Source: an uncultured Gammaproteobacteria bacterium (GTDB taxonomy: Bacteria > Patescibacteriota > Microgenomatia > JAMCZE01). Taken from it: a stretch of DNA of 29,571 bases. Below, in pieces: positions 1-29,571 of this stretch. A program made the translations under genes and the position numbers. Numbering within the stretch: position 1 is the stretch's first letter; each line of letters begins with the position of its first letter. Under the pieces are notes generated by a model, which worked only from the letters and a program-made list of their open reading frames with translations, had not been told where the DNA came from and ran no database searches. The stretch is taken from NCBI GenBank assembly GCA_964597255.1, contig CAZQWX010000063.1, positions 1 through 29,571 of the forward strand. Reading direction: 5' to 3'.

Positions 1-613
1 GCACCAGAGAATTTTTAACCCCGGGGACAAGACCGCGAATTAACAGCAAGTTTTCCTCCGGTTTAACAGCAAAAACTTTCAGGTTGCGAATAGTCGCGGC
101 AGCATTGCCCATATGGCCAGCCATTCTTTTGCCTTTGTAAACTCGGCCCGGAGTGGTGGTTTGACCGATGGAACCGGGGTGGCGCAGACGGTCAGACTGA
201 CCGTGAGTTTTGGGGCCGCCGGCAAAACCGTGGCGGCGAACCACACCCTGAAAACCCTTACCCATGATGGTCCCGGACACTTTGACAATGTCACCAACAG
301 CAAAAACGTCGGCAATTTGAATTTTTTCGCCAGGAGCGAATTTGTCTAATTGGTCTGATTTGTCTAATTTGATTTCGCGAATGTGCTTTGGAGAAATTTT
401 GTCAGTGATGTTCTTCAGGAGGCCCTGAAGTGGTTTATTTGGATGCTTCTTGGAACCTAGGACAATTTGCATGGCATCGTAATTATTTTTCTCGGTAGTT
501 TTCCAACCAACGACAGTTACCGGCTCGACACGCACCAGCGTTACTGGCCAGCGTTTGCCAGCTTCATCATATGCCTGTGACTGACCAAGTTTAAAACCGT
601 AAAAGGTGTTCAT
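1..613 (-). CDS. rplC: 50S ribosomal protein L3 (runs off the left edge)
   Basis: Manual minus-strand translation: MNTFYGFKLGQSQ...GKGFQGVVRRHGFAGGPKTHGQSDRLRHPGSIG...RVYKGKRMAGHMG, the L3 signature. AGGAGG lies 9 nt upstream of the ATG at 613; an alternative ATG at 622 abuts the SD. Not in the ORF track because it has no stop in the window. Confidence 0.96.
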   Translation of the reverse strand, partial: MNTFYGFKLGQSQAYDEAGKRWPVTLVRVEPVTVVGWKTTEKNNYDAMQIVLGSKKHPNKPLQGLLKNITDKISPKHIREIKLDKSDQLDKFAPGEKIQIADVFAVGDIVKVSGTIMGKGFQGVVRRHGFAGGPKTHGQSDRLRHPGSIGQTTTPGRVYKGKRMAGHMGNAAATIRNLKVFAVKPEENLLLIRGLVPGVKNSLV

Positions 614-708
614 AACCAACATCCTCCTGTGCTTCAATTCGCGCCATGCACTACGTGTATGCTCGCGAGCTTTGCTTCGGACGGATTGATGGTTTCTAAG
701 CTCATCGT

Positions 709-726
709 CTCCGCCAAGTGGCGGAT
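709..726. repeat. Short palindromic element CTCCGCCA-AG-TGGCGGAT (intergenic copy)
   Basis: 7-bp inverted arms TCCGCCA/TGGCGGA; 16 of 18 nt identical to the copy at 14033-14050. Confidence 0.7.
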
Positions 727-747
727 TCTTTTCGCTAACAAACCATC

Positions 748-769
748 AAAAAAGCCCCCGGATGGGGAC
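748..769 (-). terminator. Putative intrinsic terminator/attenuator in the rplC leader
   Basis: Minus strand reads GTCCCC-ATCC-GGGGGC followed by TTTTTT (6-bp stem with one G.U pair, 4-nt loop, U6). Confidence 0.6.
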
Positions 770-792
770 TTTAAAGTCCTCCCTACATCCGA

Positions 793-828
793 CTATACTG
801 CGTTAGTGAGTTTAGGGCTTACTAACAT
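793..828 (-). CDS. Putative leader peptide MLVSPKLTNAV upstream of rplC
   Basis: ATG 9 nt after TATAAT; the TAG stop lies 2 nt before a hairpin that competes with the terminator at 748-769. Confidence 0.45.
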   Translation of the reverse strand: MLVSPKLTNAV

Positions 829-837
829 GTACGGTGA

Positions 838-867
838 ATTATACCAAATAAATGATGAGAAAAGCAA
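838..867 (-). promoter_or_regulatory. Sigma70-type promoter for the rplC operon
   Basis: TTGCTT-18 bp-TATAAT with an extended TG (TGgTATAAT). Confidence 0.6.
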
Positions 868-877
868 GGGTAGATAG

Positions 878-1168
878 TTAGAAGTGCACCTCAATTGTAT
901 CGGTGGGGGTTATTATTCCAAATACCTTACTTCGGGCAATTGGAAGAAATAAACCACTATTACAACCAGTAGTATATTCTGTGTCTGTAAGGTCTTTATT
1001 CAAAAGGGTGCAGCGTCTAGAAAATGGCTGAAGCCTGTGACAGCACCAGGCACAAACATCTATCCCATGCTCTAGTAACTGCGAGCGTACTTTTTCGTTT
1101 GGCTGTTGATTGACAAAATAGAGCTCCTGGGTACTTGGGCCTTCTTTGAAGACTAATCCGCCAACCAT
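878..1168 (-). CDS. Hypothetical Cys-rich protein (96 aa) inserted between rpsJ and rplC
   Basis: ORF starts 3 nt after the rpsJ stop and contains CAWCC...C...C; no family recognised. Confidence 0.5.
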   Translation of the reverse strand: MVGGLVFKEGPSTQELYFVNQQPNEKVRSQLLEHGIDVCAWCCHRLQPFSRRCTLLNKDLTDTEYTTGCNSGLFLPIARSKVFGIITPTDTIEVHF

Positions 1169-1171
1169 AAG

Positions 1172-1483
1172 TTACATTTTAATCTCGATATCCACTCCGG
1201 CCGGGAGTTCGAGATGCATGAGGGAATCGATGGTTTTGTCAGTGGGTTCGATGATATCAATAAGGCGCTTGTGAACGGTGACTTGGAAATGTTCCTGATC
1301 GTCTTTGACGTTGCTGGAATTACTAGTGACAACAGTGATTAAGGAGCGATCAGTGGGCAGAGGCACTGGACCAACGACGCTGGCTCCGGTGCGGATGGCA
1401 GCGTCAAGAATGGTTTGACAGGTCGCGTCAAGAACGCGGCCGTCGTATGCTTTTAAACGTACACGAATTCGACCTTTCGGCAT
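1172..1483 (-). CDS. rpsJ: 30S ribosomal protein S10
   Basis: IRVRLKAYD, GPVPLPT, HKRLIDI and LPAGVDIEIK motifs; located downstream of tuf. Confidence 0.97.
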   Translation of the reverse strand: MPKGRIRVRLKAYDGRVLDATCQTILDAAIRTGASVVGPVPLPTDRSLITVVTSNSSNVKDDQEHFQVTVHKRLIDIIEPTDKTIDSLMHLELPAGVDIEIKM

Positions 1484-1516
1484 CGGTTTTCTTGACTTCC
1501 CAAGGAGTCAATGTGC

Positions 1517-1596
1517 AAAAAAAAGAGTGACTAGTGACTAGTTAATAGTGACTCTGCCAGGTCGGCTGACCACTAGCAACTATTCACTAATCACTC
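1517..1596 (-). terminator. Long heptamer-periodic hairpin with U-tract after tuf
   Basis: 26-bp inverted arms at 1525-1550 and 1571-1596 (4 mismatches), followed on the minus strand by T8 (1517-1524). Confidence 0.6.
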
Positions 1597-1610
1597 TGTA
1601 AATGTGCTGA

Positions 1611-2798
1611 TTACGCTATGATCTTGGAAACGGCTCCGGCGCCAACAGTGTGGCCACCTTCGCGGATAGCAAACCGCATCCCGTCTTCCAAAGCGACTGG
1701 CTGGATGAGTTTGACTTTCATCTTGGCGTTGTCGCCCGGCATGACCATTTCAACACCCGACTCCAAGGTGACTTCACCGGTCACATCGGTTGTCCTGATA
1801 TAGAATTGTGGTCGATAGCCACTGAAGAATGGCGTGTGTCGGCCACCCTCTTCTTTGGTCAGGATGTAGACCTGGGCCTCAAATTCCGTATGGGGCGTAA
1901 TTGAGCCTGGTTTGGCAATGACCTGACCACGCTCGACCTGGTCTTTTTCAATGCCGCGGAGCAACAGTCCGACGTTGTCTCCAGCCAGACCTTCATCAAG
2001 CTGTTTGCGGAACATTTCGACCCCGGTAACCACAGTCTTTTGGGTCGCCTTAATGCCCACAATTTCTACTTCCTCGTTGACCTTAACCTTGCCGCGTTCA
2101 ATCCGACCGGTAACCACGGTGCCTCGACCTTTGATCGAGAAGACATCCTCAACTGGCATTAAGAATGGCTTATCCAGATCACGAACCGGAGTGGGAATAT
2201 AGGAATCCACCGCGTCCATGAGCTCCATGATCTTAGCTTCTTGTTCGGGATCACCTTCGACAGCTTTCAGGGCTGAGCCCTTAATGACTGGAGCTTTATC
2301 GCCGTCAAAGCCGTATTTAGTGAGTAACTCACGGACTTCGACTTCAACGAGATCCAAAAGCTCGGGATCCGAAACCATGTCGACTTTATTCAAGAAGACG
2401 ACAATGGCGGGGACATTCACTTGTTTGGCCAAGAGCAAATGCTCTCGGGTTTGGGCCATCGGACCATCGGCGGCGGAAACTACCAAAATGGCACCATCCA
2501 CCTGAGCGGCGCCAGTGATCATGTTCTTGATATAGTCGGCATGACCCGGCATCGCAATGTGAGCATAATGTCTTTTTTCTGTCTCGTATTCGACGTGGGC
2601 GATATTAATCGTGACACCACGAGCTTTTTCTTCTGGAGCGCTGTCGATGTCAGCATAATCCATCGCCTTGGCAAAGCCTTTCTTGGCGAGAACCTTAGTG
2701 ATAGCCGAAGTCAGAGTAGTCTTGCCATGGTCAACGTGACCCATGGTCCCGATATTAACGTGGGGCTTGTTACGGATGAATTTTGCTTGATCAGCCAT
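1611..2798 (-). CDS. tuf: Elongation factor Tu
   Basis: [22 protein letters not shown] and [13 protein letters not shown] motifs; G3 reads AMPG instead of DxPG. Confidence 0.98.
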
Positions 2799-2847
2799 GA
2801 TTATTTTTTAAACAATAGATAACTGCCTTCAATTGAGGCTGAAAATG

Positions 2848-2877
2848 ATTATATCGTAGCCTCGCTACACTTTGCAA
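2848..2877 (-). promoter_or_regulatory. Putative tuf promoter
   Basis: TTGCAA-18 bp-TATAAT immediately after the deformylase stop codon. Confidence 0.5.
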
Positions 2878-2885
2878 GGGGGAAA

Positions 2886-3491
2886 TTAAACTTCCTTAAG
2901 TATTTTTAGCTTTTCCCCAAAAACCTCCTCTTTTCCTTTTCTAATCAACCGCAACGACAATGGGACAGATTCGTCAAGACACAATTTTCCCATTAAATGC
3001 GAAATTTCATGTTGTAAGAGTCTGGCTGCGACGCCGTTCATTTTCTCTCTGATTTTCTTTCCATTGACATCCAGATATTCCACCATAATCCAATATGGCC
3101 TAACGATATCACCCATAACCAGTCCGAAACTTAGGCATAATTCACCCATCATGGCTTTTTCTTCTGATTCTTCAACTATTTTTGGATTAACATATACACT
3201 AAATTTTTCATTCAAAAATGTTACTATTATCTGTTTGCAAATCCCAACTTGGTTACCTGCTAGTCCACGACCATACCCAGTAATGGCTCTATAATCTTTT
3301 AGGGTAGTTTCCATGAGGTTACTCCATCGTTTTACTCTGCCAGTTTGAAAGTCCTCTTTGTTAATTTCATCACAATGGATTCGTAAAATTTTATCGCCGG
3401 CATAAACAAGTTGGGGAAATTTTTGAAGAATTAATTGAAAGTTCTTAACTTCGGAAATTAAACCAGAGTAATCTGTCTTTAATAGTTTCAT
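2886..3491 (-). CDS. def: Peptide deformylase-like protein with divergent motifs
   Basis: GRGLAGNQVG (motif 1), ELCLS (motif 2, canonical EGCLS) and QHEISHLMG (motif 3, canonical HExDH); ATGA overlap with the fusA stop. Confidence 0.85.
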   Translation of the reverse strand: MKLLKTDYSGLISEVKNFQLILQKFPQLVYAGDKILRIHCDEINKEDFQTGRVKRWSNLMETTLKDYRAITGYGRGLAGNQVGICKQIIVTFLNEKFSVYVNPKIVEESEEKAMMGELCLSFGLVMGDIVRPYWIMVEYLDVNGKKIREKMNGVAARLLQHEISHLMGKLCLDESVPLSLRLIRKGKEEVFGEKLKILKEV

Positions 3492-5572
3492 TTTTTAGCC
3501 ACGATTTGTTCCTGAATGTTCTTGGGGACCTCTTCGTAGTGAGACGGCTCCATATAATAGGAAGCGCGGCCTTGAGAAATGGACCGCAGTTTGGTGGCAT
3601 AGCCGGACAGTTCGGCCAAGGGCACCATCGCCAAAATAATCGTGGCTACTCCCCGTTTGGTGGTGCCCATGATTTGGGCCCGTTTGGCAGACAGGTCGCC
3701 GATGACGTCACCCATGAAATCATCAGGAGTTGTGACCTCGACCTTCATGATCGGCTCCAAAAGGACCATGTCGGCTTTTTTGCAAGCATCTTGCAGCGCC
3801 ATAGAACCAGCAATTTGGAAAGCAACATCAGAAGAATCCACATCATGATAGGAACCGTCATAGAGCGTGACGACCAAGTCGGTCAAGGGGTAGCTGGCAA
3901 GAATGCCATTTTGGGCACATTCCTTGGCCCCTTTTTCCACCGGGGGAATAAATTCGGCGGGAATGGAACCTCCACGGATAGCATTAACAAATTCCCAACC
4001 CTCACCACGGGCTTTGGGAGCGACCCGGAGAAGAGCATGACCATATTGGCCCCGACCACCAGTTTGACGAATATATTTACCTTCACCATTGGCTTCTTTT
4101 TTAATGGTTTCTTTGTAAGCAACCTGCGGGGCGCCAATATTAGCATCAACACCCATTTCTTCCTTCATGCGCCGGACCCAAACTTCGATGTGCAACTCGC
4201 CCATGCCAGAAATGATCGTCTGACCAGTTTCTTTATTTGACCGCAATTTAATCGTCGGGTCTTCTTCCATGATTCTCTGGAGGGCAAAACCCATTTTCTC
4301 CTGGTCATTTTTAGTTTTTGGCTCGATGGAAAAAGAAATAACCGGGTCGGCAAAAGAAATACCTTCCAAAATAATCGGATGTTGGGGATCACATAAAGTG
4401 TCGCCAGTCTTTGTCTCCTTAAGACCGACAACAGCAATAATTTCTCCGGCATAGGCCTCAGTGATTTCTTCGCGATCGTTGGCGTGCATTAACAGCAACC
4501 GGGCAATTCTTTCCTGCTGGCCATTGGTGGTATTAAGCAAATAGGAGCCGGCTTTAATCGTGCCGGAATAGACACGAACATAGTAAAGCTTACCCACATG
4601 CGGATCGAGTTGAATCTTAAAAGCCAGACCGGAAAAGGGCGCGTCGATTTTTTGCTCGCGCGTTTCTTTCTCGGTGGTCTTGGGATTGGTACCGGAAACA
4701 GCTGGCCGATCAAGGGGAGAAGGCAAGTAATCAACGACGGCATCAAGCAACAGTTTCACGGTGACGGCCCGATTGTCGCCACCAAAGACCGGAAAGATTT
4801 TTTTCTCGATAGTCCCCTGGCGAATGGCTTTTTTAAGTTCCTCAATAGTTGGCTCCTGACCCTCGAGATATTTTTCTAGTAATTTATCATCCAGCTCTGA
4901 GACTTTTTCCACCAAGATTTTGCGATAGGTCTCGACGGCGGCAACCATATTTTCCGGAACTGGCACTTCCTTAAGTTCGGTACTTTCGGCACTGTCATAG
5001 CTGTAGGCTTTTTTAGTCACTAGGTCGACCAGACCGTGGTGGTCATGTTCCAAACCAATCGGCAAAACCATGGCCACAGCACTGGGGCTGAGTTTTTCCT
5101 GGATGTCCTTGAGAGAATTGATAAAGTTGCCGCCGATGGCGTTAATTTTGTTAACGGAACAGATCCGCGGCACATCATATTTATCGGCCTGGCGCCAGAC
5201 TGTTTCCGACTGCGCCTCAACACCCATCTTGCCGTCAAAGACCATGACGGCACCATCCAAAACACGAAGAGACCGCTCGACTTCGGCGGTGAAGTCCACA
5301 TGGCCGGGTGTATCGATGATGTTAATCCGGTGGTCACGCCAGAAAGTGGTCGTGGCCGCAGAGACAATAGTAATCCCCCGCTCGCGTTCCTGAGACATCC
5401 AGTCCATTTGGGTCGTGCCTTCATCAATGTCACCGATTTTGTAAGTTTTTCCGGTGTAGAACAGGATGCGCTCCGTAGTAGTGGTCTTGCCCGCGTCGAT
5501 GTGCGCGATAATCCCAATATTGCGGATTTTGTCCTGGGGGTAGATGCGTGATTTGTTAGTCTGATCAGCCAT
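3488..5572 (-). CDS. fusA: Elongation factor G
   Basis: AHIDAGKTT, RGITI, DTPGHVDF, GMGELH and PQVAYKET motifs; 694 aa; G4/G5 are atypical (NKIN, GGD). Confidence 0.98.
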   Translation of the reverse strand: MADQTNKSRIYPQDKIRNIGIIAHIDAGKTTTTERILFYTGKTYKIGDIDEGTTQMDWMSQERERGITIVSAATTTFWRDHRINIIDTPGHVDFTAEVERSLRVLDGAVMVFDGKMGVEAQSETVWRQADKYDVPRICSVNKINAIGGNFINSLKDIQEKLSPSAVAMVLPIGLEHDHHGLVDLVTKKAYSYDSAESTELKEVPVPENMVAAVETYRKILVEKVSELDDKLLEKYLEGQEPTIEELKKAIRQGTIEKKIFPVFGGDNRAVTVKLLLDAVVDYLPSPLDRPAVSGTNPKTTEKETREQKIDAPFSGLAFKIQLDPHVGKLYYVRVYSGTIKAGSYLLNTTNGQQERIARLLLMHANDREEITEAYAGEIIAVVGLKETKTGDTLCDPQHPIILEGISFADPVISFSIEPKTKNDQEKMGFALQRIMEEDPTIKLRSNKETGQTIISGMGELHIEVWVRRMKEEMGVDANIGAPQVAYKETIKKEANGEGKYIRQTGGRGQYGHALLRVAPKARGEGWEFVNAIRGGSIPAEFIPPVEKGAKECAQNGILASYPLTDLVVTLYDGSYHDVDSSDVAFQIAGSMALQDACKKADMVLLEPIMKVEVTTPDDFMGDVIGDLSAKRAQIMGTTKRGVATIILAMVPLAELSGYATKLRSISQGRASYYMEPSHYEEVPKNIQEQIVAKK

Positions 5573-5575
5573 ATA

Positions 5576-5902
5576 TTAAATATTCTTCTTTTTCCTTGTC
5601 TTCTTAGATTTTTCGTGTTTAGATCTAACTTTTCGAGTGCCTAATGTTGTTTCGACTCCCCCATAAATATCTAATAACATCGGTTCAGAGATTCTGCCAC
5701 CTTTCAACGCTTTTTTAGTAGCATCGCGATCCTCTTTGCCTTTTATCTCAACCACCCTGGTTAATCTCTGTGTTAATGGATTACGATGCAACTCGTCAGG
5801 GATAGGTACACTCTCTGGTGGATTTGGATCGCCTTCTTGGAATTGGCGTGGTTCCTGATCAACCATTGGTGTCGTCAAAAAATGAGTGCCGTCTTTCGGC
5901 AC
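5576..5902 (-). CDS. Hypothetical protein (108 aa, basic C-terminus)
   Basis: GTG-start ORF filling the gap between the nucleotidyltransferase and fusA, ending 3 nt before the fusA ATG; no family recognised. Confidence 0.5.
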   Translation of the reverse strand: MPKDGTHFLTTPMVDQEPRQFQEGDPNPPESVPIPDELHRNPLTQRLTRVVEIKGKEDRDATKKALKGGRISEPMLLDIYGGVETTLGTRKVRSKHEKSKKTRKKKNI

Positions 5903-5940
5903 AAAGAGATTATATCAATAGCCATCTCACTTTTGAATGG

Positions 5941-6318
5941 TCAACTTCTGGTTCTCTGTTCAATACCTGACGTCACCCACAGATCAATGTTGTGGTCTTT
6001 GATTAGACGGGGTAGTCTTCCCATGTCAAGCTGATCATCCCACGAAAGATGGTTCACAAAACGATGAATCCTAGGGATGTCGTCTTTATTTTCGGGAACT
6101 ATCCCAATGTCAGTATCTGACTCGGGATCGTCTGGGTCGGCTAGGCCAAGTATTACCGATCCGATAATGCTTATCTCCCTGACAGGAATGTTTTCGTCAC
6201 AGAGAGCTCGAAAAAGTGCCGGGATAACTTCGCCCTGAGCAACGGCTAGTCTTCGTCGTGATTCGGGTTCGGTAACTTTGGTGTTGCGGAGGCCTCCCTT
6301 GTACTGTATCAATGGCAT
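5941..6318 (-). CDS. Minimal nucleotidyltransferase domain protein (Pol-beta superfamily, MNT-like)
   Basis: IIGS...SDTDIGIV (GS plus DxD) and a later IDLWV acidic strand; 125 aa. Confidence 0.7.
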   Translation of the reverse strand: MPLIQYKGGLRNTKVTEPESRRRLAVAQGEVIPALFRALCDENIPVREISIIGSVILGLADPDDPESDTDIGIVPENKDDIPRIHRFVNHLSWDDQLDMGRLPRLIKDHNIDLWVTSGIEQRTRS

Positions 6319-6329
6319 AGTCTGTGACT

Positions 6330-6358
6330 ACTATACTATAAGTCTTTGCCAAGTTCAA
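6330..6358 (-). promoter_or_regulatory. Putative promoter of the nucleotidyltransferase insert
   Basis: TTGAAC-17 bp-TATAGT, 11 nt before the ATG at 6318. Confidence 0.45.
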
Positions 6359-6391
6359 GAAGATTTGTAGACTTTGGTGTCAGGGGAATTA

Positions 6392-6874
6392 TTACCAGCG
6401 AAGATGAGCAAACACCTTGTTGGCTTCGGCCATTTTGTGAACCATGTCACGCTTTTTGATCGCATTACCAGTGCCACCCAAGGCATCTTGCATTTCGGCG
6501 GCCAATTTTTCGGCAAAAGTGTGATATTCCTTGTTCGACCGGCTCCGGGCTGCTTCAATCAACCACTTCAGGGCTAAATGGATTTTACGATCGCCGCGAA
6601 CTTCGGAAGGAACTTGATAGGACGCACCACCAACTCGGCGGGGTCGAACTTCCATTTTCGGGGCGATAGTATTCAAAACGGTTTCAAAAAGTTTGGACGG
6701 ATCCTGATCGGCGTTTTTAGCTTTGAGTAAATCAAGAGCGCCGTAGACCTGAGTCGCAGCTGGGCTCTTTTTGCCATCGCGCATGACCTTGTTGATCAAC
6801 TTGGTAATCAACCGGTTGTTGTAAATCGGGTCGGGGTTCGCTTGGCGTTTAGTGATTTTTTTCGATCGCGGCAT
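6392..6874 (-). CDS. rpsG: 30S ribosomal protein S7
   Basis: PKMEVRPRRVGGASYQVP and HKMAEANKVFAH motifs. Confidence 0.98.
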   Translation of the reverse strand: MPRSKKITKRQANPDPIYNNRLITKLINKVMRDGKKSPAATQVYGALDLLKAKNADQDPSKLFETVLNTIAPKMEVRPRRVGGASYQVPSEVRGDRKIHLALKWLIEAARSRSNKEYHTFAEKLAAEMQDALGGTGNAIKKRDMVHKMAEANKVFAHLRW

Positions 6875-6960
6875 ATTTCGAAATGAGCAATACTTAAATG
6901 GGCAATAATTTAATGTTATTAATAAACTTAATTATTTTGTCGTTATTTCATTGTTTATTT

Positions 6961-6991
6961 ATTGCATATTGAATATTGCGCATTGCACATT
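6961..6991. repeat. Tandem degenerate heptamers (ATTGnnn x4) in the rpsL-rpsG spacer
   Basis: ATTGCAT ATTGAAT ATTGCGC ATTGCAC ATT read directly from the sequence. Confidence 0.65.
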
Positions 6992-7460
6992 ACGCTGCAG
7001 CTGCGGCGGCAGGAGCAGCAGCCGGTTGGGCAGCGGCAGCGGTCGGACCAGCACCACCGGATTTAGCACCATATTTACTTCTGGATTGCTGGCGACCCCG
7101 GACGCCGGAAGTGTCATATTTGCCCCGGACGATGTGGTATTTTACACCAGGAAGATCCCGAACCCGGCCGCCACGAATCAGAACGATGGAATGTTCGGCC
7201 AGTTCATGACCTTCGCCTTGAATATAGGCAGTGACTTCCTGTTTGTTAGACAGCCGAACCCGGGCTACTTTACGCAAAGCGGAGTTTGGTTTCTTGGGCG
7301 TCATGGTTTTGACCACAGTACAAACACCACGTTTGAACGGAGCAGAAAATGGCTCCATAACGCGGTCTTTAGCGTTAAAAAATTTGTGCAGGGCCGTCGC
7401 TTTTTGTTTACGATTTTTCCGGTGGCGACCTTGTTTGACCAATTGATTAATGGTTGGCAT
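6990..7460 (-). CDS. rpsL: 30S ribosomal protein S12 with Ala-rich C-terminal tail
   Basis: [24 protein letters not shown] and [12 protein letters not shown] motifs. Confidence 0.98.
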
Positions 7461-7464
7461 AAAA

Positions 7465-10400
7465 TTAACTATTAAGTTGGCGAGTGTTAAATTCCAACCG
7501 CGCCCGTTCGGCGGAAGTGGGAATGAGTCTGCCGATTATGACATTTTCCTTGAGGCCAATCAAGTAATCCTCAGCGCCTTTGATGGCGGCGTCGGACAGA
7601 ACCTCAGTGGTACGCTCGAAAGAGGCAGCCGACAACCAAGATTCAGTGTAGAGCGCGGCACGGGTGACGCCCAAAATGGTGACCTGAGCGGTAGCCGGTT
7701 CGCCGCCAGCGGCAATGATGCGGGCATTTTCATCTTCAAACCGAGCCCGATCGACGAACTCGCCGGGAAGGAAGACGGTGTCGCCGGAGGTTTCGATGCG
7801 GACCTTGTCAGACATGCGGCGAACGATGACTTCAAAATGCTTATCGTTGATGGGAATACCCTGAGATTCATAAACTTCCTGGAGTTGGCTGATAAGATAG
7901 GTCTGGGCGCCAGACAAACCGCGAGCCCCCAGGACATCTTTGACATCCAAAAAGCCGGAAGACAGTTGGGATCCGGCGGCAACTAAATCACCATCGGCAA
8001 CCAGCAACTGCGAGGTCAGCGGCACGATGTATTCGCGTTCCTCGACGGGTTTGACACCATGGCTGCGAACACGAACTTTGAAGCCATCTGGGGTCTCAGC
8101 CACTTCAATCTTACCGGCAATTTCGGCAATTGGCGAAAGAATCTTAGGCGAGCGGGCTTCAAATAATTCCTCAACCCGCGGTAAACCTTGAGTCACGTCT
8201 TGAGAAACGGCACCACCACTATGCTTGGTCCGCAATGTTAGTTGAGTTCCTGGTTCACCAATCGACTGGGCGGCGATAATGCCTACTGGGGTACCCAATT
8301 CAACAAACTTGCGGGTGGCAAAATCCCGGCCGTAACACAGTTGGCACAGACCCCACTTGGCTTGGCAGGTCAAGGGTGACCGAACACATACGGTCGGCAC
8401 TTTTTCTTTCTCAATGTCAGCCAGAGCAGTTTCGTTAATCTCCGATCCAGCCTTGACCAGTATCTTTTTACCAACCTTGACATCTTTAGCGACAATGCGG
8501 CCCAAAATGCGCTGGGCAAAGCCGGTGCCACGTTTGTCGTCGCGAGAAATATCCAGACCATCGGTCGTACCACAATCGGTGAGTCGGATGATCGCATCAT
8601 GGGACACATCGACTAACCGGCGGGTCAGATAACCAGCATCGGCGGTCCGCAAAGCAGTATCGGCCAAGCCCTTCCGGGTGCCCCGAGTACCGGTGATGTA
8701 TTCAAAGACGTTAAAACCTTGACGGAAATTAGATTTAGTTGGCATCGGGACAATTTTTCCGGTAGGATCATTCATCAGGCCCCGCATGCCAGAAATCTGT
8801 TTGACGGTGTCACGATTCACCCGGCCAGCACCGGCATCAACGATTAACCGAGCGGGATTATTTTTGTCATACATGTTCCACGTCAGATCGGAAATCTTCT
8901 CGGTGACATCCATCCAGATATCGATGTTCAACCGATTCATTTCCTGCTCAGTAATCAGACCATTTTTATAATTTTCTTCGATTTCCGCAGCTTGGACTTC
9001 CCCATCAGCAATCAGTTTGTCTTTGTCAGGAGAAATGGCCAGGTCGAAAACGCCCAAACTGACACCGGGGTCAGTTGACCCGGCAAAACCAACTTCCTTG
9101 AGATTGTCCAAAATGGCAATCACGTCGTCAGCACTCATGATATCGATAGCCTGAGAGATCATTGATCGAACCTTTTTAGCGGTTAGGTCTTCATTGATAA
9201 AGCCCAAACTCTTGGGAATAAACTCGTTGGTTAAAATCCGACCGACAGTGGTGTCAATGATTTTACCTTCATACCGAGTTTTGACTCGTTGACGAAGACT
9301 AATCTTTTTTTGCTGCCAGGCCATAATCACTTCGGAGAAGTCAGAAAAAACAGTGTTAACAGCAGGCAAGCTCTCATCAATGGAGGTGTAGATATAAATA
9401 CCAAGGATGATTTCCTTACGTGGCGCGGAAACCGGCATACCATCAGCTGGCTTGAGTAGGTTGTGTTGGGCCATCATGAGGTCAAAAGCCTCGGCCTTAG
9501 CCTGAGCAGAGAGGGGAACATGAACGGCCATTTGGTCACCATCAAAGTCAGCATTATAGCCATCACACACCAAGGGATGAATTTGAATAGCCGACCCCTC
9601 AATTAAGGTTGGTAGGAAGGCTTGAATCCCCAGTTTGTGCAGGGTGGGTGCTCGGTTGAGCAGAACCGGATGATTCTTGGTGATTTCTTCAAGAATATCA
9701 AAGACTTCCGGAGTCCTCCGGTCAAGAACATACTTGGCAGACCGGACGTTGGGAGCCAAGCCACGGACAATCAATTCACGCAAGACAAACGGTTTAAACA
9801 TTTCCAGCGCCATTTCCTTGGGCAAACCACACTCGGTCAACTTGAGATGGGGTCCGACGACAATCACGGACCGGCCGGAATAATCGACCCTTTTTCCCAG
9901 AAGGTTCTGGCGGAACCGACCTTGCTTACCACGCAGCATGTCAGACAAGCTCTTGAGTTCGACAACTGCCGCTCGACCACTGGTGCGCTGAGTGGCATCA
10001 ATCAAGGAATCAACGGCTTCTTGAAGCATGCGTTTCTCATTGCGCAAAATGATTTCCGGAGCGCCCAGATCAATCAGGTGCTTAAGACGATTGTTGCGGT
10101 TGATGACCCGACGATAGAGATCATTAAGATCGGACGTGGCAAAGCGGCCACCGGAGAGTTGAACCATGGGCCGTAGATCGGGCGGGATGACCGGCAAGAT
10201 AGTCACAATCATCCACTCGGGGCGGACACCGGCCCGAACCATGCCGTCAATCACCCGAAGGCGCTTGGTTGCTTTGACTTTTTTGGGACCGGTCGAGTCA
10301 GCCACTTCCTGACGCAATTCCGAGGCCATCTTAGGTAGATCGAGCTTAGATAGGGCTTCCTGAATGGCTTCGGCGCCCATACCCAAATCCAAAAAGTCAG

Positions 10401-11190
10401 AGGCGTCGTATTCGATTAATTTAATGTATTCATCCTCGGTCAGCTCGGTCATTGGCTTGACGCTTTTAATTAGATCGGTCAGGGCTTTGTAAATTTCGGT
10501 TAAGCGATTCTTCTCCAAGGCAAAATCCGCCTCCAATTTGGCCACTTTCTGCTTAGATGTGACCTCAATTTCGGCCAGGACCATGCCAAGTTGATCTTTG
10601 TCCTTAATCCGGTCCTTCTGCTCTTCTTTCTTGGTTTTCTCTTCAGCTTTAGCTTCTTCAATCTTCTGTTTGTAATCTTTGTCCAACATTTCCTGGCGGT
10701 CCTTCATGGTTTTATCCAGTTGGCCCATGACCTTGTCACGCTTACTGTCATCGACCGACAGAACCAAGTGTGAAGCAAAATAGATGACGTTCTCCAGAGA
10801 TTTGGGTGACAGATCCAAAATTAGAGACAGCTTGGAAGGGGCGCCCTTGAAATACCAGACATGGACGATGGGGACAGCCAGAGTAATGTGACCCATGCGT
10901 TCGCGCCGGACCTTGGATTGGGTAACTTCGACACCACACTTATCGCAGATAATGCCCCGATAGCGAATCCGCTTGTATTTGCCACAATAACACTCCCAGT
11001 CCTTGGTGGGACCAAAAATGGCTTCCGAGAACAGACCATCCTTTTCCGGCTTGAGGGTGCGGTAGTTGATTGTTTCCGGTTTGGTAACTTCACCATGCGA
11101 CCAGGACAGAATTTCATCTGGCGAGGCCAGGGTAATCTTCAAACCCTTGAAATCGATAATATTGCCGATATTGTCTTGTGGTTTAATCAT
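7465..11190 (-). CDS. rpoC: DNA-directed RNA polymerase beta' subunit
   Basis: CYCGKY zinc ribbon, [24 protein letters not shown] catalytic motif and [11 protein letters not shown]. Confidence 0.99.
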
Positions 11191-11192
11191 GG

Positions 11193-14100
11193 TTAGCCTT
11201 TAGTATCTTCTTGGACTTCGTCAACCGATTTGACTTCTTCCACGTTTTCTCCGGCAGCAGCTGCTTCATGGGCACTGGTATTGGTGACGTCAACCTTGGC
11301 TTCCAAAACGGTTTCTAAATCAGCGACCTCTTTCTCTACTTTTTCCTCTTTCTTCAGATCGTCGGTGGTGGAAGCGGTAGTGGTCCCGGTGGCGGTAGTA
11401 TCGCCAGTAGTAGCTACGGGTGCGGTCACCACTCCGGTCGGGGTAATGGACAACGACAAGCTTTGCAGTTCTTTAACCAAGACTTTGAATGATTCGGGAA
11501 CAGTCGATTGGGGAATTTCTGTACCTTTGACAATGGCTTCAAAGGCCTTGGCCCGACCAACGACGTCGTCGGACTTAATAGTCAACATTTCCTGCAGGGT
11601 ATAAGCTGCCCGGTGCGCTTCCAAGGCCCAAACTTCCATTTCACCAAGCCGCTGGCCACCCATCTGAGCTTTGCCACCCAATGGTTGCTGAGTCACCAGA
11701 GAGTACGGTCCGGTCGAACGGGCATGGGTCTTGTCCTCGACCATGTGGTGCAATTTAAGAATATATTCGGTACCGACGACAATGCGGCTGCCCAGCGGTT
11801 CACCGGTGCGGCCATCAATGACCACCGCTTTACCATCAGCGGGAAGTCCGGCTCGTTTGAGAGCATCAACAATCCACTCTTCAGGAACACGTTCAAAAAC
11901 GGGGACAGCTACTCGTTGATTAAGCTTAGACAAGGCTCGACCCAAATGGGTTTCCAACAGCTGACCCAAGTTCATCCGGCCCAAAACTGACAACGGGGAA
12001 ATGATGATGTCAATTGGTGTACCGTCTTCCAAATGGGGCATGTCGGCCATGGTAACAATGCGGCTAATGACACCCTTATTGCCATGGCGGCCTTTAACCT
12101 TATCCCCAACAGAAATCTTCCTTATCTGGGCGACATGAATCTTGATTAATTTATTAGTTCCCGGTGACAGCTCATCGCCTTGCTCTTTATCCAAAATAGT
12201 AATGCCGATGACTGTGCCGCGCTCACCATGGGGCATGCGCAGGGAGGTGTCACGGACTTCGCGGGCCTTTTCGCCAAAGATGGCGCGAAGGAGCCTTTCC
12301 TCCGCGGAGAGCTCGGTTTCGCCCTTGGGAGCGATTTTACCAACTAAAATATCGTTGGGACCGACATCGGCACCGATCACGACAATACCGTTTTCATCCA
12401 AATTGGCCAAATCACCTTCACCGACGTTGGGAATGTCCCGGGTCAGCTCTTCCGGACCCAGTTTGGTGTCGACCACTTCACACTCGTATTCTTCAATATG
12501 GACGCTAGTTAAAAGGTCCTCTTTGACCAGGCGGTCAGAGATAATAATGGCATCTTCATAGCCAAAACCTTCATAGTGCATGTAAGCAATGGTGAGGTTG
12601 GTTCCCAAAGCGAGTTCGCCATGATCAGAAGCTGGACCGTCAATTAAGATGTCACCGACTTTAATCTGATCACCGACGTTGACCAAGGGATTTTGGGAAT
12701 AACACGTGCCGTTGGGGTTGGTGCGTTGGAACTTCGAGACAAAATAGGTTTCCAGATCGCCGGCGCGCTTGATCTTGGGATCTTGGATTGCATCATCCTT
12801 GTCTTTGGCACCTTTGATCTTAAGAACCACTTTGCTGCCGTCAACGAACACCACTTCGCCATCATGCCGGGCTTTGACCACCCAACCCATGGCAGCGGCA
12901 ACATCAGACTCGATACCGGTGGCAATAACCGGAGCCTGGGACTTGACCAGGGGAACAGCTTGAGCCTGCATGTTGCAACCCATCAACGCCCGAATCCCGT
13001 CATCGTGCTGGAGGAAGGGAATCAGAGCCGCAGCGGTACCGACCACTTGTCGAGGGACGACATCGATATAGTCAATTTCAGAAGTTTCAACTTCGACAAA
13101 CTCGCCGCGCAGCCGCACTGGCACCCGCTTATCAGTAAGATAGCCATTGGCATCAATGTTGACTCCGGCATGGGTAATCTTGAAATCGCGTTCGTCATCA
13201 GAAGCGAGATAGATCAAATCACTTGTGATCTTGACGCCCTTGGCATCTTTGACGACTTTGCGATATGGGGCTAACAGAAAGCCATACTCATCGACCCGAG
13301 CGTAAAGACTCATGAACGTCACCAAACCGATGTTCGGCCCTTCCGGTGAACGAATTGGGCAAATCCGGCTGTACTGGCTGGCATTAATATCCCGGATGGA
13401 GAAACTGGCCCGGTCGCGGGAAATACCGCCAATACCCATGACAGTAATCTTGCGCAGGGTGTCAACTTCGGACAGCGGGTTGGTTTGGTCCAAAATCGAA
13501 GACAACTGTGAAGTTCGAAAGAACTCATTAATGGCAGAAATGATCGGTCGGGCGTTAATCACCTGATTGGGCATGGCCCGAACCTTGGGGTCCAGCAAAC
13601 TCATGCGTTCCTTGATGGTGCGCTCCAAGCGCAGAATGCCATCGCGGAAGGCAACATTACCAACCAACTCACCCACCCGACGCAGCCGGCGATTAGCCAG
13701 ATTATCAATGTCGTCAATATAGGCTTTGGTATCGCCTTTCTGAAGGCGGATCAGGTATTTAATGACCGCGACAATGTCTTCGCGGCTGAGAACGTGATTG
13801 TCGGGAGTGTTTGACAGGGTTAGACCCAAGCGCTTGTTAATCTTGTAGCGGCCAACTCGGCCCAAGTTGTAGCGGCGCAGGGTGAAGAAAAGGCTGTTGA
13901 TATAATCCAGGGCAGTTTCCAAAACCACCGGTTCACCCGGACGCATCTTTTTGTAAATTTCCAAGGCCCCTTCAGCAGATCCATGGGTGGCATCCTTTTT
14001 AATCGTCGCATCCAGGAAAGAATCGACGCCTTCTCCGCCAGCTGGCGGATCAACCTCGGCAAAAAGTTTCCTGATTTCTTCATCAGAACCAATGCCAAGA

Positions 14101-14714
14101 GCCCGGAGGAAAGTGGTTACCGGAAACTTCCGGCGCCGGTCAATCCGGACCGAGAGGACATTATTGCGGGATACATTAAACTCCAGCCAACTACCGCGCA
14201 GCGGCCGAATCTCGGCAGAATACAGAATCCGGCCGGTAATGGGATCAACATCGCCCAGGAAATAGGCGCCGGCGGAACGAACCAACTGGTTAATGACCGC
14301 CCGCTCGATACCATTAATAACAAATGTTCCCGATGGGGTCATGACTGGAACTTCACCAAAAAAGACTTCCTGAGAGGTCACTTCCGAGGTTTGCTTGTTG
14401 AGAAGCTTTGCTTCAATCCGAATCGGCATGTCATAGGTGATGCCCTTGCGGCCGGCCTCGGCAGCAGTGTATTTGGGCTTACTGAAAGAATATTTACCCA
14501 ACGTCAGTTCCCAGTTCTTGCCAGTGAAATCGGTGACCGGGTTGATTTCAGCAATCAATTCACCAATGCCTTCGTCAAGAAATTTTTGGTAGGATTCGGA
14601 TTGAATGGACGTGAAGTCAAGAGTGGGGAGATCGTGGTACTGCTTACCCCAATAGAGCGGGGGCTCTTGAGGGATGGCGGTAACCTTATGATTGGTTGTT
14701 TTAAGCTTGGCCAT
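11193..14714 (-). CDS. rpoB: DNA-directed RNA polymerase beta subunit
   Basis: PEGPNIGL, GRHGNKG and GGQRLGEMEVWAL motifs; probable start is the ATG at 14714 (MAKLK), as the longer ORF overlaps a structured UTR. Confidence 0.98.
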   Translation of the reverse strand: MAKLKTTNHKVTAIPQEPPLYWGKQYHDLPTLDFTSIQSESYQKFLDEGIGELIAEINPVTDFTGKNWELTLGKYSFSKPKYTAAEAGRKGITYDMPIRIEAKLLNKQTSEVTSQEVFFGEVPVMTPSGTFVINGIERAVINQLVRSAGAYFLGDVDPITGRILYSAEIRPLRGSWLEFNVSRNNVLSVRIDRRRKFPVTTFLRALGIGSDEEIRKLFAEVDPPAGGEGVDSFLDATIKKDATHGSAEGALEIYKKMRPGEPVVLETALDYINSLFFTLRRYNLGRVGRYKINKRLGLTLSNTPDNHVLSREDIVAVIKYLIRLQKGDTKAYIDDIDNLANRRLRRVGELVGNVAFRDGILRLERTIKERMSLLDPKVRAMPNQVINARPIISAINEFFRTSQLSSILDQTNPLSEVDTLRKITVMGIGGISRDRASFSIRDINASQYSRICPIRSPEGPNIGLVTFMSLYARVDEYGFLLAPYRKVVKDAKGVKITSDLIYLASDDERDFKITHAGVNIDANGYLTDKRVPVRLRGEFVEVETSEIDYIDVVPRQVVGTAAALIPFLQHDDGIRALMGCNMQAQAVPLVKSQAPVIATGIESDVAAAMGWVVKARHDGEVVFVDGSKVVLKIKGAKDKDDAIQDPKIKRAGDLETYFVSKFQRTNPNGTCYSQNPLVNVGDQIKVGDILIDGPASDHGELALGTNLTIAYMHYEGFGYEDAIIISDRLVKEDLLTSVHIEEYECEVVDTKLGPEELTRDIPNVGEGDLANLDENGIVVIGADVGPNDILVGKIAPKGETELSAEERLLRAIFGEKAREVRDTSLRMPHGERGTVIGITILDKEQGDELSPGTNKLIKIHVAQIRKISVGDKVKGRHGNKGVISRIVTMADMPHLEDGTPIDIIISPLSVLGRMNLGQLLETHLGRALSKLNQRVAVPVFERVPEEWIVDALKRAGLPADGKAVVIDGRTGEPLGSRIVVGTEYILKLHHMVEDKTHARSTGPYSLVTQQPLGGKAQMGGQRLGEMEVWALEAHRAAYTLQEMLTIKSDDVVGRAKAFEAIVKGTEIPQSTVPESFKVLVKELQSLSLSITPTGVVTAPVATTGDTTATGTTTASTTDDLKKEEKVEKEVADLETVLEAKVDVTNTSAHEAAAAGENVEEVKSVDEVQEDTKG
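14033..14050. repeat. Palindromic element CTCCGCCAGCTGGCGGAT in-frame inside rpoB (encodes DPPAGGE)
   Basis: Perfect 16-bp palindrome TCCGCCAGCTGGCGGA; near-identical copy at 709-726. Confidence 0.65.
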
Positions 14715-14823
14715 CTGCTGTTCGGTTTGGGCAGCCCGAATTACGAAAACAGGTCGTCTCCACGACGACAAAGACGAGCGAACCAACAATATGTTCGCCC
14801 AAAAAGCTATTCAACTGAGAGTT

Positions 14824-14851
14824 AGTTTACCAGAAAATTACCAAGAGTCAA
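14824..14851 (-). promoter_or_regulatory. Putative rpoBC promoter
   Basis: TTGACT-16 bp-TAAACT with an extended TG. Confidence 0.5.
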
Positions 14852-14861
14852 GAGAGGAAAT
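14845..14861. repeat. 17-bp direct repeat, copy 1 (GAGTCAAGAGAGGAAAT)
   Basis: Exact match to 17475-17491; extends to 20 of 21 nt with the CCA flank. Confidence 0.85.
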
Positions 14862-15241
14862 TACTGATCATCTTTACTACCTAATTTGCTCCTCGGCCAC
14901 CTATGCCAATCGCAAACTATGTCCCAAACTTCTTGCCAGTCGCGATATTTTCGTTTCTCCCACATCTCATAATCAGCAGCGAAGTTCAGCCGATCGTGGT
15001 GTTCTGGCCGACGTAACTGATCACCTAATATAACCTTATATTCTTTTCCCTCGTGAACTATGCAAGCCCCAGCTTTTCCGCTGCTAGCATCAACAACTGA
15101 TCGGGAAAATGGATCAGTTATCTCCCCAAGGGTTCGCTGGGTCCAAACTCCTTCAATAGAATGCCAGAAATCAAGAAAATAGGTGTTATGTGTATGAGCA
15201 AAAAGTCTACCAGCTCTTTCGTAAACCCCGGGTTCAGACAT
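14861..15241 (-). CDS. Hypothetical protein (126 aa), third gene of the His-swivel operon
   Basis: AGGAGG 7 nt before the ATG at 15241; the start overlaps the upstream gene stop (ATGTCTGA); no family recognised. Confidence 0.7.
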   Translation of the reverse strand: MSEPGVYERAGRLFAHTHNTYFLDFWHSIEGVWTQRTLGEITDPFSRSVVDASSGKAGACIVHEGKEYKVILGDQLRRPEHHDRLNFAADYEMWEKRKYRDWQEVWDIVCDWHRWPRSKLGSKDDQ

Positions 15242-16322
15242 TCGATTCCTCCTTTTGATTGTTTTGCTGCCCTGGAACATAATTACTCCGGGGATCAAAA
15301 GCCTGCTTCAACTCATTCCAGCCAAGTTCATCAGCAGCATCAAGCCTAATTTCCTTCCAGGTGTTAATTATGTCTAAAATTAGCTTCGGTGGTCGCCAAT
15401 CCTGACCGAAAGCTGCCCGCCATTTTCGGAAGGCATAATACCGACTTTCCACGAACTTCCAGGTGACCTGCCTATGGGTCATGGAGTTTAACAGCTCATG
15501 TTGCCTAGCAACCTGATGCAAGATTTTTCCACATACTCCACCAGCCATTTTTGTGCTGATAATTTCTTTTCCCCCAACCTCGAGATAGACTGCACTCGCA
15601 GCTTCTGTCAAAGCTCCCCTAACTGACGGGTGATCAAAAATATCGATGTTTATTGCGGACATTGGCTTATAGAGGACCAGTAGTTTCGCGTTGGGATAAT
15701 CAAACTCTTTTGTCTCCGGCCAAAGTTCTACTGGCCGGATATTAAAAAAATCACTAACCACCAGCAGGGCCTTTGTCCCATCTGCCAAGGTCACGGGATA
15801 TGGCCCATGGTGCTGATAGCCCACATCATCCCAACCATAAAAATATAAACTCCAAATGAGTGCCTTAATGCTGGCCGAGACTTTAAAGCACGACCGAATC
15901 AGAGCGGGGTCATGTGTCCAGTGAGTTGCCTGACAAACCTTCTGGGCTTGATCTTGCTGCCAAATGCGATTAGTACCGTCCAGACAAAAAATGTCTCCAG
16001 ATTGTACCTCTTCCAAAGCGTCGAATATTTTCTCCACAAACCATACACGTTGAGTGGCAGAGATAGCTGGTTTGGCCACCTTCAACCCAACAATTAGGTC
16101 CATCAGCGACCCTTTGGTCGCTCCGCACGAGACAAACAGATCCGACAGTTTGATCTTGGATCCTGGCCTGGTTATCACCTGCATTTTTTGATACAAATCA
16201 GCTGCTTCCAGGTCTGAAAAGTATGGGGCTACCTCACTAATCGGCATGGGCCACGGCGCAATCTGGCCAGTGTGGACAAATGCCAACTCTAAAGCTGAGA
16301 GCCATTGATCAATCCGCTTCAT
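15234..16322 (-). CDS. Uncharacterised ~362-aa protein coupled to a PEP-utilising mobile domain
   Basis: Long ORF; ATG at 16322 after AAAGGAGAGG, overlapping the end of the swivel gene by 14 nt. Motif-like stretches YFYGWDDVGYQHHGPY, DIFDHP and WRPP; no family recognised. Confidence 0.85.
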   Translation of the reverse strand: MKRIDQWLSALELAFVHTGQIAPWPMPISEVAPYFSDLEAADLYQKMQVITRPGSKIKLSDLFVSCGATKGSLMDLIVGLKVAKPAISATQRVWFVEKIFDALEEVQSGDIFCLDGTNRIWQQDQAQKVCQATHWTHDPALIRSCFKVSASIKALIWSLYFYGWDDVGYQHHGPYPVTLADGTKALLVVSDFFNIRPVELWPETKEFDYPNAKLLVLYKPMSAINIDIFDHPSVRGALTEAASAVYLEVGGKEIISTKMAGGVCGKILHQVARQHELLNSMTHRQVTWKFVESRYYAFRKWRAAFGQDWRPPKLILDIINTWKEIRLDAADELGWNELKQAFDPRSNYVPGQQNNQKEESNV

Positions 16323-16638
16323 ACACCTCTCCTTTCTGACCGTCAATCATAATCTTCATACCCGTGGCAATCACCACCGTTGCCTTTTTTGTAGCTACCA
16401 CACAAGGAATCCCCAGCTCCCGGGCCACGATTGCCGGATGGGAGTTCACTCCCCCAAGGTCAGTCACAATTCCAGCAGCATGCTGAATGATGCCGACAAA
16501 CATGGTTGTGTCAGTAATTCTGGTAACCAGGATGTCACCATGCTTCAGGGACTGCGCTTTGTGGGAAAACATAATCACCCTGGCCATACCAGTGGCTTTT
16601 CCGGCTCCAGCCGGCCAACCTTTGACAAGTAGCTTCAT
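16309..16638 (-). CDS. Stand-alone PEP-utilising enzyme mobile (phospho-His swivel) domain
   Basis: GDILVT...AAGIVTDLGGVNSHPAIVARELGIPCVV matches the PPDK/PEPS/EI/Rph phospho-His signature (His67); only 109 aa. Confidence 0.92.
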   Translation of the reverse strand: MKLLVKGWPAGAGKATGMARVIMFSHKAQSLKHGDILVTRITDTTMFVGIIQHAAGIVTDLGGVNSHPAIVARELGIPCVVATKKATVVIATGMKIMIDGQKGEVYEAD

Positions 16639-16676
16639 GGGTGCTATGATAAACTACGACGTAACGTATGAGTCAA
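16622..16676. promoter_or_regulatory. Overlapping divergent promoters with a MerR-type operator
   Basis: Minus strand: TTGACT (16676-71)-19 bp-TATCAT (16651-46), with the dyad ACT-N3-ACGT-N-ACGT-N3-AGT at 16653-16673. Plus strand: TTGACA (16622-27)-17 bp-TATGAT (16645-50). Confidence 0.85.
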
Positions 16677-17459
16677 GATCTACTCAATATCGGTGACTTT
16701 GCCAAGATGGCCGAGACGACCAAGCGCACGGTTTTATGGTATGAAGAAAAGGGTATTTTGAAGCCAAAACAGGTCGATACTGAGAATGGCTACCGATTAT
16801 ATGCAATCGACCAAATCATCGATTTCAAAGCTATTCTTTTACTACGAAAGCTTGACTTCTCGATTGAAGAAATAAGAAGTTTTCTGGCCAAACAGCATAC
16901 GCCAGAGGCACTGTTTAACCTAAAGAAAAAAGCCTTACAGCAAGAAATTGCTGACTTGCAAACTGTCCTGCGTGACACCGATAAGTATTACCGCAACCTG
17001 CAGAAAACCGGCACCTTGGTCGATCCGAGAATAAAAACATTTAAATCTTTTCCGGTGTTTTATATCGACAAACTTGGTCCTTACTATCAGATTGATGATT
17101 ATTTTACGCAGTTGCGATCATGTTTTGACTTTATTCCCCCAACTGTCAAGGGTCTGGTACTTTACGAAGGCGTTGGCTATCAACCAAAAAATGTCAAAAC
17201 CAAGATTTGTTTTTGGATTAGGCCCGGTTTAAAACTCAAGCCAGAAGCCAAAGACGTCGTCAAAAAGATGACTGTCCCAGGATTTAGGGCTTTGGCCTAT
17301 ACCCACTATGGATCAAGCCGGTTATTATCCATGCTTTGGGTGGAGCTCAAGAAGTATCAGGTTAAAAATGACTATAAAGCCGATCAGAGCTTGCCATTTG
17401 AAGATGCGGAATTGTCTGAAAGTGCCCATGTCACCGAGATGTTGATGCCAATTAAATAG
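16668..17459 (+). CDS. MerR-family transcriptional regulator with C-terminal GyrI-like effector domain
   Basis: N-terminal IGDFAKMAETTKRTVLWYEEKGILKP..D.ENGYRLY wHTH, then a coiled coil and a C-terminal ALAYTHYGS...Y domain. Confidence 0.92.
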   Translation: MSQDLLNIGDFAKMAETTKRTVLWYEEKGILKPKQVDTENGYRLYAIDQIIDFKAILLLRKLDFSIEEIRSFLAKQHTPEALFNLKKKALQQEIADLQTVLRDTDKYYRNLQKTGTLVDPRIKTFKSFPVFYIDKLGPYYQIDDYFTQLRSCFDFIPPTVKGLVLYEGVGYQPKNVKTKICFWIRPGLKLKPEAKDVVKKMTVPGFRALAYTHYGSSRLLSMLWVELKKYQVKNDYKADQSLPFEDAELSESAHVTEMLMPIK

Positions 17460-17474
17460 TTTTACTTTTGCCAG

Positions 17475-17491
17475 GAGTCAAGAGAGGAAAT
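17475..17491. repeat. 17-bp direct repeat, copy 2
   Basis: Identical to 14845-14861; lies between the convergent merR and copZ stop codons. Confidence 0.85.
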
Positions 17492-17709
17492 CAGGATGGC
17501 TCTGACTGATCAGAAATTTTATAGCCAGACTTCGCGACGATCTGCTTGATATCCTGGTCACTAATTTTTTCCGGCTCGTATTCCACCTCGACAACTTGGT
17601 TGGCATAGCTGCATTTGGCTTTAATGCCATGGTCCTCCAGATCCCACTCGATCGTCATAGCGCAGGAGCTGCAATGCATGCCGGATACGCTAAAGGTTTT
17701 TTTGATCAT
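17491..17709 (-). CDS. copZ: Copper chaperone (HMA domain)
   Basis: 72 aa with a GMHCSSC metal-binding motif; last gene of the copper operon. Confidence 0.88.
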   Translation of the reverse strand: MIKKTFSVSGMHCSSCAMTIEWDLEDHGIKAKCSYANQVVEVEYEPEKISDQDIKQIVAKSGYKISDQSEPS

Positions 17710-18704
17710 ATGACATTAATTACCCCGCGGTACATGCCCATGGCACACATAAATGGTACTGTTCCGGTGGTGGTCGGCGCTGTAAAATCAACGGTTTCTG
17801 TTGTTCCAACTTGAACAATTTTACGAATCCCAAATGATGGGATGGTAAAAGCCATGGCACAACCGCCGCCGCCTTTGTTGACCAGGGTCAACTTTACCGG
17901 TAGCCCCGCTTTCACTGTCACTTGGTTGGGAGTGTAGCCGCCTGGTCCAATAGTAACAGTTGGAGTTTGAGAAACGTCTTGGGCGACGACCGGACCGTCG
18001 GTGCAAATGGTCACAGTACAAATAACCTGCCGGAGAACATTCTGTGCTCCAAAGGTCACGCCAGTAAGAGCAAAAGCATTATTTAAATTAAAAACGGCCA
18101 GGCCGATGACCACAACAGCGGCCAGGCGTAAGAATTGTTGCTGCATCACTTCACCCAGTCTGGTAGCCAAGTAGCCCAAGATAAAGAAAACCGGTGACGT
18201 GCCCAAAATGAAAGCCAGCATAATTAAAGCTCCAGACAAAGGTTGGCCAGAAGCGATGGCCAAGGCCATCATCGCCTGGGTGGTTCCACAAGGCACAAAA
18301 ATAGTAAAAGCTCCCAAGATTAGTGGGGCAAAGACACTTTTTGATCGGGAACTGTCACGAACCAGCCGGGTCAAAAATCGTGGTGGCTGGATAACAAAAT
18401 AACGAAAAATTGGATGGGCTTGGAGTAAATTTAGCGCTGAGCCAATCATAAAAACGGCAACAAAAATTTGCAGCAAGCCTTGGGTCTGGGTGGACAATTG
18501 AAAGGCACTACCCAGAAGACCAAGGAGCATGCCCAAGATGGTATAAGCAATAAGCTTGGCTCCCAAGAAATACATAATGGTCAGACCGCCCCGTTTCTCC
18601 CCTTCGGTTTGAGCGATAGTTGTGGCCAAAAGCCCGCCTTGGACAGCCAAACAACTCAGACCGCCAGCCAGAAGGCCAGTTAAAAAGATGGCTACAAGGT
18701 TCAT
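17706..18704 (-). CDS. TauE/DsbD_2-like membrane protein with C-terminal cupredoxin domain
   Basis: [19 protein letters not shown], multiple TM segments; C-terminal [11 protein letters not shown]...C...[10 protein letters not shown] cupredoxin-like domain. Confidence 0.85.
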
Positions 18705-20767
18705 AATTTTGCTCCTTTCAAGCGCAGCGAATTAGTCACCACTGATAGGGAACTGGCGGCCATGGCAAAGCCGGCCAACATGGGATTGAGAAAGCCGAGC
18801 ATCGCTGCCGGAATTAAAATGATGTTATAACCGAAAGCCCAGAAGAGATTCTGTTTGATGGTGCGCATGGTTTTGCGCGACAAATCAATTGCCGCCGCCA
18901 CACTGGTCAAGTCTTTGTTTAACAGCGTCACGCCGGCAGCTTCAATGGCGACATCGGTCCCCGAGCCCATGGCCATGCCCACGCTGGCCACGACCAAAGC
19001 CGGAGCGTCGTTGATCCCATCCCCAACCATGGCAACCTTTTTGTTTTTGCTTTGCAGCTTTTGAACTTCAGCTGCTTTGTCTTGCGGCAGAATCTCCGCT
19101 AACACTTTAGCAATACCCAGTTGAGAGGCAATTTTTTTAGCAGTTTCAGTGTTATCACCAGTGAGCATGACGGTCTCGATACCCATGGTGTTTAGCTTGG
19201 TGATACCAGTCTTAGCGGTATCTTTAATAGTATCAACGACGGTTATAGTCCCGGCGGGTTTGCCACTGACCACCAAAGTCATGCCCGGCTTGCCAAAAGT
19301 CATGGTCTTATCGGCGATGATTCCTTCCACACCGACGCCGGGAACAGCTTTAAAATTGGTCACCGGTAGTAATGTGAGCTTTTCTTCAGTGGCTTTTTTT
19401 AAAATGGCATCAGCCAAGGCGTGTTCCGATCCCTTTTCCAGACTGGCGGCCAGCTGTAAAACGTCGTGGGTGTTATATTTGGCATCCTGTACTTGGATAG
19501 CAGTTACTTCCGGCTGACCTTTGGTTAAGGTGCCGGTTTTGTCAAAAACCACCGTCGTCACTTGGTTGGCAATTTCCAGCGTCACAGCGTCGCGGATTAA
19601 AATACCATGCTCCGCCCCTTTGCCCACCCCAACCATAATCGCCGTCGGCGTCGCCAAGCCCAAGGCACAGGGACAGGCAATGATCAGAACGGCAATCATG
19701 TTGGTGAACGCTGGCAAAAACGAGCCAGTGTCATACCAAAACACAAAGGTTACTACTGCCAGGATTAAAATCACGGGAACGAAATAAGAGGAAATGGTAT
19801 CGGCCAACCGCTGAATTGGCGCCCGCGAACTTTGGGCCGTGGCCACCAGGGCCACGATCTGGGACAAAACCGTATCTGACCCAATTTTCGTGGCAGTAAA
19901 GACGAAACTCCCGGTTTTGTTCAAGGTAGCACCAATGACAGTGTCGCCAACGGCTTTTTCTACCGGCAGGGACTCGCCAGTGACCATCGATTCGTCAATG
20001 GCACTTTGACCCTCGGTAATGGTGCCGTCGACGGGAATTTTCTCACCAGGCCGGACCCGAATAAGGTCGCCAACTTGGACCTGGTCGATGGGGATGTCGA
20101 TCTCTTTCCCGTGACGCACCACCCGGGCAGTCTTGGCCGCCAAGCCCAACAATTTTTTGATCGCATCGCTGGTATGCACTTTGGCTTTAGCTTCCAAGAA
20201 GCGGCCCAGCAGAATCAAAGTAATAATGACCGCGGCGGAATCGAAGTAGGTATTGGATGTCAAGCCCACAACTGCCAAGGCTGAATAGCCAAAAGCAGCA
20301 GTGGTGCCCACGGCAATCAGGGTGTCCATGTTAGCCGTCCGGTTGCGCAACCCCGACCAGGCGGCTTGATAGAACCCGCGACCCACCCAGAATTGGACCG
20401 GGGCCGCCAGCAAAAAGAGAACGTAGTTTGGGACCACGATATGAAACAAGTCAGGAAAACTGCCGATGACGACCAGGATACTTAAGATTGCGGCGATGAT
20501 TATTTTGGTTTGGAGTGCTGCTAGCTCTTGCTTCTTGACGGCTTCTTTGGTCGCCTCAGTGCCAACTTGATAGCCCAAGTCAGCCACAGCCGAAGATAAG
20601 TCTGCTTGATGACATGTAGTCTCGTCATAGTCAACCGAGGCTTGTTCACTGCCATAATTCACCGTGGCCGCGGTCACGCCCGGAACTTTCAACAAGCGCC
20701 GCTCGATTAATCTGGCGCAGGAGGCGCAATGCATGCCAATAATTGGCAAGGTGGTTTTAGTGGTCAT
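18701..20767 (-). CDS. copA: Copper-translocating P1B-type ATPase
   Basis: [40 protein letters not shown] and MAASS motifs; probable start is the ATG at 20767 (MTTKTT). Confidence 0.96.
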
Positions 20768-20864
20768 GGCTTGTGGTATTAGTATTCTTTTGGCCGGCAA
20801 AAAAGAACCAGGCAATTAACCCGGCTAACAACAATCCGCCGACAGTGACCAAAACTTTATCCAT
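20757..20864 (-). CDS. Small membrane peptide (35 aa) resembling the CupA N-terminal anchor
   Basis: Manual translation [35 protein letters not shown]; overlaps both the csoR stop and the copA start. Confidence 0.65.
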
Positions 20865-21129
20865 GTCTTTTGTGCAAAACACTCATGACCTCAGCGATGG
20901 CTTTTTTGGAATTACCTTTCTTGATTTCGTCGGCGACACAACTTTCCAGATGGTTGGCCATAACCTGATCTTCAGTTTGTTTAATTGCTTCGCGTACGGC
21001 CTGCATCTGGTGCAAAATGTCGATGCAATAAACATCATCCTTAACCATCTGTAACACTTTTTCCAAATGGCCAAGGGAAATCTGCAACCGGTGAATAATG
21101 GCTTCCTGGGTGTCTTTTGGTCGATACAT
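20857..21129 (-). CDS. csoR: CsoR/RcnR-family metal-sensing repressor
   Basis: RLQISLGHLEKV...CIDILHQMQAV...HLESCV (Cys-His-Cys ligands); heads the copA operon. Confidence 0.9.
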   Translation of the reverse strand: MYRPKDTQEAIIHRLQISLGHLEKVLQMVKDDVYCIDILHQMQAVREAIKQTEDQVMANHLESCVADEIKKGNSKKAIAEVMSVLHKRHG

Positions 21130-21136
21130 GGTGTTT

Positions 21137-21166
21137 ATCGTAATCCCTCCCGGGGGGATATGTCAA
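21137..21166 (-). promoter_or_regulatory. cop promoter with CsoR-type G/C-tract operator
   Basis: TTGACA-18 bp-TACGAT; the spacer holds ATCCC-CCCGGGA-GGGAT; the ATG is 7 nt after the -10 (leaderless). Confidence 0.75.
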
Positions 21167-21197
21167 GAGGAAGAAAAGTTCGATTTAAACCAGGGAG

Positions 21198-21986
21198 TCA
21201 AGGGAGAAAGTTGTGGTCGGATCTTGAACACCAGAAATTAAAAATGGCTAACCATTGGGCAAACGACAAATCAGTCGGTTTGGCATGAAGACTAAAATGA
21301 TTAGCATCGGCCAGTCGCTTCCATTGATTAAAAGTAAATATCTTCTTCAGACCAACTTTTAGATCCTTTTTCCAGGTGCCGAAAGCGAATTTGATGAAGT
21401 TCTTATAGAGCAGCTCCTGGTCAGGGGAAATCAGAGGGATTGTGCGCTTGGTAATCGTTAGTAGGACAATATCCACTTCTGGGGCTGGTTGGAAATCTGT
21501 CTGATTAAACTTCCAAATGAGACGAAAATCGAACCACGGCTTGGTCAAAAGCGAGGCTTGGGTTTCCCTGGGAAGACCGGCAAACTTTTCGGCGGCTTCT
21601 TGTTGAACCACCAGATAGGCAACTTCCGGGGGTCGAGAATAATAAAGCAGTTTATAGATGATGTCGGCGGTGAGGTGAAACGGCAGATTGGCAAAGACCT
21701 TGTAAGGCTGGTTTGGCAGAGAATATTGCCGGATGTCAGCCTGGCAGACGGCAACATTGGGATAGTTTCTGAGATTGCTGCGAAGCTGGCCGACCAGATT
21801 AGTGTCGACTTCCACAGCAATGACCCTGGCTCCGGTTTGAGCCAACTCGCGCGTGATGGTTCCAGTCCCCGCCCCAATATCAACGATTAGGTCGTTAGGG
21901 ACAAACTGAGCTTTGCCCACCAAGTGAGCCACCAGTTTGGGATCCCGGAAAAAGTTTTGCGACAACAATCTTCTTTGTAAATTCAT
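21198..21986 (-). CDS. Erm-like rRNA adenine N6-methyltransferase (Erm/KsgA family)
   Basis: SQNF, VDIGAGTG, VIAVEVD, ANLPF, F.PAPEVD motifs and an Erm-like C-terminus (IFT..Q..RL, LSFAQWLAIF); AAGGAGG before the ATG at 21986. Confidence 0.85.
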   Translation of the reverse strand: MNLQRRLLSQNFFRDPKLVAHLVGKAQFVPNDLIVDIGAGTGTITRELAQTGARVIAVEVDTNLVGQLRSNLRNYPNVAVCQADIRQYSLPNQPYKVFANLPFHLTADIIYKLLYYSRPPEVAYLVVQQEAAEKFAGLPRETQASLLTKPWFDFRLIWKFNQTDFQPAPEVDIVLLTITKRTIPLISPDQELLYKNFIKFAFGTWKKDLKVGLKKIFTFNQWKRLADANHFSLHAKPTDLSFAQWLAIFNFWCSRSDHNFLP

Positions 21987-22080
21987 AAGAACCCCTCCTT
22001 TCGGTCGGGAACCTTGCGCCCGAGCACTTACAGTGTAAACACCTGCGTGTTCGGGGCTAGATACACCTTCCTTTTTGCAC

Positions 22081-22109
22081 ACAAAAAAACCAGTCCTAGT
22101 GACTGGTTT
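22081..22109 (-). terminator. Attenuator terminator in the erm leader
   Basis: Minus strand reads AAACCAGTC-ACTAG-GACTGGTTT followed by further Ts (perfect 9-bp stem). Confidence 0.8.
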
Positions 22110-22177
22110 ACTGATTTATTAGCTATTTAGATTTGGATGCGAATTACCAACACAAAAACCAGCCGCTAGGCGGTTAC

Positions 22178-22216
22178 TTAGGCTTGTGGCCTATATGTGT
22201 CGATAACTTTCGTCAT
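22178..22216 (-). CDS. Putative erm leader peptide MTKVIDTYRPQA
   Basis: ATG 9 nt after TGcTATAAT; the stop abuts the first hairpin of the leader. Confidence 0.6.
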   Translation of the reverse strand: MTKVIDTYRPQA

Positions 22217-22225
22217 ACTTGGTGA

Positions 22226-22234
22226 ATTATAGCA
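22226..22234 (-). promoter_or_regulatory. Extended -10 promoter of the erm leader
   Basis: TGcTATAAT on the minus strand. Confidence 0.6.
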
Positions 22235-22279
22235 CAAAAGCTGCTCGAATTCATGTTCGCCTGTCTGTCGTTTTACCTA

Positions 22280-23095
22280 TTAAAACCACTTCTCAAAAAA
22301 TGACGCCAAATCCTTTGAAAGTTGTGGGCCGATTCCTATCCCCTGCTTCTTATCTCTAAATTTATGTGCAGTTTCGATCTGAACTGCGTTTATTTTATAT
22401 TTTGTCGCATAGTATCGGGTTGTAAATTCTGCGGCATATAAATCTTCTTTTTGGTGTGTGGCGCTTTTATCTCCAGGAACAAATACTTCATATCCTTTAT
22501 GTCTTAGGTATTCACCCATAGCAAGATCGATATCGCCATAGTAAATCGATGTTCTGTTACCGGTACCTAGAATCAGGTCGTATCCACCTTTGGGAGCATA
22601 ATCTGGTTGCTTGGCAAATCCATGTAAATCAATCAAAAGGCAACCTGCCTTGCCGTAACGATTAATTGATTCCTCCAACAACTGCCCGATTGTTCCATGA
22701 TACTGTCTATATTCAGGAGCGTAACGGGAATTTTCCAGAGCAAGTTGCGGTTTCTGACCCTTGTAGTAGCTTCTGGGGATTGGCCAACTTCGGTTCAGAT
22801 CCACCATACCCCTTGGAATATCTCCTTTAACTACACTTATAAATTCGCGGATGTTTAGCCGTTTAGAACCAAACAGAATATCTTTGGCAATAAGCCACAC
22901 TCCAGGATCACCACCAGTGACGCCTTTTCGTCGATCCCTTATTTTGTCTGGCCATTTATAATTTGGCATCCCGTCATGAGGTACTGTAATTACCACCCGA
23001 CTTGGCTTTTTTGCTTGCCAGACCTCAGTAAAGTTTATGTTGGTTACCCGATGGTGTTCAAAGTCAATAAAATTTTTAGCCATAGTGTCAAACAT
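22280..23095 (-). CDS. N-formylglutamate amidohydrolase-family protein
   Basis: VITVPHDG, VDLNR, YH, LLIDLHGF, DLILGTG and AVQIE motifs; GGGAGG 7 nt before the ATG. Confidence 0.78.
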   Translation of the reverse strand: MFDTMAKNFIDFEHHRVTNINFTEVWQAKKPSRVVITVPHDGMPNYKWPDKIRDRRKGVTGGDPGVWLIAKDILFGSKRLNIREFISVVKGDIPRGMVDLNRSWPIPRSYYKGQKPQLALENSRYAPEYRQYHGTIGQLLEESINRYGKAGCLLIDLHGFAKQPDYAPKGGYDLILGTGNRTSIYYGDIDLAMGEYLRHKGYEVFVPGDKSATHQKEDLYAAEFTTRYYATKYKINAVQIETAHKFRDKKQGIGIGPQLSKDLASFFEKWF

Positions 23096-23096
23096 T

Positions 23097-23119
23097 AAAA
23101 AACCTCCCGGTTGGGAGGC
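23097..23119 (-). terminator. Terminator/SD-sequestering hairpin directly before the amidohydrolase ATG
   Basis: Minus strand reads GCCTCCC-AACC-GGGAGG-TTTTTT. Confidence 0.72.
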
Positions 23120-23144
23120 ATAGAGTCAATTGTGATTATTTATT

Positions 23145-23225
23145 TCAGGAAATAATAGCCTCCCAACGAACATCGGGAGATTTGGCAGGGGAATAGTTGT
23201 TGTATACGTCAACTCTGGAATTCAT
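23145..23225 (-). CDS. Putative leader peptide MNSRVDVYNNYSPAKSPDVRWEAIIS
   Basis: ATG 8 nt after TATAAT; its 3' codons contain the 10-nt complement of the terminator 5' arm. Confidence 0.55.
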   Translation of the reverse strand: MNSRVDVYNNYSPAKSPDVRWEAIIS

Positions 23226-23233
23226 GTTTTGCG

Positions 23234-23262
23234 ATTATACTTTATTGAGACTATTTTGTCCA
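23234..23262 (-). promoter_or_regulatory. Sigma70-type promoter for the amidohydrolase leader
   Basis: TGGACA-17 bp-TATAAT. Confidence 0.7.
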
Positions 23263-23342
23263 AAAAAATATTTTGTGTACAGAAAATTTGGCCCCAGTCA
23301 AAGAACCATACATGGAATTAGATTAGCTTTCATGTATGCATA

Positions 23343-24560
23343 TCATTCTGCCAGTATTGTCTCGACGATTTCCCTACTTAGCACCATGTTCTTGGTAGCG
23401 CCTTGGTCAAGTTTCGTTACCAAGTTTTTTGTGATGAATGGCAAGGAAAATAATAGCATTGCGGCCATGAGCGTTGAGACGGGATCGAGGGAGAGATGGA
23501 GAAATTCGTCGACACTGTGGGCATAGGTGCCGCGACGAAAAGTGGCATTAATAGCAATCGTGTATTTTTCTCCCAAACTGGCACCACGGCGGATCGCGCC
23601 GGTGACTTCGGTGGTCATTTGGTGACTTTCCACGCCATTTTTGGAAGTCAACGCTTTTCGTGGCACATCACCCAAAGCTGTTTTGATCATCATCTCGGGC
23701 ATATTCGGGCCGGCCAGACTGGCATTGATGGTCTCCCCGATTCTGGGATTACCTTCGAGGATAAATGACGTGCCGCTAGACTTTTCTCGGATGAAATCAA
23801 GCATCATTGGGCCGGTCCAATTGAGAGCTTTGCCGAGCTTCTCAGCATAGGATCTAATATCGTCGTCATTTTGACTTTGCCGATGGCTAGCGCCACCACC
23901 AAAACCAGTCGACAGGGCAAGATACTGGTGGGAGGCAATCAGCTTGCCCCGCACAAAAATTGTTTGGATAGTAAGTTGTTGGCCGACAACTTCTTCCTGA
24001 ACAATTAAGTCTGATTCATTTCGGAAACGGTGTATAGCCCGTTGACGATCAGCATCAGTCGCGATCCGGGCAACGCCAGAGCTGCTGGTGCCATAGGGTG
24101 TTTTCACATAGGTTGGTTTGGTCAGAGAAAGGGTTGTTAGCCCAGAAGCACTTTTTAGAAAAGTCATTTTGGGGACGGGTATACCCAATGATTTTGCCTT
24201 GGTCAAACAAAGTTGCTTGCTCATAATGGTGTTAAAAACTTCTGCAGAGCCTAAAAGTATGTGAGTGTATTGTTGGAGCTCGTGTTGATACTTAGCCAAA
24301 AATAGGCCCTCTTCGTGGATTGGCAAAATGACATCATATTTTTCCTGTTTCAGTAGATGTAATAAGAACTCAAGATAGGCATTTATATCGCGGTTTAGTC
24401 GTGGGCTTTGGAAAAACTGTGAACAATGGCGGTGAAATCTGGCCCAGCAAAAATTATTAGAATCGCAAACATGAACTTCATATTTTGCGGGGTCAAGAAT
24501 AGTTAAGGCCTGGACTGTGGCCGGGGTGGAACCATTAAGGATCAGAATCTTTAGCCGCAT
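23343..24560 (-). CDS. ATP-grasp domain protein
   Basis: YDVILPIHEE, YVKTPYGTSSSGV, LIVQEEVVG and LDFI...ILEGNPR motifs; start at 24560 or 24566. Confidence 0.82.
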   Translation of the reverse strand: MRLKILILNGSTPATVQALTILDPAKYEVHVCDSNNFCWARFHRHCSQFFQSPRLNRDINAYLEFLLHLLKQEKYDVILPIHEEGLFLAKYQHELQQYTHILLGSAEVFNTIMSKQLCLTKAKSLGIPVPKMTFLKSASGLTTLSLTKPTYVKTPYGTSSSGVARIATDADRQRAIHRFRNESDLIVQEEVVGQQLTIQTIFVRGKLIASHQYLALSTGFGGGASHRQSQNDDDIRSYAEKLGKALNWTGPMMLDFIREKSSGTSFILEGNPRIGETINASLAGPNMPEMMIKTALGDVPRKALTSKNGVESHQMTTEVTGAIRRGASLGEKYTIAINATFRRGTYAHSVDEFLHLSLDPVSTLMAAMLLFSLPFITKNLVTKLDQGATKNMVLSREIVETILAE

Positions 24561-24566
24561 GGCCAT

Positions 24567-24580
24567 TAGATTATAATCTA
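24567..24580. promoter_or_regulatory. Palindromic bidirectional -10 element TAGATTATAATCTA
   Basis: Perfect 14-bp palindrome giving TATAAT on both strands, each 9 nt from an ATG (24587 and 24560). Confidence 0.65.
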
Positions 24581-24586
24581 GTTGTC

Positions 24587-25270
24587 ATGAGGCGATTAAT
24601 CAGAAGGGTTAAACCGCTGCTTGCCATTGGCATCCCACTTCTTATTCTGGTGGCGGTTGGGGTTGTTCTCCAAGTGGTAGTGGTAGCACAACCGTTATTA
24701 ATCGCCCACTGGCTGCAGTCTTTTGGACCAGCCTTATTAGTTATCTACTTCCTAATTCAATCGGTGGGGATTATCTTCCCACCCATTCCTGGTGGGATTT
24801 TTCAACTGGCGTTGATCGCCATTTTTGGCCCACTGAAGGGATTTTTGCTCATCTATTTAACGGTCACGCCATTGTATTGTGTCAATTTCCTGTTGGCCAA
24901 GAGATATGGCCGGCCGTTTGTCACCCGAATGATTGGAGAAAAAAGCATGAGGAAGGTCGATGACTATGCCAAAGATGCCGGGCTGGGAGGATTGATCATG
25001 TTGAAATTATTCCAGGACAGGTATGTTGACTATATTTCTTACGGCTTGGGTTTAACTTTGATCAGTTTTAAAAACTTTTTCTGGGTTAACCTTTTGGCAG
25101 AAATTCCCCGAGATATTGTGGCTTATTTCATCTTCAAAAATGGGCCAAACTTTACCGTCTCCATCATCTTGATGGAAGTCTTTGCCGGAGGTTTGACGGT
25201 GTTGTATATTTTGCACCACCATTGGCAACACAGGAGGAAATTAGCAAGTCAGAAAAGTAGAGAAAGTTAG
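24587..25270 (+). CDS. TVP38/TMEM64 (DedA/VTT domain) membrane protein
   Basis: IIFPPIPG, FGPLKG, FLLAKRYGRP, DYISYGLGLT and F...N motifs; hydrophobic. Confidence 0.85.
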   Translation: MRRLIRRVKPLLAIGIPLLILVAVGVVLQVVVVAQPLLIAHWLQSFGPALLVIYFLIQSVGIIFPPIPGGIFQLALIAIFGPLKGFLLIYLTVTPLYCVNFLLAKRYGRPFVTRMIGEKSMRKVDDYAKDAGLGGLIMLKLFQDRYVDYISYGLGLTLISFKNFFWVNLLAEIPRDIVAYFIFKNGPNFTVSIILMEVFAGGLTVLYILHHHWQHRRKLASQKSRES

Positions 25271-26193
25271 AGGTATTTGGCCACGTTAGCGTTGTGCTGG
25301 TCGAGGGTTTGAGCATAGTGCATCTGGCCATCTTTGCCCGTGAGGTAATAGAGATAGTTGGTTTGGGTGGGATGGAGAACGGCGTCGATGGATGACAGGC
25401 CGGGATTGCAGATCGGGCCAGGTGGCAGGCCAGCATGAATATAGGTGTTGTAGGGCGAGGCGATTTTCAGATCATCCAAGGTGAGATTTTTCTTCCACCA
25501 GCCGTCTTGGGTGGTGTAGCCAATGGCATATTGGACCGTGGCGTCGACATCTAGGCCCATACCGGCATTAAGCCGATTAAGAAAAACACTGGCCACGATT
25601 GGCCGGTCGGCAGCGTCTTTGGCTTCGCGCTCGACCATGGAAGCCAAGATGAGAGTTTGGTTGTCGATGGCCAGATCGGAAGTTTTGGTGGTGAAGTTTT
25701 TTAGCATCAGATCGTGAATACTGGCAACGGTTGACAGCTTGGGCACCAGATAGGTGTCGGGGAAGAGCCGGCCCTCATCGGCACTCCAGCTGGCACTGGT
25801 GGTGTCAAAACCTTGGGTTTTGAGATAGTCCAGAATTTGGGTGGCCCGCCAACCTTCGGGGATGGTGATCCAAACGTCTTCGGTGCCAAAAGTCAGTTTC
25901 GAAGCTACCTCTTGGGCGGACATGGCTGGCGACAATTGGAAGCTGCCAGCTTGGAGTTTGGTGTCGGTGTGAAGAACCAAACGGACGAGAACAAAGAACG
26001 ATACCGGGTCACGAATCAAGCCTTGATCGCCGAGATTTTTGGCAATGGCGCGAACGTCTTCGCCAGAACTGACCGTAAAACTGCGGGTTTTTGTGTCTTG
26101 GGGATTAACCGGGGAAGTGGCAAAGTTCCACCACATGACCCCCGCAATAGCGACCACCAAGGCAACACCAAAAGCGAGAAGTAATTTTTTCAA
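25267..26193 (-). CDS. mltG: Endolytic transglycosylase MltG
   Basis: N-terminal TM helix; ITIPEGW, EGRLFPDTY, ASMVEREA, SPYNTY, GLPPGPICNPG and YLYYL motifs; TTG start. Confidence 0.95.
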   Translation of the reverse strand: MKKLLLAFGVALVVAIAGVMWWNFATSPVNPQDTKTRSFTVSSGEDVRAIAKNLGDQGLIRDPVSFFVLVRLVLHTDTKLQAGSFQLSPAMSAQEVASKLTFGTEDVWITIPEGWRATQILDYLKTQGFDTTSASWSADEGRLFPDTYLVPKLSTVASIHDLMLKNFTTKTSDLAIDNQTLILASMVEREAKDAADRPIVASVFLNRLNAGMGLDVDATVQYAIGYTTQDGWWKKNLTLDDLKIASPYNTYIHAGLPPGPICNPGLSSIDAVLHPTQTNYLYYLTGKDGQMHYAQTLDQHNANVAKYL

Positions 26194-26195
26194 GC

Positions 26196-26375
26196 TTAGA
26201 CCTCGTCGAGTTTAGCTCGGCGATATTTGCCGTTTTCGGCGATATAAACCCGCTTGCATTTGCAAACAACCGTACCACCAACTTTTTTGGCTTTTGACAG
26301 CGGTGTCCCACAACCGACGCATTTCCCTTGGGAAAGTAACCAAGCCTGGACCGGAGAAATCAAATTTTTAAACAT
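26196..26375 (-). CDS. Small Zn-ribbon-like protein (59 aa)
   Basis: Manual translation MFKNLISPVQAWLLSQGKCVGCGTPL...VVCKCKRVY...YRRAKLDEV (CxxC...CxC); overlaps the ruvX stop and ends 2 nt before the mltG start. Confidence 0.72.
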   Translation of the reverse strand: MFKNLISPVQAWLLSQGKCVGCGTPLSKAKKVGGTVVCKCKRVYIAENGKYRRAKLDEV

Positions 26376-26697
26376 GGTTTTTGGTATCTAAATAACGTTG
26401 CAGAATAACGGCCGCGGCTTTAGCGTGAGCTTTGGGCCCGGCCTCATAACTGCTTAGGGTTTCATCAATAAAATCTAACGGCAAGTGTAGCACAGCAGCA
26501 AGATTTTTTCCAAAGTTGGTCGCCAATTCGCCACTGGTACCCTCGGAAACGCCAACAATGAGGTGAGTAACATTTAACTCCTTAACAATTTTTTTGATGG
26601 CAGCGATATTATGAACGACTTGGTAGGGTTCGGCAATCTCGCCCTCAGAAATAGCCAAGCCAATATTTTTTAAACCGTAATCAATGCCTAGGATCAT
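26368..26697 (-). CDS. ruvX: YqgF/RuvX family nuclease (pre-16S rRNA maturation)
   Basis: ILGIDYG, IGLAISE, LIVGV, DETLSS and AAAVILQRYLD motifs; compact (109 aa). Confidence 0.88.
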   Translation of the reverse strand: MILGIDYGLKNIGLAISEGEIAEPYQVVHNIAAIKKIVKELNVTHLIVGVSEGTSGELATNFGKNLAAVLHLPLDFIDETLSSYEAGPKAHAKAAAVILQRYLDTKNHV

Positions 26698-26728
26698 TAG
26701 AAAAGTATATCAGACGGCCCTGATGACC

Positions 26729-27052
26729 TTAAGGAGTAGTTCTAGTTCTAGCTCTGGCTCTAACTTCGCCTTCCTCAAAGAAAGCATTTTTAGTTTTTTC
26801 TAACCCAATACCCAGACCAGTTGCCCCAAGTGCCAGGAATAGAAATCCCATTCCTAAATTAGGTGTAAGTACAAATTGGTTAAGTCGGCCATTCTCTAGT
26901 GTATACTTAATGCTGTCCATGAGGGGACCAGCAATGGGAGGAACAGAGGCTAGAAATGCCCACAGACCCAAAATTGAAAGAAGAACACCACGATTAAACT
27001 TTTGCTGGACTCGCCAGAGTTCTTGGTCTGGTGTCCTAACTGGGTTTGCCAT
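26729..27052 (-). CDS. Hypothetical two-TM membrane protein
   Basis: 107-aa ORF with two hydrophobic segments; AT-richer than its neighbours. Confidence 0.5.
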   Translation of the reverse strand: MANPVRTPDQELWRVQQKFNRGVLLSILGLWAFLASVPPIAGPLMDSIKYTLENGRLNQFVLTPNLGMGFLFLALGATGLGIGLEKTKNAFFEEGEVRARARTRTTP

Positions 27053-27115
27053 GATCCAAGGATTATCTCATAGTTTTCCTGGGGTATCAAGTTTTGACTG
27101 TTATACCAGTCTATT

Positions 27116-27913
27116 TTAGGTTTGGGTCAGTTGGGCCCGAACCACTCCCCGCTTCCAGACGGTGCCCGGAGGTTCACAGGTGATTAAGGAGACATAGGCA
27201 GCATCGAAGCGCTGTTCAAGAATAGACAAGTCAGTAGGTTCAATGATTTTTTTATCCACCACTTGGTAGTGATAGCGCACGCCGTCATAGTTAATATAAA
27301 TGTCATCACCATTGTTCAGATCCATCAGGTGAGTAAAAATGCCGGAAAAATTGTCCGGGCTGGCAAATTGAGGCAGTTCAGAATGGCCAAAGATGATGTT
27401 GACACCAAAATTGCCGGGCATAGCGGAGGTGGGCCAAGCGACGAGTGATTTCTTGAGATCCGTACCGCCAAACTCGACGGTGGCAGCATCAATTTTTAGT
27501 TTGGGAATAGTTAAAGTGTAGTACTGGACTTCAGTGTTTTCATGCCCTGCCACCGACTGGGCAGCGCCGGGAAACCAAGTCGAGGGCCGATAGGAATCAT
27601 CGACGGCGGTAGTGGTGGAATTAAGGGCAGTAGTATTAGCGACCGCCGCAAAGGCCTGAACCGGGGCCGAGAAAATGCCCGGGGCCTGGGACTGACTTTG
27701 AGCCAGGGGTGAGACAATTTCTGGTGAATAGAGCGACATGGTGGACAGATAGGAAGCGATAATCGGATAGGCCACTTGGCCGATCATGAACAGGCCGATG
27801 GAGAGAAAGGCCAAAGAAATTACCCGACTGACTTTCTTGACCGGCCCGGCGGGCTTGGGCTGTTGATAGTCGATCGTGGGATGGGAACTTTTGACGTAGG
27901 AATAAAGGGCCAT
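27116..27913 (-). CDS. Sortase-family protein
   Basis: N-terminal TM helix; catalytic His (IFGHS), LITC and Arg (WKR); probable start is the ATG at 27913 (MALYSYVK). Confidence 0.88.
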   Translation of the reverse strand: MALYSYVKSSHPTIDYQQPKPAGPVKKVSRVISLAFLSIGLFMIGQVAYPIIASYLSTMSLYSPEIVSPLAQSQSQAPGIFSAPVQAFAAVANTTALNSTTTAVDDSYRPSTWFPGAAQSVAGHENTEVQYYTLTIPKLKIDAATVEFGGTDLKKSLVAWPTSAMPGNFGVNIIFGHSELPQFASPDNFSGIFTHLMDLNNGDDIYINYDGVRYHYQVVDKKIIEPTDLSILEQRFDAAYVSLITCEPPGTVWKRGVVRAQLTQT

Positions 27914-27917
27914 AGGT

Positions 27918-29571
27918 TTAATCGCTAACGACGTCCAGCTTAATATTTTCTTTGCGCCAGGGCAAGGCAATTTTAATCAAGGGTTCAAAGGCTTTGGGGG
28001 TGACGTCAATACTGACGGAAGAGACACCAGGGTTGGAAGTGATCAGGGAGCTGGCGGCGCCAGGATTCTTGCCAGAGATGTTATTTACCAGGTCTGTAGT
28101 GTTGATTGAGGGCAACAGTTTGGCGGCGAGATTAACATTTAAAGTGGTATTGTCGGCCTTGTCGGTCTTGGCGTTGGTGATATTAATTTGGGCAGAATCA
28201 GCTGACAGTTGATAGTCAGTGGGGACAGCTTCTGGAAAACTCTTTAGAAACAGCGCAATTAAATCAGATTGGGAAAAGACGACACCGTGGAAGTTGAGGG
28301 AGAGATTTAGGGAGACGGTATCAGCCTCGGCATCGACATTAGCCGAGAACTGTTTTTGGGCCACCGTTGAGGTGATGGCGTTTGGCAGGAGTTGCTGATC
28401 GCTGCCGATTTTTGACTGCAGATCGGATTGAGCAGAGGCGGAAAGTTGGGCAGACAGACTGGCCAGGAGGCGATTTTGATCGTCAGCGGTGACCACGGTC
28501 GCTTGGTGACTGTTGCCGCCAGAAAAAGCAGAGTCATTCTTGGCCAGATACTCTGAGGAAGAGAAGGAACCAACAGTAAACTTGGTGCCGGCGTCGATGT
28601 TGTAGTTGTCGCCGATGTCGGCAGCGGTGGCAGGAACGGTGACGGTCGCTGGAGTAATAGCATCACCAGAGGCGATGCTGGTAGCCTGATCTAGAGTAAA
28701 CTTTAGACCATTGCTTGAGGTAATAGTCATCCCGGCAGCAAAGTTGTGACTGTCGGAAACGCTGTAGATGGTCACACTGCCCTGGGCTTTATTGCCCACC
28801 AACTTGTGGCCAGTGGCAATCCCTCGAGCGGTGGCCGATTCGGTGACATCGGCAAAATTGCCGACCAAAGTGGCAGAAGATGTCGAGACTTGGGCAGAAT
28901 TGGTAACAATAGTCACTGGCAAGGTTTCACTGAACAGCTGGGGGGTGACATGAACCACAACATCGGCGTGGGGCAAGAAATAGGCCAGGGCGGAAACGGC
29001 AATGACTAACAAGATTAAGACCACCACGATGATCAAGATTAATGGGCGCCTGCCAAAGGCAGAACCAGCAGGAGTGAAGCCGGTCGGTGACTGAGTCGAA
29101 ACGGCGTTTTTAGGTCGGAGTTTACCGGTGACACCACGCAGTGGGCCGGTTATAGTCCCGATTAAAGTCGGCAGTGATTTTACGGCGGAAAGATTAAACT
29201 TGGGCAGAGACAAGCCGCGGCCAGATGACATCACGGTATCTTCTGGCATTTCCTCCAGTTGGCCTAATGCCGGGCTGGTTTTCGTCGCAAGGGCTTCGGA
29301 CAAACCTGGGGACACGGCAGTTTCGGGCCGGGCTGATGATTCCCCTTCGGACGGTGTTGCGTTTTTAGGCATTTCCAGGGAAACAGCAAAATGGCTGGCG
29401 CTGTCGCCGATGGTAAAACCGGCTTCTTCGGCAGAGATTTCCTGAAGTTCGGCTTCTTTATTTCCCTGGTCCTTAGCTTCTTGTTCAATACCTTCTTGAG
29501 TTTCGGCATTAGCAATTGGCTGGTCAGTTGCTGGCTGAGAAGGTTGTTGCTCAATAGACTCCGGTTCACCC
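27918..29571 (-). CDS. Membrane-anchored baseplate J/gp47-like domain protein (5' end outside the window)
   Basis: The frame stays open from 29570 (acidic linker GEPESIEQQ...) through the ORF-track start. TM helix, then KAQGSVTIY, TVPATAADIGDNYNI and FSGG...VVT.DD, typical of baseplate J-like domains. Confidence 0.75.
   Translation of the reverse strand, partial: GEPESIEQQPSQPATDQPIANAETQEGIEQEAKDQGNKEAELQEISAEEAGFTIGDSASHFAVSLEMPKNATPSEGESSARPETAVSPGLSEALATKTSPALGQLEEMPEDTVMSSGRGLSLPKFNLSAVKSLPTLIGTITGPLRGVTGKLRPKNAVSTQSPTGFTPAGSAFGRRPLILIIVVVLILLVIAVSALAYFLPHADVVVHVTPQLFSETLPVTIVTNSAQVSTSSATLVGNFADVTESATARGIATGHKLVGNKAQGSVTIYSVSDSHNFAAGMTITSSNGLKFTLDQATSIASGDAITPATVTVPATAADIGDNYNIDAGTKFTVGSFSSSEYLAKNDSAFSGGNSHQATVVTADDQNRLLASLSAQLSASAQSDLQSKIGSDQQLLPNAITSTVAQKQFSANVDAEADTVSLNLSLNFHGVVFSQSDLIALFLKSFPEAVPTDYQLSADSAQINITNAKTDKADNTTLNVNLAAKLLPSINTTDLVNNISGKNPGAASSLITSNPGVSSVSIDVTPKAFEPLIKIALPWRKENIKLDVVSD

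Follow-up and report, generated by a model that had tools for sequence, protein, structure and literature searches.

Transcription attenuation by a translating ribosome is described for the trp, his and phe operons of Proteobacteria, in which the first strand of an anti-antiterminator helix lies within a short open reading frame (ORF), the stop codon of this ORF comes just before the antiterminator strand, and the antiterminator shares sequence with a terminator located immediately ahead of the biosynthesis gene that is regulated. The Escherichia coli S10 operon is governed by an L4-mediated, NusA-dependent leader that lies before rpsJ and contains no upstream ORF (uORF). That leader places rplC, rplD, rplW, rplB and the genes onward under premature termination and is built from two adjacent hairpins, the second of which is a terminator near the first gene. 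To our knowledge, the E. coli-type S10/L4 leader is confined to Gammaproteobacteria, regulation of the S10-spc-alpha genes is largely unknown outside a few model phyla, and nothing is known of it in CPR/Patescibacteria, which have few regulators. Two further systems resemble the locus described here in part: leaderless polycysteine short ORFs of mycobacteria act as cysteine-responsive attenuators (bioRxiv 10.1101/834739), and a candidate leader in Archaeoglobi, named for L4, is found directly upstream of rplC, rplD, rplW and rplB (Eckert and Weinberg 2020, PMC7247131).

We analysed a 29,571-nt stretch of DNA (the window) from a CPR/Patescibacteria bacterium with a tiny genome, found in mine drainage. 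A sequence-only reading of the window had placed a separate promoter and a uORF attenuator in front of rplC; this observation was confirmed, and its interpretation is partly supported by what follows. We read positions 867–745 of the minus strand as a promoter with a ribosome-mediated transcription attenuator behind it, serving rplC and the ribosomal-protein genes that follow, a reading to which we give an even chance. The leader parts that make it up have good comparative support. On this best reading, what is new is an attenuator of trp-type layout that is leaderless and stands ahead of a ribosomal-protein operon (Table 1).

The layout matches the trp, his and phe attenuators in each of the three respects given above: the uORF covers the first strand of the anti-antiterminator helix, it stops just before the antiterminator strand, and the candidate antiterminator overlaps a terminator next to the gene thought to be regulated. 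Unlike them, the rplC-leader uORF is leaderless, has no Shine–Dalgarno (SD) sequence and lacks a run of codons for a single amino acid, and the genes behind it encode ribosomal proteins rather than biosynthetic enzymes, in a CPR bacterium. With the E. coli S10 leader it shares the two adjacent hairpins, the terminator near the first gene and the set of genes that premature termination would control, from rplC, rplD, rplW and rplB onward, but no similarity in sequence or Rfam family was found, and here rpsJ stays with tuf and the leader precedes rplC. The mycobacterial short ORFs likewise start with an AUG at the very 5′ end of their polycistronic transcripts and attenuate the genes downstream; they differ in carrying Cys codon runs and in serving cysteine-related operons. 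The Archaeoglobi leader is placed in the same way, directly upstream of the rplC block, whereas it is archaeal and differs in structure, and cmscan did not match it here.

Table 1 Features of the rplC leader and its surroundings in the window, with positions counted from the first letter of the window unless a contig is named
Feature	Position	Strand	Details
fusA	5572–3488	minus	
Peptide deformylase	3491–2886	minus	Pfam
tuf	2798–1611	minus	
rpsJ (S10)	1483–1172	minus	Next to tuf, apart from rplC
Orphan 96-codon ORF (ORF96)	1168–878	minus	Begins 3 nt past the rpsJ stop
Spacer from ORF96 to rplC		minus	264 nt
-35 box TTGCTT	867–862	minus	Read in the sequence; 18-nt spacer to the -10 box
Extended -10 box TGgTATAAT	846–838	minus	TATAAT 843–838, TG 846–845
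Putative leaderless uORF MLVSPKLTNAV + UAG	828–793	minus	ATG 828, UAG 795–793; 11 codons and stop; no SD
Segments 1 to 5 of the leader			1 GUUAGUAAG; 2 CCCUAAACUCACUAAC; 3 UAGUCGGAUGUAGGG; 4 CCCCAUCC; 5 GGGGGC + U6
Candidate helix 1:2 (GUUAGUAAG/CUCACUAAC)	826–802	minus	About 81% of cells paired; -3 to -6.6 kcal/mol
Helix 2:3, putative anti-antiterminator or pause-like hairpin	817–781	minus	CCCUA/UAGGG, UC/GG, ACUA/UAGU; RNAalifold
Candidate antiterminator 3:4 (GGAUGUAGGG with CCCCAUCC)	790–760	minus	GGATG...CATCC hairpin
Intrinsic terminator 4:5, AAAGTCCCC-ATCC-GGGGGCTTTTTT	772–748	minus	Stem 769–764/759–754, loop AUCC, U6
66-nt hairpin with stem GATGGTTT/AAACCATC	750–685	minus	-30 kcal/mol, z -7.8
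Dispersed structured repeat (model R2), 127 nt	744–618	minus	Between TTGAT and GGTTATG; brings AGGAGG 628–623
TCCGTCC, can pair with AGGAGG 628–623	682–676	minus	Closing helix of the second domain of the repeat
rplC (L3) start codon ATG	613–611	minus	Reading frame; N-terminus MNTFYGFK aligns with relatives
Other copies of the repeat in this genome (G000)	C164:5138–5256, C96:520–629, C72:1428–1544, C16:2421–2529, C73:19–140		

The split of the S10 operon claimed in the sequence-only reading is borne out, with rpsJ beside tuf and the leader between rpsJ and rplC, not upstream of rpsJ. ORF96 has no Pfam family and is missing from the rpsJ–rplC loci of relatives, and we treat it as an orphan insert outside the rplC leader. 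The rpsJ–rplC spacers of several relatives hold other, unrelated inserts. A DNA contig from an independent run of the same study (X1) covers positions 395–1326 with 0 differences, which indicates that the assembly is sound. Three small metatranscriptomes of the same mine-drainage study contained nothing from the rplC-leader locus.

We compared the locus by a DNA search of this genome and 60 relatives, which divides the region into a conserved leader, 831–745, and an unrelated dispersed repeat, 744–618. A covariance model of the leader, built from 13 copies and run on the 16 genomes of the family (here the whole order), found the 85-nt core in 16/16, in one copy per genome and directly upstream of rplC; variants of it occur in 5 further metagenome contigs. 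By DNA search, the core is 72–85% identical in other genera of the same family. The leader keeps with rplC even where 1.3 kb has been inserted after rpsJ (G008). Occurrence once per genome and always before rplC puts its features beyond chance. S10 matches were obtained in 148 genomes, among them the unpublished G081, on which none of our conclusions depends. In a scan of genome contigs for S10, the matches listed are mostly from distant phyla and carry unreliable organism labels; among them at least one is a further family member (L056), identical in sequence to G008. The Rfam search that the sequence-only reading had proposed as a check covered the whole window and gave no family that reached its gathering score, and a relaxed search of positions 500–1300 (E up to 10) gave matches at chance level only, to asX2, Phe_leader and a CRISPR repeat. 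The weak, sub-threshold Phe_leader match (cmscan, 22 bits, E 0.44) reflects a shared layout only.

The proposed rplC promoter, TTGCTT and TATAAT 18 nt apart, is present at 867–838, and its counterparts recur in relatives. Of the 22 aligned leaders, 20 have a -10 hexamer (TATAAT, TAAAAT, TACAAT, TAGAAT or TAAGAT) that ends 6–9 nt ahead of the AUG, and nearly all have a TTGnnn box 17–18 nt further upstream, and this within unrelated flanks that are the end of rpsJ in some genomes and inserted DNA in others. Judged by this conservation, the rplC promoter is real. A simple scanner passed over it (the -35 box matches at 3/6 positions only) and also missed the terminator at 772–748, probably because the stem runs into the T-run. 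As the spacing between -10 box and AUG is kept across the leaders, the transcript is predicted to start at the AUG or no more than about 3 nt before it (about 831–829); in one relative (G002) the AUG stands 9 nt from the predicted start.

A start of this kind would be in keeping with the rest of the genome. In the 864-kb assembly, strong -10 hexamers at the five distances of 6–10 nt upstream of a long ORF's first ATG number 43, 19, 16, 16 and 12, against a background of about 4, and leaderless-type spacing is found for at least 100 of 640 long ORFs. An SD-like motif precedes only about 10% of ORFs in this genome. By these counts leaderless translation is normal in this organism, and the -10-to-AUG spacing of the rplC leaders coincides with the genome-wide leaderless peak. 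Translation of a leaderless uORF in so SD-poor a genome is thus plausible, and the same habit accounts for the lack of an SD before rplC in relatives. SD motifs are scarce here although the 16S rRNA of a relative ends in CACCUCCUUUCU. In the relatives the U-tract and the rplC ATG are too close for a second promoter to fit between them; with no other promoter for rplC, read-through of the terminator is obligatory there. Four relatives (L008, L010, L018 and L238) carry GAUGGUUAUG after the U-tract, with an in-frame AUG/GUG two codons upstream of the annotated-like rplC start, and their L3 may begin M-V-M.

The 11-codon uORF of the sequence-only reading is likewise present, and its pattern across relatives suggests a coding sequence. 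The AUG is in frame with the motif xCU-AAA-CUC in 20 of 21 distinct leaders, at a distance of 3, 4 or 5 codons, so that indels come in threes. Three leaders with diverged 5′ ends (G002, G007 and L239) keep the frame, G002 with one codon more and L239 with one codon less. The uORF stops 5–14 nt before GGAUG in 20/21 leaders (at -5 in 8, at -9 to -11 in 11 and at -14 in 1). Conservation of the UAG at -5 in itself proves little, since this triplet belongs to helix 2:3. Where the in-frame UAG at -5 is missing or out of frame, however, an earlier stop is found in 10/10 leaders (UAA, UAG or UGA; never UGG), as against 2/10 of the other leaders (Fisher p = 0.0007, without phylogenetic correction), and the linker bases around the early stops vary freely; because the leaders are related, these frame and stop statistics overstate independence. 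The one exception is L233, whose AUG is in another frame, some 20 nt away from the predicted start, with a stop inside GGAUGUAGG. We conclude from these alignments that the frame and the stop position have apparently been kept by selection. The peptide MLVSPKLTN(AV) holds no regulatory codon run, no residue being repeated in series, and so, if the element is an attenuator, its signal is not a single amino acid.

Folding of the aligned leaders with RNAalifold gives a state in which segment 2 pairs with segment 3 and segment 4 with segment 5. Over 22 distinct sequences, helix 2:3 and the terminator together have 96.4% of cells paired and 10 compensatory pairs, and 0/500 shuffles were as good. 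Helix 2:3 joins uORF codons 5–9 to the stretch just past the stop, with about 97% of cells paired and compensatory changes in three pairs (15–51, 16–50 and 25–40). The terminator (-13.3 kcal/mol, z -3.0 on folding) covaries in 7/8 pairs, and its loop stays RUCC-like while the stem changes. In relatives its U-tract ends at most about 20 nt, and mostly 4–10 nt, before the rplC start. A uORF ahead of an antiterminator hairpin (790–760) and an overlapping, mutually exclusive terminator had already been proposed in the sequence-only reading, and both hairpins lie where it put them; the covarying helix 2:3 and the leaderless start had been overlooked.

An alternative state, 1:2 with 3:4, is possible in every sequence. 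Among the aligned leaders, helices 1:2 and 3:4 showed no covariation above control. The isolated 3–4 region nevertheless folds into the 3:4 hairpin in nearly all leaders (-6 to -15 kcal/mol), and segment 3 is more complementary to the 5′ strand and loop of the terminator than expected, with a median of -9.45 kcal/mol versus -5.4 kcal/mol in 261 generic terminators from the same genomes (p = 2e-7; p = 0.004 versus C-rich terminators only). These folding results make the 3:4 antiterminator plausible, and helix 1:2 is a possibility. Naked RNA is predicted to favour helix 2:3 plus terminator by about 8 kcal/mol. We also considered segment 3 as a decoy SD and rejected it; GGAGG is present in this window, but the family keeps only GGG.

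These features suggest how the attenuator would work. Transcription would begin at the AUG or 1–3 nt before it, and the 11-codon uORF would be read as a leaderless message. Codons 5–9 (segment 2) can pair with segment 3, which begins at the stop codon; once helix 2:3 has formed, the C-rich segment 4 would pair with segment 5 into the terminator, and transcription would stop 5–12 nt short of rplC in relatives and ahead of the inserted repeat in this genome. A ribosome standing on segment 2 would free segment 3 for the 3:4 antiterminator, and RNA polymerase would read through, whereas a ribosome at the uORF stop, 5–10 nt short of GGAUG, would cover segment 3 wholly or partly and favour termination. 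As in the trp leader, read-through would be set by the position of the first ribosome when the polymerase arrives at the U-tract. With no ribosome on the transcript, helix 2:3 would form and sequester the antiterminator strand, so that absence of translation most likely also leads to termination.

The feedback put forward in the sequence-only reading is thus upheld in one part and revised in another. Termination when the ribosome reaches the stop, and read-through when it is slow, fit the trp-like geometry; an untranslated leader would most likely terminate as well. The scheme takes the uORF to be translated and 3:4 to work as an antiterminator, which we infer from the conservation of the reading frame and from the folding models, respectively. 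Our guess is that translation speed or ribosome availability is the signal sensed. The element may also act as an insulator: in transcripts that read in from tuf–rpsJ the AUG would be internal and without an SD, and such transcripts would be terminated here.

A leader of the E. coli S10 type, sensing a ribosomal protein, could be built from the same parts. Here L4, L3 or L23 would bind the 2:3 hairpin and increase termination, and might also block rplC translation, since the hairpin abuts the start codon; the AUG and the ORF would be incidental. A sensor of this L4/L3 type is the main rival of the attenuator; it is unlikely on present evidence, yet it retains a real share of probability. So far as we know, every regulator described for a ribosomal-protein operon belongs to the protein-binding leader type. 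The build is also the same: a promoter is followed by a hairpin whose internal-loop bases are invariant and then, right next to the first gene, by a terminator hairpin. A protein might just as well bind at the invariant loop bases (AAC/AUG). There is a precedent for the position in the candidate leader assigned to L4 upstream of rplC in Archaeoglobi (PMC7247131). What a protein sensor leaves unexplained is the conserved frame, the indels in threes, the stop-codon pattern and the leaderless promoter spacing, and it has no match to any Rfam leader family. In its favour, the G009 leader matches 23S rRNA best at GUUAGUCGGCCCUAA in domain III, with 14/15 identical, but with a shuffle p of 0.035–0.5 depending on the leader the likeness is not significant, and k-mer and local alignments of the leaders with the 16S and 23S of G009 were no better than shuffles. 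A resemblance of the leader to h45 and the 16S tail was also tried and dropped, as the real 16S end of G002 gave nothing beyond 5-mers.

It is distinctly unlikely that the element senses nothing. The terminator would then be constitutively leaky, ending tuf–rpsJ transcripts and tuning the level downstream, or promoter and terminator together would make an sRNA of about 83 nt; conservation would reflect the needs of the promoter, the terminator and RNA stability. A promoter followed by about 83 nt and a terminator is indeed the anatomy of an sRNA gene, and sRNAs derived from attenuators are known, rnTrpL being an example (PMC7968998). It is, moreover, common in the class for a stable terminator-like hairpin and T-run to lie no more than 30 nt from the start of rplC: 60 genomes of other families include 35 with a recognisable L3, and 23 of these have one. 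Yet a plain terminator needs neither an invariant 45-nt upstream region, nor a covarying helix 2:3, nor a loop complementary to GGAUG, and the obligatory read-through into rplC in relatives also speaks against this account. A small-molecule OFF riboswitch, whose 2:3 hairpin would bind a metabolite such as an alarmone and lock the terminator form, would accommodate the invariant internal-loop bases and the terminator/antiterminator expression platform, but is highly improbable given a putative aptamer so small and simple, the lack of likeness to any Rfam riboswitch, an occurrence once per genome before rplC only, and an ORF pattern that it leaves unexplained.

The class-wide hairpins and T-runs before rplC are usually preceded by a promoter-like site. 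By inspection, several families have a CGGAU...GGG strand that pairs with a CCCC.AUCC terminator (GGAUU/AAUCC is one of the variants), and other families a conserved AUGGAGGUGAU together with a GUGCCUCCGGCAC terminator. In L207, L211, L218, L225, L196, L220 and L145 (families f19, f23, f48, f41 and f36), AUGGAGGUGAU stands 8–15 nt past the -10 box; it forms a perfect SD and also opens a 6–7-codon ORF reading M-E-V-...-stop. The terminators of f23, f41 and f48 hold CCUCC complementary to it; those of f19 and f36 do not. The idea that the rpsJ stop codon plays the part of the uORF in other families failed in the correct reading frame.

The sequence-only reading had extended the leader to position 623, taking in a long stem and a TCCGTCC that could pair with the SD. 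Both features are present, but they belong to a mobile repeat at the rplC site of this genome and not to the attenuator or the conserved leader. The site is empty in G009, G006 and L238, where TTTTTTGAT runs directly into GGTTATG. The repeat has 7 copies in this genome and 11, 5 and 4 in three relatives, with 0 in their sister genomes. It is about 120 nt long and absent from Rfam, and its end, AGGAGGAU, pairs with AUCCGNCC. Six aligned copies share a fold of two hairpin domains, in which 15/32 pairs covary. The copies inspected, except this genome's own copy on C164, sit immediately downstream of the U-tract of a terminator and follow TT(G/A)AT, or TTTAT in one. Matches to the Y1 transposase family PF01797 were found in G000, G001, G015 and G003, and none in the repeat-less G009. 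The repeat is thus multi-copy and patchy in distribution, has terminal hairpins, inserts 3′ of a short target without duplication and shares its genome with a Y1 gene. It is probably a PATE/REP-like mobile element of the IS200/IS605 type, the link to the transposase being correlative. By these comparisons it landed behind the terminator, is not part of the attenuator, and supplies rplC with AGGAGG in this genome. The copy at C73:19–140 (L004/L005) is a perfect long palindrome of two inverted half-copies at a contig end, either an assembly artefact or a head-to-head pair. In another family, L202 (G096) has a relative of the repeat, UAUCCGUCCGAAGCG...GGAGGAGGAU, in the corresponding position, with the leader terminator on one side and rplC on the other, which suggests that this position is an insertion hotspot.

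Returning to the ribosome-mediated attenuator, we tentatively consider a bolder form of it, a possibility that we would not yet call likely. The ribosome itself would be the ligand: in a lineage poor in SD sites and rich in leaderless messages, the leaderless mini-ORF would sample the loading and speed of free 70S ribosomes on the nascent transcript and set termination or read-through into the S10-spc-alpha block of about 25 genes. Because the AUG is at the 5′ end only in transcripts from the element's own promoter, the same element would also terminate read-through from tuf–rpsJ, and the rplC leaders found across the class would be variations on it. At 85 nt the element is small, and the predictions for mutants of the AUG, the stop and the paired strands are clear and need no culturing. 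If the leader is a translation-coupled attenuator, the supply of ribosomes in these bacteria would be set by a read-out of translation rather than by free ribosomal protein. This would be a different answer to the classic homeostasis problem, and it would give leaderless short ORFs a concrete role.

Follow-up and report, generated by a model that had tools for sequence, protein, structure and literature searches.

Organization of the locus

The window, the whole stretch of DNA that was analysed, comprises 29,571 nucleotides from an ultra-small bacterium of the CPR type, and the locus considered here is a gene pair under drug-sensor-type control. The unit consists of four genes: a stand-alone swivel gene, the gene of a 362-aa protein that we call X and a 126-aa open reading frame (ORF), all on the minus strand, and the gene of a MerR-family regulator that diverges from this operon on the plus strand. 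It is bounded by 24-nt direct repeats (14838..14861 and 17468..17491) that are identical at 22 of 24 positions and lie 2630 nt apart, start to start. The left copy bears a TTGACT −35-like box upstream of rpoB, and the right copy lies immediately past the stop of an HMA (CopZ-like) gene. In an empty-site comparison with relatives, the ATPase, DsbD-like and HMA genes stay together and rpoB does not adjoin them. All of the features that an earlier note on this DNA had claimed for the unit were confirmed, with matching coordinates.

The swivel gene (16309..16638, minus strand) encodes a stand-alone phosphohistidine protein of 109 aa that covers all 72 positions of the PF00391 profile (E 5.3e-23) and whose best NCBIfam match is the central domain of PEP synthase (PpsA; NF005057, E 1e-29); it has the PEP-utiliser mobile (swivel) domain by which members of the swivel-histidine dikinase superfamily are recognized. 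The carrier residue, His67, lies in TDLGGVNSHPAIVARE, and its surroundings, TDLGGVNSH67PAIVARE (T59-D-L-G-G-V-N-S-H67), agree with the carrier-histidine signature T/SxxGGxxxH. This histidine is kept in 31 of 32 aligned swivels, and the SHP signature is common to the X-linked copies.

The ATG of the X gene (15234..16322, minus strand) is located 14 nt within the swivel gene and is preceded by AAAGGAGAGG, while the ATG of the 126-aa ORF (14861..15241, minus strand) overlaps the X stop (ATGTCTGA) and is preceded by AAAGGAGGAA, a strong SD. The earlier note had counted both products as unknown proteins of one system. X, which co-occurs and fuses with swivels elsewhere, keeps its place, and the 126-aa ORF is an orphan outside the conserved system. 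A search of 5.8 billion proteins and of the related loci yielded no homologue of it, and its codon score of 0.036, compared with a genome in-frame mean of 0.203, falls under the 5th percentile of the genome’s genes (0.086); the absent homologues and poor codon statistics rule it out as a conserved third subunit. A decayed ATP-grasp gene, which might have been expected from loci L046 and L064 where the grasp gene comes after X, was likewise rejected when an unfiltered grasp HMM found nothing from 14501 to 15400.

The MerR/GyrI-like regulator and its promoters

The regulator (16668..17459, plus strand; 263 aa) has an N-terminal MerR helix-turn-helix (HTH; PF13411, E 3e-13, with PF00376 also matched) and a candidate C-terminal GyrI-like effector domain, residues 119-262 aligning to positions 2-154 of the 155 in PF06445 with a score below the Pfam cut-off (18.8 bits against 26; E 0.0021). 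It shares 29% identity over 261 aa with the regulator in the same position at locus L001, which carries PF06445 in a precomputed table, and 38% identity with a paralogue on contig C122 of this genome. The start codons of the regulator and the swivel are only 29 bp apart. From our reading of the sequence, the operon promoter (16646..16676, minus strand) consists of TTGACT (16676-16671), which falls within merR codons 2-3, a 19-bp spacer and TATCAT (16651-16646), followed after 7 nt by the swivel ATG; the spacer contains the dyad ACGTTACGT at 16659-16667. The merR promoter (16622..16650, plus strand) reads TTGACA-17-TATGAT, with 11 of 12 matches and a TG extension; its −35 box lies within the swivel gene and its −10 box overlaps that of the operon.

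MerR activators work on spacers of 19-20 bp (PMC8113463, PMC7722741), and both marks of such a long-spacer promoter, the HTH protein and a spacer of this length holding a dyad, are present at the unit. The same geometry is found at L001 (TTGCAT-19-TATAGT-7-ATG, with the dyad TATGAC-n5-GTCATA) and again at the paralogue on C122, where the boxes are TTGACT-19-TATTAT and a perfect palindrome, TATAACGTAACGTTATA, keeps the register; it is thus conserved at three independent loci. At four loci (L001, L002, L012 and L021) the MerR/GyrI-like gene is separated from swivel plus X by a split UvrA-like pair (346 + 416 aa). In this genome the UvrA-like pair lies outside the unit, is controlled by the MerR/GyrI-like paralogue, whose operator core matches that of the unit, and is best described as a neighbour or co-regulated partner rather than a member of the swivel–X unit. 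Neighbours of the MerR/GyrI-like and UvrA-like kinds give a hint that the system responds to xenobiotics; it is from this context that we infer the labels “small-molecule” and “drug-induced” for the system.

Protein X belongs to an undescribed family

X contains the HHGPY and DIFDHP motifs noticed earlier and belongs to a family of 522 clusters at 50% identity from bacteria and archaea, whose conserved residues are P25, K81, D110, H172-G-P-Y175, W201, Y218, D227, W309 and D343-P. Profile searches of Pfam, NCBIfam, PADLOC and PDB sequences returned no significant match for X. Its AlphaFold2 (AF2) model is confident (pLDDT 89.5, pTM 0.88) and shows a helical N-terminal half, then a small sheet and then more helices, a secondary structure that differs from an alternating beta/alpha barrel. 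Foldseek searches with two divergent X models (pLDDT 89-93) against the PDB, and also against BFVD, gave no fold match (best E 0.04, TM 0.12); the Rph entries 5FBS, 5FBT, 5FBU and 5HV1-3 matched nothing beyond the swivel, and matches to PPDK or PEPS structures were likewise confined to it. The PEP/pyruvate TIM barrel PF02896 is absent from X and from the fusions described below, and the ESM Atlas held no usable look-alikes of X or of the 126-aa ORF. X therefore matches no known unrelated family, and neither the profile searches of Pfam, NCBIfam and PDB nor Foldseek supported its being a diverged TIM barrel, an Rph binding domain or a kinase fold. An anti-phage defence system was also considered and rejected: PADLOC matched none of the three minus-strand products (swivel, X and 126-aa ORF) and none of the fusions, and the one contact with its models was that of the MerR HTH with “mad1”.

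The company that X keeps is more telling. Across bacterial and archaeal-type contexts, a free swivel gene adjoins X at 25 of 31 distinct loci, usually coupled to it by overlapping stop and start codons, and judged by gene neighbourhoods the pairing is far above chance. Among the best 150 representatives of the X family there are also five fusions of swivel and X and ten in which a PPDK_N ATP-grasp domain precedes both. In the latter, which are 770 aa long, the first two domains match the model of PEP synthase with 438 bits and X stands in place of the C-terminal barrel. Because of this domain order X occupies the pyruvate/PEP barrel position of PEP synthase, and, being fused there to a swivel and an ATP-binding domain, it probably provides the substrate-binding half of a small-molecule kinase that has not been described, i.e., a putative second-substrate (acceptor) module. 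The adjacency and the natural fusions lend support to the earlier suggestion of a split phosphotransferase with X as a new acceptor-binding or donor module.

The natural swivel–X fusion P0074 is predicted by AF2 to form a single confident body (pLDDT 93.4, pTM 0.87), the swivel part of which superposes by Foldseek on the swivels of Rph and PPDK with an rmsd of ~1 Å over ~103 residues. In this model swivel and X are joined by a linker of just ~2 residues, and a docked carrier would fit it better than one swinging to a distant grasp domain, a point that we count against the mechanism proposed below.

The source of the phosphate

A profile search of the unit found neither PPDK_N nor PEP-utilizers_C, bearing out the observation in the earlier note that it lacks an ATP-grasp domain and a PEP barrel. 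The phosphate source, which that note had left unexplained, now has an answer for the family, and the unit in this genome is still without a grasp. In addition to the fusions, separate neighbouring grasp, swivel and X genes occur at six loci (L017, L019, L020, L046, L064 and L065) in three gene orders, and on this genomic evidence a fused or adjacent PPDK_N ATP-grasp would be the donor that accounts for the phosphate at the family level. About 19 of the 31 loci, and most CPR loci, have swivel and X with no grasp gene nearby, and such grasp-less pairs with overlapping coupling are the commonest form, found in many lineages. The sole assembled grasp protein of this genome is an odd one of 611 aa on another contig, C70 (PPDK_N, E 4e-15). 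It was not found across 60 relatives, including one (G023) with two swivel–X pairs, and is therefore without co-occurrence support as the dedicated donor.

Proposed mechanism and alternatives

We propose that swivel and X together make up a two-subunit phosphotransferase of the histidine-swivel dikinase type, a reading to which we assign a probability of about 0.6. His67 of the swivel would hold the phosphoryl group and X would stand in for the PEP/pyruvate TIM barrel, binding the second substrate and accepting (or supplying) the phosphoryl group. In the complete or ancestral form the PPDK_N ATP-grasp domain would load the swivel histidine from ATP, and in this genome charging may occur in trans, via the truncated PEP synthase, the odd C70 grasp protein or another donor. 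The divergent MerR/GyrI-like regulator would turn on the 19-bp-spacer promoter once its effector domain has bound a hydrophobic xenobiotic, and the swivel gene, as the first gene, is probably read from an mRNA without a leader. The system would most likely serve to phosphorylate, and so inactivate or process, some small molecule.

The same chemistry could instead serve metabolism or biosynthesis, with X phosphorylating an endogenous metabolite or natural-product intermediate and a neighbouring phosphatase later removing or eliminating the phosphate. Distant members of the family do adjoin a nonribosomal peptide synthetase (NRPS) gene (L019), a radical-SAM gene (L020) or P450, NTP-transferase and ATP-grasp_3 genes (L008), and some have a phosphatase neighbour, either of the histidine-phosphatase superfamily (L032, and faintly L027) or of the LMW type (L044). 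We nevertheless consider a metabolic role unlikely, since the recurrent neighbours in CPR bacteria are MerR/GyrI-like regulators (this unit and L001), a free GyrI-like protein (L017) and the split UvrA-like ATPases, and since members of the family are few and scattered (3 of 61 relatives; 7 of the 301 genomes of the phylum), a distribution atypical of core metabolism. A bolder extension of the dikinase-type reading would make swivel plus X an antibiotic-inactivating histidine-swivel kinase of a new class, with an unprecedented acceptor fold. In ultra-small bacteria, drug sensors of the GyrI type would control it jointly with UvrA-like ATPases of DNA-drug resistance, the whole being a small regulon aimed at a hydrophobic natural product, DNA-targeting or otherwise, and the free carrier would receive its phosphate in trans from PEP synthase or a shared ATP-grasp. 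So specific a scenario is tentative, and we would bet against it.

The grasp-less pairs might also do without a dedicated ATP-grasp altogether, either because the housekeeping PEP synthase charges the swivel from PEP or ATP or because X binds both donor and acceptor for transfer from one small molecule to another. The frequency of loci without a nearby grasp gene speaks for such an arrangement, as does the relative with two swivel–X pairs, in which the single PPDK_N belongs to a true PEP synthase; in this genome, a PEP synthase C-terminus is found at the end of contig C80, the gene being cut by the contig end. Known enzymes offer precedents: HpeH by itself moves phosphate between phenolic substrates (PMC12167813), and rifampicin is phosphorylated in vitro by PTS enzyme I alone (PMC13099321). 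On the other side, 16 family members retain a dedicated grasp, fused or adjacent, which argues for the ATP-grasp as the normal donor; we consider the alternative without a dedicated grasp unlikely. Loss of the grasp could, on yet another reading, have occurred upon insertion and left a decaying, non-functional remnant of a three-part enzyme: the direct repeats flank the unit as they would an inserted cassette, and the slot after X that holds the grasp gene at two loci is here filled by the orphan ORF with its poor codon statistics. We regard decay as very improbable, however, because the reading frames of merR, swivel and X are undamaged and their codon scores normal (0.16-0.28), the catalytic histidine and every family-conserved residue of X are retained, the grasp-less overlapping arrangement is so widespread and the orphan ORF bears no trace of a grasp domain. 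We give least credence of all to the idea that X is a regulatory or signalling target set by the phospho-swivel in the style of the PTS, rather than an enzyme module. Free swivel genes do come after HTH_3 and NUDIX-like proteins at L013 and L033, but X substitutes for the catalytic barrel in the PEP-synthase-like fusions and has no match to a DNA-binding or signalling domain.

Comparison with known systems

Three kinds of second-substrate module are known in the swivel-histidine dikinases: the PEP/pyruvate barrel, the Rph-type binding domain and the glucan-binding modules. X would be a fourth, unrelated kind, represented by ~520 clusters in bacteria and archaea without a solved relative, and its family spans all stages of splitting, from a single chain of ~770 aa via three genes to a free 109-aa carrier. 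PEP synthase is the closest reference, as the swivel is nearest to the PpsA central domain and the ATP-grasp precedes the swivel in the 770-aa relatives just as it does in PpsA. The differences are that X replaces the C-terminal TIM barrel PF02896, that the enzyme is split here with the grasp domain outside the unit, and that the regulatory Thr preceding the histidine of PEP synthase is replaced by Asn-Ser in our swivel.

Rph and the other small-molecule dikinases combine an ATP-grasp, a swivel-histidine carrier and a dedicated small-molecule-binding domain without structural relatives (PMC4844700), and in these respects resemble the X system. The P0074 swivel superposes on that of Rph at 1.0-1.4 Å, whereas the domain order differs (grasp, RIF-binding domain, swivel in Rph; grasp, swivel, X in the fusions), the NCBIfam models of Rph align to the swivel alone and not to X, and the swivel of our unit is a free protein. 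Rph inactivates an antibiotic, and such a role may by analogy apply to the X system; if the substrate were an antibiotic, CPR bacteria would hold a new class of resistance enzyme.

The regulatory arrangement recalls the multidrug MerR activators of the BmrR/EcmrR type (PMC7722741, PMC8113463), which share the MerR HTH, the GyrI-like C-terminus (here a candidate, sub-threshold match) and a divergent 19-bp-spacer promoter with a central dyad. The target in our case is a phosphotransfer pair and not an efflux pump, the divergent genes are separated by just 29 bp, and the first gene of the operon probably lacks a leader. The split UvrA-like neighbours fall in the class of the drug-resistance ATPases Ecm16 and DrrC (PMC9328131, PMC10192343), and a role in resistance is suggested for them by homology.

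Finally, HpeHI, CreHI and PpsAB are dikinases in separately encoded subunits that act on small molecules, and the subunits form no stable complex (PMC12167813). These enzymes are cut between a grasp subunit and a fused acceptor–swivel subunit homologous to Rph, unlike our unit, in which the swivel is free, the acceptor fold is unrelated and the grasp, across the family, is fused, adjacent or absent. The split enzymes and single-chain Rph follow the same swivel logic (PMC12167813, PMC4844700), and if the free carrier described here is charged in trans, the system would amount to a PTS-like relay made of dikinase parts.

Organization of the unit

The unit is part of contig C63, from a genome (G000) assembled to 0.86 Mb and 86% completeness, and the closest relatives of the window's genes carry the label Candidatus Microgenomates. 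Its minus strand holds three overlapping frames. The first encodes the swivel protein (109 aa, 16309-16638), which matches the whole PF00391 profile (E 5.3e-23), has no other domain and finds its top NCBIfam alignment in the central domain of PEP synthase. Its motif TDLGGVNSH67PAIVARE matches T/SxxGGxxxH, the carrier-histidine signature given for swivel-type enzymes (PMC12167813). The second frame encodes the 362-aa protein here called X (15234-16322), whose ATG lies 14 nt within the swivel gene and is preceded by AAAGGAGAGG. The third, of 126 aa (14861-15241), has an ATG start overlapping the stop codon of X. On the plus strand, a 263-aa regulator starts 29 bp from the swivel ATG. The arrangement described in the earlier note is confirmed at these coordinates, overlaps included; of its “MerR/GyrI-like” regulator, the MerR assignment stands, and the match to a GyrI-like C-terminal domain is full-length but below threshold.

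The 126-aa frame, read previously as a third part of the system, is preceded by a good ribosome-binding site and coupled to X through overlapping stop and start codons. A search of 5.8 billion proteins gave no homologue, none of the related loci contains a counterpart, and the frame's codon score of 0.036 falls below both the genome's in-frame mean (0.203) and its 5th percentile (0.086). On these grounds it was ruled out as a member of the conserved system; it may be a lineage-specific gene.

Elsewhere on the minus strand of the window are a copper-type module (17491-20815; a P-type ATPase with an HMA domain, a DsbD_2 and cupredoxin membrane protein and a 72-aa HMA protein), whose gene order is kept in relatives, and a second group at 21198-24566. 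In this group a 294-aa rRNA adenine methyltransferase of the RrnaAD family (Erm/KsgA-like) is followed by an FGase-family protein and an ATP-grasp_3 protein (407 aa); that ATP-grasp_3 protein has no similarity to the one preceding X in fetched locus L008.

The X family and its partners

A word-based search recovered only 36 close clusters of X relatives; a profile search of 1.8 billion representatives recovered 522 at E <= 0.001, and architectures were tabulated for the best 150. Among these, X stands alone in 133, is fused to a swivel in five and follows a PPDK_N-type ATP-grasp domain and a swivel in a fusion of about 770 aa in ten, one of which (P0084) is permuted to swivel, grasp, X; two more are X-X tandems (P0054, 711 aa; P0073, 665 aa). 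Against the PEP synthase model, the two domains that precede X in the 770-aa fusions reach 438 bits, and X occupies the position of the PEP/pyruvate barrel. A free swivel gene adjoins the stand-alone X gene in 25 of the 31 distinct fetched loci, mostly with a 10-14-nt overlap, and these pairs include a 20%-identical one on a 1.4-Mb contig and others in archaeal-type contexts. The carrier histidine is retained in all X-linked swivels aligned, which have the SHP signature in common. At six loci grasp, swivel and X are separate neighbouring genes, in the orders grasp, swivel, X (L017, L019, L020), swivel, X, grasp (L046, L064) and X, swivel, grasp (L065). This combination of fusion, adjacency and permuted order is the classic pattern for parts of one enzyme. 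The earlier note had named a lack of co-occurrence or fusion with swivel domains elsewhere as refuting its reading; X shows both.

Swivel genes also have other companions. About 850 nt downstream of the swivel and X pair in L015 is a second pair in reversed order (6919-8335, plus strand), in which an unannotated 366-aa protein, without a Pfam match or similarity to X or grasp, overlaps a 107-aa swivel gene. In L013 (337-1803, minus) and L033 (2570-3999, minus), a free swivel gene comes directly after the gene of a 341-353-aa XRE-type HTH protein with a faint NUDIX signal; in L033 this swivel gene is the X-coupled one.

Structure of X

X has no match in Pfam, NCBIfam or PADLOC, and its family profile found nothing among PDB sequences. 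Its AlphaFold2 model, built with 34 homologues, is confident (pLDDT 89.5, pTM 0.88) and predicts a helical N-terminal half, a 4-to-5-stranded sheet beginning at the HGPY motif, and helices again in the C-terminal part. The Foldseek comparison proposed earlier matched the model to no known unrelated fold: no neighbour was found in the PDB (best E 0.04, TM 0.12) or in BFVD. We therefore speak of a new fold in the sense that X has no solved relative by comparison with these two collections. P0074, a very divergent natural swivel-X fusion, was also modelled (pLDDT 93.4, pTM 0.87); its swivel part matches Rph, PPDK, enzyme I and the C-terminal domain of pyruvate kinase at ~1 A rmsd over ~103 residues, and its X part again matched no solved structure in Foldseek. 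The high pTM of this model suggests that the swivel docks on X in a defined way, and the linker of two residues suggests that the carrier would stay near X.

The phosphate source

As the earlier note had remarked, the unit contains no grasp gene; the slot after X is filled by the orphan frame alone, with no trace of a grasp domain. The single assembled PPDK_N-type protein of the genome is a divergent one of 611 aa on contig C70 (L026, 1219-3054, plus strand; E 4e-15), with no Pfam-detectable swivel in its 300-aa tail. This protein lacks co-occurrence support as a donor, since it was found in none of the 60 relatives searched. Its tail includes a swivel-like stretch, GGAHFAEICKRKDILFLG, and its gene adjoins a phage-like gene. 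Contig C80 ends (6476-6691) in a fragment coding for the C-terminal 72 residues of a PEP synthase, 65% identical to the one in the relative G023; because this fragment runs off the contig, a complete PpsA is probably present in the genome, outside the assembly. G023 itself has two swivel and X pairs, and its sole grasp domain is that of a true PEP synthase. Given the lack of a grasp gene in the unit, the C80 fragment and the situation in G023, the leading idea is that the swivel would be charged in trans by PEP synthase or a shared grasp protein. A second swivel protein of the window's genome (contig C1; L010, 1459-2586, minus; 375 aa) joins an unannotated 255-aa N-terminal region, without similarity to X, to a C-terminal swivel.

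Regulation

The operon promoter, read from the minus strand, comprises TTGACT (16676-16671), a 19-bp spacer containing the dyad ACGTTACGT and TATCAT (16651-16646); as this -10 box is just 7 nt from the swivel ATG, the first gene is probably leaderless. The merR promoter, TTGACA-17-TATGAT, overlaps it on the opposite strand. At L001, a regulator 29% identical to that of the window faces TTGCAT-19-TATAGT-7-ATG, with a dyad, TATGAC-n5-GTCATA, in the same register. On contig C122 (about 637-3662), a paralogous MerR/GyrI-like regulator (38% identical) diverges from a split UvrA-like ATPase pair whose promoter, TTGACT-19-TATTAT, contains the perfect 17-bp palindrome TATAACGTAACGTTATA. This palindrome and the window's operator have an ACGTnACGT core in equal register, so cross-regulation between the two is possible. 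Because the geometry recurs at L001 and C122, and spacers of 19-20 bp are known targets of MerR activators (PMC8113463, PMC7722741), the earlier observation of a MerR regulator facing a 19-bp-spacer promoter holds.

Distribution and possible role

The X family is rare and patchy. Of 61 relatives, 3 carry it; all 15 in the same family lack it, and a sample of 301 genomes from the phylum contained 7 carriers. A 24-nt direct repeat (22/24 identical) brackets exactly the four genes from merR to the orphan (14838-14861 and 17468-17491), its left copy holding a TTGACT box upstream of rpoB and its right copy sitting after the stop of the HMA gene. The unit looks like an inserted cassette from this sequence arrangement; no empty insertion site was found in relatives.

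Recurrent neighbours in CPR genomes are MerR/GyrI-like regulators (the window, L001), a free GyrI-like protein (L017) and split UvrA-like ATPase pairs (L001, L002, L012, L021), and the pair on C122 is under a paralogous regulator with the window's operator core. Ecm16, DrrC and similar UvrA-like proteins give protection from antibiotics that bind DNA (PMC9328131, PMC10192343), and GyrI-like domains bind or hydrolyse compounds of this type (PMC5684135, PMC10414762); by analogy, these neighbours point to a role in xenobiotic response. A metabolic or biosynthetic role is a serious rival, as elsewhere X has biosynthetic or phosphatase genes for neighbours. In L032 (778-1479, minus) X lies beside a gene of the histidine phosphatase superfamily, a faint histidine-phosphatase relative precedes an X fusion in L027 (5121-6011) and an LMW phosphatase is two genes upstream of a fusion in L044 (3556-4224), which hints at a cycle of phosphorylation and dephosphorylation.

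Proposed mechanism and comparison with known enzymes

PEP synthase, Rph and the split HpeHI, CreHI and PpsAB are the models for a logic of grasp, swivel and second site (PMC4844700, PMC12167813). By analogy with them, an ATP-grasp domain would charge the swivel histidine, the swivel would hand the phosphoryl group on at a second site, and X would be that site. Candidates for it are the residues conserved family-wide, both charged or polar (K81, D110, N118, H172-G-P-Y175, D227, D343-P) and aromatic (W24, F112, W201, Y218, W309). The earlier interpretation, a split phosphotransferase with the 362-aa protein as acceptor or donor module, is supported by co-occurrence, fusions and barrel replacement, and the unit can be described as a putative swivel-histidine dikinase that is split in an unusual way and has an acceptor module of an undescribed kind. 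PEP synthase shares the grasp-then-swivel domains of the 770-aa fusions, in which X replaces its PEP/pyruvate barrel.

Follow-up and report, generated by a model that had tools for sequence, protein, structure and literature searches.

How is an operon switched on when its first gene begins only 29 bp from the gene of a divergently transcribed regulator? This question is raised by the window, i.e., the whole stretch of 29,571 nucleotides analyzed here, in which a gap at positions 16639-16667 separates two start codons. On its minus-strand side, the gap is followed by an operon of three genes, the first of which encodes a 109-aa stand-alone PEP-utiliser mobile (phosphohistidine swivel) domain protein (16309-16638; PF00391, E 5e-23). 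On its plus-strand side, it is followed by the gene for a 263-aa MerR-family regulator (16668-17459). It appears likely that the gap and its immediate borders hold two back-to-back, overlapping sigma-70-type promoters, that the operon promoter is controlled by the adjacent MerR/GyrI-like regulator through a dyad located in its spacer, and that the resulting operon mRNA is leaderless. From the established mechanism of the family, we infer MerR binding, the response to a ligand, the start of operon transcription and autorepression.

Anatomy of the promoter pair and the adjacent regulator

Promoters activated by MerR-type regulators combine sigma-70-type hexamers with an over-long spacer of 19-20 bp and a palindromic or pseudopalindromic operator centered near -24. 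Sequence inspection and pattern search reveal this organization on the minus strand of the gap, where TTGACT-19-TATCAT is an exact match to the pattern TTGACT-N19-TATNAT. The -35 hexamer TTGACT (16671-16676) doubles as merR codons 2-3 (AGT CAA), the 19-nt spacer (16652-16670) begins with CAT (positions 1-3), which is the merR start codon read on the opposite strand, and the -10 hexamer TATCAT (16646-16651) is separated from the swivel ATG by 7 nt (16639-16645). The hexamers, the spacer length and the 7-nt distance had been announced by the original prediction and are present in the sequence. The putative MerR operator is a 21-bp dyad, ACT-N3-ACGT-A-ACGT-N3-AGT, spanning 16653-16673 on both strands, and its assignment relies on the sequence itself, on the conservation of its register and on the resemblance to the albA promoter. 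The dyad is centered on the A:T pair at 16663, which corresponds to spacer position 8 and to -24, and its ACGT-A-ACGT core occupies 16659-16667, i.e., spacer positions 4-12. The dyad lies in the spacer, as had been proposed, but the proposed overlap of its core with the merR start codon has to be corrected, since the core merely abuts the ATG at 16668 and only the extended 21-bp dyad overlaps it. Within this extended dyad, only 7 of the 10 positions per arm pair with one another, and the flanking triplets are asymmetric: one of them has to serve as the merR start codon, so that CAT faces CGT.

A second promoter, oriented toward merR on the plus strand, is formed by a -35 hexamer TTGACA (16622-16627) located inside swivel codons 4-6 and an extended -10 element TGcTATGAT (16642-16650), in which the TG lies at 16642-16643 and TATGAT at 16645-16650. 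In a promoter scan, this TTGACA-17-TGcTATGAT arrangement conforms to the consensus at 11 of 12 positions. The two -10 hexamers have five of their six base pairs in common, on opposite strands and with an offset of 1 nt, and the -35 of each promoter falls within the coding sequence of the opposite gene.

Domain and homology searches assign to the regulator a winged helix-turn-helix, a coiled coil and a putative GyrI-like C-terminal domain, an architecture found in BmrR and EcmrR. In the Pfam search, PF13411 and PF00376 match residues 7-74 and PF09278 matches residues 55-100. The GyrI-like match of the window protein itself is weak, with 18.8 bits against a Pfam cut-off of 26. Paralogs that align with it over the full length (37-47% identity) pass the cut-off, with E-values down to 2e-11, and this full-length homology is the sole support for the GyrI-like assignment. 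The best match in the PDB is EcmrR (E 2e-12).

In the model proposed here, merR would be expressed from a strong, constitutive TTGACA-17-TGnTATGAT promoter, and the operon promoter would carry good hexamers, lying 2 bp out of phase with each other. The adjacent MerR/GyrI-like protein would sit as a dimer on the 21-bp dyad in the spacer and, as long as the ligand is absent, would keep the operon promoter inactive. Binding of a drug-like ligand in the GyrI-like domain would then lead to kinking and under-twisting of the spacer, enabling RNA polymerase to open the promoter. The first transcribed nucleotide would be the A of the swivel ATG or one adjoining it, yielding a leaderless mRNA for the swivel protein and for the 362-aa and 126-aa proteins encoded downstream. 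Bound MerR, or polymerase engaged on the operon promoter, would in addition diminish merR transcription through autorepression and promoter competition. Since the predicted operator extends over the merR transcript from about -4 to +17 and the -10 boxes have 5 bp in common, lower merR transcription would be expected, as at mer.

Conservation of the pattern and comparison with known systems

The significance of the pattern was evaluated in shuffled sequences, in the genome of origin (864 kb in 165 contigs) and across genomes. The genome of origin is a small one of the CPR/Patescibacteria type, and one of its proteins has a homolog labelled Candidatus Microgenomates. None of 100 shuffled versions of the window contained TTGACT-N19-TATNAT, which occurs exactly twice in the genome. 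Each of the two sites adjoins a gene for a MerR/GyrI paralog, with ACGTwACGT occupying spacer positions 4-12. The second copy, on contig C122, displays ACGTAACGT at these positions, inside a perfect 17-bp palindrome, and adjoins a MerR/GyrI paralog that is 38% identical to the window regulator. Because of the incomplete pairing of its arms, the window dyad may have a lower affinity than this perfect palindrome. The core motif ACGTNACGT has four sites genome-wide: two have a central A/T and coincide with these promoters, and the other two lie in non-promoter sequence. The same promoter is also found in a related CPR genome, beside its MerR/GyrI gene.

A cross-genome scan with TTGACT-N3-ACGTNACGT-N7-TATNAT, using one genome per species, returned matches in at least 120 genomes, whereas the size of the collection and the 19 specified bases lead to a chance estimate of about 4. 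The matches listed belong mainly to Clostridia, Chloroflexota and Patescibacteria, and their consensus reads TTGACT-CTn-ACGTwACGT-nATAGTT-TATnAT. Nearly three quarters of the matches listed adjoin a MerR gene. Among the 120 matches listed, the MerR gene is immediately downstream in 78, and a TipAS domain was detected in 66 of the 71 downstream, co-directional regulators that were scanned. A divergent MerR gene is present in 11 of the 120 listed, and 7 of 13 scanned regulators (10 divergent ones from the matches listed, that of the window and 2 related ones) gave a GyrI-like match. A near-consensus merR promoter, TTGACA-17/18-TATAAT, lies back-to-back with the target promoter in 12 of 14 divergent loci, with the -10 boxes offset by exactly 1 nt, as in the window. 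This recurrence bears out the second promoter that had been claimed for merR, with its -35 inside the swivel gene.

The MerR-type promotion pattern in the gap is therefore non-random and conserved. That the hexamers and the short palindrome have met by chance and carry no regulatory meaning could be argued from the frequency of short motifs in AT-rich intergenic DNA, and indeed 25 of 100 shuffled versions of the window contain one or more copies of ACGTNACGT taken by itself. Such a coincidence is nevertheless scarcely credible, given the absence of the composite pattern from all shuffles, the position of its sole other genomic copy beside a paralog, the excess of matching genomes over the chance estimate and the MerR genes adjoining most of the matches listed. 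Likewise, the claim of a MerR architecture (a 19-bp spacer, a dyad at -24 and an adjacent MerR gene) holds well, as the register is kept at the paralog, in the related CPR genome and in at least 120 genomes.

The sharing of an operator core with the C122 paralog makes cross-regulation possible. The operon promoter could be of MerR type and yet be governed mainly, or jointly, by this paralog, the two proteins acting as cross-talking sensors. Both operators have the same core in the same register, and the recognition-region residues (TTKRT..Y, Y42 R43 Y45) are invariant across this MerR/GyrI group. On the other hand, the two operators have different flanking triplets, and all the divergent loci examined have the regulator gene directly beside its operator, so that local pairing is the simplest interpretation. 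We consider control by the C122 paralog somewhat unlikely and retain control by the adjacent regulator as the preferred reading.

Three groups of characterized systems offer a comparison. In the mer operons of Tn21 and Tn501, merR is divergent from merTPAD, the promoters overlap, and one MerR site in a 19-bp spacer both activates one promoter and represses merR. This is established knowledge, as reflected in the titles of two 1993 papers, one by Livrelli and one by Lee. The window resembles mer in its divergent overlapping promoters and in its single, here predicted, MerR site in a 19-bp spacer. It differs in that the mer regulator is a metal sensor devoid of a GyrI-like domain, that the mer genes have leaders, and that the two window genes are only 29 bp apart, with each -35 inside the coding sequence of the opposite gene.

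With BmrR (Bacillus subtilis bmr promoter) and EcmrR (E. coli), the window regulator shares the MerR winged helix-turn-helix, the coiled coil and, putatively, the GyrI-like multidrug-binding domain, and the promoters have in common the 19-bp spacer and the dyad centered at -24 on an A:T pair. The bmr operator core is of the CCCC-TAGG type and differs from the window operator. The target also differs, being a swivel-domain operon with an mRNA predicted to be leaderless rather than an efflux pump. Cryo-EM of the BmrR activation complex places a kink at -24, which is the operator center, within a 19-bp spacer (PMC7722741), and EcmrR, a MerR regulator with a GyrI-like domain, under-twists its 19-bp spacer with unpairing of the central A:T (PMC8113463).

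The albA/tipA class, i.e., AlbA of Klebsiella oxytoca, TipAL of Streptomyces and Mta of Bacillus, resembles the window in its -35 sequence TTGAC(C/T), its 19-bp spacer and its ACGT-N-ACGT core at spacer positions 4-12 with the center at -24. The albA promoter reads TTGACC-CTG-ACGT-C-ACGT-CAG-GCAG-CAGAGT, and the half-sites, described together with the cryo-EM analysis of AlbA, extend over -32..-25 and -23..-16 around a central base pair at -24 (preprint 10.64898/2026.10.20.760489). In operators of this class, CTN...NAG arms, beginning in the -35, flank the core. For AlbA, the motif obtained by SELEX, ACNCTNACG, reaches from the last bases of the -35 into the first part of the spacer (preprint 10.64898/2026.09.21.753095). 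The left arm of the window dyad, ACTCATACG, fits 6 of the 7 positions specified by this motif, and the outer triplets of the dyad are asymmetric. Three features set the window apart from this class: the regulator has a putative GyrI-like domain instead of a TipAS ligand domain, its gene is divergent and not self-transcribed from the regulated promoter, and the merR start is encoded in the outer arms of the dyad, which makes them degenerate. The earlier statement that ACGT-N-ACGT cores occur in TipA-type operators is supported both by the prevalence of TipAS domains among the scanned regulators and by the ACGT-C-ACGT core of albA.

As read from its sequence, the window promoter combines an operator of the TipA/AlbA type with a regulator of the BmrR/EcmrR type; it belongs to a known class and its mechanism is not new. 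The match of dyad center, spacer and central A:T to solved systems makes its anatomy a textbook one. Notable are the extreme compaction of the promoter, the probable lack of a leader in its output and its target operon, which includes a 362-aa protein without a known fold.

Behavior within the family varies, in that TipAL was not a repressor in early studies and AlbA shows basal activation without ligand (preprint 10.64898/2026.09.21.753095). It could accordingly be imagined that the window regulator acts purely as a repressor and autoregulator, like certain other MerR-like proteins, and that the 19-bp promoter is weakly constitutive and escapes ligand-driven activation. This is very unlikely, as a putative ligand-binding GyrI-like domain is retained and as exact 19-bp spacing is kept together with near-consensus hexamers across at least 120 loci, a signature of the distortion mechanism. 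Activation by spacer distortion is the reading followed below.

In CPR bacteria, regulators of the same family (34-47% identity) face UvrA-like ABC genes at six loci (L002, L004, L031, L046, L115 and L136). These loci have the same operator, register and back-to-back promoter pair as the window. They differ in their target, a UvrA-like ATPase, for which the window has the swivel operon only. In CPR bacteria generally, the gene facing a MerR/GyrI regulator usually encodes a UvrA-like ABC ATPase. The window and its relatives bring to light the use of the TipA/AlbA operator by GyrI-type MerR regulators in CPR bacteria.

A probably leaderless operon transcript

Judged by its conservation, the swivel start codon (16636-16638, minus strand) is secure, as five homologs have the N-terminus MK(L/V/I)LVKG in common from M1 onward. 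The 7 nt that separate this codon from the -10 leave no room for a Shine-Dalgarno site, and the ATG is predicted to be the start of the mRNA. For 663 long ORFs of the genome, this geometry was compared with the sequence preceding the first ATG. The TANNNT hexamers whose end lies 6 nt from the ATG number 70 and those at 7 nt number 41 (examples on contigs C8, C11 and C15), while other positions have a background of about 15 each, so the distance found at the swivel promoter is the second-highest position of the genome-wide peak. Many of these upstream TANNNT sites have TG-extended -10 boxes, and Shine-Dalgarno tetramers are weakly enriched upstream of the same ORFs. Given this peak at 6-7 nt, leaderless transcripts seem to be common in this organism, and the swivel-operon mRNA is probably leaderless, which makes the initial prediction plausible and consistent with the genome-wide TANNNT pattern.

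Comparable distances of 6-8 nt occur elsewhere. At L019, a UvrA-like gene has its ATG 7 nt after a TATAGT -10 box, and at L115 the distance is 8 nt. In five Chloroflexota loci (L062, L080, L089, L092 and L096), genes for TipAS-type MerR regulators begin 6-7 nt past the -10 of the same operator-promoter, so that MerR-activated leaderless transcripts seem to recur in Chloroflexota.

The mRNA might instead be leadered, with a start that lies, for example, only a few nucleotides before the ATG or at an unrecognized promoter within merR, and be translated independently of a Shine-Dalgarno site. The swivel homologs of L015, L017 and L142-L144, which lack an obvious -10 at 6-8 nt, would fit such a situation, and Shine-Dalgarno-independent initiation seems common in the genome. 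A promoter scan of the minus strand yielded no other promoter-like site near the swivel gene, however, and both the conservation of the swivel N-terminus from M1 and the position of the 7-nt distance on the genome-wide peak speak against a leader. A leadered mRNA is therefore held to be unlikely, and the leaderless transcript remains the preferred reading. The locus is matched in DNA runs of a mine-drainage study and is absent from three small metatranscriptome runs of the same study. A limited literature search returned no relevant paper on leaderless mRNAs in CPR bacteria. The genome-wide signal bears on the way translation is initiated in these reduced bacteria.

The swivel operon and its possible cassette

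Downstream of the swivel gene, whose end overlaps its start, lies the gene for a conserved 362-aa protein (15234-16322, minus strand). The third gene (14861-15241, minus strand) encodes a 126-aa protein, is preceded by an AAGGAGG Shine-Dalgarno site and begins in overlap with the stop of the 362-aa gene. The domain search assigned no family to the 126-aa protein, and its gene is not conserved next to homologous pairs of swivel and 362-aa genes. For the 362-aa protein, no match was obtained in Pfam or NCBIfam, in the PDB profile search or in the ESM atlas. Its AlphaFold model is confident (pLDDT 89.7) and finds no relative among solved structures, the best values being E 0.12 with Foldseek against the PDB and Z 4.4 with the wide VIA-align search. 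It does match unnamed clusters of the AlphaFold database, of which two show a fusion to PEP-utiliser swivel domains. The proximity of rpoB, which is the next gene, led to consideration of a split enzyme resembling rifampin phosphotransferase; this idea is unsupported, as similarity to RPH domains in fold or sequence does not go beyond the swivel domain.

Many CPR metagenome contigs contain the swivel and 362-aa genes as a conserved pair whose members overlap. In seven other contigs, homologous pairs have no adjacent MerR gene, which means that the link between regulator and operon is not universal. The motif conservation that had been proposed as a check is found beside homologous MerR/GyrI regulators; most homologous swivel pairs have no MerR neighbor. 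At L019 (567-5083), the swivel pair is distal in a single operon led by UvrA-like genes (split in two), with a MerR/GyrI gene facing it. The promoter there is TTGCAT-19-TATAGT, and its operator was recognized upon re-alignment as a degenerate copy of the same operator. This arrangement, taken together with the absence of a MerR gene from most pairs, indicates that the association of the swivel pair with this type of sensor arose at least twice.

The genes directly downstream of the swivel operon are rpoB and rpoC. A 24-nt direct repeat, present at 14838-14861 and at 17468-17491, exactly brackets merR and the three-gene operon. The two copies are identical at 22 of 24 positions and are spaced by 2630 bp; the left one contains the rpoB -35 (TTGACT, minus strand) and the right one lies 9 nt past the merR stop. 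This bracketing suggests that merR and the swivel operon were inserted as a cassette. Within 14790-14865 on the minus strand, 9 nt separate the stop of the 126-aa gene from the rpoB -35 (TTGACT-16-TAAACT). A scan that covered only 15000-18000 detected no terminator-like site, so that transcription of the induced operon may read through into rpoBC.

The promoter firmly ties a widely conserved gene pair, that of the swivel and 362-aa proteins, to a regulator of the drug-sensor type, and this tie provides a handle on the function of the pair, namely induction by drug-like ligands. One can tentatively imagine, although this is less likely than not, that a MerR/GyrI drug sensor switches on, via a leaderless transcript, a new phosphohistidine-swivel enzyme system that modifies or inactivates a small-molecule toxin. 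The partner in this system would be the 362-aa protein, whose fold has no solved relative and is swivel-fused elsewhere, and the whole would constitute a 2.6-kb repeat-bounded cassette inserted directly upstream of rpoB.

Two further gene arrangements were observed among the homologs. At L141 (793-4562), the homolog of the 362-aa protein comes after an ATP-grasp_3 protein and a cytochrome P450, and L142 (3185-6835) contains two pairs of swivel and partner genes in opposite gene order.

Follow-up and report, generated by a model that had tools for sequence, protein, structure and literature searches.

A putative leaderless-uORF attenuator upstream of erm-like and ribosomal-protection ABC-F genes in Patescibacteria

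Erm-like genes have been counted in silico in CPR genomes (PMC8651080; bioRxiv 10.64898/2026.07.13.738296). The words leader, attenuation and inducible are absent from both of these sources. The window, i.e. the whole stretch of 29,571 nucleotides that was analysed (contig CAZQWX010000063.1 of assembly GCA_964597255.1), carries an erm-like gene on its minus strand, preceded by an intergenic gap of 294 nt which houses the leader. A preliminary description had read this region as an inducible-type leader-peptide attenuator in a CPR bacterium, a host assignment that fits with the genome size of 0.86 Mb and with the names Patescibacteria and Nomurabacteria carried by the homologues. The genome assembly comprises 165 contigs and is 86% complete.

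In this study, we describe the leader as one member of a family, and comparison of its members supports a conserved attenuator which, within a single class of Patescibacteria, erm genes have in common with ARE ABC-F genes. We consider it quite likely that the element is a ribosome-mediated transcription attenuator, which would tie erm expression to translation trouble by way of a uORF, an RNA junction and an antiterminator.

The erm-like gene and the elements of its leader

The 262-aa product of the gene matches the Pfam family RrnaAD, and the SAM-binding motif DIGAGTG as well as the catalytic motif NLPF (ANLPFH) can be read in its translation. With 229.8 bits at a cut-off of 212 the protein passes the NCBIfam Erm equivalog model NF000499 (Erm23S_rRNA_broad), and it fails the KsgA model TIGR00755 (ksgA; 146.3 at a cut-off of 171). 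The best matches among PDB structures are Erm(38), ErmE, ErmAM and ErmC', with all KsgA/Dim1 entries ranking lower. Erm(53) and Erm(42), as products of plasmid genes, are the nearest named relatives (36% and 34% identity, respectively); identity to ErmA, ErmB and ErmC is only 27-32%. In a maximum-likelihood tree of 60 proteins, obtained by a quick IQ-TREE search and including some long branches, nine CPR KsgA-like proteins split off at 99% SH-aLRT, the other side of the split holding ErmA, ErmB, ErmC, Erm(42), Erm(50), Erm(53) and all CPR Erm-like proteins. The preliminary description had called the product an Erm-like methyltransferase and had named a grouping with KsgA as the outcome that would speak against it; in the tree the protein groups with the reference Erm enzymes. 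Profile scores, structure ranking and tree support the assignment of the gene product as an Erm-type 23S rRNA methyltransferase, not KsgA.

The erm-like gene has a KsgA-like paralogue in the genome, a second RrnaAD gene which runs off the end of contig C55 and is therefore incomplete. KsgA is the model that fits this paralogue best (91 bits, compared with 73 for Erm). A protein search of genome contigs with the single Erm returned only a 26%-identical Ruminococcus gene. Concerning 23S rRNA, the genome's own copy was not found in the 86%-complete assembly; the 23S rRNA of three leader-bearing relatives reads GACAAAAAGACCCC, with A at 2058, within confirmed LSU rRNA.

Upstream of the gap lies an N-formylglutamate-amidohydrolase-like gene (Pfam FGase) with its stop at 22280. 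From this gene towards erm and through it, the elements of the locus are as follows:

22226..22234, minus strand: extended -10 promoter box TGcTATAAT, read in the sequence, with the uORF start codon 9 nt beyond its end
22178..22216, minus strand: uORF of the leaderless type, 12 codons plus UAA, encoding MTKVIDTYRPQA (ATG 22216-22214, TAA 22180-22178)
22143..22207, minus strand: three-way junction P1/P2/P3, putative anti-antiterminator, in the minimum-free-energy fold of the leader
22207-22196 with 22154-22143, minus strand: P1, long-range helix, GUUAUCGACACA paired with UGUGUUGGUAAU
22193-22179, minus strand: P2, small hairpin UAGGC-CACAA-GCCUA
22175-22157, minus strand: P3, bulged hairpin AACCGCC-UAGC-GGC(U)GGUU, beginning 2 nt past the uORF stop
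22157..22164, minus strand: putative antiterminator strand, i.e. the P3 3' arm GGCUGGUU, complementary to the terminator 5' arm
22110..22142, minus strand: A+U-rich unstructured spacer from P1 to the terminator
22080..22109, minus strand: intrinsic terminator AAACCAGUC-ACUAG-GACUGGUUU with a 9-bp perfect stem and a 5-nt loop (22109-22087), followed by U7; found by terminator scan
21987..22079, minus strand: genome-specific insert from the terminator to erm, the elements inside it not being conserved
22082-22066, minus strand: relic SD region GUGUGCAAAAAGGAAGG, assigned to the genome-specific insert
about 22062-22011, minus strand: hairpin in the insert
22009-21993, minus strand: SD-sequestering hairpin CCCGACCGAAAGGAGGGG over the AGGAGG SD (21999-21994), -6.7 kcal/mol
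21198..21986, minus strand: erm-like gene, 262 aa, with its start ATG at 21986

The promoter box, the uORF, the first hairpin (P3) and the terminator with its U-tract all lie at the minus-strand places where the preliminary description had put them. Its coordinates are right, the position 21987 at which it let the region begin being the base before the erm ATG. Equally present is the complementarity it had pointed out between the 3' arm of the hairpin (CUGGUUU) and the 5' arm of the terminator (AAACCAG). Helices P1 and P2, the start of the uORF 9 nt past the -10 box and the conservation of the leader were not listed there. Codons 4-7 of the uORF constitute the 5' strand of P1 and codons 8-12 make up P2, with the stop standing 2 nt before P3. 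Given the spacing from the -10 box, the transcript probably starts at or within a few bases of the uORF AUG.

The insert of about 95 nt between terminator and erm is absent from relatives. In most erm-linked relatives, e.g. L024, the SD and the start codon are found within about 25 nt of the terminator. A separate and unrelated insert of about 150 nt is seen in L026. The hairpin covering the SD, also part of the preliminary description, does exist, and the G residues of the SD are about 95% paired in its ensemble fold; it is not conserved, sits in the genome-specific insert and was rejected as a conserved part of the device. In a search of sequencing runs, only three DNA runs, of mine-drainage metagenome origin, contained the locus, and there was no RNA run among the runs containing the sequence.

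A leader family and its conserved structure

Loci with erm were found through an Erm-protein search of the relatives and through contigs of close homologues from a collection of 5.8 billion proteins. The family amounts to 19 leader instances with 18 distinct sequences, since one sequence was recovered from two metagenomes (L041 and L042). The gene behind the leader is erm in twelve cases and a ribosomal-protection ABC-F gene in six, L041 and L042 included; in one further case the leader stands before NlpC/P60-erm. Common to the family is a layout of -10 box, start codon 6-12 nt on, P1/P2/P3, A+U-rich spacer and terminator, after which SD and erm come next at the erm-linked loci. Within the Erm clade of the window, the leader precedes 12 of 13 erm genes; the leader-bearing Erm proteins form this one clade at 100% SH-aLRT (12 with the leader, one without). 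Leader subtypes track the protein tree, with the 9-codon type B leaders clustering inside the Erm clade, and a covariance model made from type A leaders also picks up the type B leaders.

The association with ABC-F genes emerged from several searches. A covariance model of the 5' domain retrieved a near-identical leader before an ABC ATPase, in a genome without an Erm-protein match, and a pattern scan of JGI metagenomes retrieved a leader before an ABC-F gene with an APH-family kinase next downstream. The ABC-F protein of L042 passes the NCBIfam model ribo_prot_ABC_F with 462.7 bits (cut-off 380). Searching with this ABC-F gave four further new leaders and re-found two known loci; the reduced leaders from this search include the uORFs MRI, (GTG)KLM and MRITNK. 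Upstream neighbours vary from locus to locus, often on the opposite strand, and the leader stays with erm or ABC-F. Because the upstream neighbours differ at every locus, the leader is assigned to the downstream gene.

Among 151 genomes of the class, model R2 gave true matches only in the window's genome and in G029; five weak matches (L036-L040) proved to be plain terminators and were rejected as leaders. Applied to 28 loci whose CPR Erm homologue is more distant, model R2 gave no match, and a terminator scan of 34 such loci detected upstream hairpins at only two and the leader at none. With no leader at the distant Erm homologue loci, the leader is therefore confined to one Erm clade. In Rfam it has no match at the gathering threshold or up to E = 10.

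The 251-nt leader of the window folds better than all of 200 dinucleotide shuffles (z = -3.2), and the P1/P2/P3 junction together with the terminator is the fold of most leaders when these are folded singly. In an alignment of 13 leaders, which is model-fitted and leans towards the model, 89.9% of pair cells are standard; sliding the partners by 1-3 columns lowers this share to 27-45%. Two-sided changes are seen at eleven pairs, and P1 accounts for nine of these (9 of the 12 P1 pairs). When nine leaders were aligned by MAFFT without fitting to the model, RNAalifold again gave P1, P2 and P3. P1 and P2 are backed by covariation; P3 and the terminator stem are nearly invariant, and no covariation signal comes from either. 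The first hairpin of the preliminary description is real, but the putative anti-antiterminator is not a single hairpin: it is a covarying three-way junction of which that hairpin, P3, is one arm.

Downstream of the junction, 16 of the 19 leaders have a terminator homologue whose 5' arm reads (A)ACCAGYC, the P3 3' arm is complementary to the terminator 5' arm in nearly all, and every leader with a separate terminator has a spacer of about 25-60 nt. The uORF lies between promoter and intrinsic terminator in 18 of 19 leaders; L028 consists of P1 followed by a U-run only. P3 plus U-run as an obligatory first terminator was considered as a general feature and rejected, as L027 and L005 insert a hairpin between P3 and the U-run.

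At the 5' end, an automated scan of the 19 leaders recovered a -10-like hexamer in 18, at a distance of 6-12 nt upstream of the start codon; the hexamer of L033, TAACAT, was read by eye. The -10 boxes of many leaders carry a TGn extension. Between the -10 box and P1 the only invariant triplet is the start codon (ATG in 17, GTG in 2), and a conserved Shine-Dalgarno sequence for the uORF was found in none of the 19 leaders; the uORF is probably leaderless. It ends in UAA in 18 of 19 leaders, with Ala as the last residue in 14. As a background, TAA accounts for 46% of the stops of long ORFs at the leader loci, and Ala is rarely their last residue. The exception, L006, is read as MV-UGA and retains the ancestral in-frame Ala-UAA. 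This in-frame UGA at codon 3 occurs in two assemblies (L006/L043). A ribosome at this UGA would still cover P1.

The uORFs vary in length from 2 to 12 codons and have little peptide in common (MV, MRI, mKLM, MRITNK, MTTSLK, 9-mers and 12-mers, each followed by a stop). That classic arrest motifs are lacking had been remarked for the window's leader, and this extends to the family: known motifs (+x+, IFVI, IAVV etc.) are absent from the peptides of all 19 leaders, and the sole shared end is Ala-UAA. A 1-nt indel separates type A from type B and shifts the reading frame. In type A, ACAUAUAGG (Thr-Tyr-Arg) is invariant without any synonymous change, which could reflect a constraint on the RNA and not on the peptide. 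Whatever the subtype, a ribosome positioned at the start or at the stop lies over the P1 5' strand or the P3 5' arm. Translation of the uORF is thus favoured by this geometry, by the invariant start codon at the place where a transcript would begin and by the UAA and Ala-UAA ends; the lack of synonymous change in ACAUAUAGG, the frameshifting indel and the UGA of L006/L043 speak against it. ORF length was rejected as evidence of coding, since 9-12 open codons are expected by chance at the local base composition.

The proposed switch and its alternatives

How a ribosome on the uORF might influence the terminator was modelled by decision-state folds of 17 leaders, in which the transcript was cut just before the terminator 3' arm. 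Masks extended either through stop+13, representing a ribosome whose A site holds UAA, or over nucleotides 1-16, representing a ribosome at the start. In 13 of 17 leaders, the window's leader included, the P3 3' arm becomes the partner of the terminator 5' arm once the uORF is masked; unmasked, the terminator 5' arm pairs with the P3 strand in four (L006, L031, L075, L076), and the cut transcripts of most leaders keep the junction. A mask limited to nucleotides 1-16 is enough in most leaders to bring about the antiterminator, which is short (6-9 bp). At full length and at equilibrium, the terminator stays the minimum-free-energy fold in most leaders even with a masked uORF, and a thermodynamic switch was rejected on this ground. 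Because the terminator wins at equilibrium, the switch has to be kinetic and co-transcriptional. According to the cut-transcript folds, terminator and antiterminator are predicted to be mutually exclusive, and whether a ribosome occupies the uORF would decide between them. The attenuator reading of the preliminary description agrees with these masked folds and with the recurrence of the layout before 12 of the 13 erm genes of the clade and before ABC-F genes.

The mechanism that we propose would operate as follows. Transcription would begin at or just before the AUG of the 12-codon uORF, which has no Shine-Dalgarno sequence. If the ribosome completes the uORF and departs, the uORF's own sequence would close P1 and lock P2 and P3 into the anti-antiterminator. 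With GGCUGGUU sequestered, the terminator 45 nt downstream would form and RNA polymerase would halt at the U7 tract. If a ribosome-targeting drug holds the ribosome on the uORF, P1 would be blocked and P3 may fail too; the simplest stall site would be the Ala-UAA end, with the footprint over the P3 5' arm. The free GGCUGGUU would then pair with AAACCAGUC once this is transcribed, leaving the terminator 3' arm without a partner and allowing read-through into erm. The spacer would provide the time window for either the junction or the antiterminator to form. Translation of the uORF, leaderless initiation, the site of the stall, dependence on a drug and the identity of that drug are parts of this scheme that we infer.

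What holds the ribosome could be the nascent peptide itself. In this narrower version, the ends [D/H/R]-[T/P]-Y-R-x-x-A-UAA and the 9-codon x-A-UAA ends would represent a new drug-dependent termination-arrest peptide, read leaderless by an unusual CPR ribosome and moved by Paceibacteria as a portable sensor cassette between erm and ARE ABC-F genes; we hold this to be conceivable but unlikely. Alternatively, the same attenuator might serve as a generic stall sensor, in which any ribosome held at the start or the first codons would cover the P1 5' strand irrespective of the peptide. Drugs acting in this way would be lincosamides, pleuromutilins and streptogramin A, and TYR..A-UAA would be a matter of RNA structure only. 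Such a sensor is consistent with uORFs of 2-12 codons that share little peptide, with the mask over nucleotides 1-16, which by itself flips most leaders to the antiterminator, and with the position of the conserved codons on P1, the P1/P2 junction and P2; a like argument has been made for the vmlR uORF (MIN) in PMC9226507. It does not, however, account well for the UAA end in 18 of 19 leaders and the Ala-UAA end in 14, which recur across subtypes with the stop at different structural places. Moreover, the distance from the type A stop to the P3 5' arm is exactly one ribosome footprint, which favours a termination stall, and genes of the Erm and Msr-like ABC-F kinds are typical of macrolide resistance. 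We regard the generic sensor as rather improbable.

Much less probable is a sensor made of RNA only, in which the junction would bind a small molecule or a protein (e.g. Erm, as feedback) and the uORF would be incidental; we consider this very unlikely. The junction is conserved and covarying, ACAUAUAGG is nucleotide-invariant in type A with no synonymous change, and the frameshift from A to B and the UGA of L006 indicate that the peptide is not strictly kept, all of which would suit such a sensor. Against it, Rfam gives no match even at E = 10, and the two regulated gene families have only the ribosome as a common client. Aptamers keep their core. In L075, L076, L083 and L009, junction bases and P2 are lost or replaced, whereas the start codon by the -10 box and the ribosome-over-P1 geometry remain. 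That the junction core is not kept across leader subtypes counts against a riboswitch, and that uORF length, P2 and junction bases vary while the geometry of a ribosome over P1 is kept counts against a ligand pocket.

It is extremely unlikely, and already contradicted by the comparative sequence data, that there is no regulator at all, the hairpins serving the upstream amidohydrolase-like gene as terminators in tandem and the uORF being a chance ORF: both hairpins do precede U-runs and resemble each other (GGCUGGUUUUUGUGU and GACUGGUUUUUUUGUGU), and an open frame of 12 codons is not unusual by chance, but the leader is equipped with a -10 box of its own and accompanies erm or ABC-F behind genes that are unrelated and often lie on the opposite strand, P1 covaries, and only 2 of 34 more distant CPR Erm homologues have a terminator-like hairpin upstream.

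Returning to the ribosome-mediated attenuator, a switch common to erm and ribosomal-protection ABC-F genes is an indirect, independent sign that both answer to translation inhibitors. By the same sign, uncultured, host-dependent bacteria with tiny genomes would meet translation-inhibiting compounds in nature, and CPR bacteria would pay for inducible, not constitutive, protection. The family further offers a compact, testable case of a leaderless uORF, with natural peptide variants of 2-12 codons for the question of Ala-UAA stalling. If the arrest-peptide version were true, episymbionts would sense a natural macrolide-like compound in groundwater via an undescribed stall mechanism.

Comparison with known attenuators

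The closest parallels are found among attenuators of ribosome-protection and macrolide-resistance genes. In the leader of vmlR, an ARE ABC-F gene of Bacillus subtilis, the uORF lies within the anti-antiterminator, and the logic of anti-antiterminator, antiterminator and terminator has been shown experimentally (PMC9226507). The likeness to the CPR leader, as proposed, lies in these points: a short uORF sits in the anti-antiterminator, stalling frees an antiterminator which competes with an intrinsic terminator, an optional hairpin sequestering the SD is located downstream, and a ribosome-protection gene is controlled. The two leaders have no sequence similarity. The vmlR uORF (MIN, 3 codons) has its own SD and lies in the bulge of a single stem-loop, whereas the uORF of the CPR leader is probably at the 5' end of the transcript, without an SD, and the three-way junction is closed by uORF codons.

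Leader-peptide-dependent transcription attenuators also precede the macrolide-resistance genes msrD (MsrDL) and mefA (MefAL), and on MsrDL (MYLIFM-UAA) the ribosome stalls in a macrolide-dependent manner with UAA in the A site, by which the terminator is blocked (PMC10314930). UAA prevails among MsrDL variants, as it does in 18 of 19 CPR leaders. The peptides are unrelated, with no +x+ motif. The msrD uORF has a strong RBS, and its stalled ribosome obstructs the terminator directly; in the CPR leader, by contrast, the ribosome would act two steps upstream, on the anti-antiterminator and thereby on the antiterminator.

Among erm genes, erm(K) and erm(D) are controlled by transcription attenuation and erm(C) by translational attenuation. 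In all three a drug-stalled ribosome on a leader peptide remodels alternative hairpins, as proposed here, and erm(K) likewise uses terminators. Their peptides differ from the CPR uORFs in being SD-driven, 14-19 residues long and provided with defined arrest motifs (MRLR, IFVI), and in erm(C) it is translation that is regulated, not termination.

As regards the position of the uORF, mycobacteria have attenuators with leaderless polycysteine short ORFs (bioRxiv 10.1101/834739). In these, too, the operon transcript starts with a leaderless short ORF that serves a ribosome-dependent attenuator. These ORFs belong to Actinobacteria and sense cysteine supply through Cys codons, whereas the CPR leader has no such codon run and stands before antibiotic-resistance genes in Patescibacteria. 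Judged from sequence comparison, the mechanism would belong to a known kind, and what is probably new is its form, in which a leaderless uORF is joined to an anti-antiterminator built as a three-way junction.

Likeness of P3 and the terminator, and variation within the leader

The two hairpins of the window leader are alike in their 3' halves: the sequence on the P3 side and that on the terminator side are near copies.

22143-22164, minus strand: 3' half of P3 with flank (GGCUGGUUUUUGUGU)
22080-22095, minus strand: 3' half of the terminator with flank (GACUGGUUUUUUUGUGU)
22011-22082, minus strand: insert of ~95 nt that separates the terminator from the SD of erm

Together with its own U-run, P3 scores as a terminator in five leaders; the combination may serve as a first terminator or a pause site, or may be the vestige of a duplication from which it arose. 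The ~95-nt insert, which contains a GC-rich hairpin and is absent from most relatives, opens with what remains of the SD region that the related locus L024 uses (GUGUGCAAAAAGGAAGG). A dissimilar insert of ~150 nt occupies the equivalent position in locus L026.

In one further leader, placed ahead of an NlpC/P60 gene that is followed by erm (L006:2376-2454 and L043:265-301, both minus strand), the uORF carries an in-frame TGA at codon 3 (MV*EVDPNRLIA*). This leader sequence is identical in its two sources, one genome and an independent groundwater metagenome contig.

Genes behind the leader and their neighbours

The relative G007 carries two such genes, each with its own leader: a frameshifted erm and an intact gene for the ribosomal-protection protein ABC-F.

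G007:C1:843965-844713 (L009): erm with frameshift, reduced leader upstream (uORF MTTSLK*)
G007:C1:912334-913821 (L072): intact ABC-F gene, full type-A leader upstream
L042:2833-3765, minus strand: APH-family phosphotransferase, 311 aa
Window 20857-21166, minus strand: promoter TTGACA-18-TACGAT with C/G-rich palindrome (CCCCCCGGGAGGG), immediately 3' of erm

The APH-family gene overlaps the stop of a leader-controlled ABC-F gene and may encode a drug kinase of the same operon; no specific NCBIfam model was passed by its product. The window promoter is followed by genes for a CsoR-family repressor and a heavy-metal P-type ATPase. Other resistance-type genes often adjoin erm of the leader-bearing clade, namely an MFS transporter downstream (L024) and ABC-F downstream (L029, L033) or upstream (L026).

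23S rRNA of leader-bearing relatives

In three relatives with the leader, G051 (L092:1501-1517), G029 (L093:222-238) and G007 (L094), the 23S rRNA retains A2058. The L092 gene matches 1724 model positions across 2664 nt and therefore contains large insertions. All three read GACAAAAAGACCCC in place of the GACGGAAAGACCCC of E. coli 23S rRNA, which puts an A at both 2056 and 2057 in these relatives.

Follow-up and report, generated by a model that had tools for sequence, protein, structure and literature searches.

The question raised by the 29,571-nucleotide stretch of DNA analysed here (the window) is how a gene for an FGase-like amidohydrolase on its reverse strand is controlled, and by what signal. 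The CPR (Patescibacteria) have tiny genomes and few recognisable regulators, and there is almost no experimental genetics for them. An initial annotation had placed a trp-style attenuator ahead of the gene, operated by a ribosome on a short upstream ORF (uORF). DNA of the window was present in three DNA sequencing runs from one mine-drainage study, possibly including the run it came from, and no RNA run matched.

Layout of the leader

The elements of the leader and the gene that follows it are listed below.

23257..23262, reverse strand: -35 box TGGACA of the promoter-like site 23262-23234, with a 17-nt spacer
23234..23239, reverse strand: -10 box TATAAT, 8 nt 5' of the uORF ATG
23145..23225, reverse strand: leader ORF MNSRVDVYNNYSPAKSPDVRWEAIIS, 26 codons and a stop codon (ATG at 23225, TGA at 23145)
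23187..23225, reverse strand: conserved peptide core M-N-S-R-V-D-V-Y-N-N-Y-S-P, codons 1-13
23175..23192, reverse strand: predicted sensing region S-P-A-K-S-P, codons 12-17, from a ribosome-mask scan
23172..23181, reverse strand: segment 1 AUCUCCCGAU, anti-antiterminator, nt 45-54 of the uORF
23157..23168, reverse strand: segment 2, antiterminator strand within the uORF, with core GUUGGGAGGC at 23167-23158
23110..23119, reverse strand: segment 3 GCCUCCCAAC, 5' arm and loop bases of the terminator
23102..23109, reverse strand: segment 4 CGGGAGGU, 3' arm of the terminator and Shine-Dalgarno (SD) sequence of the FGase-like gene
23097..23102, reverse strand: U6 tract, tail of the terminator and spacer between SD and ATG
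22280..23095, reverse strand: gene for an FGase-family (PF05013) amidohydrolase of 271 aa, the regulated gene

Both the TGGACA-17-TATAAT promoter and the 26-codon uORF of the initial annotation were found on the reverse strand where it had placed them, and the promoter (11 of 12 matches) was the top-scoring site in the 4.5 kb scanned (21000-25500). As the uORF ATG follows so closely on the -10 box and has no SD sequence, uORF translation probably begins on a leaderless mRNA. In mycobacteria, experiments have provided a precedent for a uORF that senses an amino acid and is leaderless (bioRxiv 10.1101/834739).

All of the segments proposed earlier, with 1:2 and 3:4 pairing set against 2:3, were recovered, and cofolding energies, a check that had been suggested with them, were calculated. 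The core of segment 2 is a perfect 10-nt complement of segment 3, forming a 10-bp duplex of -21.2 kcal/mol. Segments 3 and 4 form a GC-rich hairpin of seven pairs (GCCUCCC[AACC]GGGAGGU, 23119-23102; -12.5 kcal/mol), the 3' arm of which carries the SD sequence GGGAGG, and the earlier description of what follows holds except that one A separates U6 from the ATG at 23095. The pairing of segment 1 with segment 2, previously noted for CTCCC, is better than had been claimed, with a 9-pair hairpin and a 1:2 duplex of -12.5 kcal/mol. With these energies, the switch is thermodynamically plausible.

Segment 1 is also able to pair with segment 4, and the minimum free energy (MFE) structure of the window leader uses this 1:4 pairing. 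In the ribosome-free equilibrium fold of the window, 2:3 is nested in 1:4 and the terminator probability is 0.0, unlike in most homologues, where the MFE structure combines 1:2 with 3:4 (10 of 13). Since the ribosome-free fold has no terminator, a basal OFF state in the window would need coupled translation or kinetic folding. The folding z-score of the leader was -3.07, with 1 of 200 shuffles folding equally well, and a perfect 10-nt inverted repeat arose by chance in 26 of 2000 dinucleotide shuffles. A stronger argument for the reality of the structure than these shuffle controls is the conservation of the uORF and the four segments elsewhere.

Conservation across related leaders

The same leader was found at 16 further loci (17 with the window), with orthologous uORFs of 26 codons at two of them (L002 and L061) and related uORFs at the other 14. 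Within the class, a pattern search gave matches in 5 of 401 genomes, and within one family in 11 of 121, and the reversed control pattern gave none in either search. Sampling 400 more genomes of the phylum yielded no extra member, nor did the GTDB family of genome G315 apart from G315 itself. A published account of this leader family was not found in literature searches.

The peptides of the family start with M-N-S-R-V-D-V-[Y/N]-N-N-[Y/F]-S-P, and these 13 residues are retained despite many synonymous changes, in three GTDB families and ahead of unrelated cargo genes, while positions 14 and above are variable among the 17 loci. All 17 loci have R4, V5, N9, N10, S12 and P13, each of which is encoded by 2-4 synonymous codons, the Arg codon being AGA or CGA, Ser3 TCN or AGY, and Ser12 TCN in every case. 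This pattern of synonymous change argues strongly for translation of the uORF, and on this evidence the peptide sequence is under selection. A -10-like hexamer lies 3-9 nt upstream of the start codon in 12 of the 17 members, 11 of which lack an SD-like motif.

Conservation of the uORF and of the structure had been put forward as a check in the initial annotation, and both are kept at the 16 other loci. In each member, segment 2 is at nt 58-70 counted from the start codon, with its GGG at nt 61-66 in 13 of 13 members analysed, while the stop codon varies in position from nt 52 to nt 88. The complementarity covaries: in the flanks of the 2:3 pairing, 33 of 39 positions pair, compared with 19.75 +/- 2.9 when partners were shuffled, and none of 20,000 shuffles reached 33. 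The covarying pairs, between loop bases of the terminator and the 5' flank of segment 2, include U-A, C-G, G-C and A-U types. They were counted by a core-anchored pair analysis, and a MAFFT alignment, which mis-registers segments 2 and 3 in several rows, was left out. GGGAGG, a run of U5-U7 and the start codon are kept in 13 homologous leaders. The window has all three features of the family, namely the CCUCCC/GGGAGG terminator with the SD sequence as its 3' arm, the 13-residue start, and segment 2 at nt 58-70.

These data bear on whether translation is needed at all. The leader might serve simply to terminate the upstream ATP-grasp gene, or might act as a riboswitch or by binding a protein, with the uORF being fortuitous; the terminator hairpin and the inverted repeat are present irrespective of translation, and the equilibrium fold of the window is ON without a ribosome. 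However, the synonymous substitutions point to selection on the peptide, the leader has its own near-consensus promoter, and the ATP-grasp gene is missing from all other leader-bearing loci. A permissive Rfam scan of 21800-23500 found nothing near threshold, the best match being Phe_leader (17.6 bits, gathering score 55, E = 8.8). A translation-free element is extremely unlikely and, as judged from its conserved features, the element is best explained as an attenuator of the trp type, probably on a leaderless mRNA and with a conserved peptide.

Predicted stall position and candidate signals

A ribosome-mask scan was performed, in which the ribosome footprint was blocked codon by codon and the terminator probability computed. 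In the window, an A site at about codons 14-17 (A-K-S-P) abolished the terminator, the probability dropping to 0.12-0.14 for K15 or S16 in the A site and being 0.98 from D18 on. In L002, L071, L076, L081, L083 and L085, the probability was ~1, fell below 0.2 at codons 12-17 and was ~1 again past them. The stall site that we infer from the scan agrees with the initial annotation, which had placed the inducing stall near YNNYSPAK.

In the proposed mechanism, the strong promoter would start the transcript at the ATG of the 26-codon leader ORF or within a few bases of it. A ribosome that reaches codon 18 or further, or the stop codon, would cover segment 2, and the GC-rich 3:4 hairpin with U6 would then end transcription 1-7 nt before the start codon of the FGase-like gene and also bury its SD sequence (OFF). 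A ribosome stalled with its A site around codons 12-17 (S-P-A-K-S-P) would mask segment 1 but not segment 2, which would be able to pair with segment 3 and the terminator loop, leaving no terminator and a free SD sequence, and the gene would be expressed (ON). As the 3' arm of the terminator is the SD sequence of the regulated gene, a single hairpin would gate both transcription and translation. The original proposal of a ribosome-operated attenuator that joins termination to SD occlusion is therefore supported and, taken alone, a leader-peptide attenuator of this kind is very likely.

The signal that stalls the ribosome was considered separately. Starvation for asparagine or tyrosine had been suggested initially, and a classical attenuator could sense either amino acid via the Y-N-N-Y codons, where Asn is invariant at positions 9 and 10, with Y or N at position 8 and Y or F at position 11. 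The geometric fit is poor, as a ribosome whose A site is at codons 8-10 has a footprint that falls short of segment 1. Placing the A site at N9 or N10 had no effect on the terminator in the window or in 9 of 13 homologues, with dips in L061, L081, L083 and L085. In addition, the non-Asn neighbours R4, V5 and D6 are conserved to an equal degree, and the metabolism represented in the cargo is that of serine, not asparagine or tyrosine. Sensing of either amino acid is extremely unlikely.

Serine-synthesis genes are the most frequent cargo (7 of 17 loci), and one locus has a full serB/serA-serC-glyA operon. The serB/serA gene encodes a phosphoglycerate dehydrogenase fused to a SerB-like HAD domain (NF008759, 605 bits, cut-off 404), and downstream of it at that locus are a SerC-like gene and glyA (NF000586, 531 bits, cut-off 335). 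The FGase-like gene is the cargo in four lineages, and other cargo includes a Vut_1 transporter, a methyltransferase and several unknown genes. In the leaders of serine-pathway genes, 22 of 41 codons at positions 12-18 are Ser codons, compared with 6.5% genome-wide. Ser is enriched in these leaders at the very positions at which a stalled ribosome would keep transcription from terminating. In B. subtilis, the codons sensitive to serine starvation are those of the TCN set (PMC3862929).

Because the serine pathway is the most frequent cargo of the family, a shortage of charged tRNA-Ser, i.e. serine or one-carbon status, is the likeliest signal, although as a claim of its own it is advanced tentatively. 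Literature searches found no description of serine specificity among leader-peptide attenuators. As the FGase-linked leaders are weakly Ser-enriched in the sensing region (7 of 27 codons), a serine signal is much less secure for the window than for the leaders of the serine operons. In the window leader the only Ser codons of this region are S12 and S16, and in L061 and L065 S12 is the only one. SerB above cut-off was not found in genomes G000 and G014 (both about 86% complete), and five genomes in which the leader precedes serB/serA or a SerB-like HAD gene yielded no FGase.

Codon starvation leaves the strict conservation of residues 1-13 unaccounted for. The same RNA switch could be operated with the 13-residue nascent peptide as the sensor, in the manner of TnaC or SpeFL, with a small molecule or cell state causing arrest at Ser12-Pro13. 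The signal candidates would then include a serine-, glycine- or folate-related metabolite, and the shortage of a single charged tRNA would not be the signal. Consistent with this, conservation is at the amino acid level over three GTDB families and unrelated cargo genes while the tail varies, the conserved block stops precisely at the required stall point with Pro as its last residue, and the FGase-linked leaders retain the block without a Ser run. However, the Ser runs of the serine-pathway members fit plain codon sensing, and a ligand cannot be proposed from sequence alone. To our knowledge, the window peptide is unlike the known arrest peptides (SecM, TnaC, SpeFL, ErmBL/CL, MifM). Arrest by the nascent peptide is an unlikely, though not negligible, alternative to a shortage of charged tRNA-Ser.

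The amidohydrolase, its neighbours and known systems

The 271-aa protein resembles HutG in its match to PF05013, which is above cut-off (36.8 bits, cut-off 28.9), and in its fold, as the best fold matches of the protein model (pLDDT 80.8) were the N-formylglutamate amidohydrolase 2q7s and HutG (TM about 0.55-0.59). It differs from HutG in having 18% identity, no matching NCBIfam model and no hut gene context around its gene. Besides the window protein there are 51 homologues, nearly all of those with a source name being from CPR, and the CPR homologues all retain the H-D, D-x-H-G and E motifs. The predicted FGase-like enzyme would be a starvation-induced salvage amidohydrolase. The initial annotation knew of no attenuator for this enzyme family, and literature searches agree.

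Salvage of formate by FGase to feed the one-carbon pool was considered and is without support, no formate-tetrahydrofolate ligase being found in G000 or G014. The upstream ATP-grasp gene was rejected as a conserved partner, as it is absent at all other FGase loci. At 18 of 31 more distant FGase loci, a different and unrelated leader peptide (M-x8-W-S-G/S-F) is present. When this W-type leader was searched for in five genomes, the sole copy was the one before FGase, and at W-type loci the genes downstream of FGase are mostly absent or distant.

The next gene downstream of the FGase-like gene in the window encodes an Erm-class methyltransferase (NF000499, 229 bits, cut-off 212), an adjacency from which a drug- or stress-responsive hydrolase had been suggested. 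The leader might on that basis be an antibiotic-inducible attenuator of the erm/cat type, in which a drug stalls the ribosome and induces a drug-modifying amidohydrolase. As in erm leaders, a hairpin sequesters the SD sequence, and in L065 the same leader is followed by FGase and, after a gap of 10 nt, by an Erm-like gene (210 bits, slightly below cut-off) that ends the operon. However, the erm-class gene of the window has its own promoter, uORF and terminators, Erm adjoins FGase at just 2 of about 50 FGase loci, and the W-type loci use another leader peptide. The cargo of the family is mainly serine-pathway, including the serB/serA-serC-glyA operon, rather than a resistance determinant, with the Vut_1 transporter and the methyltransferase among the rest. 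As the erm gene is independently promoted and the leader is common to non-resistance cargo, the drug part of the suggestion is unsupported, and an antibiotic-inducible attenuator is very unlikely. A resistance-enzyme annotation beside erm is tempting but unsupported.

The complete reading, in which a leaderless leader-peptide attenuator shared by a family senses serine or one-carbon shortage and the FGase-like enzyme serves in salvage, is reasonably likely as a whole. A leaderless switch common to serine operons, a transporter and an amidohydrolase suggests ribosome-based metabolic regulation in CPR. The conserved leader groups genes into a regulon from their sequence alone, and may provide a functional context for the CPR FGase-like family in amino-acid or one-carbon salvage under starvation. 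The 13-residue peptide is a short, concrete candidate for a new arrest or sensor peptide. A bolder and doubtful possibility is that the invariant start is a new CPR arrest peptide for a serine, glycine or one-carbon signal, that together with M-x8-W-S-G/S-F it defines 'ribulons' of salvage genes, and that the FGase-like enzyme is an uncharacterised salvage amidohydrolase. If true, ribulons would organise metabolite-salvage genes in organisms with few classical regulators.

Compared with the enterobacterial attenuators (trpL, hisL, pheL, thrL, leuL), the CPR leader shares a short ORF, four segments, an intrinsic terminator and a ribosome whose position would decide the outcome, and in the serine-pathway members also regulatory codons in the sensing region. 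There is no sequence or covariance-model similarity between them. Unlike the enterobacterial systems, the CPR leader has a probably leaderless uORF, a conserved 13-residue peptide start and a terminator whose 3' arm is the SD sequence of the regulated gene, and in the window the cargo is a hydrolase and not a biosynthetic operon.

The polycysteine leaderless ORFs of mycobacteria, the 'Cys ribulon' (bioRxiv 10.1101/834739), are likewise leaderless sensory uORFs at several unlinked loci, for another amino acid and in another phylum. The Cys ribulon has a codon run and a mechanism described as translational, whereas the CPR leaders share a conserved non-repetitive peptide and add a canonical U-tract terminator.

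With the erm and cat leaders (ermC, ermB, catA86) the CPR leader shares a leader peptide, an SD sequence in the 3:4 hairpin and predicted release by an early-stalled ribosome, but it has a U-tract terminator, no recognised arrest motif and cargo that is not suggestive of drugs. TnaC and SpeFL also have a conserved peptide ending near a proline, which stalls the ribosome to control the genes that follow, a putative role in the CPR leader, and they act via Rho or ribosome queuing, whereas the CPR leader would act via a 2:3 antiterminator.

The leader and the enzyme behind it

The leader is flanked, on the minus strand, by an ATP-grasp gene and the gene for a PF05013-family amidohydrolase (FGase). 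The elements that the initial annotation reported at this position were confirmed, and its list of them, comprising the promoter, a leader ORF (uORF), segments S1 to S4, the terminator, U6 and the ATG, was correct throughout.

Features of the leader region
23343–24566, minus strand: ATP-grasp gene (PF02655; PRK06849-like, under cut-off)
23262–23234, minus strand: promoter TGGACA-17 nt-TATAAT, 11 of 12 consensus positions, the top promoter-like site within 4.5 kb
23225 (ATG, 8 nt past the -10 box) to a stop at 23145, minus strand: uORF of 26 codons, MNSRVDVYNNYSPAKSPDVRWEAIIS
23181–23172, minus strand: S1, AUCUCCCGAU
23167–23158, minus strand: S2, GUUGGGAGGC
23119–23110, minus strand: S3, GCCUCCCAAC
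23109–23102, minus strand: S4, CGGGAGGU
23102–23097, minus strand: U6, followed by one A and the FGase-like ATG (23095)
22280–23095, minus strand: FGase-like gene, ATG at 23095, 271 aa (PF05013, 36.8 bits against a cut-off of 28.9)

S2 is an exact complement of S3 across 10 nt and also pairs with S1 in a hairpin of 9 pairs. The hairpin of S3 with S4 has 7 pairs and an AACC loop (-12.5 kcal/mol), and a terminator scan reported it as well. The leader folds better than shuffled sequence (z = -3.07), and a 10-nt perfect inverted repeat arose in 1.3% of dinucleotide shuffles used as a chance control. With no Shine-Dalgarno sequence ahead of the uORF and 8 nt separating its ATG from the -10 box, the transcript is probably a leaderless mRNA.

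A large protein collection contained 51 homologues of the FGase-like protein besides itself, and nearly all of those carrying a source name were from CPR bacteria. The AlphaFold model (mean pLDDT 80.8) best matched the N-formylglutamate amidohydrolases 2q7s and HutG (TM 0.53–0.59, 18% identity), followed by poly-gamma-glutamate hydrolases, succinylglutamate desuccinylase and M14 carboxypeptidases. Among 18 homologues the H-D, D-x-H-G and E motifs do not vary, and the protein is probably an active metal-dependent amidohydrolase with a substrate of the N-acyl or gamma-glutamyl amino acid type. The ATP-grasp gene was missing at every other FGase locus fetched, and its pairing with FGase is not conserved.

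Conservation of the leader peptide and the probable RNA switch

A homologous locus, L002 in a sister genus, encodes an FGase orthologue with 82% identity, and the neighbouring genes differ on both sides. It retains a promoter, a 26-codon uORF (MSSRVDVYNNYSPNKSSDVCWGAFIS) and all four segments, and the base changes (C to U in S1 and S3, A to G in S2) keep the pairing. The locus L061 (orthologue 73% identical) has the same leader layout, with a 26-codon uORF starting with GTG (MNSRVDFYNNYSPARTFQCGWGARLS), and L065 (54% identical) carries the uORF MNSRVDVYNNFSPFINF. Degenerate DNA patterns covering codons 1–10 or 1–13 were found in 5 of 401 genomes in the class of the source genome (G000), in 11 of 121 in another GTDB family, that of genome G299, and in none of 400 further genomes of the phylum; the reversed control pattern gave no hits in any of the three sets.

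In the 17 leaders compared, R4, V5, N9, N10, S12 and P13 are invariant, M1, N2, S3, D6 and V7 are nearly so, positions 8 and 11 are restricted to Y/N and Y/F, respectively, and the peptide is variable from position 14 on. Each invariant residue is encoded by two to four synonymous codons (for Arg, ten AGA and seven CGA), and both TCN and AGY codons occur at Ser3, indicating that selection acts on the peptide rather than on the RNA sequence. Twelve of the 17 uORFs begin 3–9 nt past a -10-like hexamer, 11 of these without an SD-like motif, and at L081 and L083 the 5' UTR is longer and contains an SD-like motif. The frame is served by either a leaderless or an SD-type start, which again argues that the uORF is translated. 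In one family member (L073:1501–1800, genome G354; MNCRVGVYNNYSPQLN) the GGGAGG/CCUCCC switch was not recognisable and no clear gene was present before the contig end; this copy may be decaying.

The terminator in 13 homologous leaders consists of CCUCCC, a loop and GGGAGG, followed by U4–U7 and an ATG or GTG, so that its 3' arm is always the Shine-Dalgarno sequence. Counted from the uORF start, the S2 GGG falls at nt 61–66 in every member analysed although the stop codon moves from nt 52 to nt 88, so the conserved quantity is the spacing from the conserved peptide to S2. The bases 5' of this GGG pair with terminator loop bases, which carry no 3:4 constraint, and the flank/loop pairs include GUU/AAC, GC/GC, GCC/GGC, GCU/AGC, UUU/AAA, GAGC/GCUC and GGUU/AACC. 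At three flank positions 33 of 39 possible contiguous pairs were present, compared with 19.75 ± 2.9 when partners were shuffled, and none of 20,000 shuffles reached 33, though on related sequences this is not a strict probability. Despite this relatedness, the variety of pair types amounts to clear covariation in the antiterminator.

The unconstrained minimum-energy fold was 1:2 plus 3:4 in 10 of 13 homologues. Only in the window was the ribosome-free minimum a 1:4 helix enclosing 2:3 (23102–23181, minus strand; -34.85 kcal/mol), in which the terminator is absent and the Shine-Dalgarno sequence is buried again; switching transcription OFF would thus need coupled translation or kinetic folding. 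In several family members (L061:2985–3003, L071:1638–1682 and L084:1629–1645) the Shine-Dalgarno sequence in S4 feeds a mini-ORF of 2–4 codons (M-C-K-stop, M-A-stop or an overlapping ATGA) that ends at or just before the real gene start, which suggests translational coupling or re-initiation. In the window, the counterpart of the mini-ORF ATG is joined in frame to the gene, giving MFDT-M.

Ribosome position and a possible serine signal

A ribosome mask spanning -15 to +11 around the A-site nucleotide was moved codon by codon, with terminator-stem probability as the readout. For L002, L071, L076, L081, L083 and L085 this was ~1 when no ribosome was present or it stood at an early codon, dropped to <0.2 for A-site codons 12–17, and was ~1 again beyond. 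In the window it was 0.9 at S12/P13, 0.12–0.14 at K15/S16 and 0.98 for every position from D18 up to the stop. The scan places the predicted inducing stall where the conserved block ends and in the next few codons, in agreement with the stall near YNNYSPAK originally proposed but not with stalling at the Asn codons. Conservation, covariation and geometry together support the attenuator mechanism well, making it highly probable.

Behind five leaders lies a gene (serB/serA) that fuses a SerB-like HAD phosphatase to phosphoglycerate dehydrogenase, and behind two lies a gene for a SerB-like HAD protein alone. At L086, a complete locus, the operon consists of the fusion (NF008759, 605 bits against a cut-off of 404), a SerC-like aminotransferase gene and glyA (NF000586, 531 bits against 335). 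The FGase-like gene is the cargo in four lineages, a Vut_1 transporter and a Methyltransf_28 protein are encoded in single cases, and four leaders precede unknown or truncated genes. Ser occupies 22 of 41 positions (54%) at codons 12–18 in leaders of serine-pathway genes, 15 of 39 in other leaders and 7 of 27 in FGase leaders; the Ser codon share in long ORFs of the window's genome is 6.5%. Ser12 is encoded by TCN in all leaders, and TCN codons slow ribosomes under serine starvation in Bacillus subtilis (PMC3862929). From their sequences, the serine-pathway members look like classical serine attenuators. The window leader is homologous to these, and Ser12 and Ser16 are the only Ser residues in its sensing window.

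G000 is 864 kb and 86% complete, in a class of small genomes (0.5–2.0 Mb) that the source names of the homologues place in Patescibacteria/CPR. It and its sister genome G014 (both ~86% complete) carry glyA, and neither SerB over cut-off nor a serB/serA fusion was found in either. Contigs C52, C101, C46 and C91 of G000 carry glyA, split over contig ends, and two genes for stand-alone 2-hydroxyacid dehydrogenases, one behind a class II aldolase-like gene; no formate-tetrahydrofolate ligase was found in this 86% complete genome. FGase was absent from five genomes, a small sample, in which serB/serA or a SerB-like HAD gene stands under the leader; this would fit a hydrolase that takes the place of biosynthesis in responding to a common signal. 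Serine or seryl-tRNA is the leading candidate for this signal, if a tentative one. The main rival explanation is that the conserved leader peptide is itself the arrest sensor.

The erm neighbour and known attenuators

The methyltransferase encoded downstream in the window is Erm-class (NCBIfam NF000499, 229 bits against 212), and a second, KsgA-like RrnaAD gene is found elsewhere in the genome. The erm-class gene has its own leader:

21987–22234, minus strand: extended -10 promoter, near-leaderless 12-codon uORF (MTKVIDTYRPQA) and two terminator-like hairpins

This separate promoter, uORF and hairpins argue against a drug-induced attenuator, the initial annotation having considered a drug- or stress-responsive hydrolase from the adjacent erm. 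Outside the window FGase and erm are adjacent only at L065 (1303–2184), where an Erm-like gene (210 bits) follows FGase by 10 nt in one operon behind the family leader MNSRVDVYNNFSP, as drug induction would allow. However, the leader family has serine-pathway cargo, and at 18 of the 31 more distant FGase loci there is a second, W-type leader, M-L-x6-[T/I]-W-S-[G/S]-F, of 13–25 codons followed by a terminator. This leader (L007–L039, e.g. L016:2850–3000, L017 and L028) lies upstream of FGase homologues with 35–45% identity, and its peptide is unrelated to that of the window leader; in five such genomes the copy before FGase is the only copy of the pattern. That one enzyme family is preceded by two unrelated leader peptides, each in different lineages, favours control of FGase by translation or amino-acid status, and drug induction is unlikely.

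The window leader matched no Rfam leader family, and literature searches found neither a description of a serine leader-peptide attenuator nor a paper joining leader peptides or attenuation with Patescibacteria. In Paenibacillus, serine genes use a T-box (PMC8002221). The predicted mechanism is that of trp-type attenuators, and the leader peptide is strikingly conserved. For the leaderless form, the closest experimental precedent is the mycobacterial "ribulon" of polycysteine leaderless sORFs (bioRxiv 10.1101/834739).
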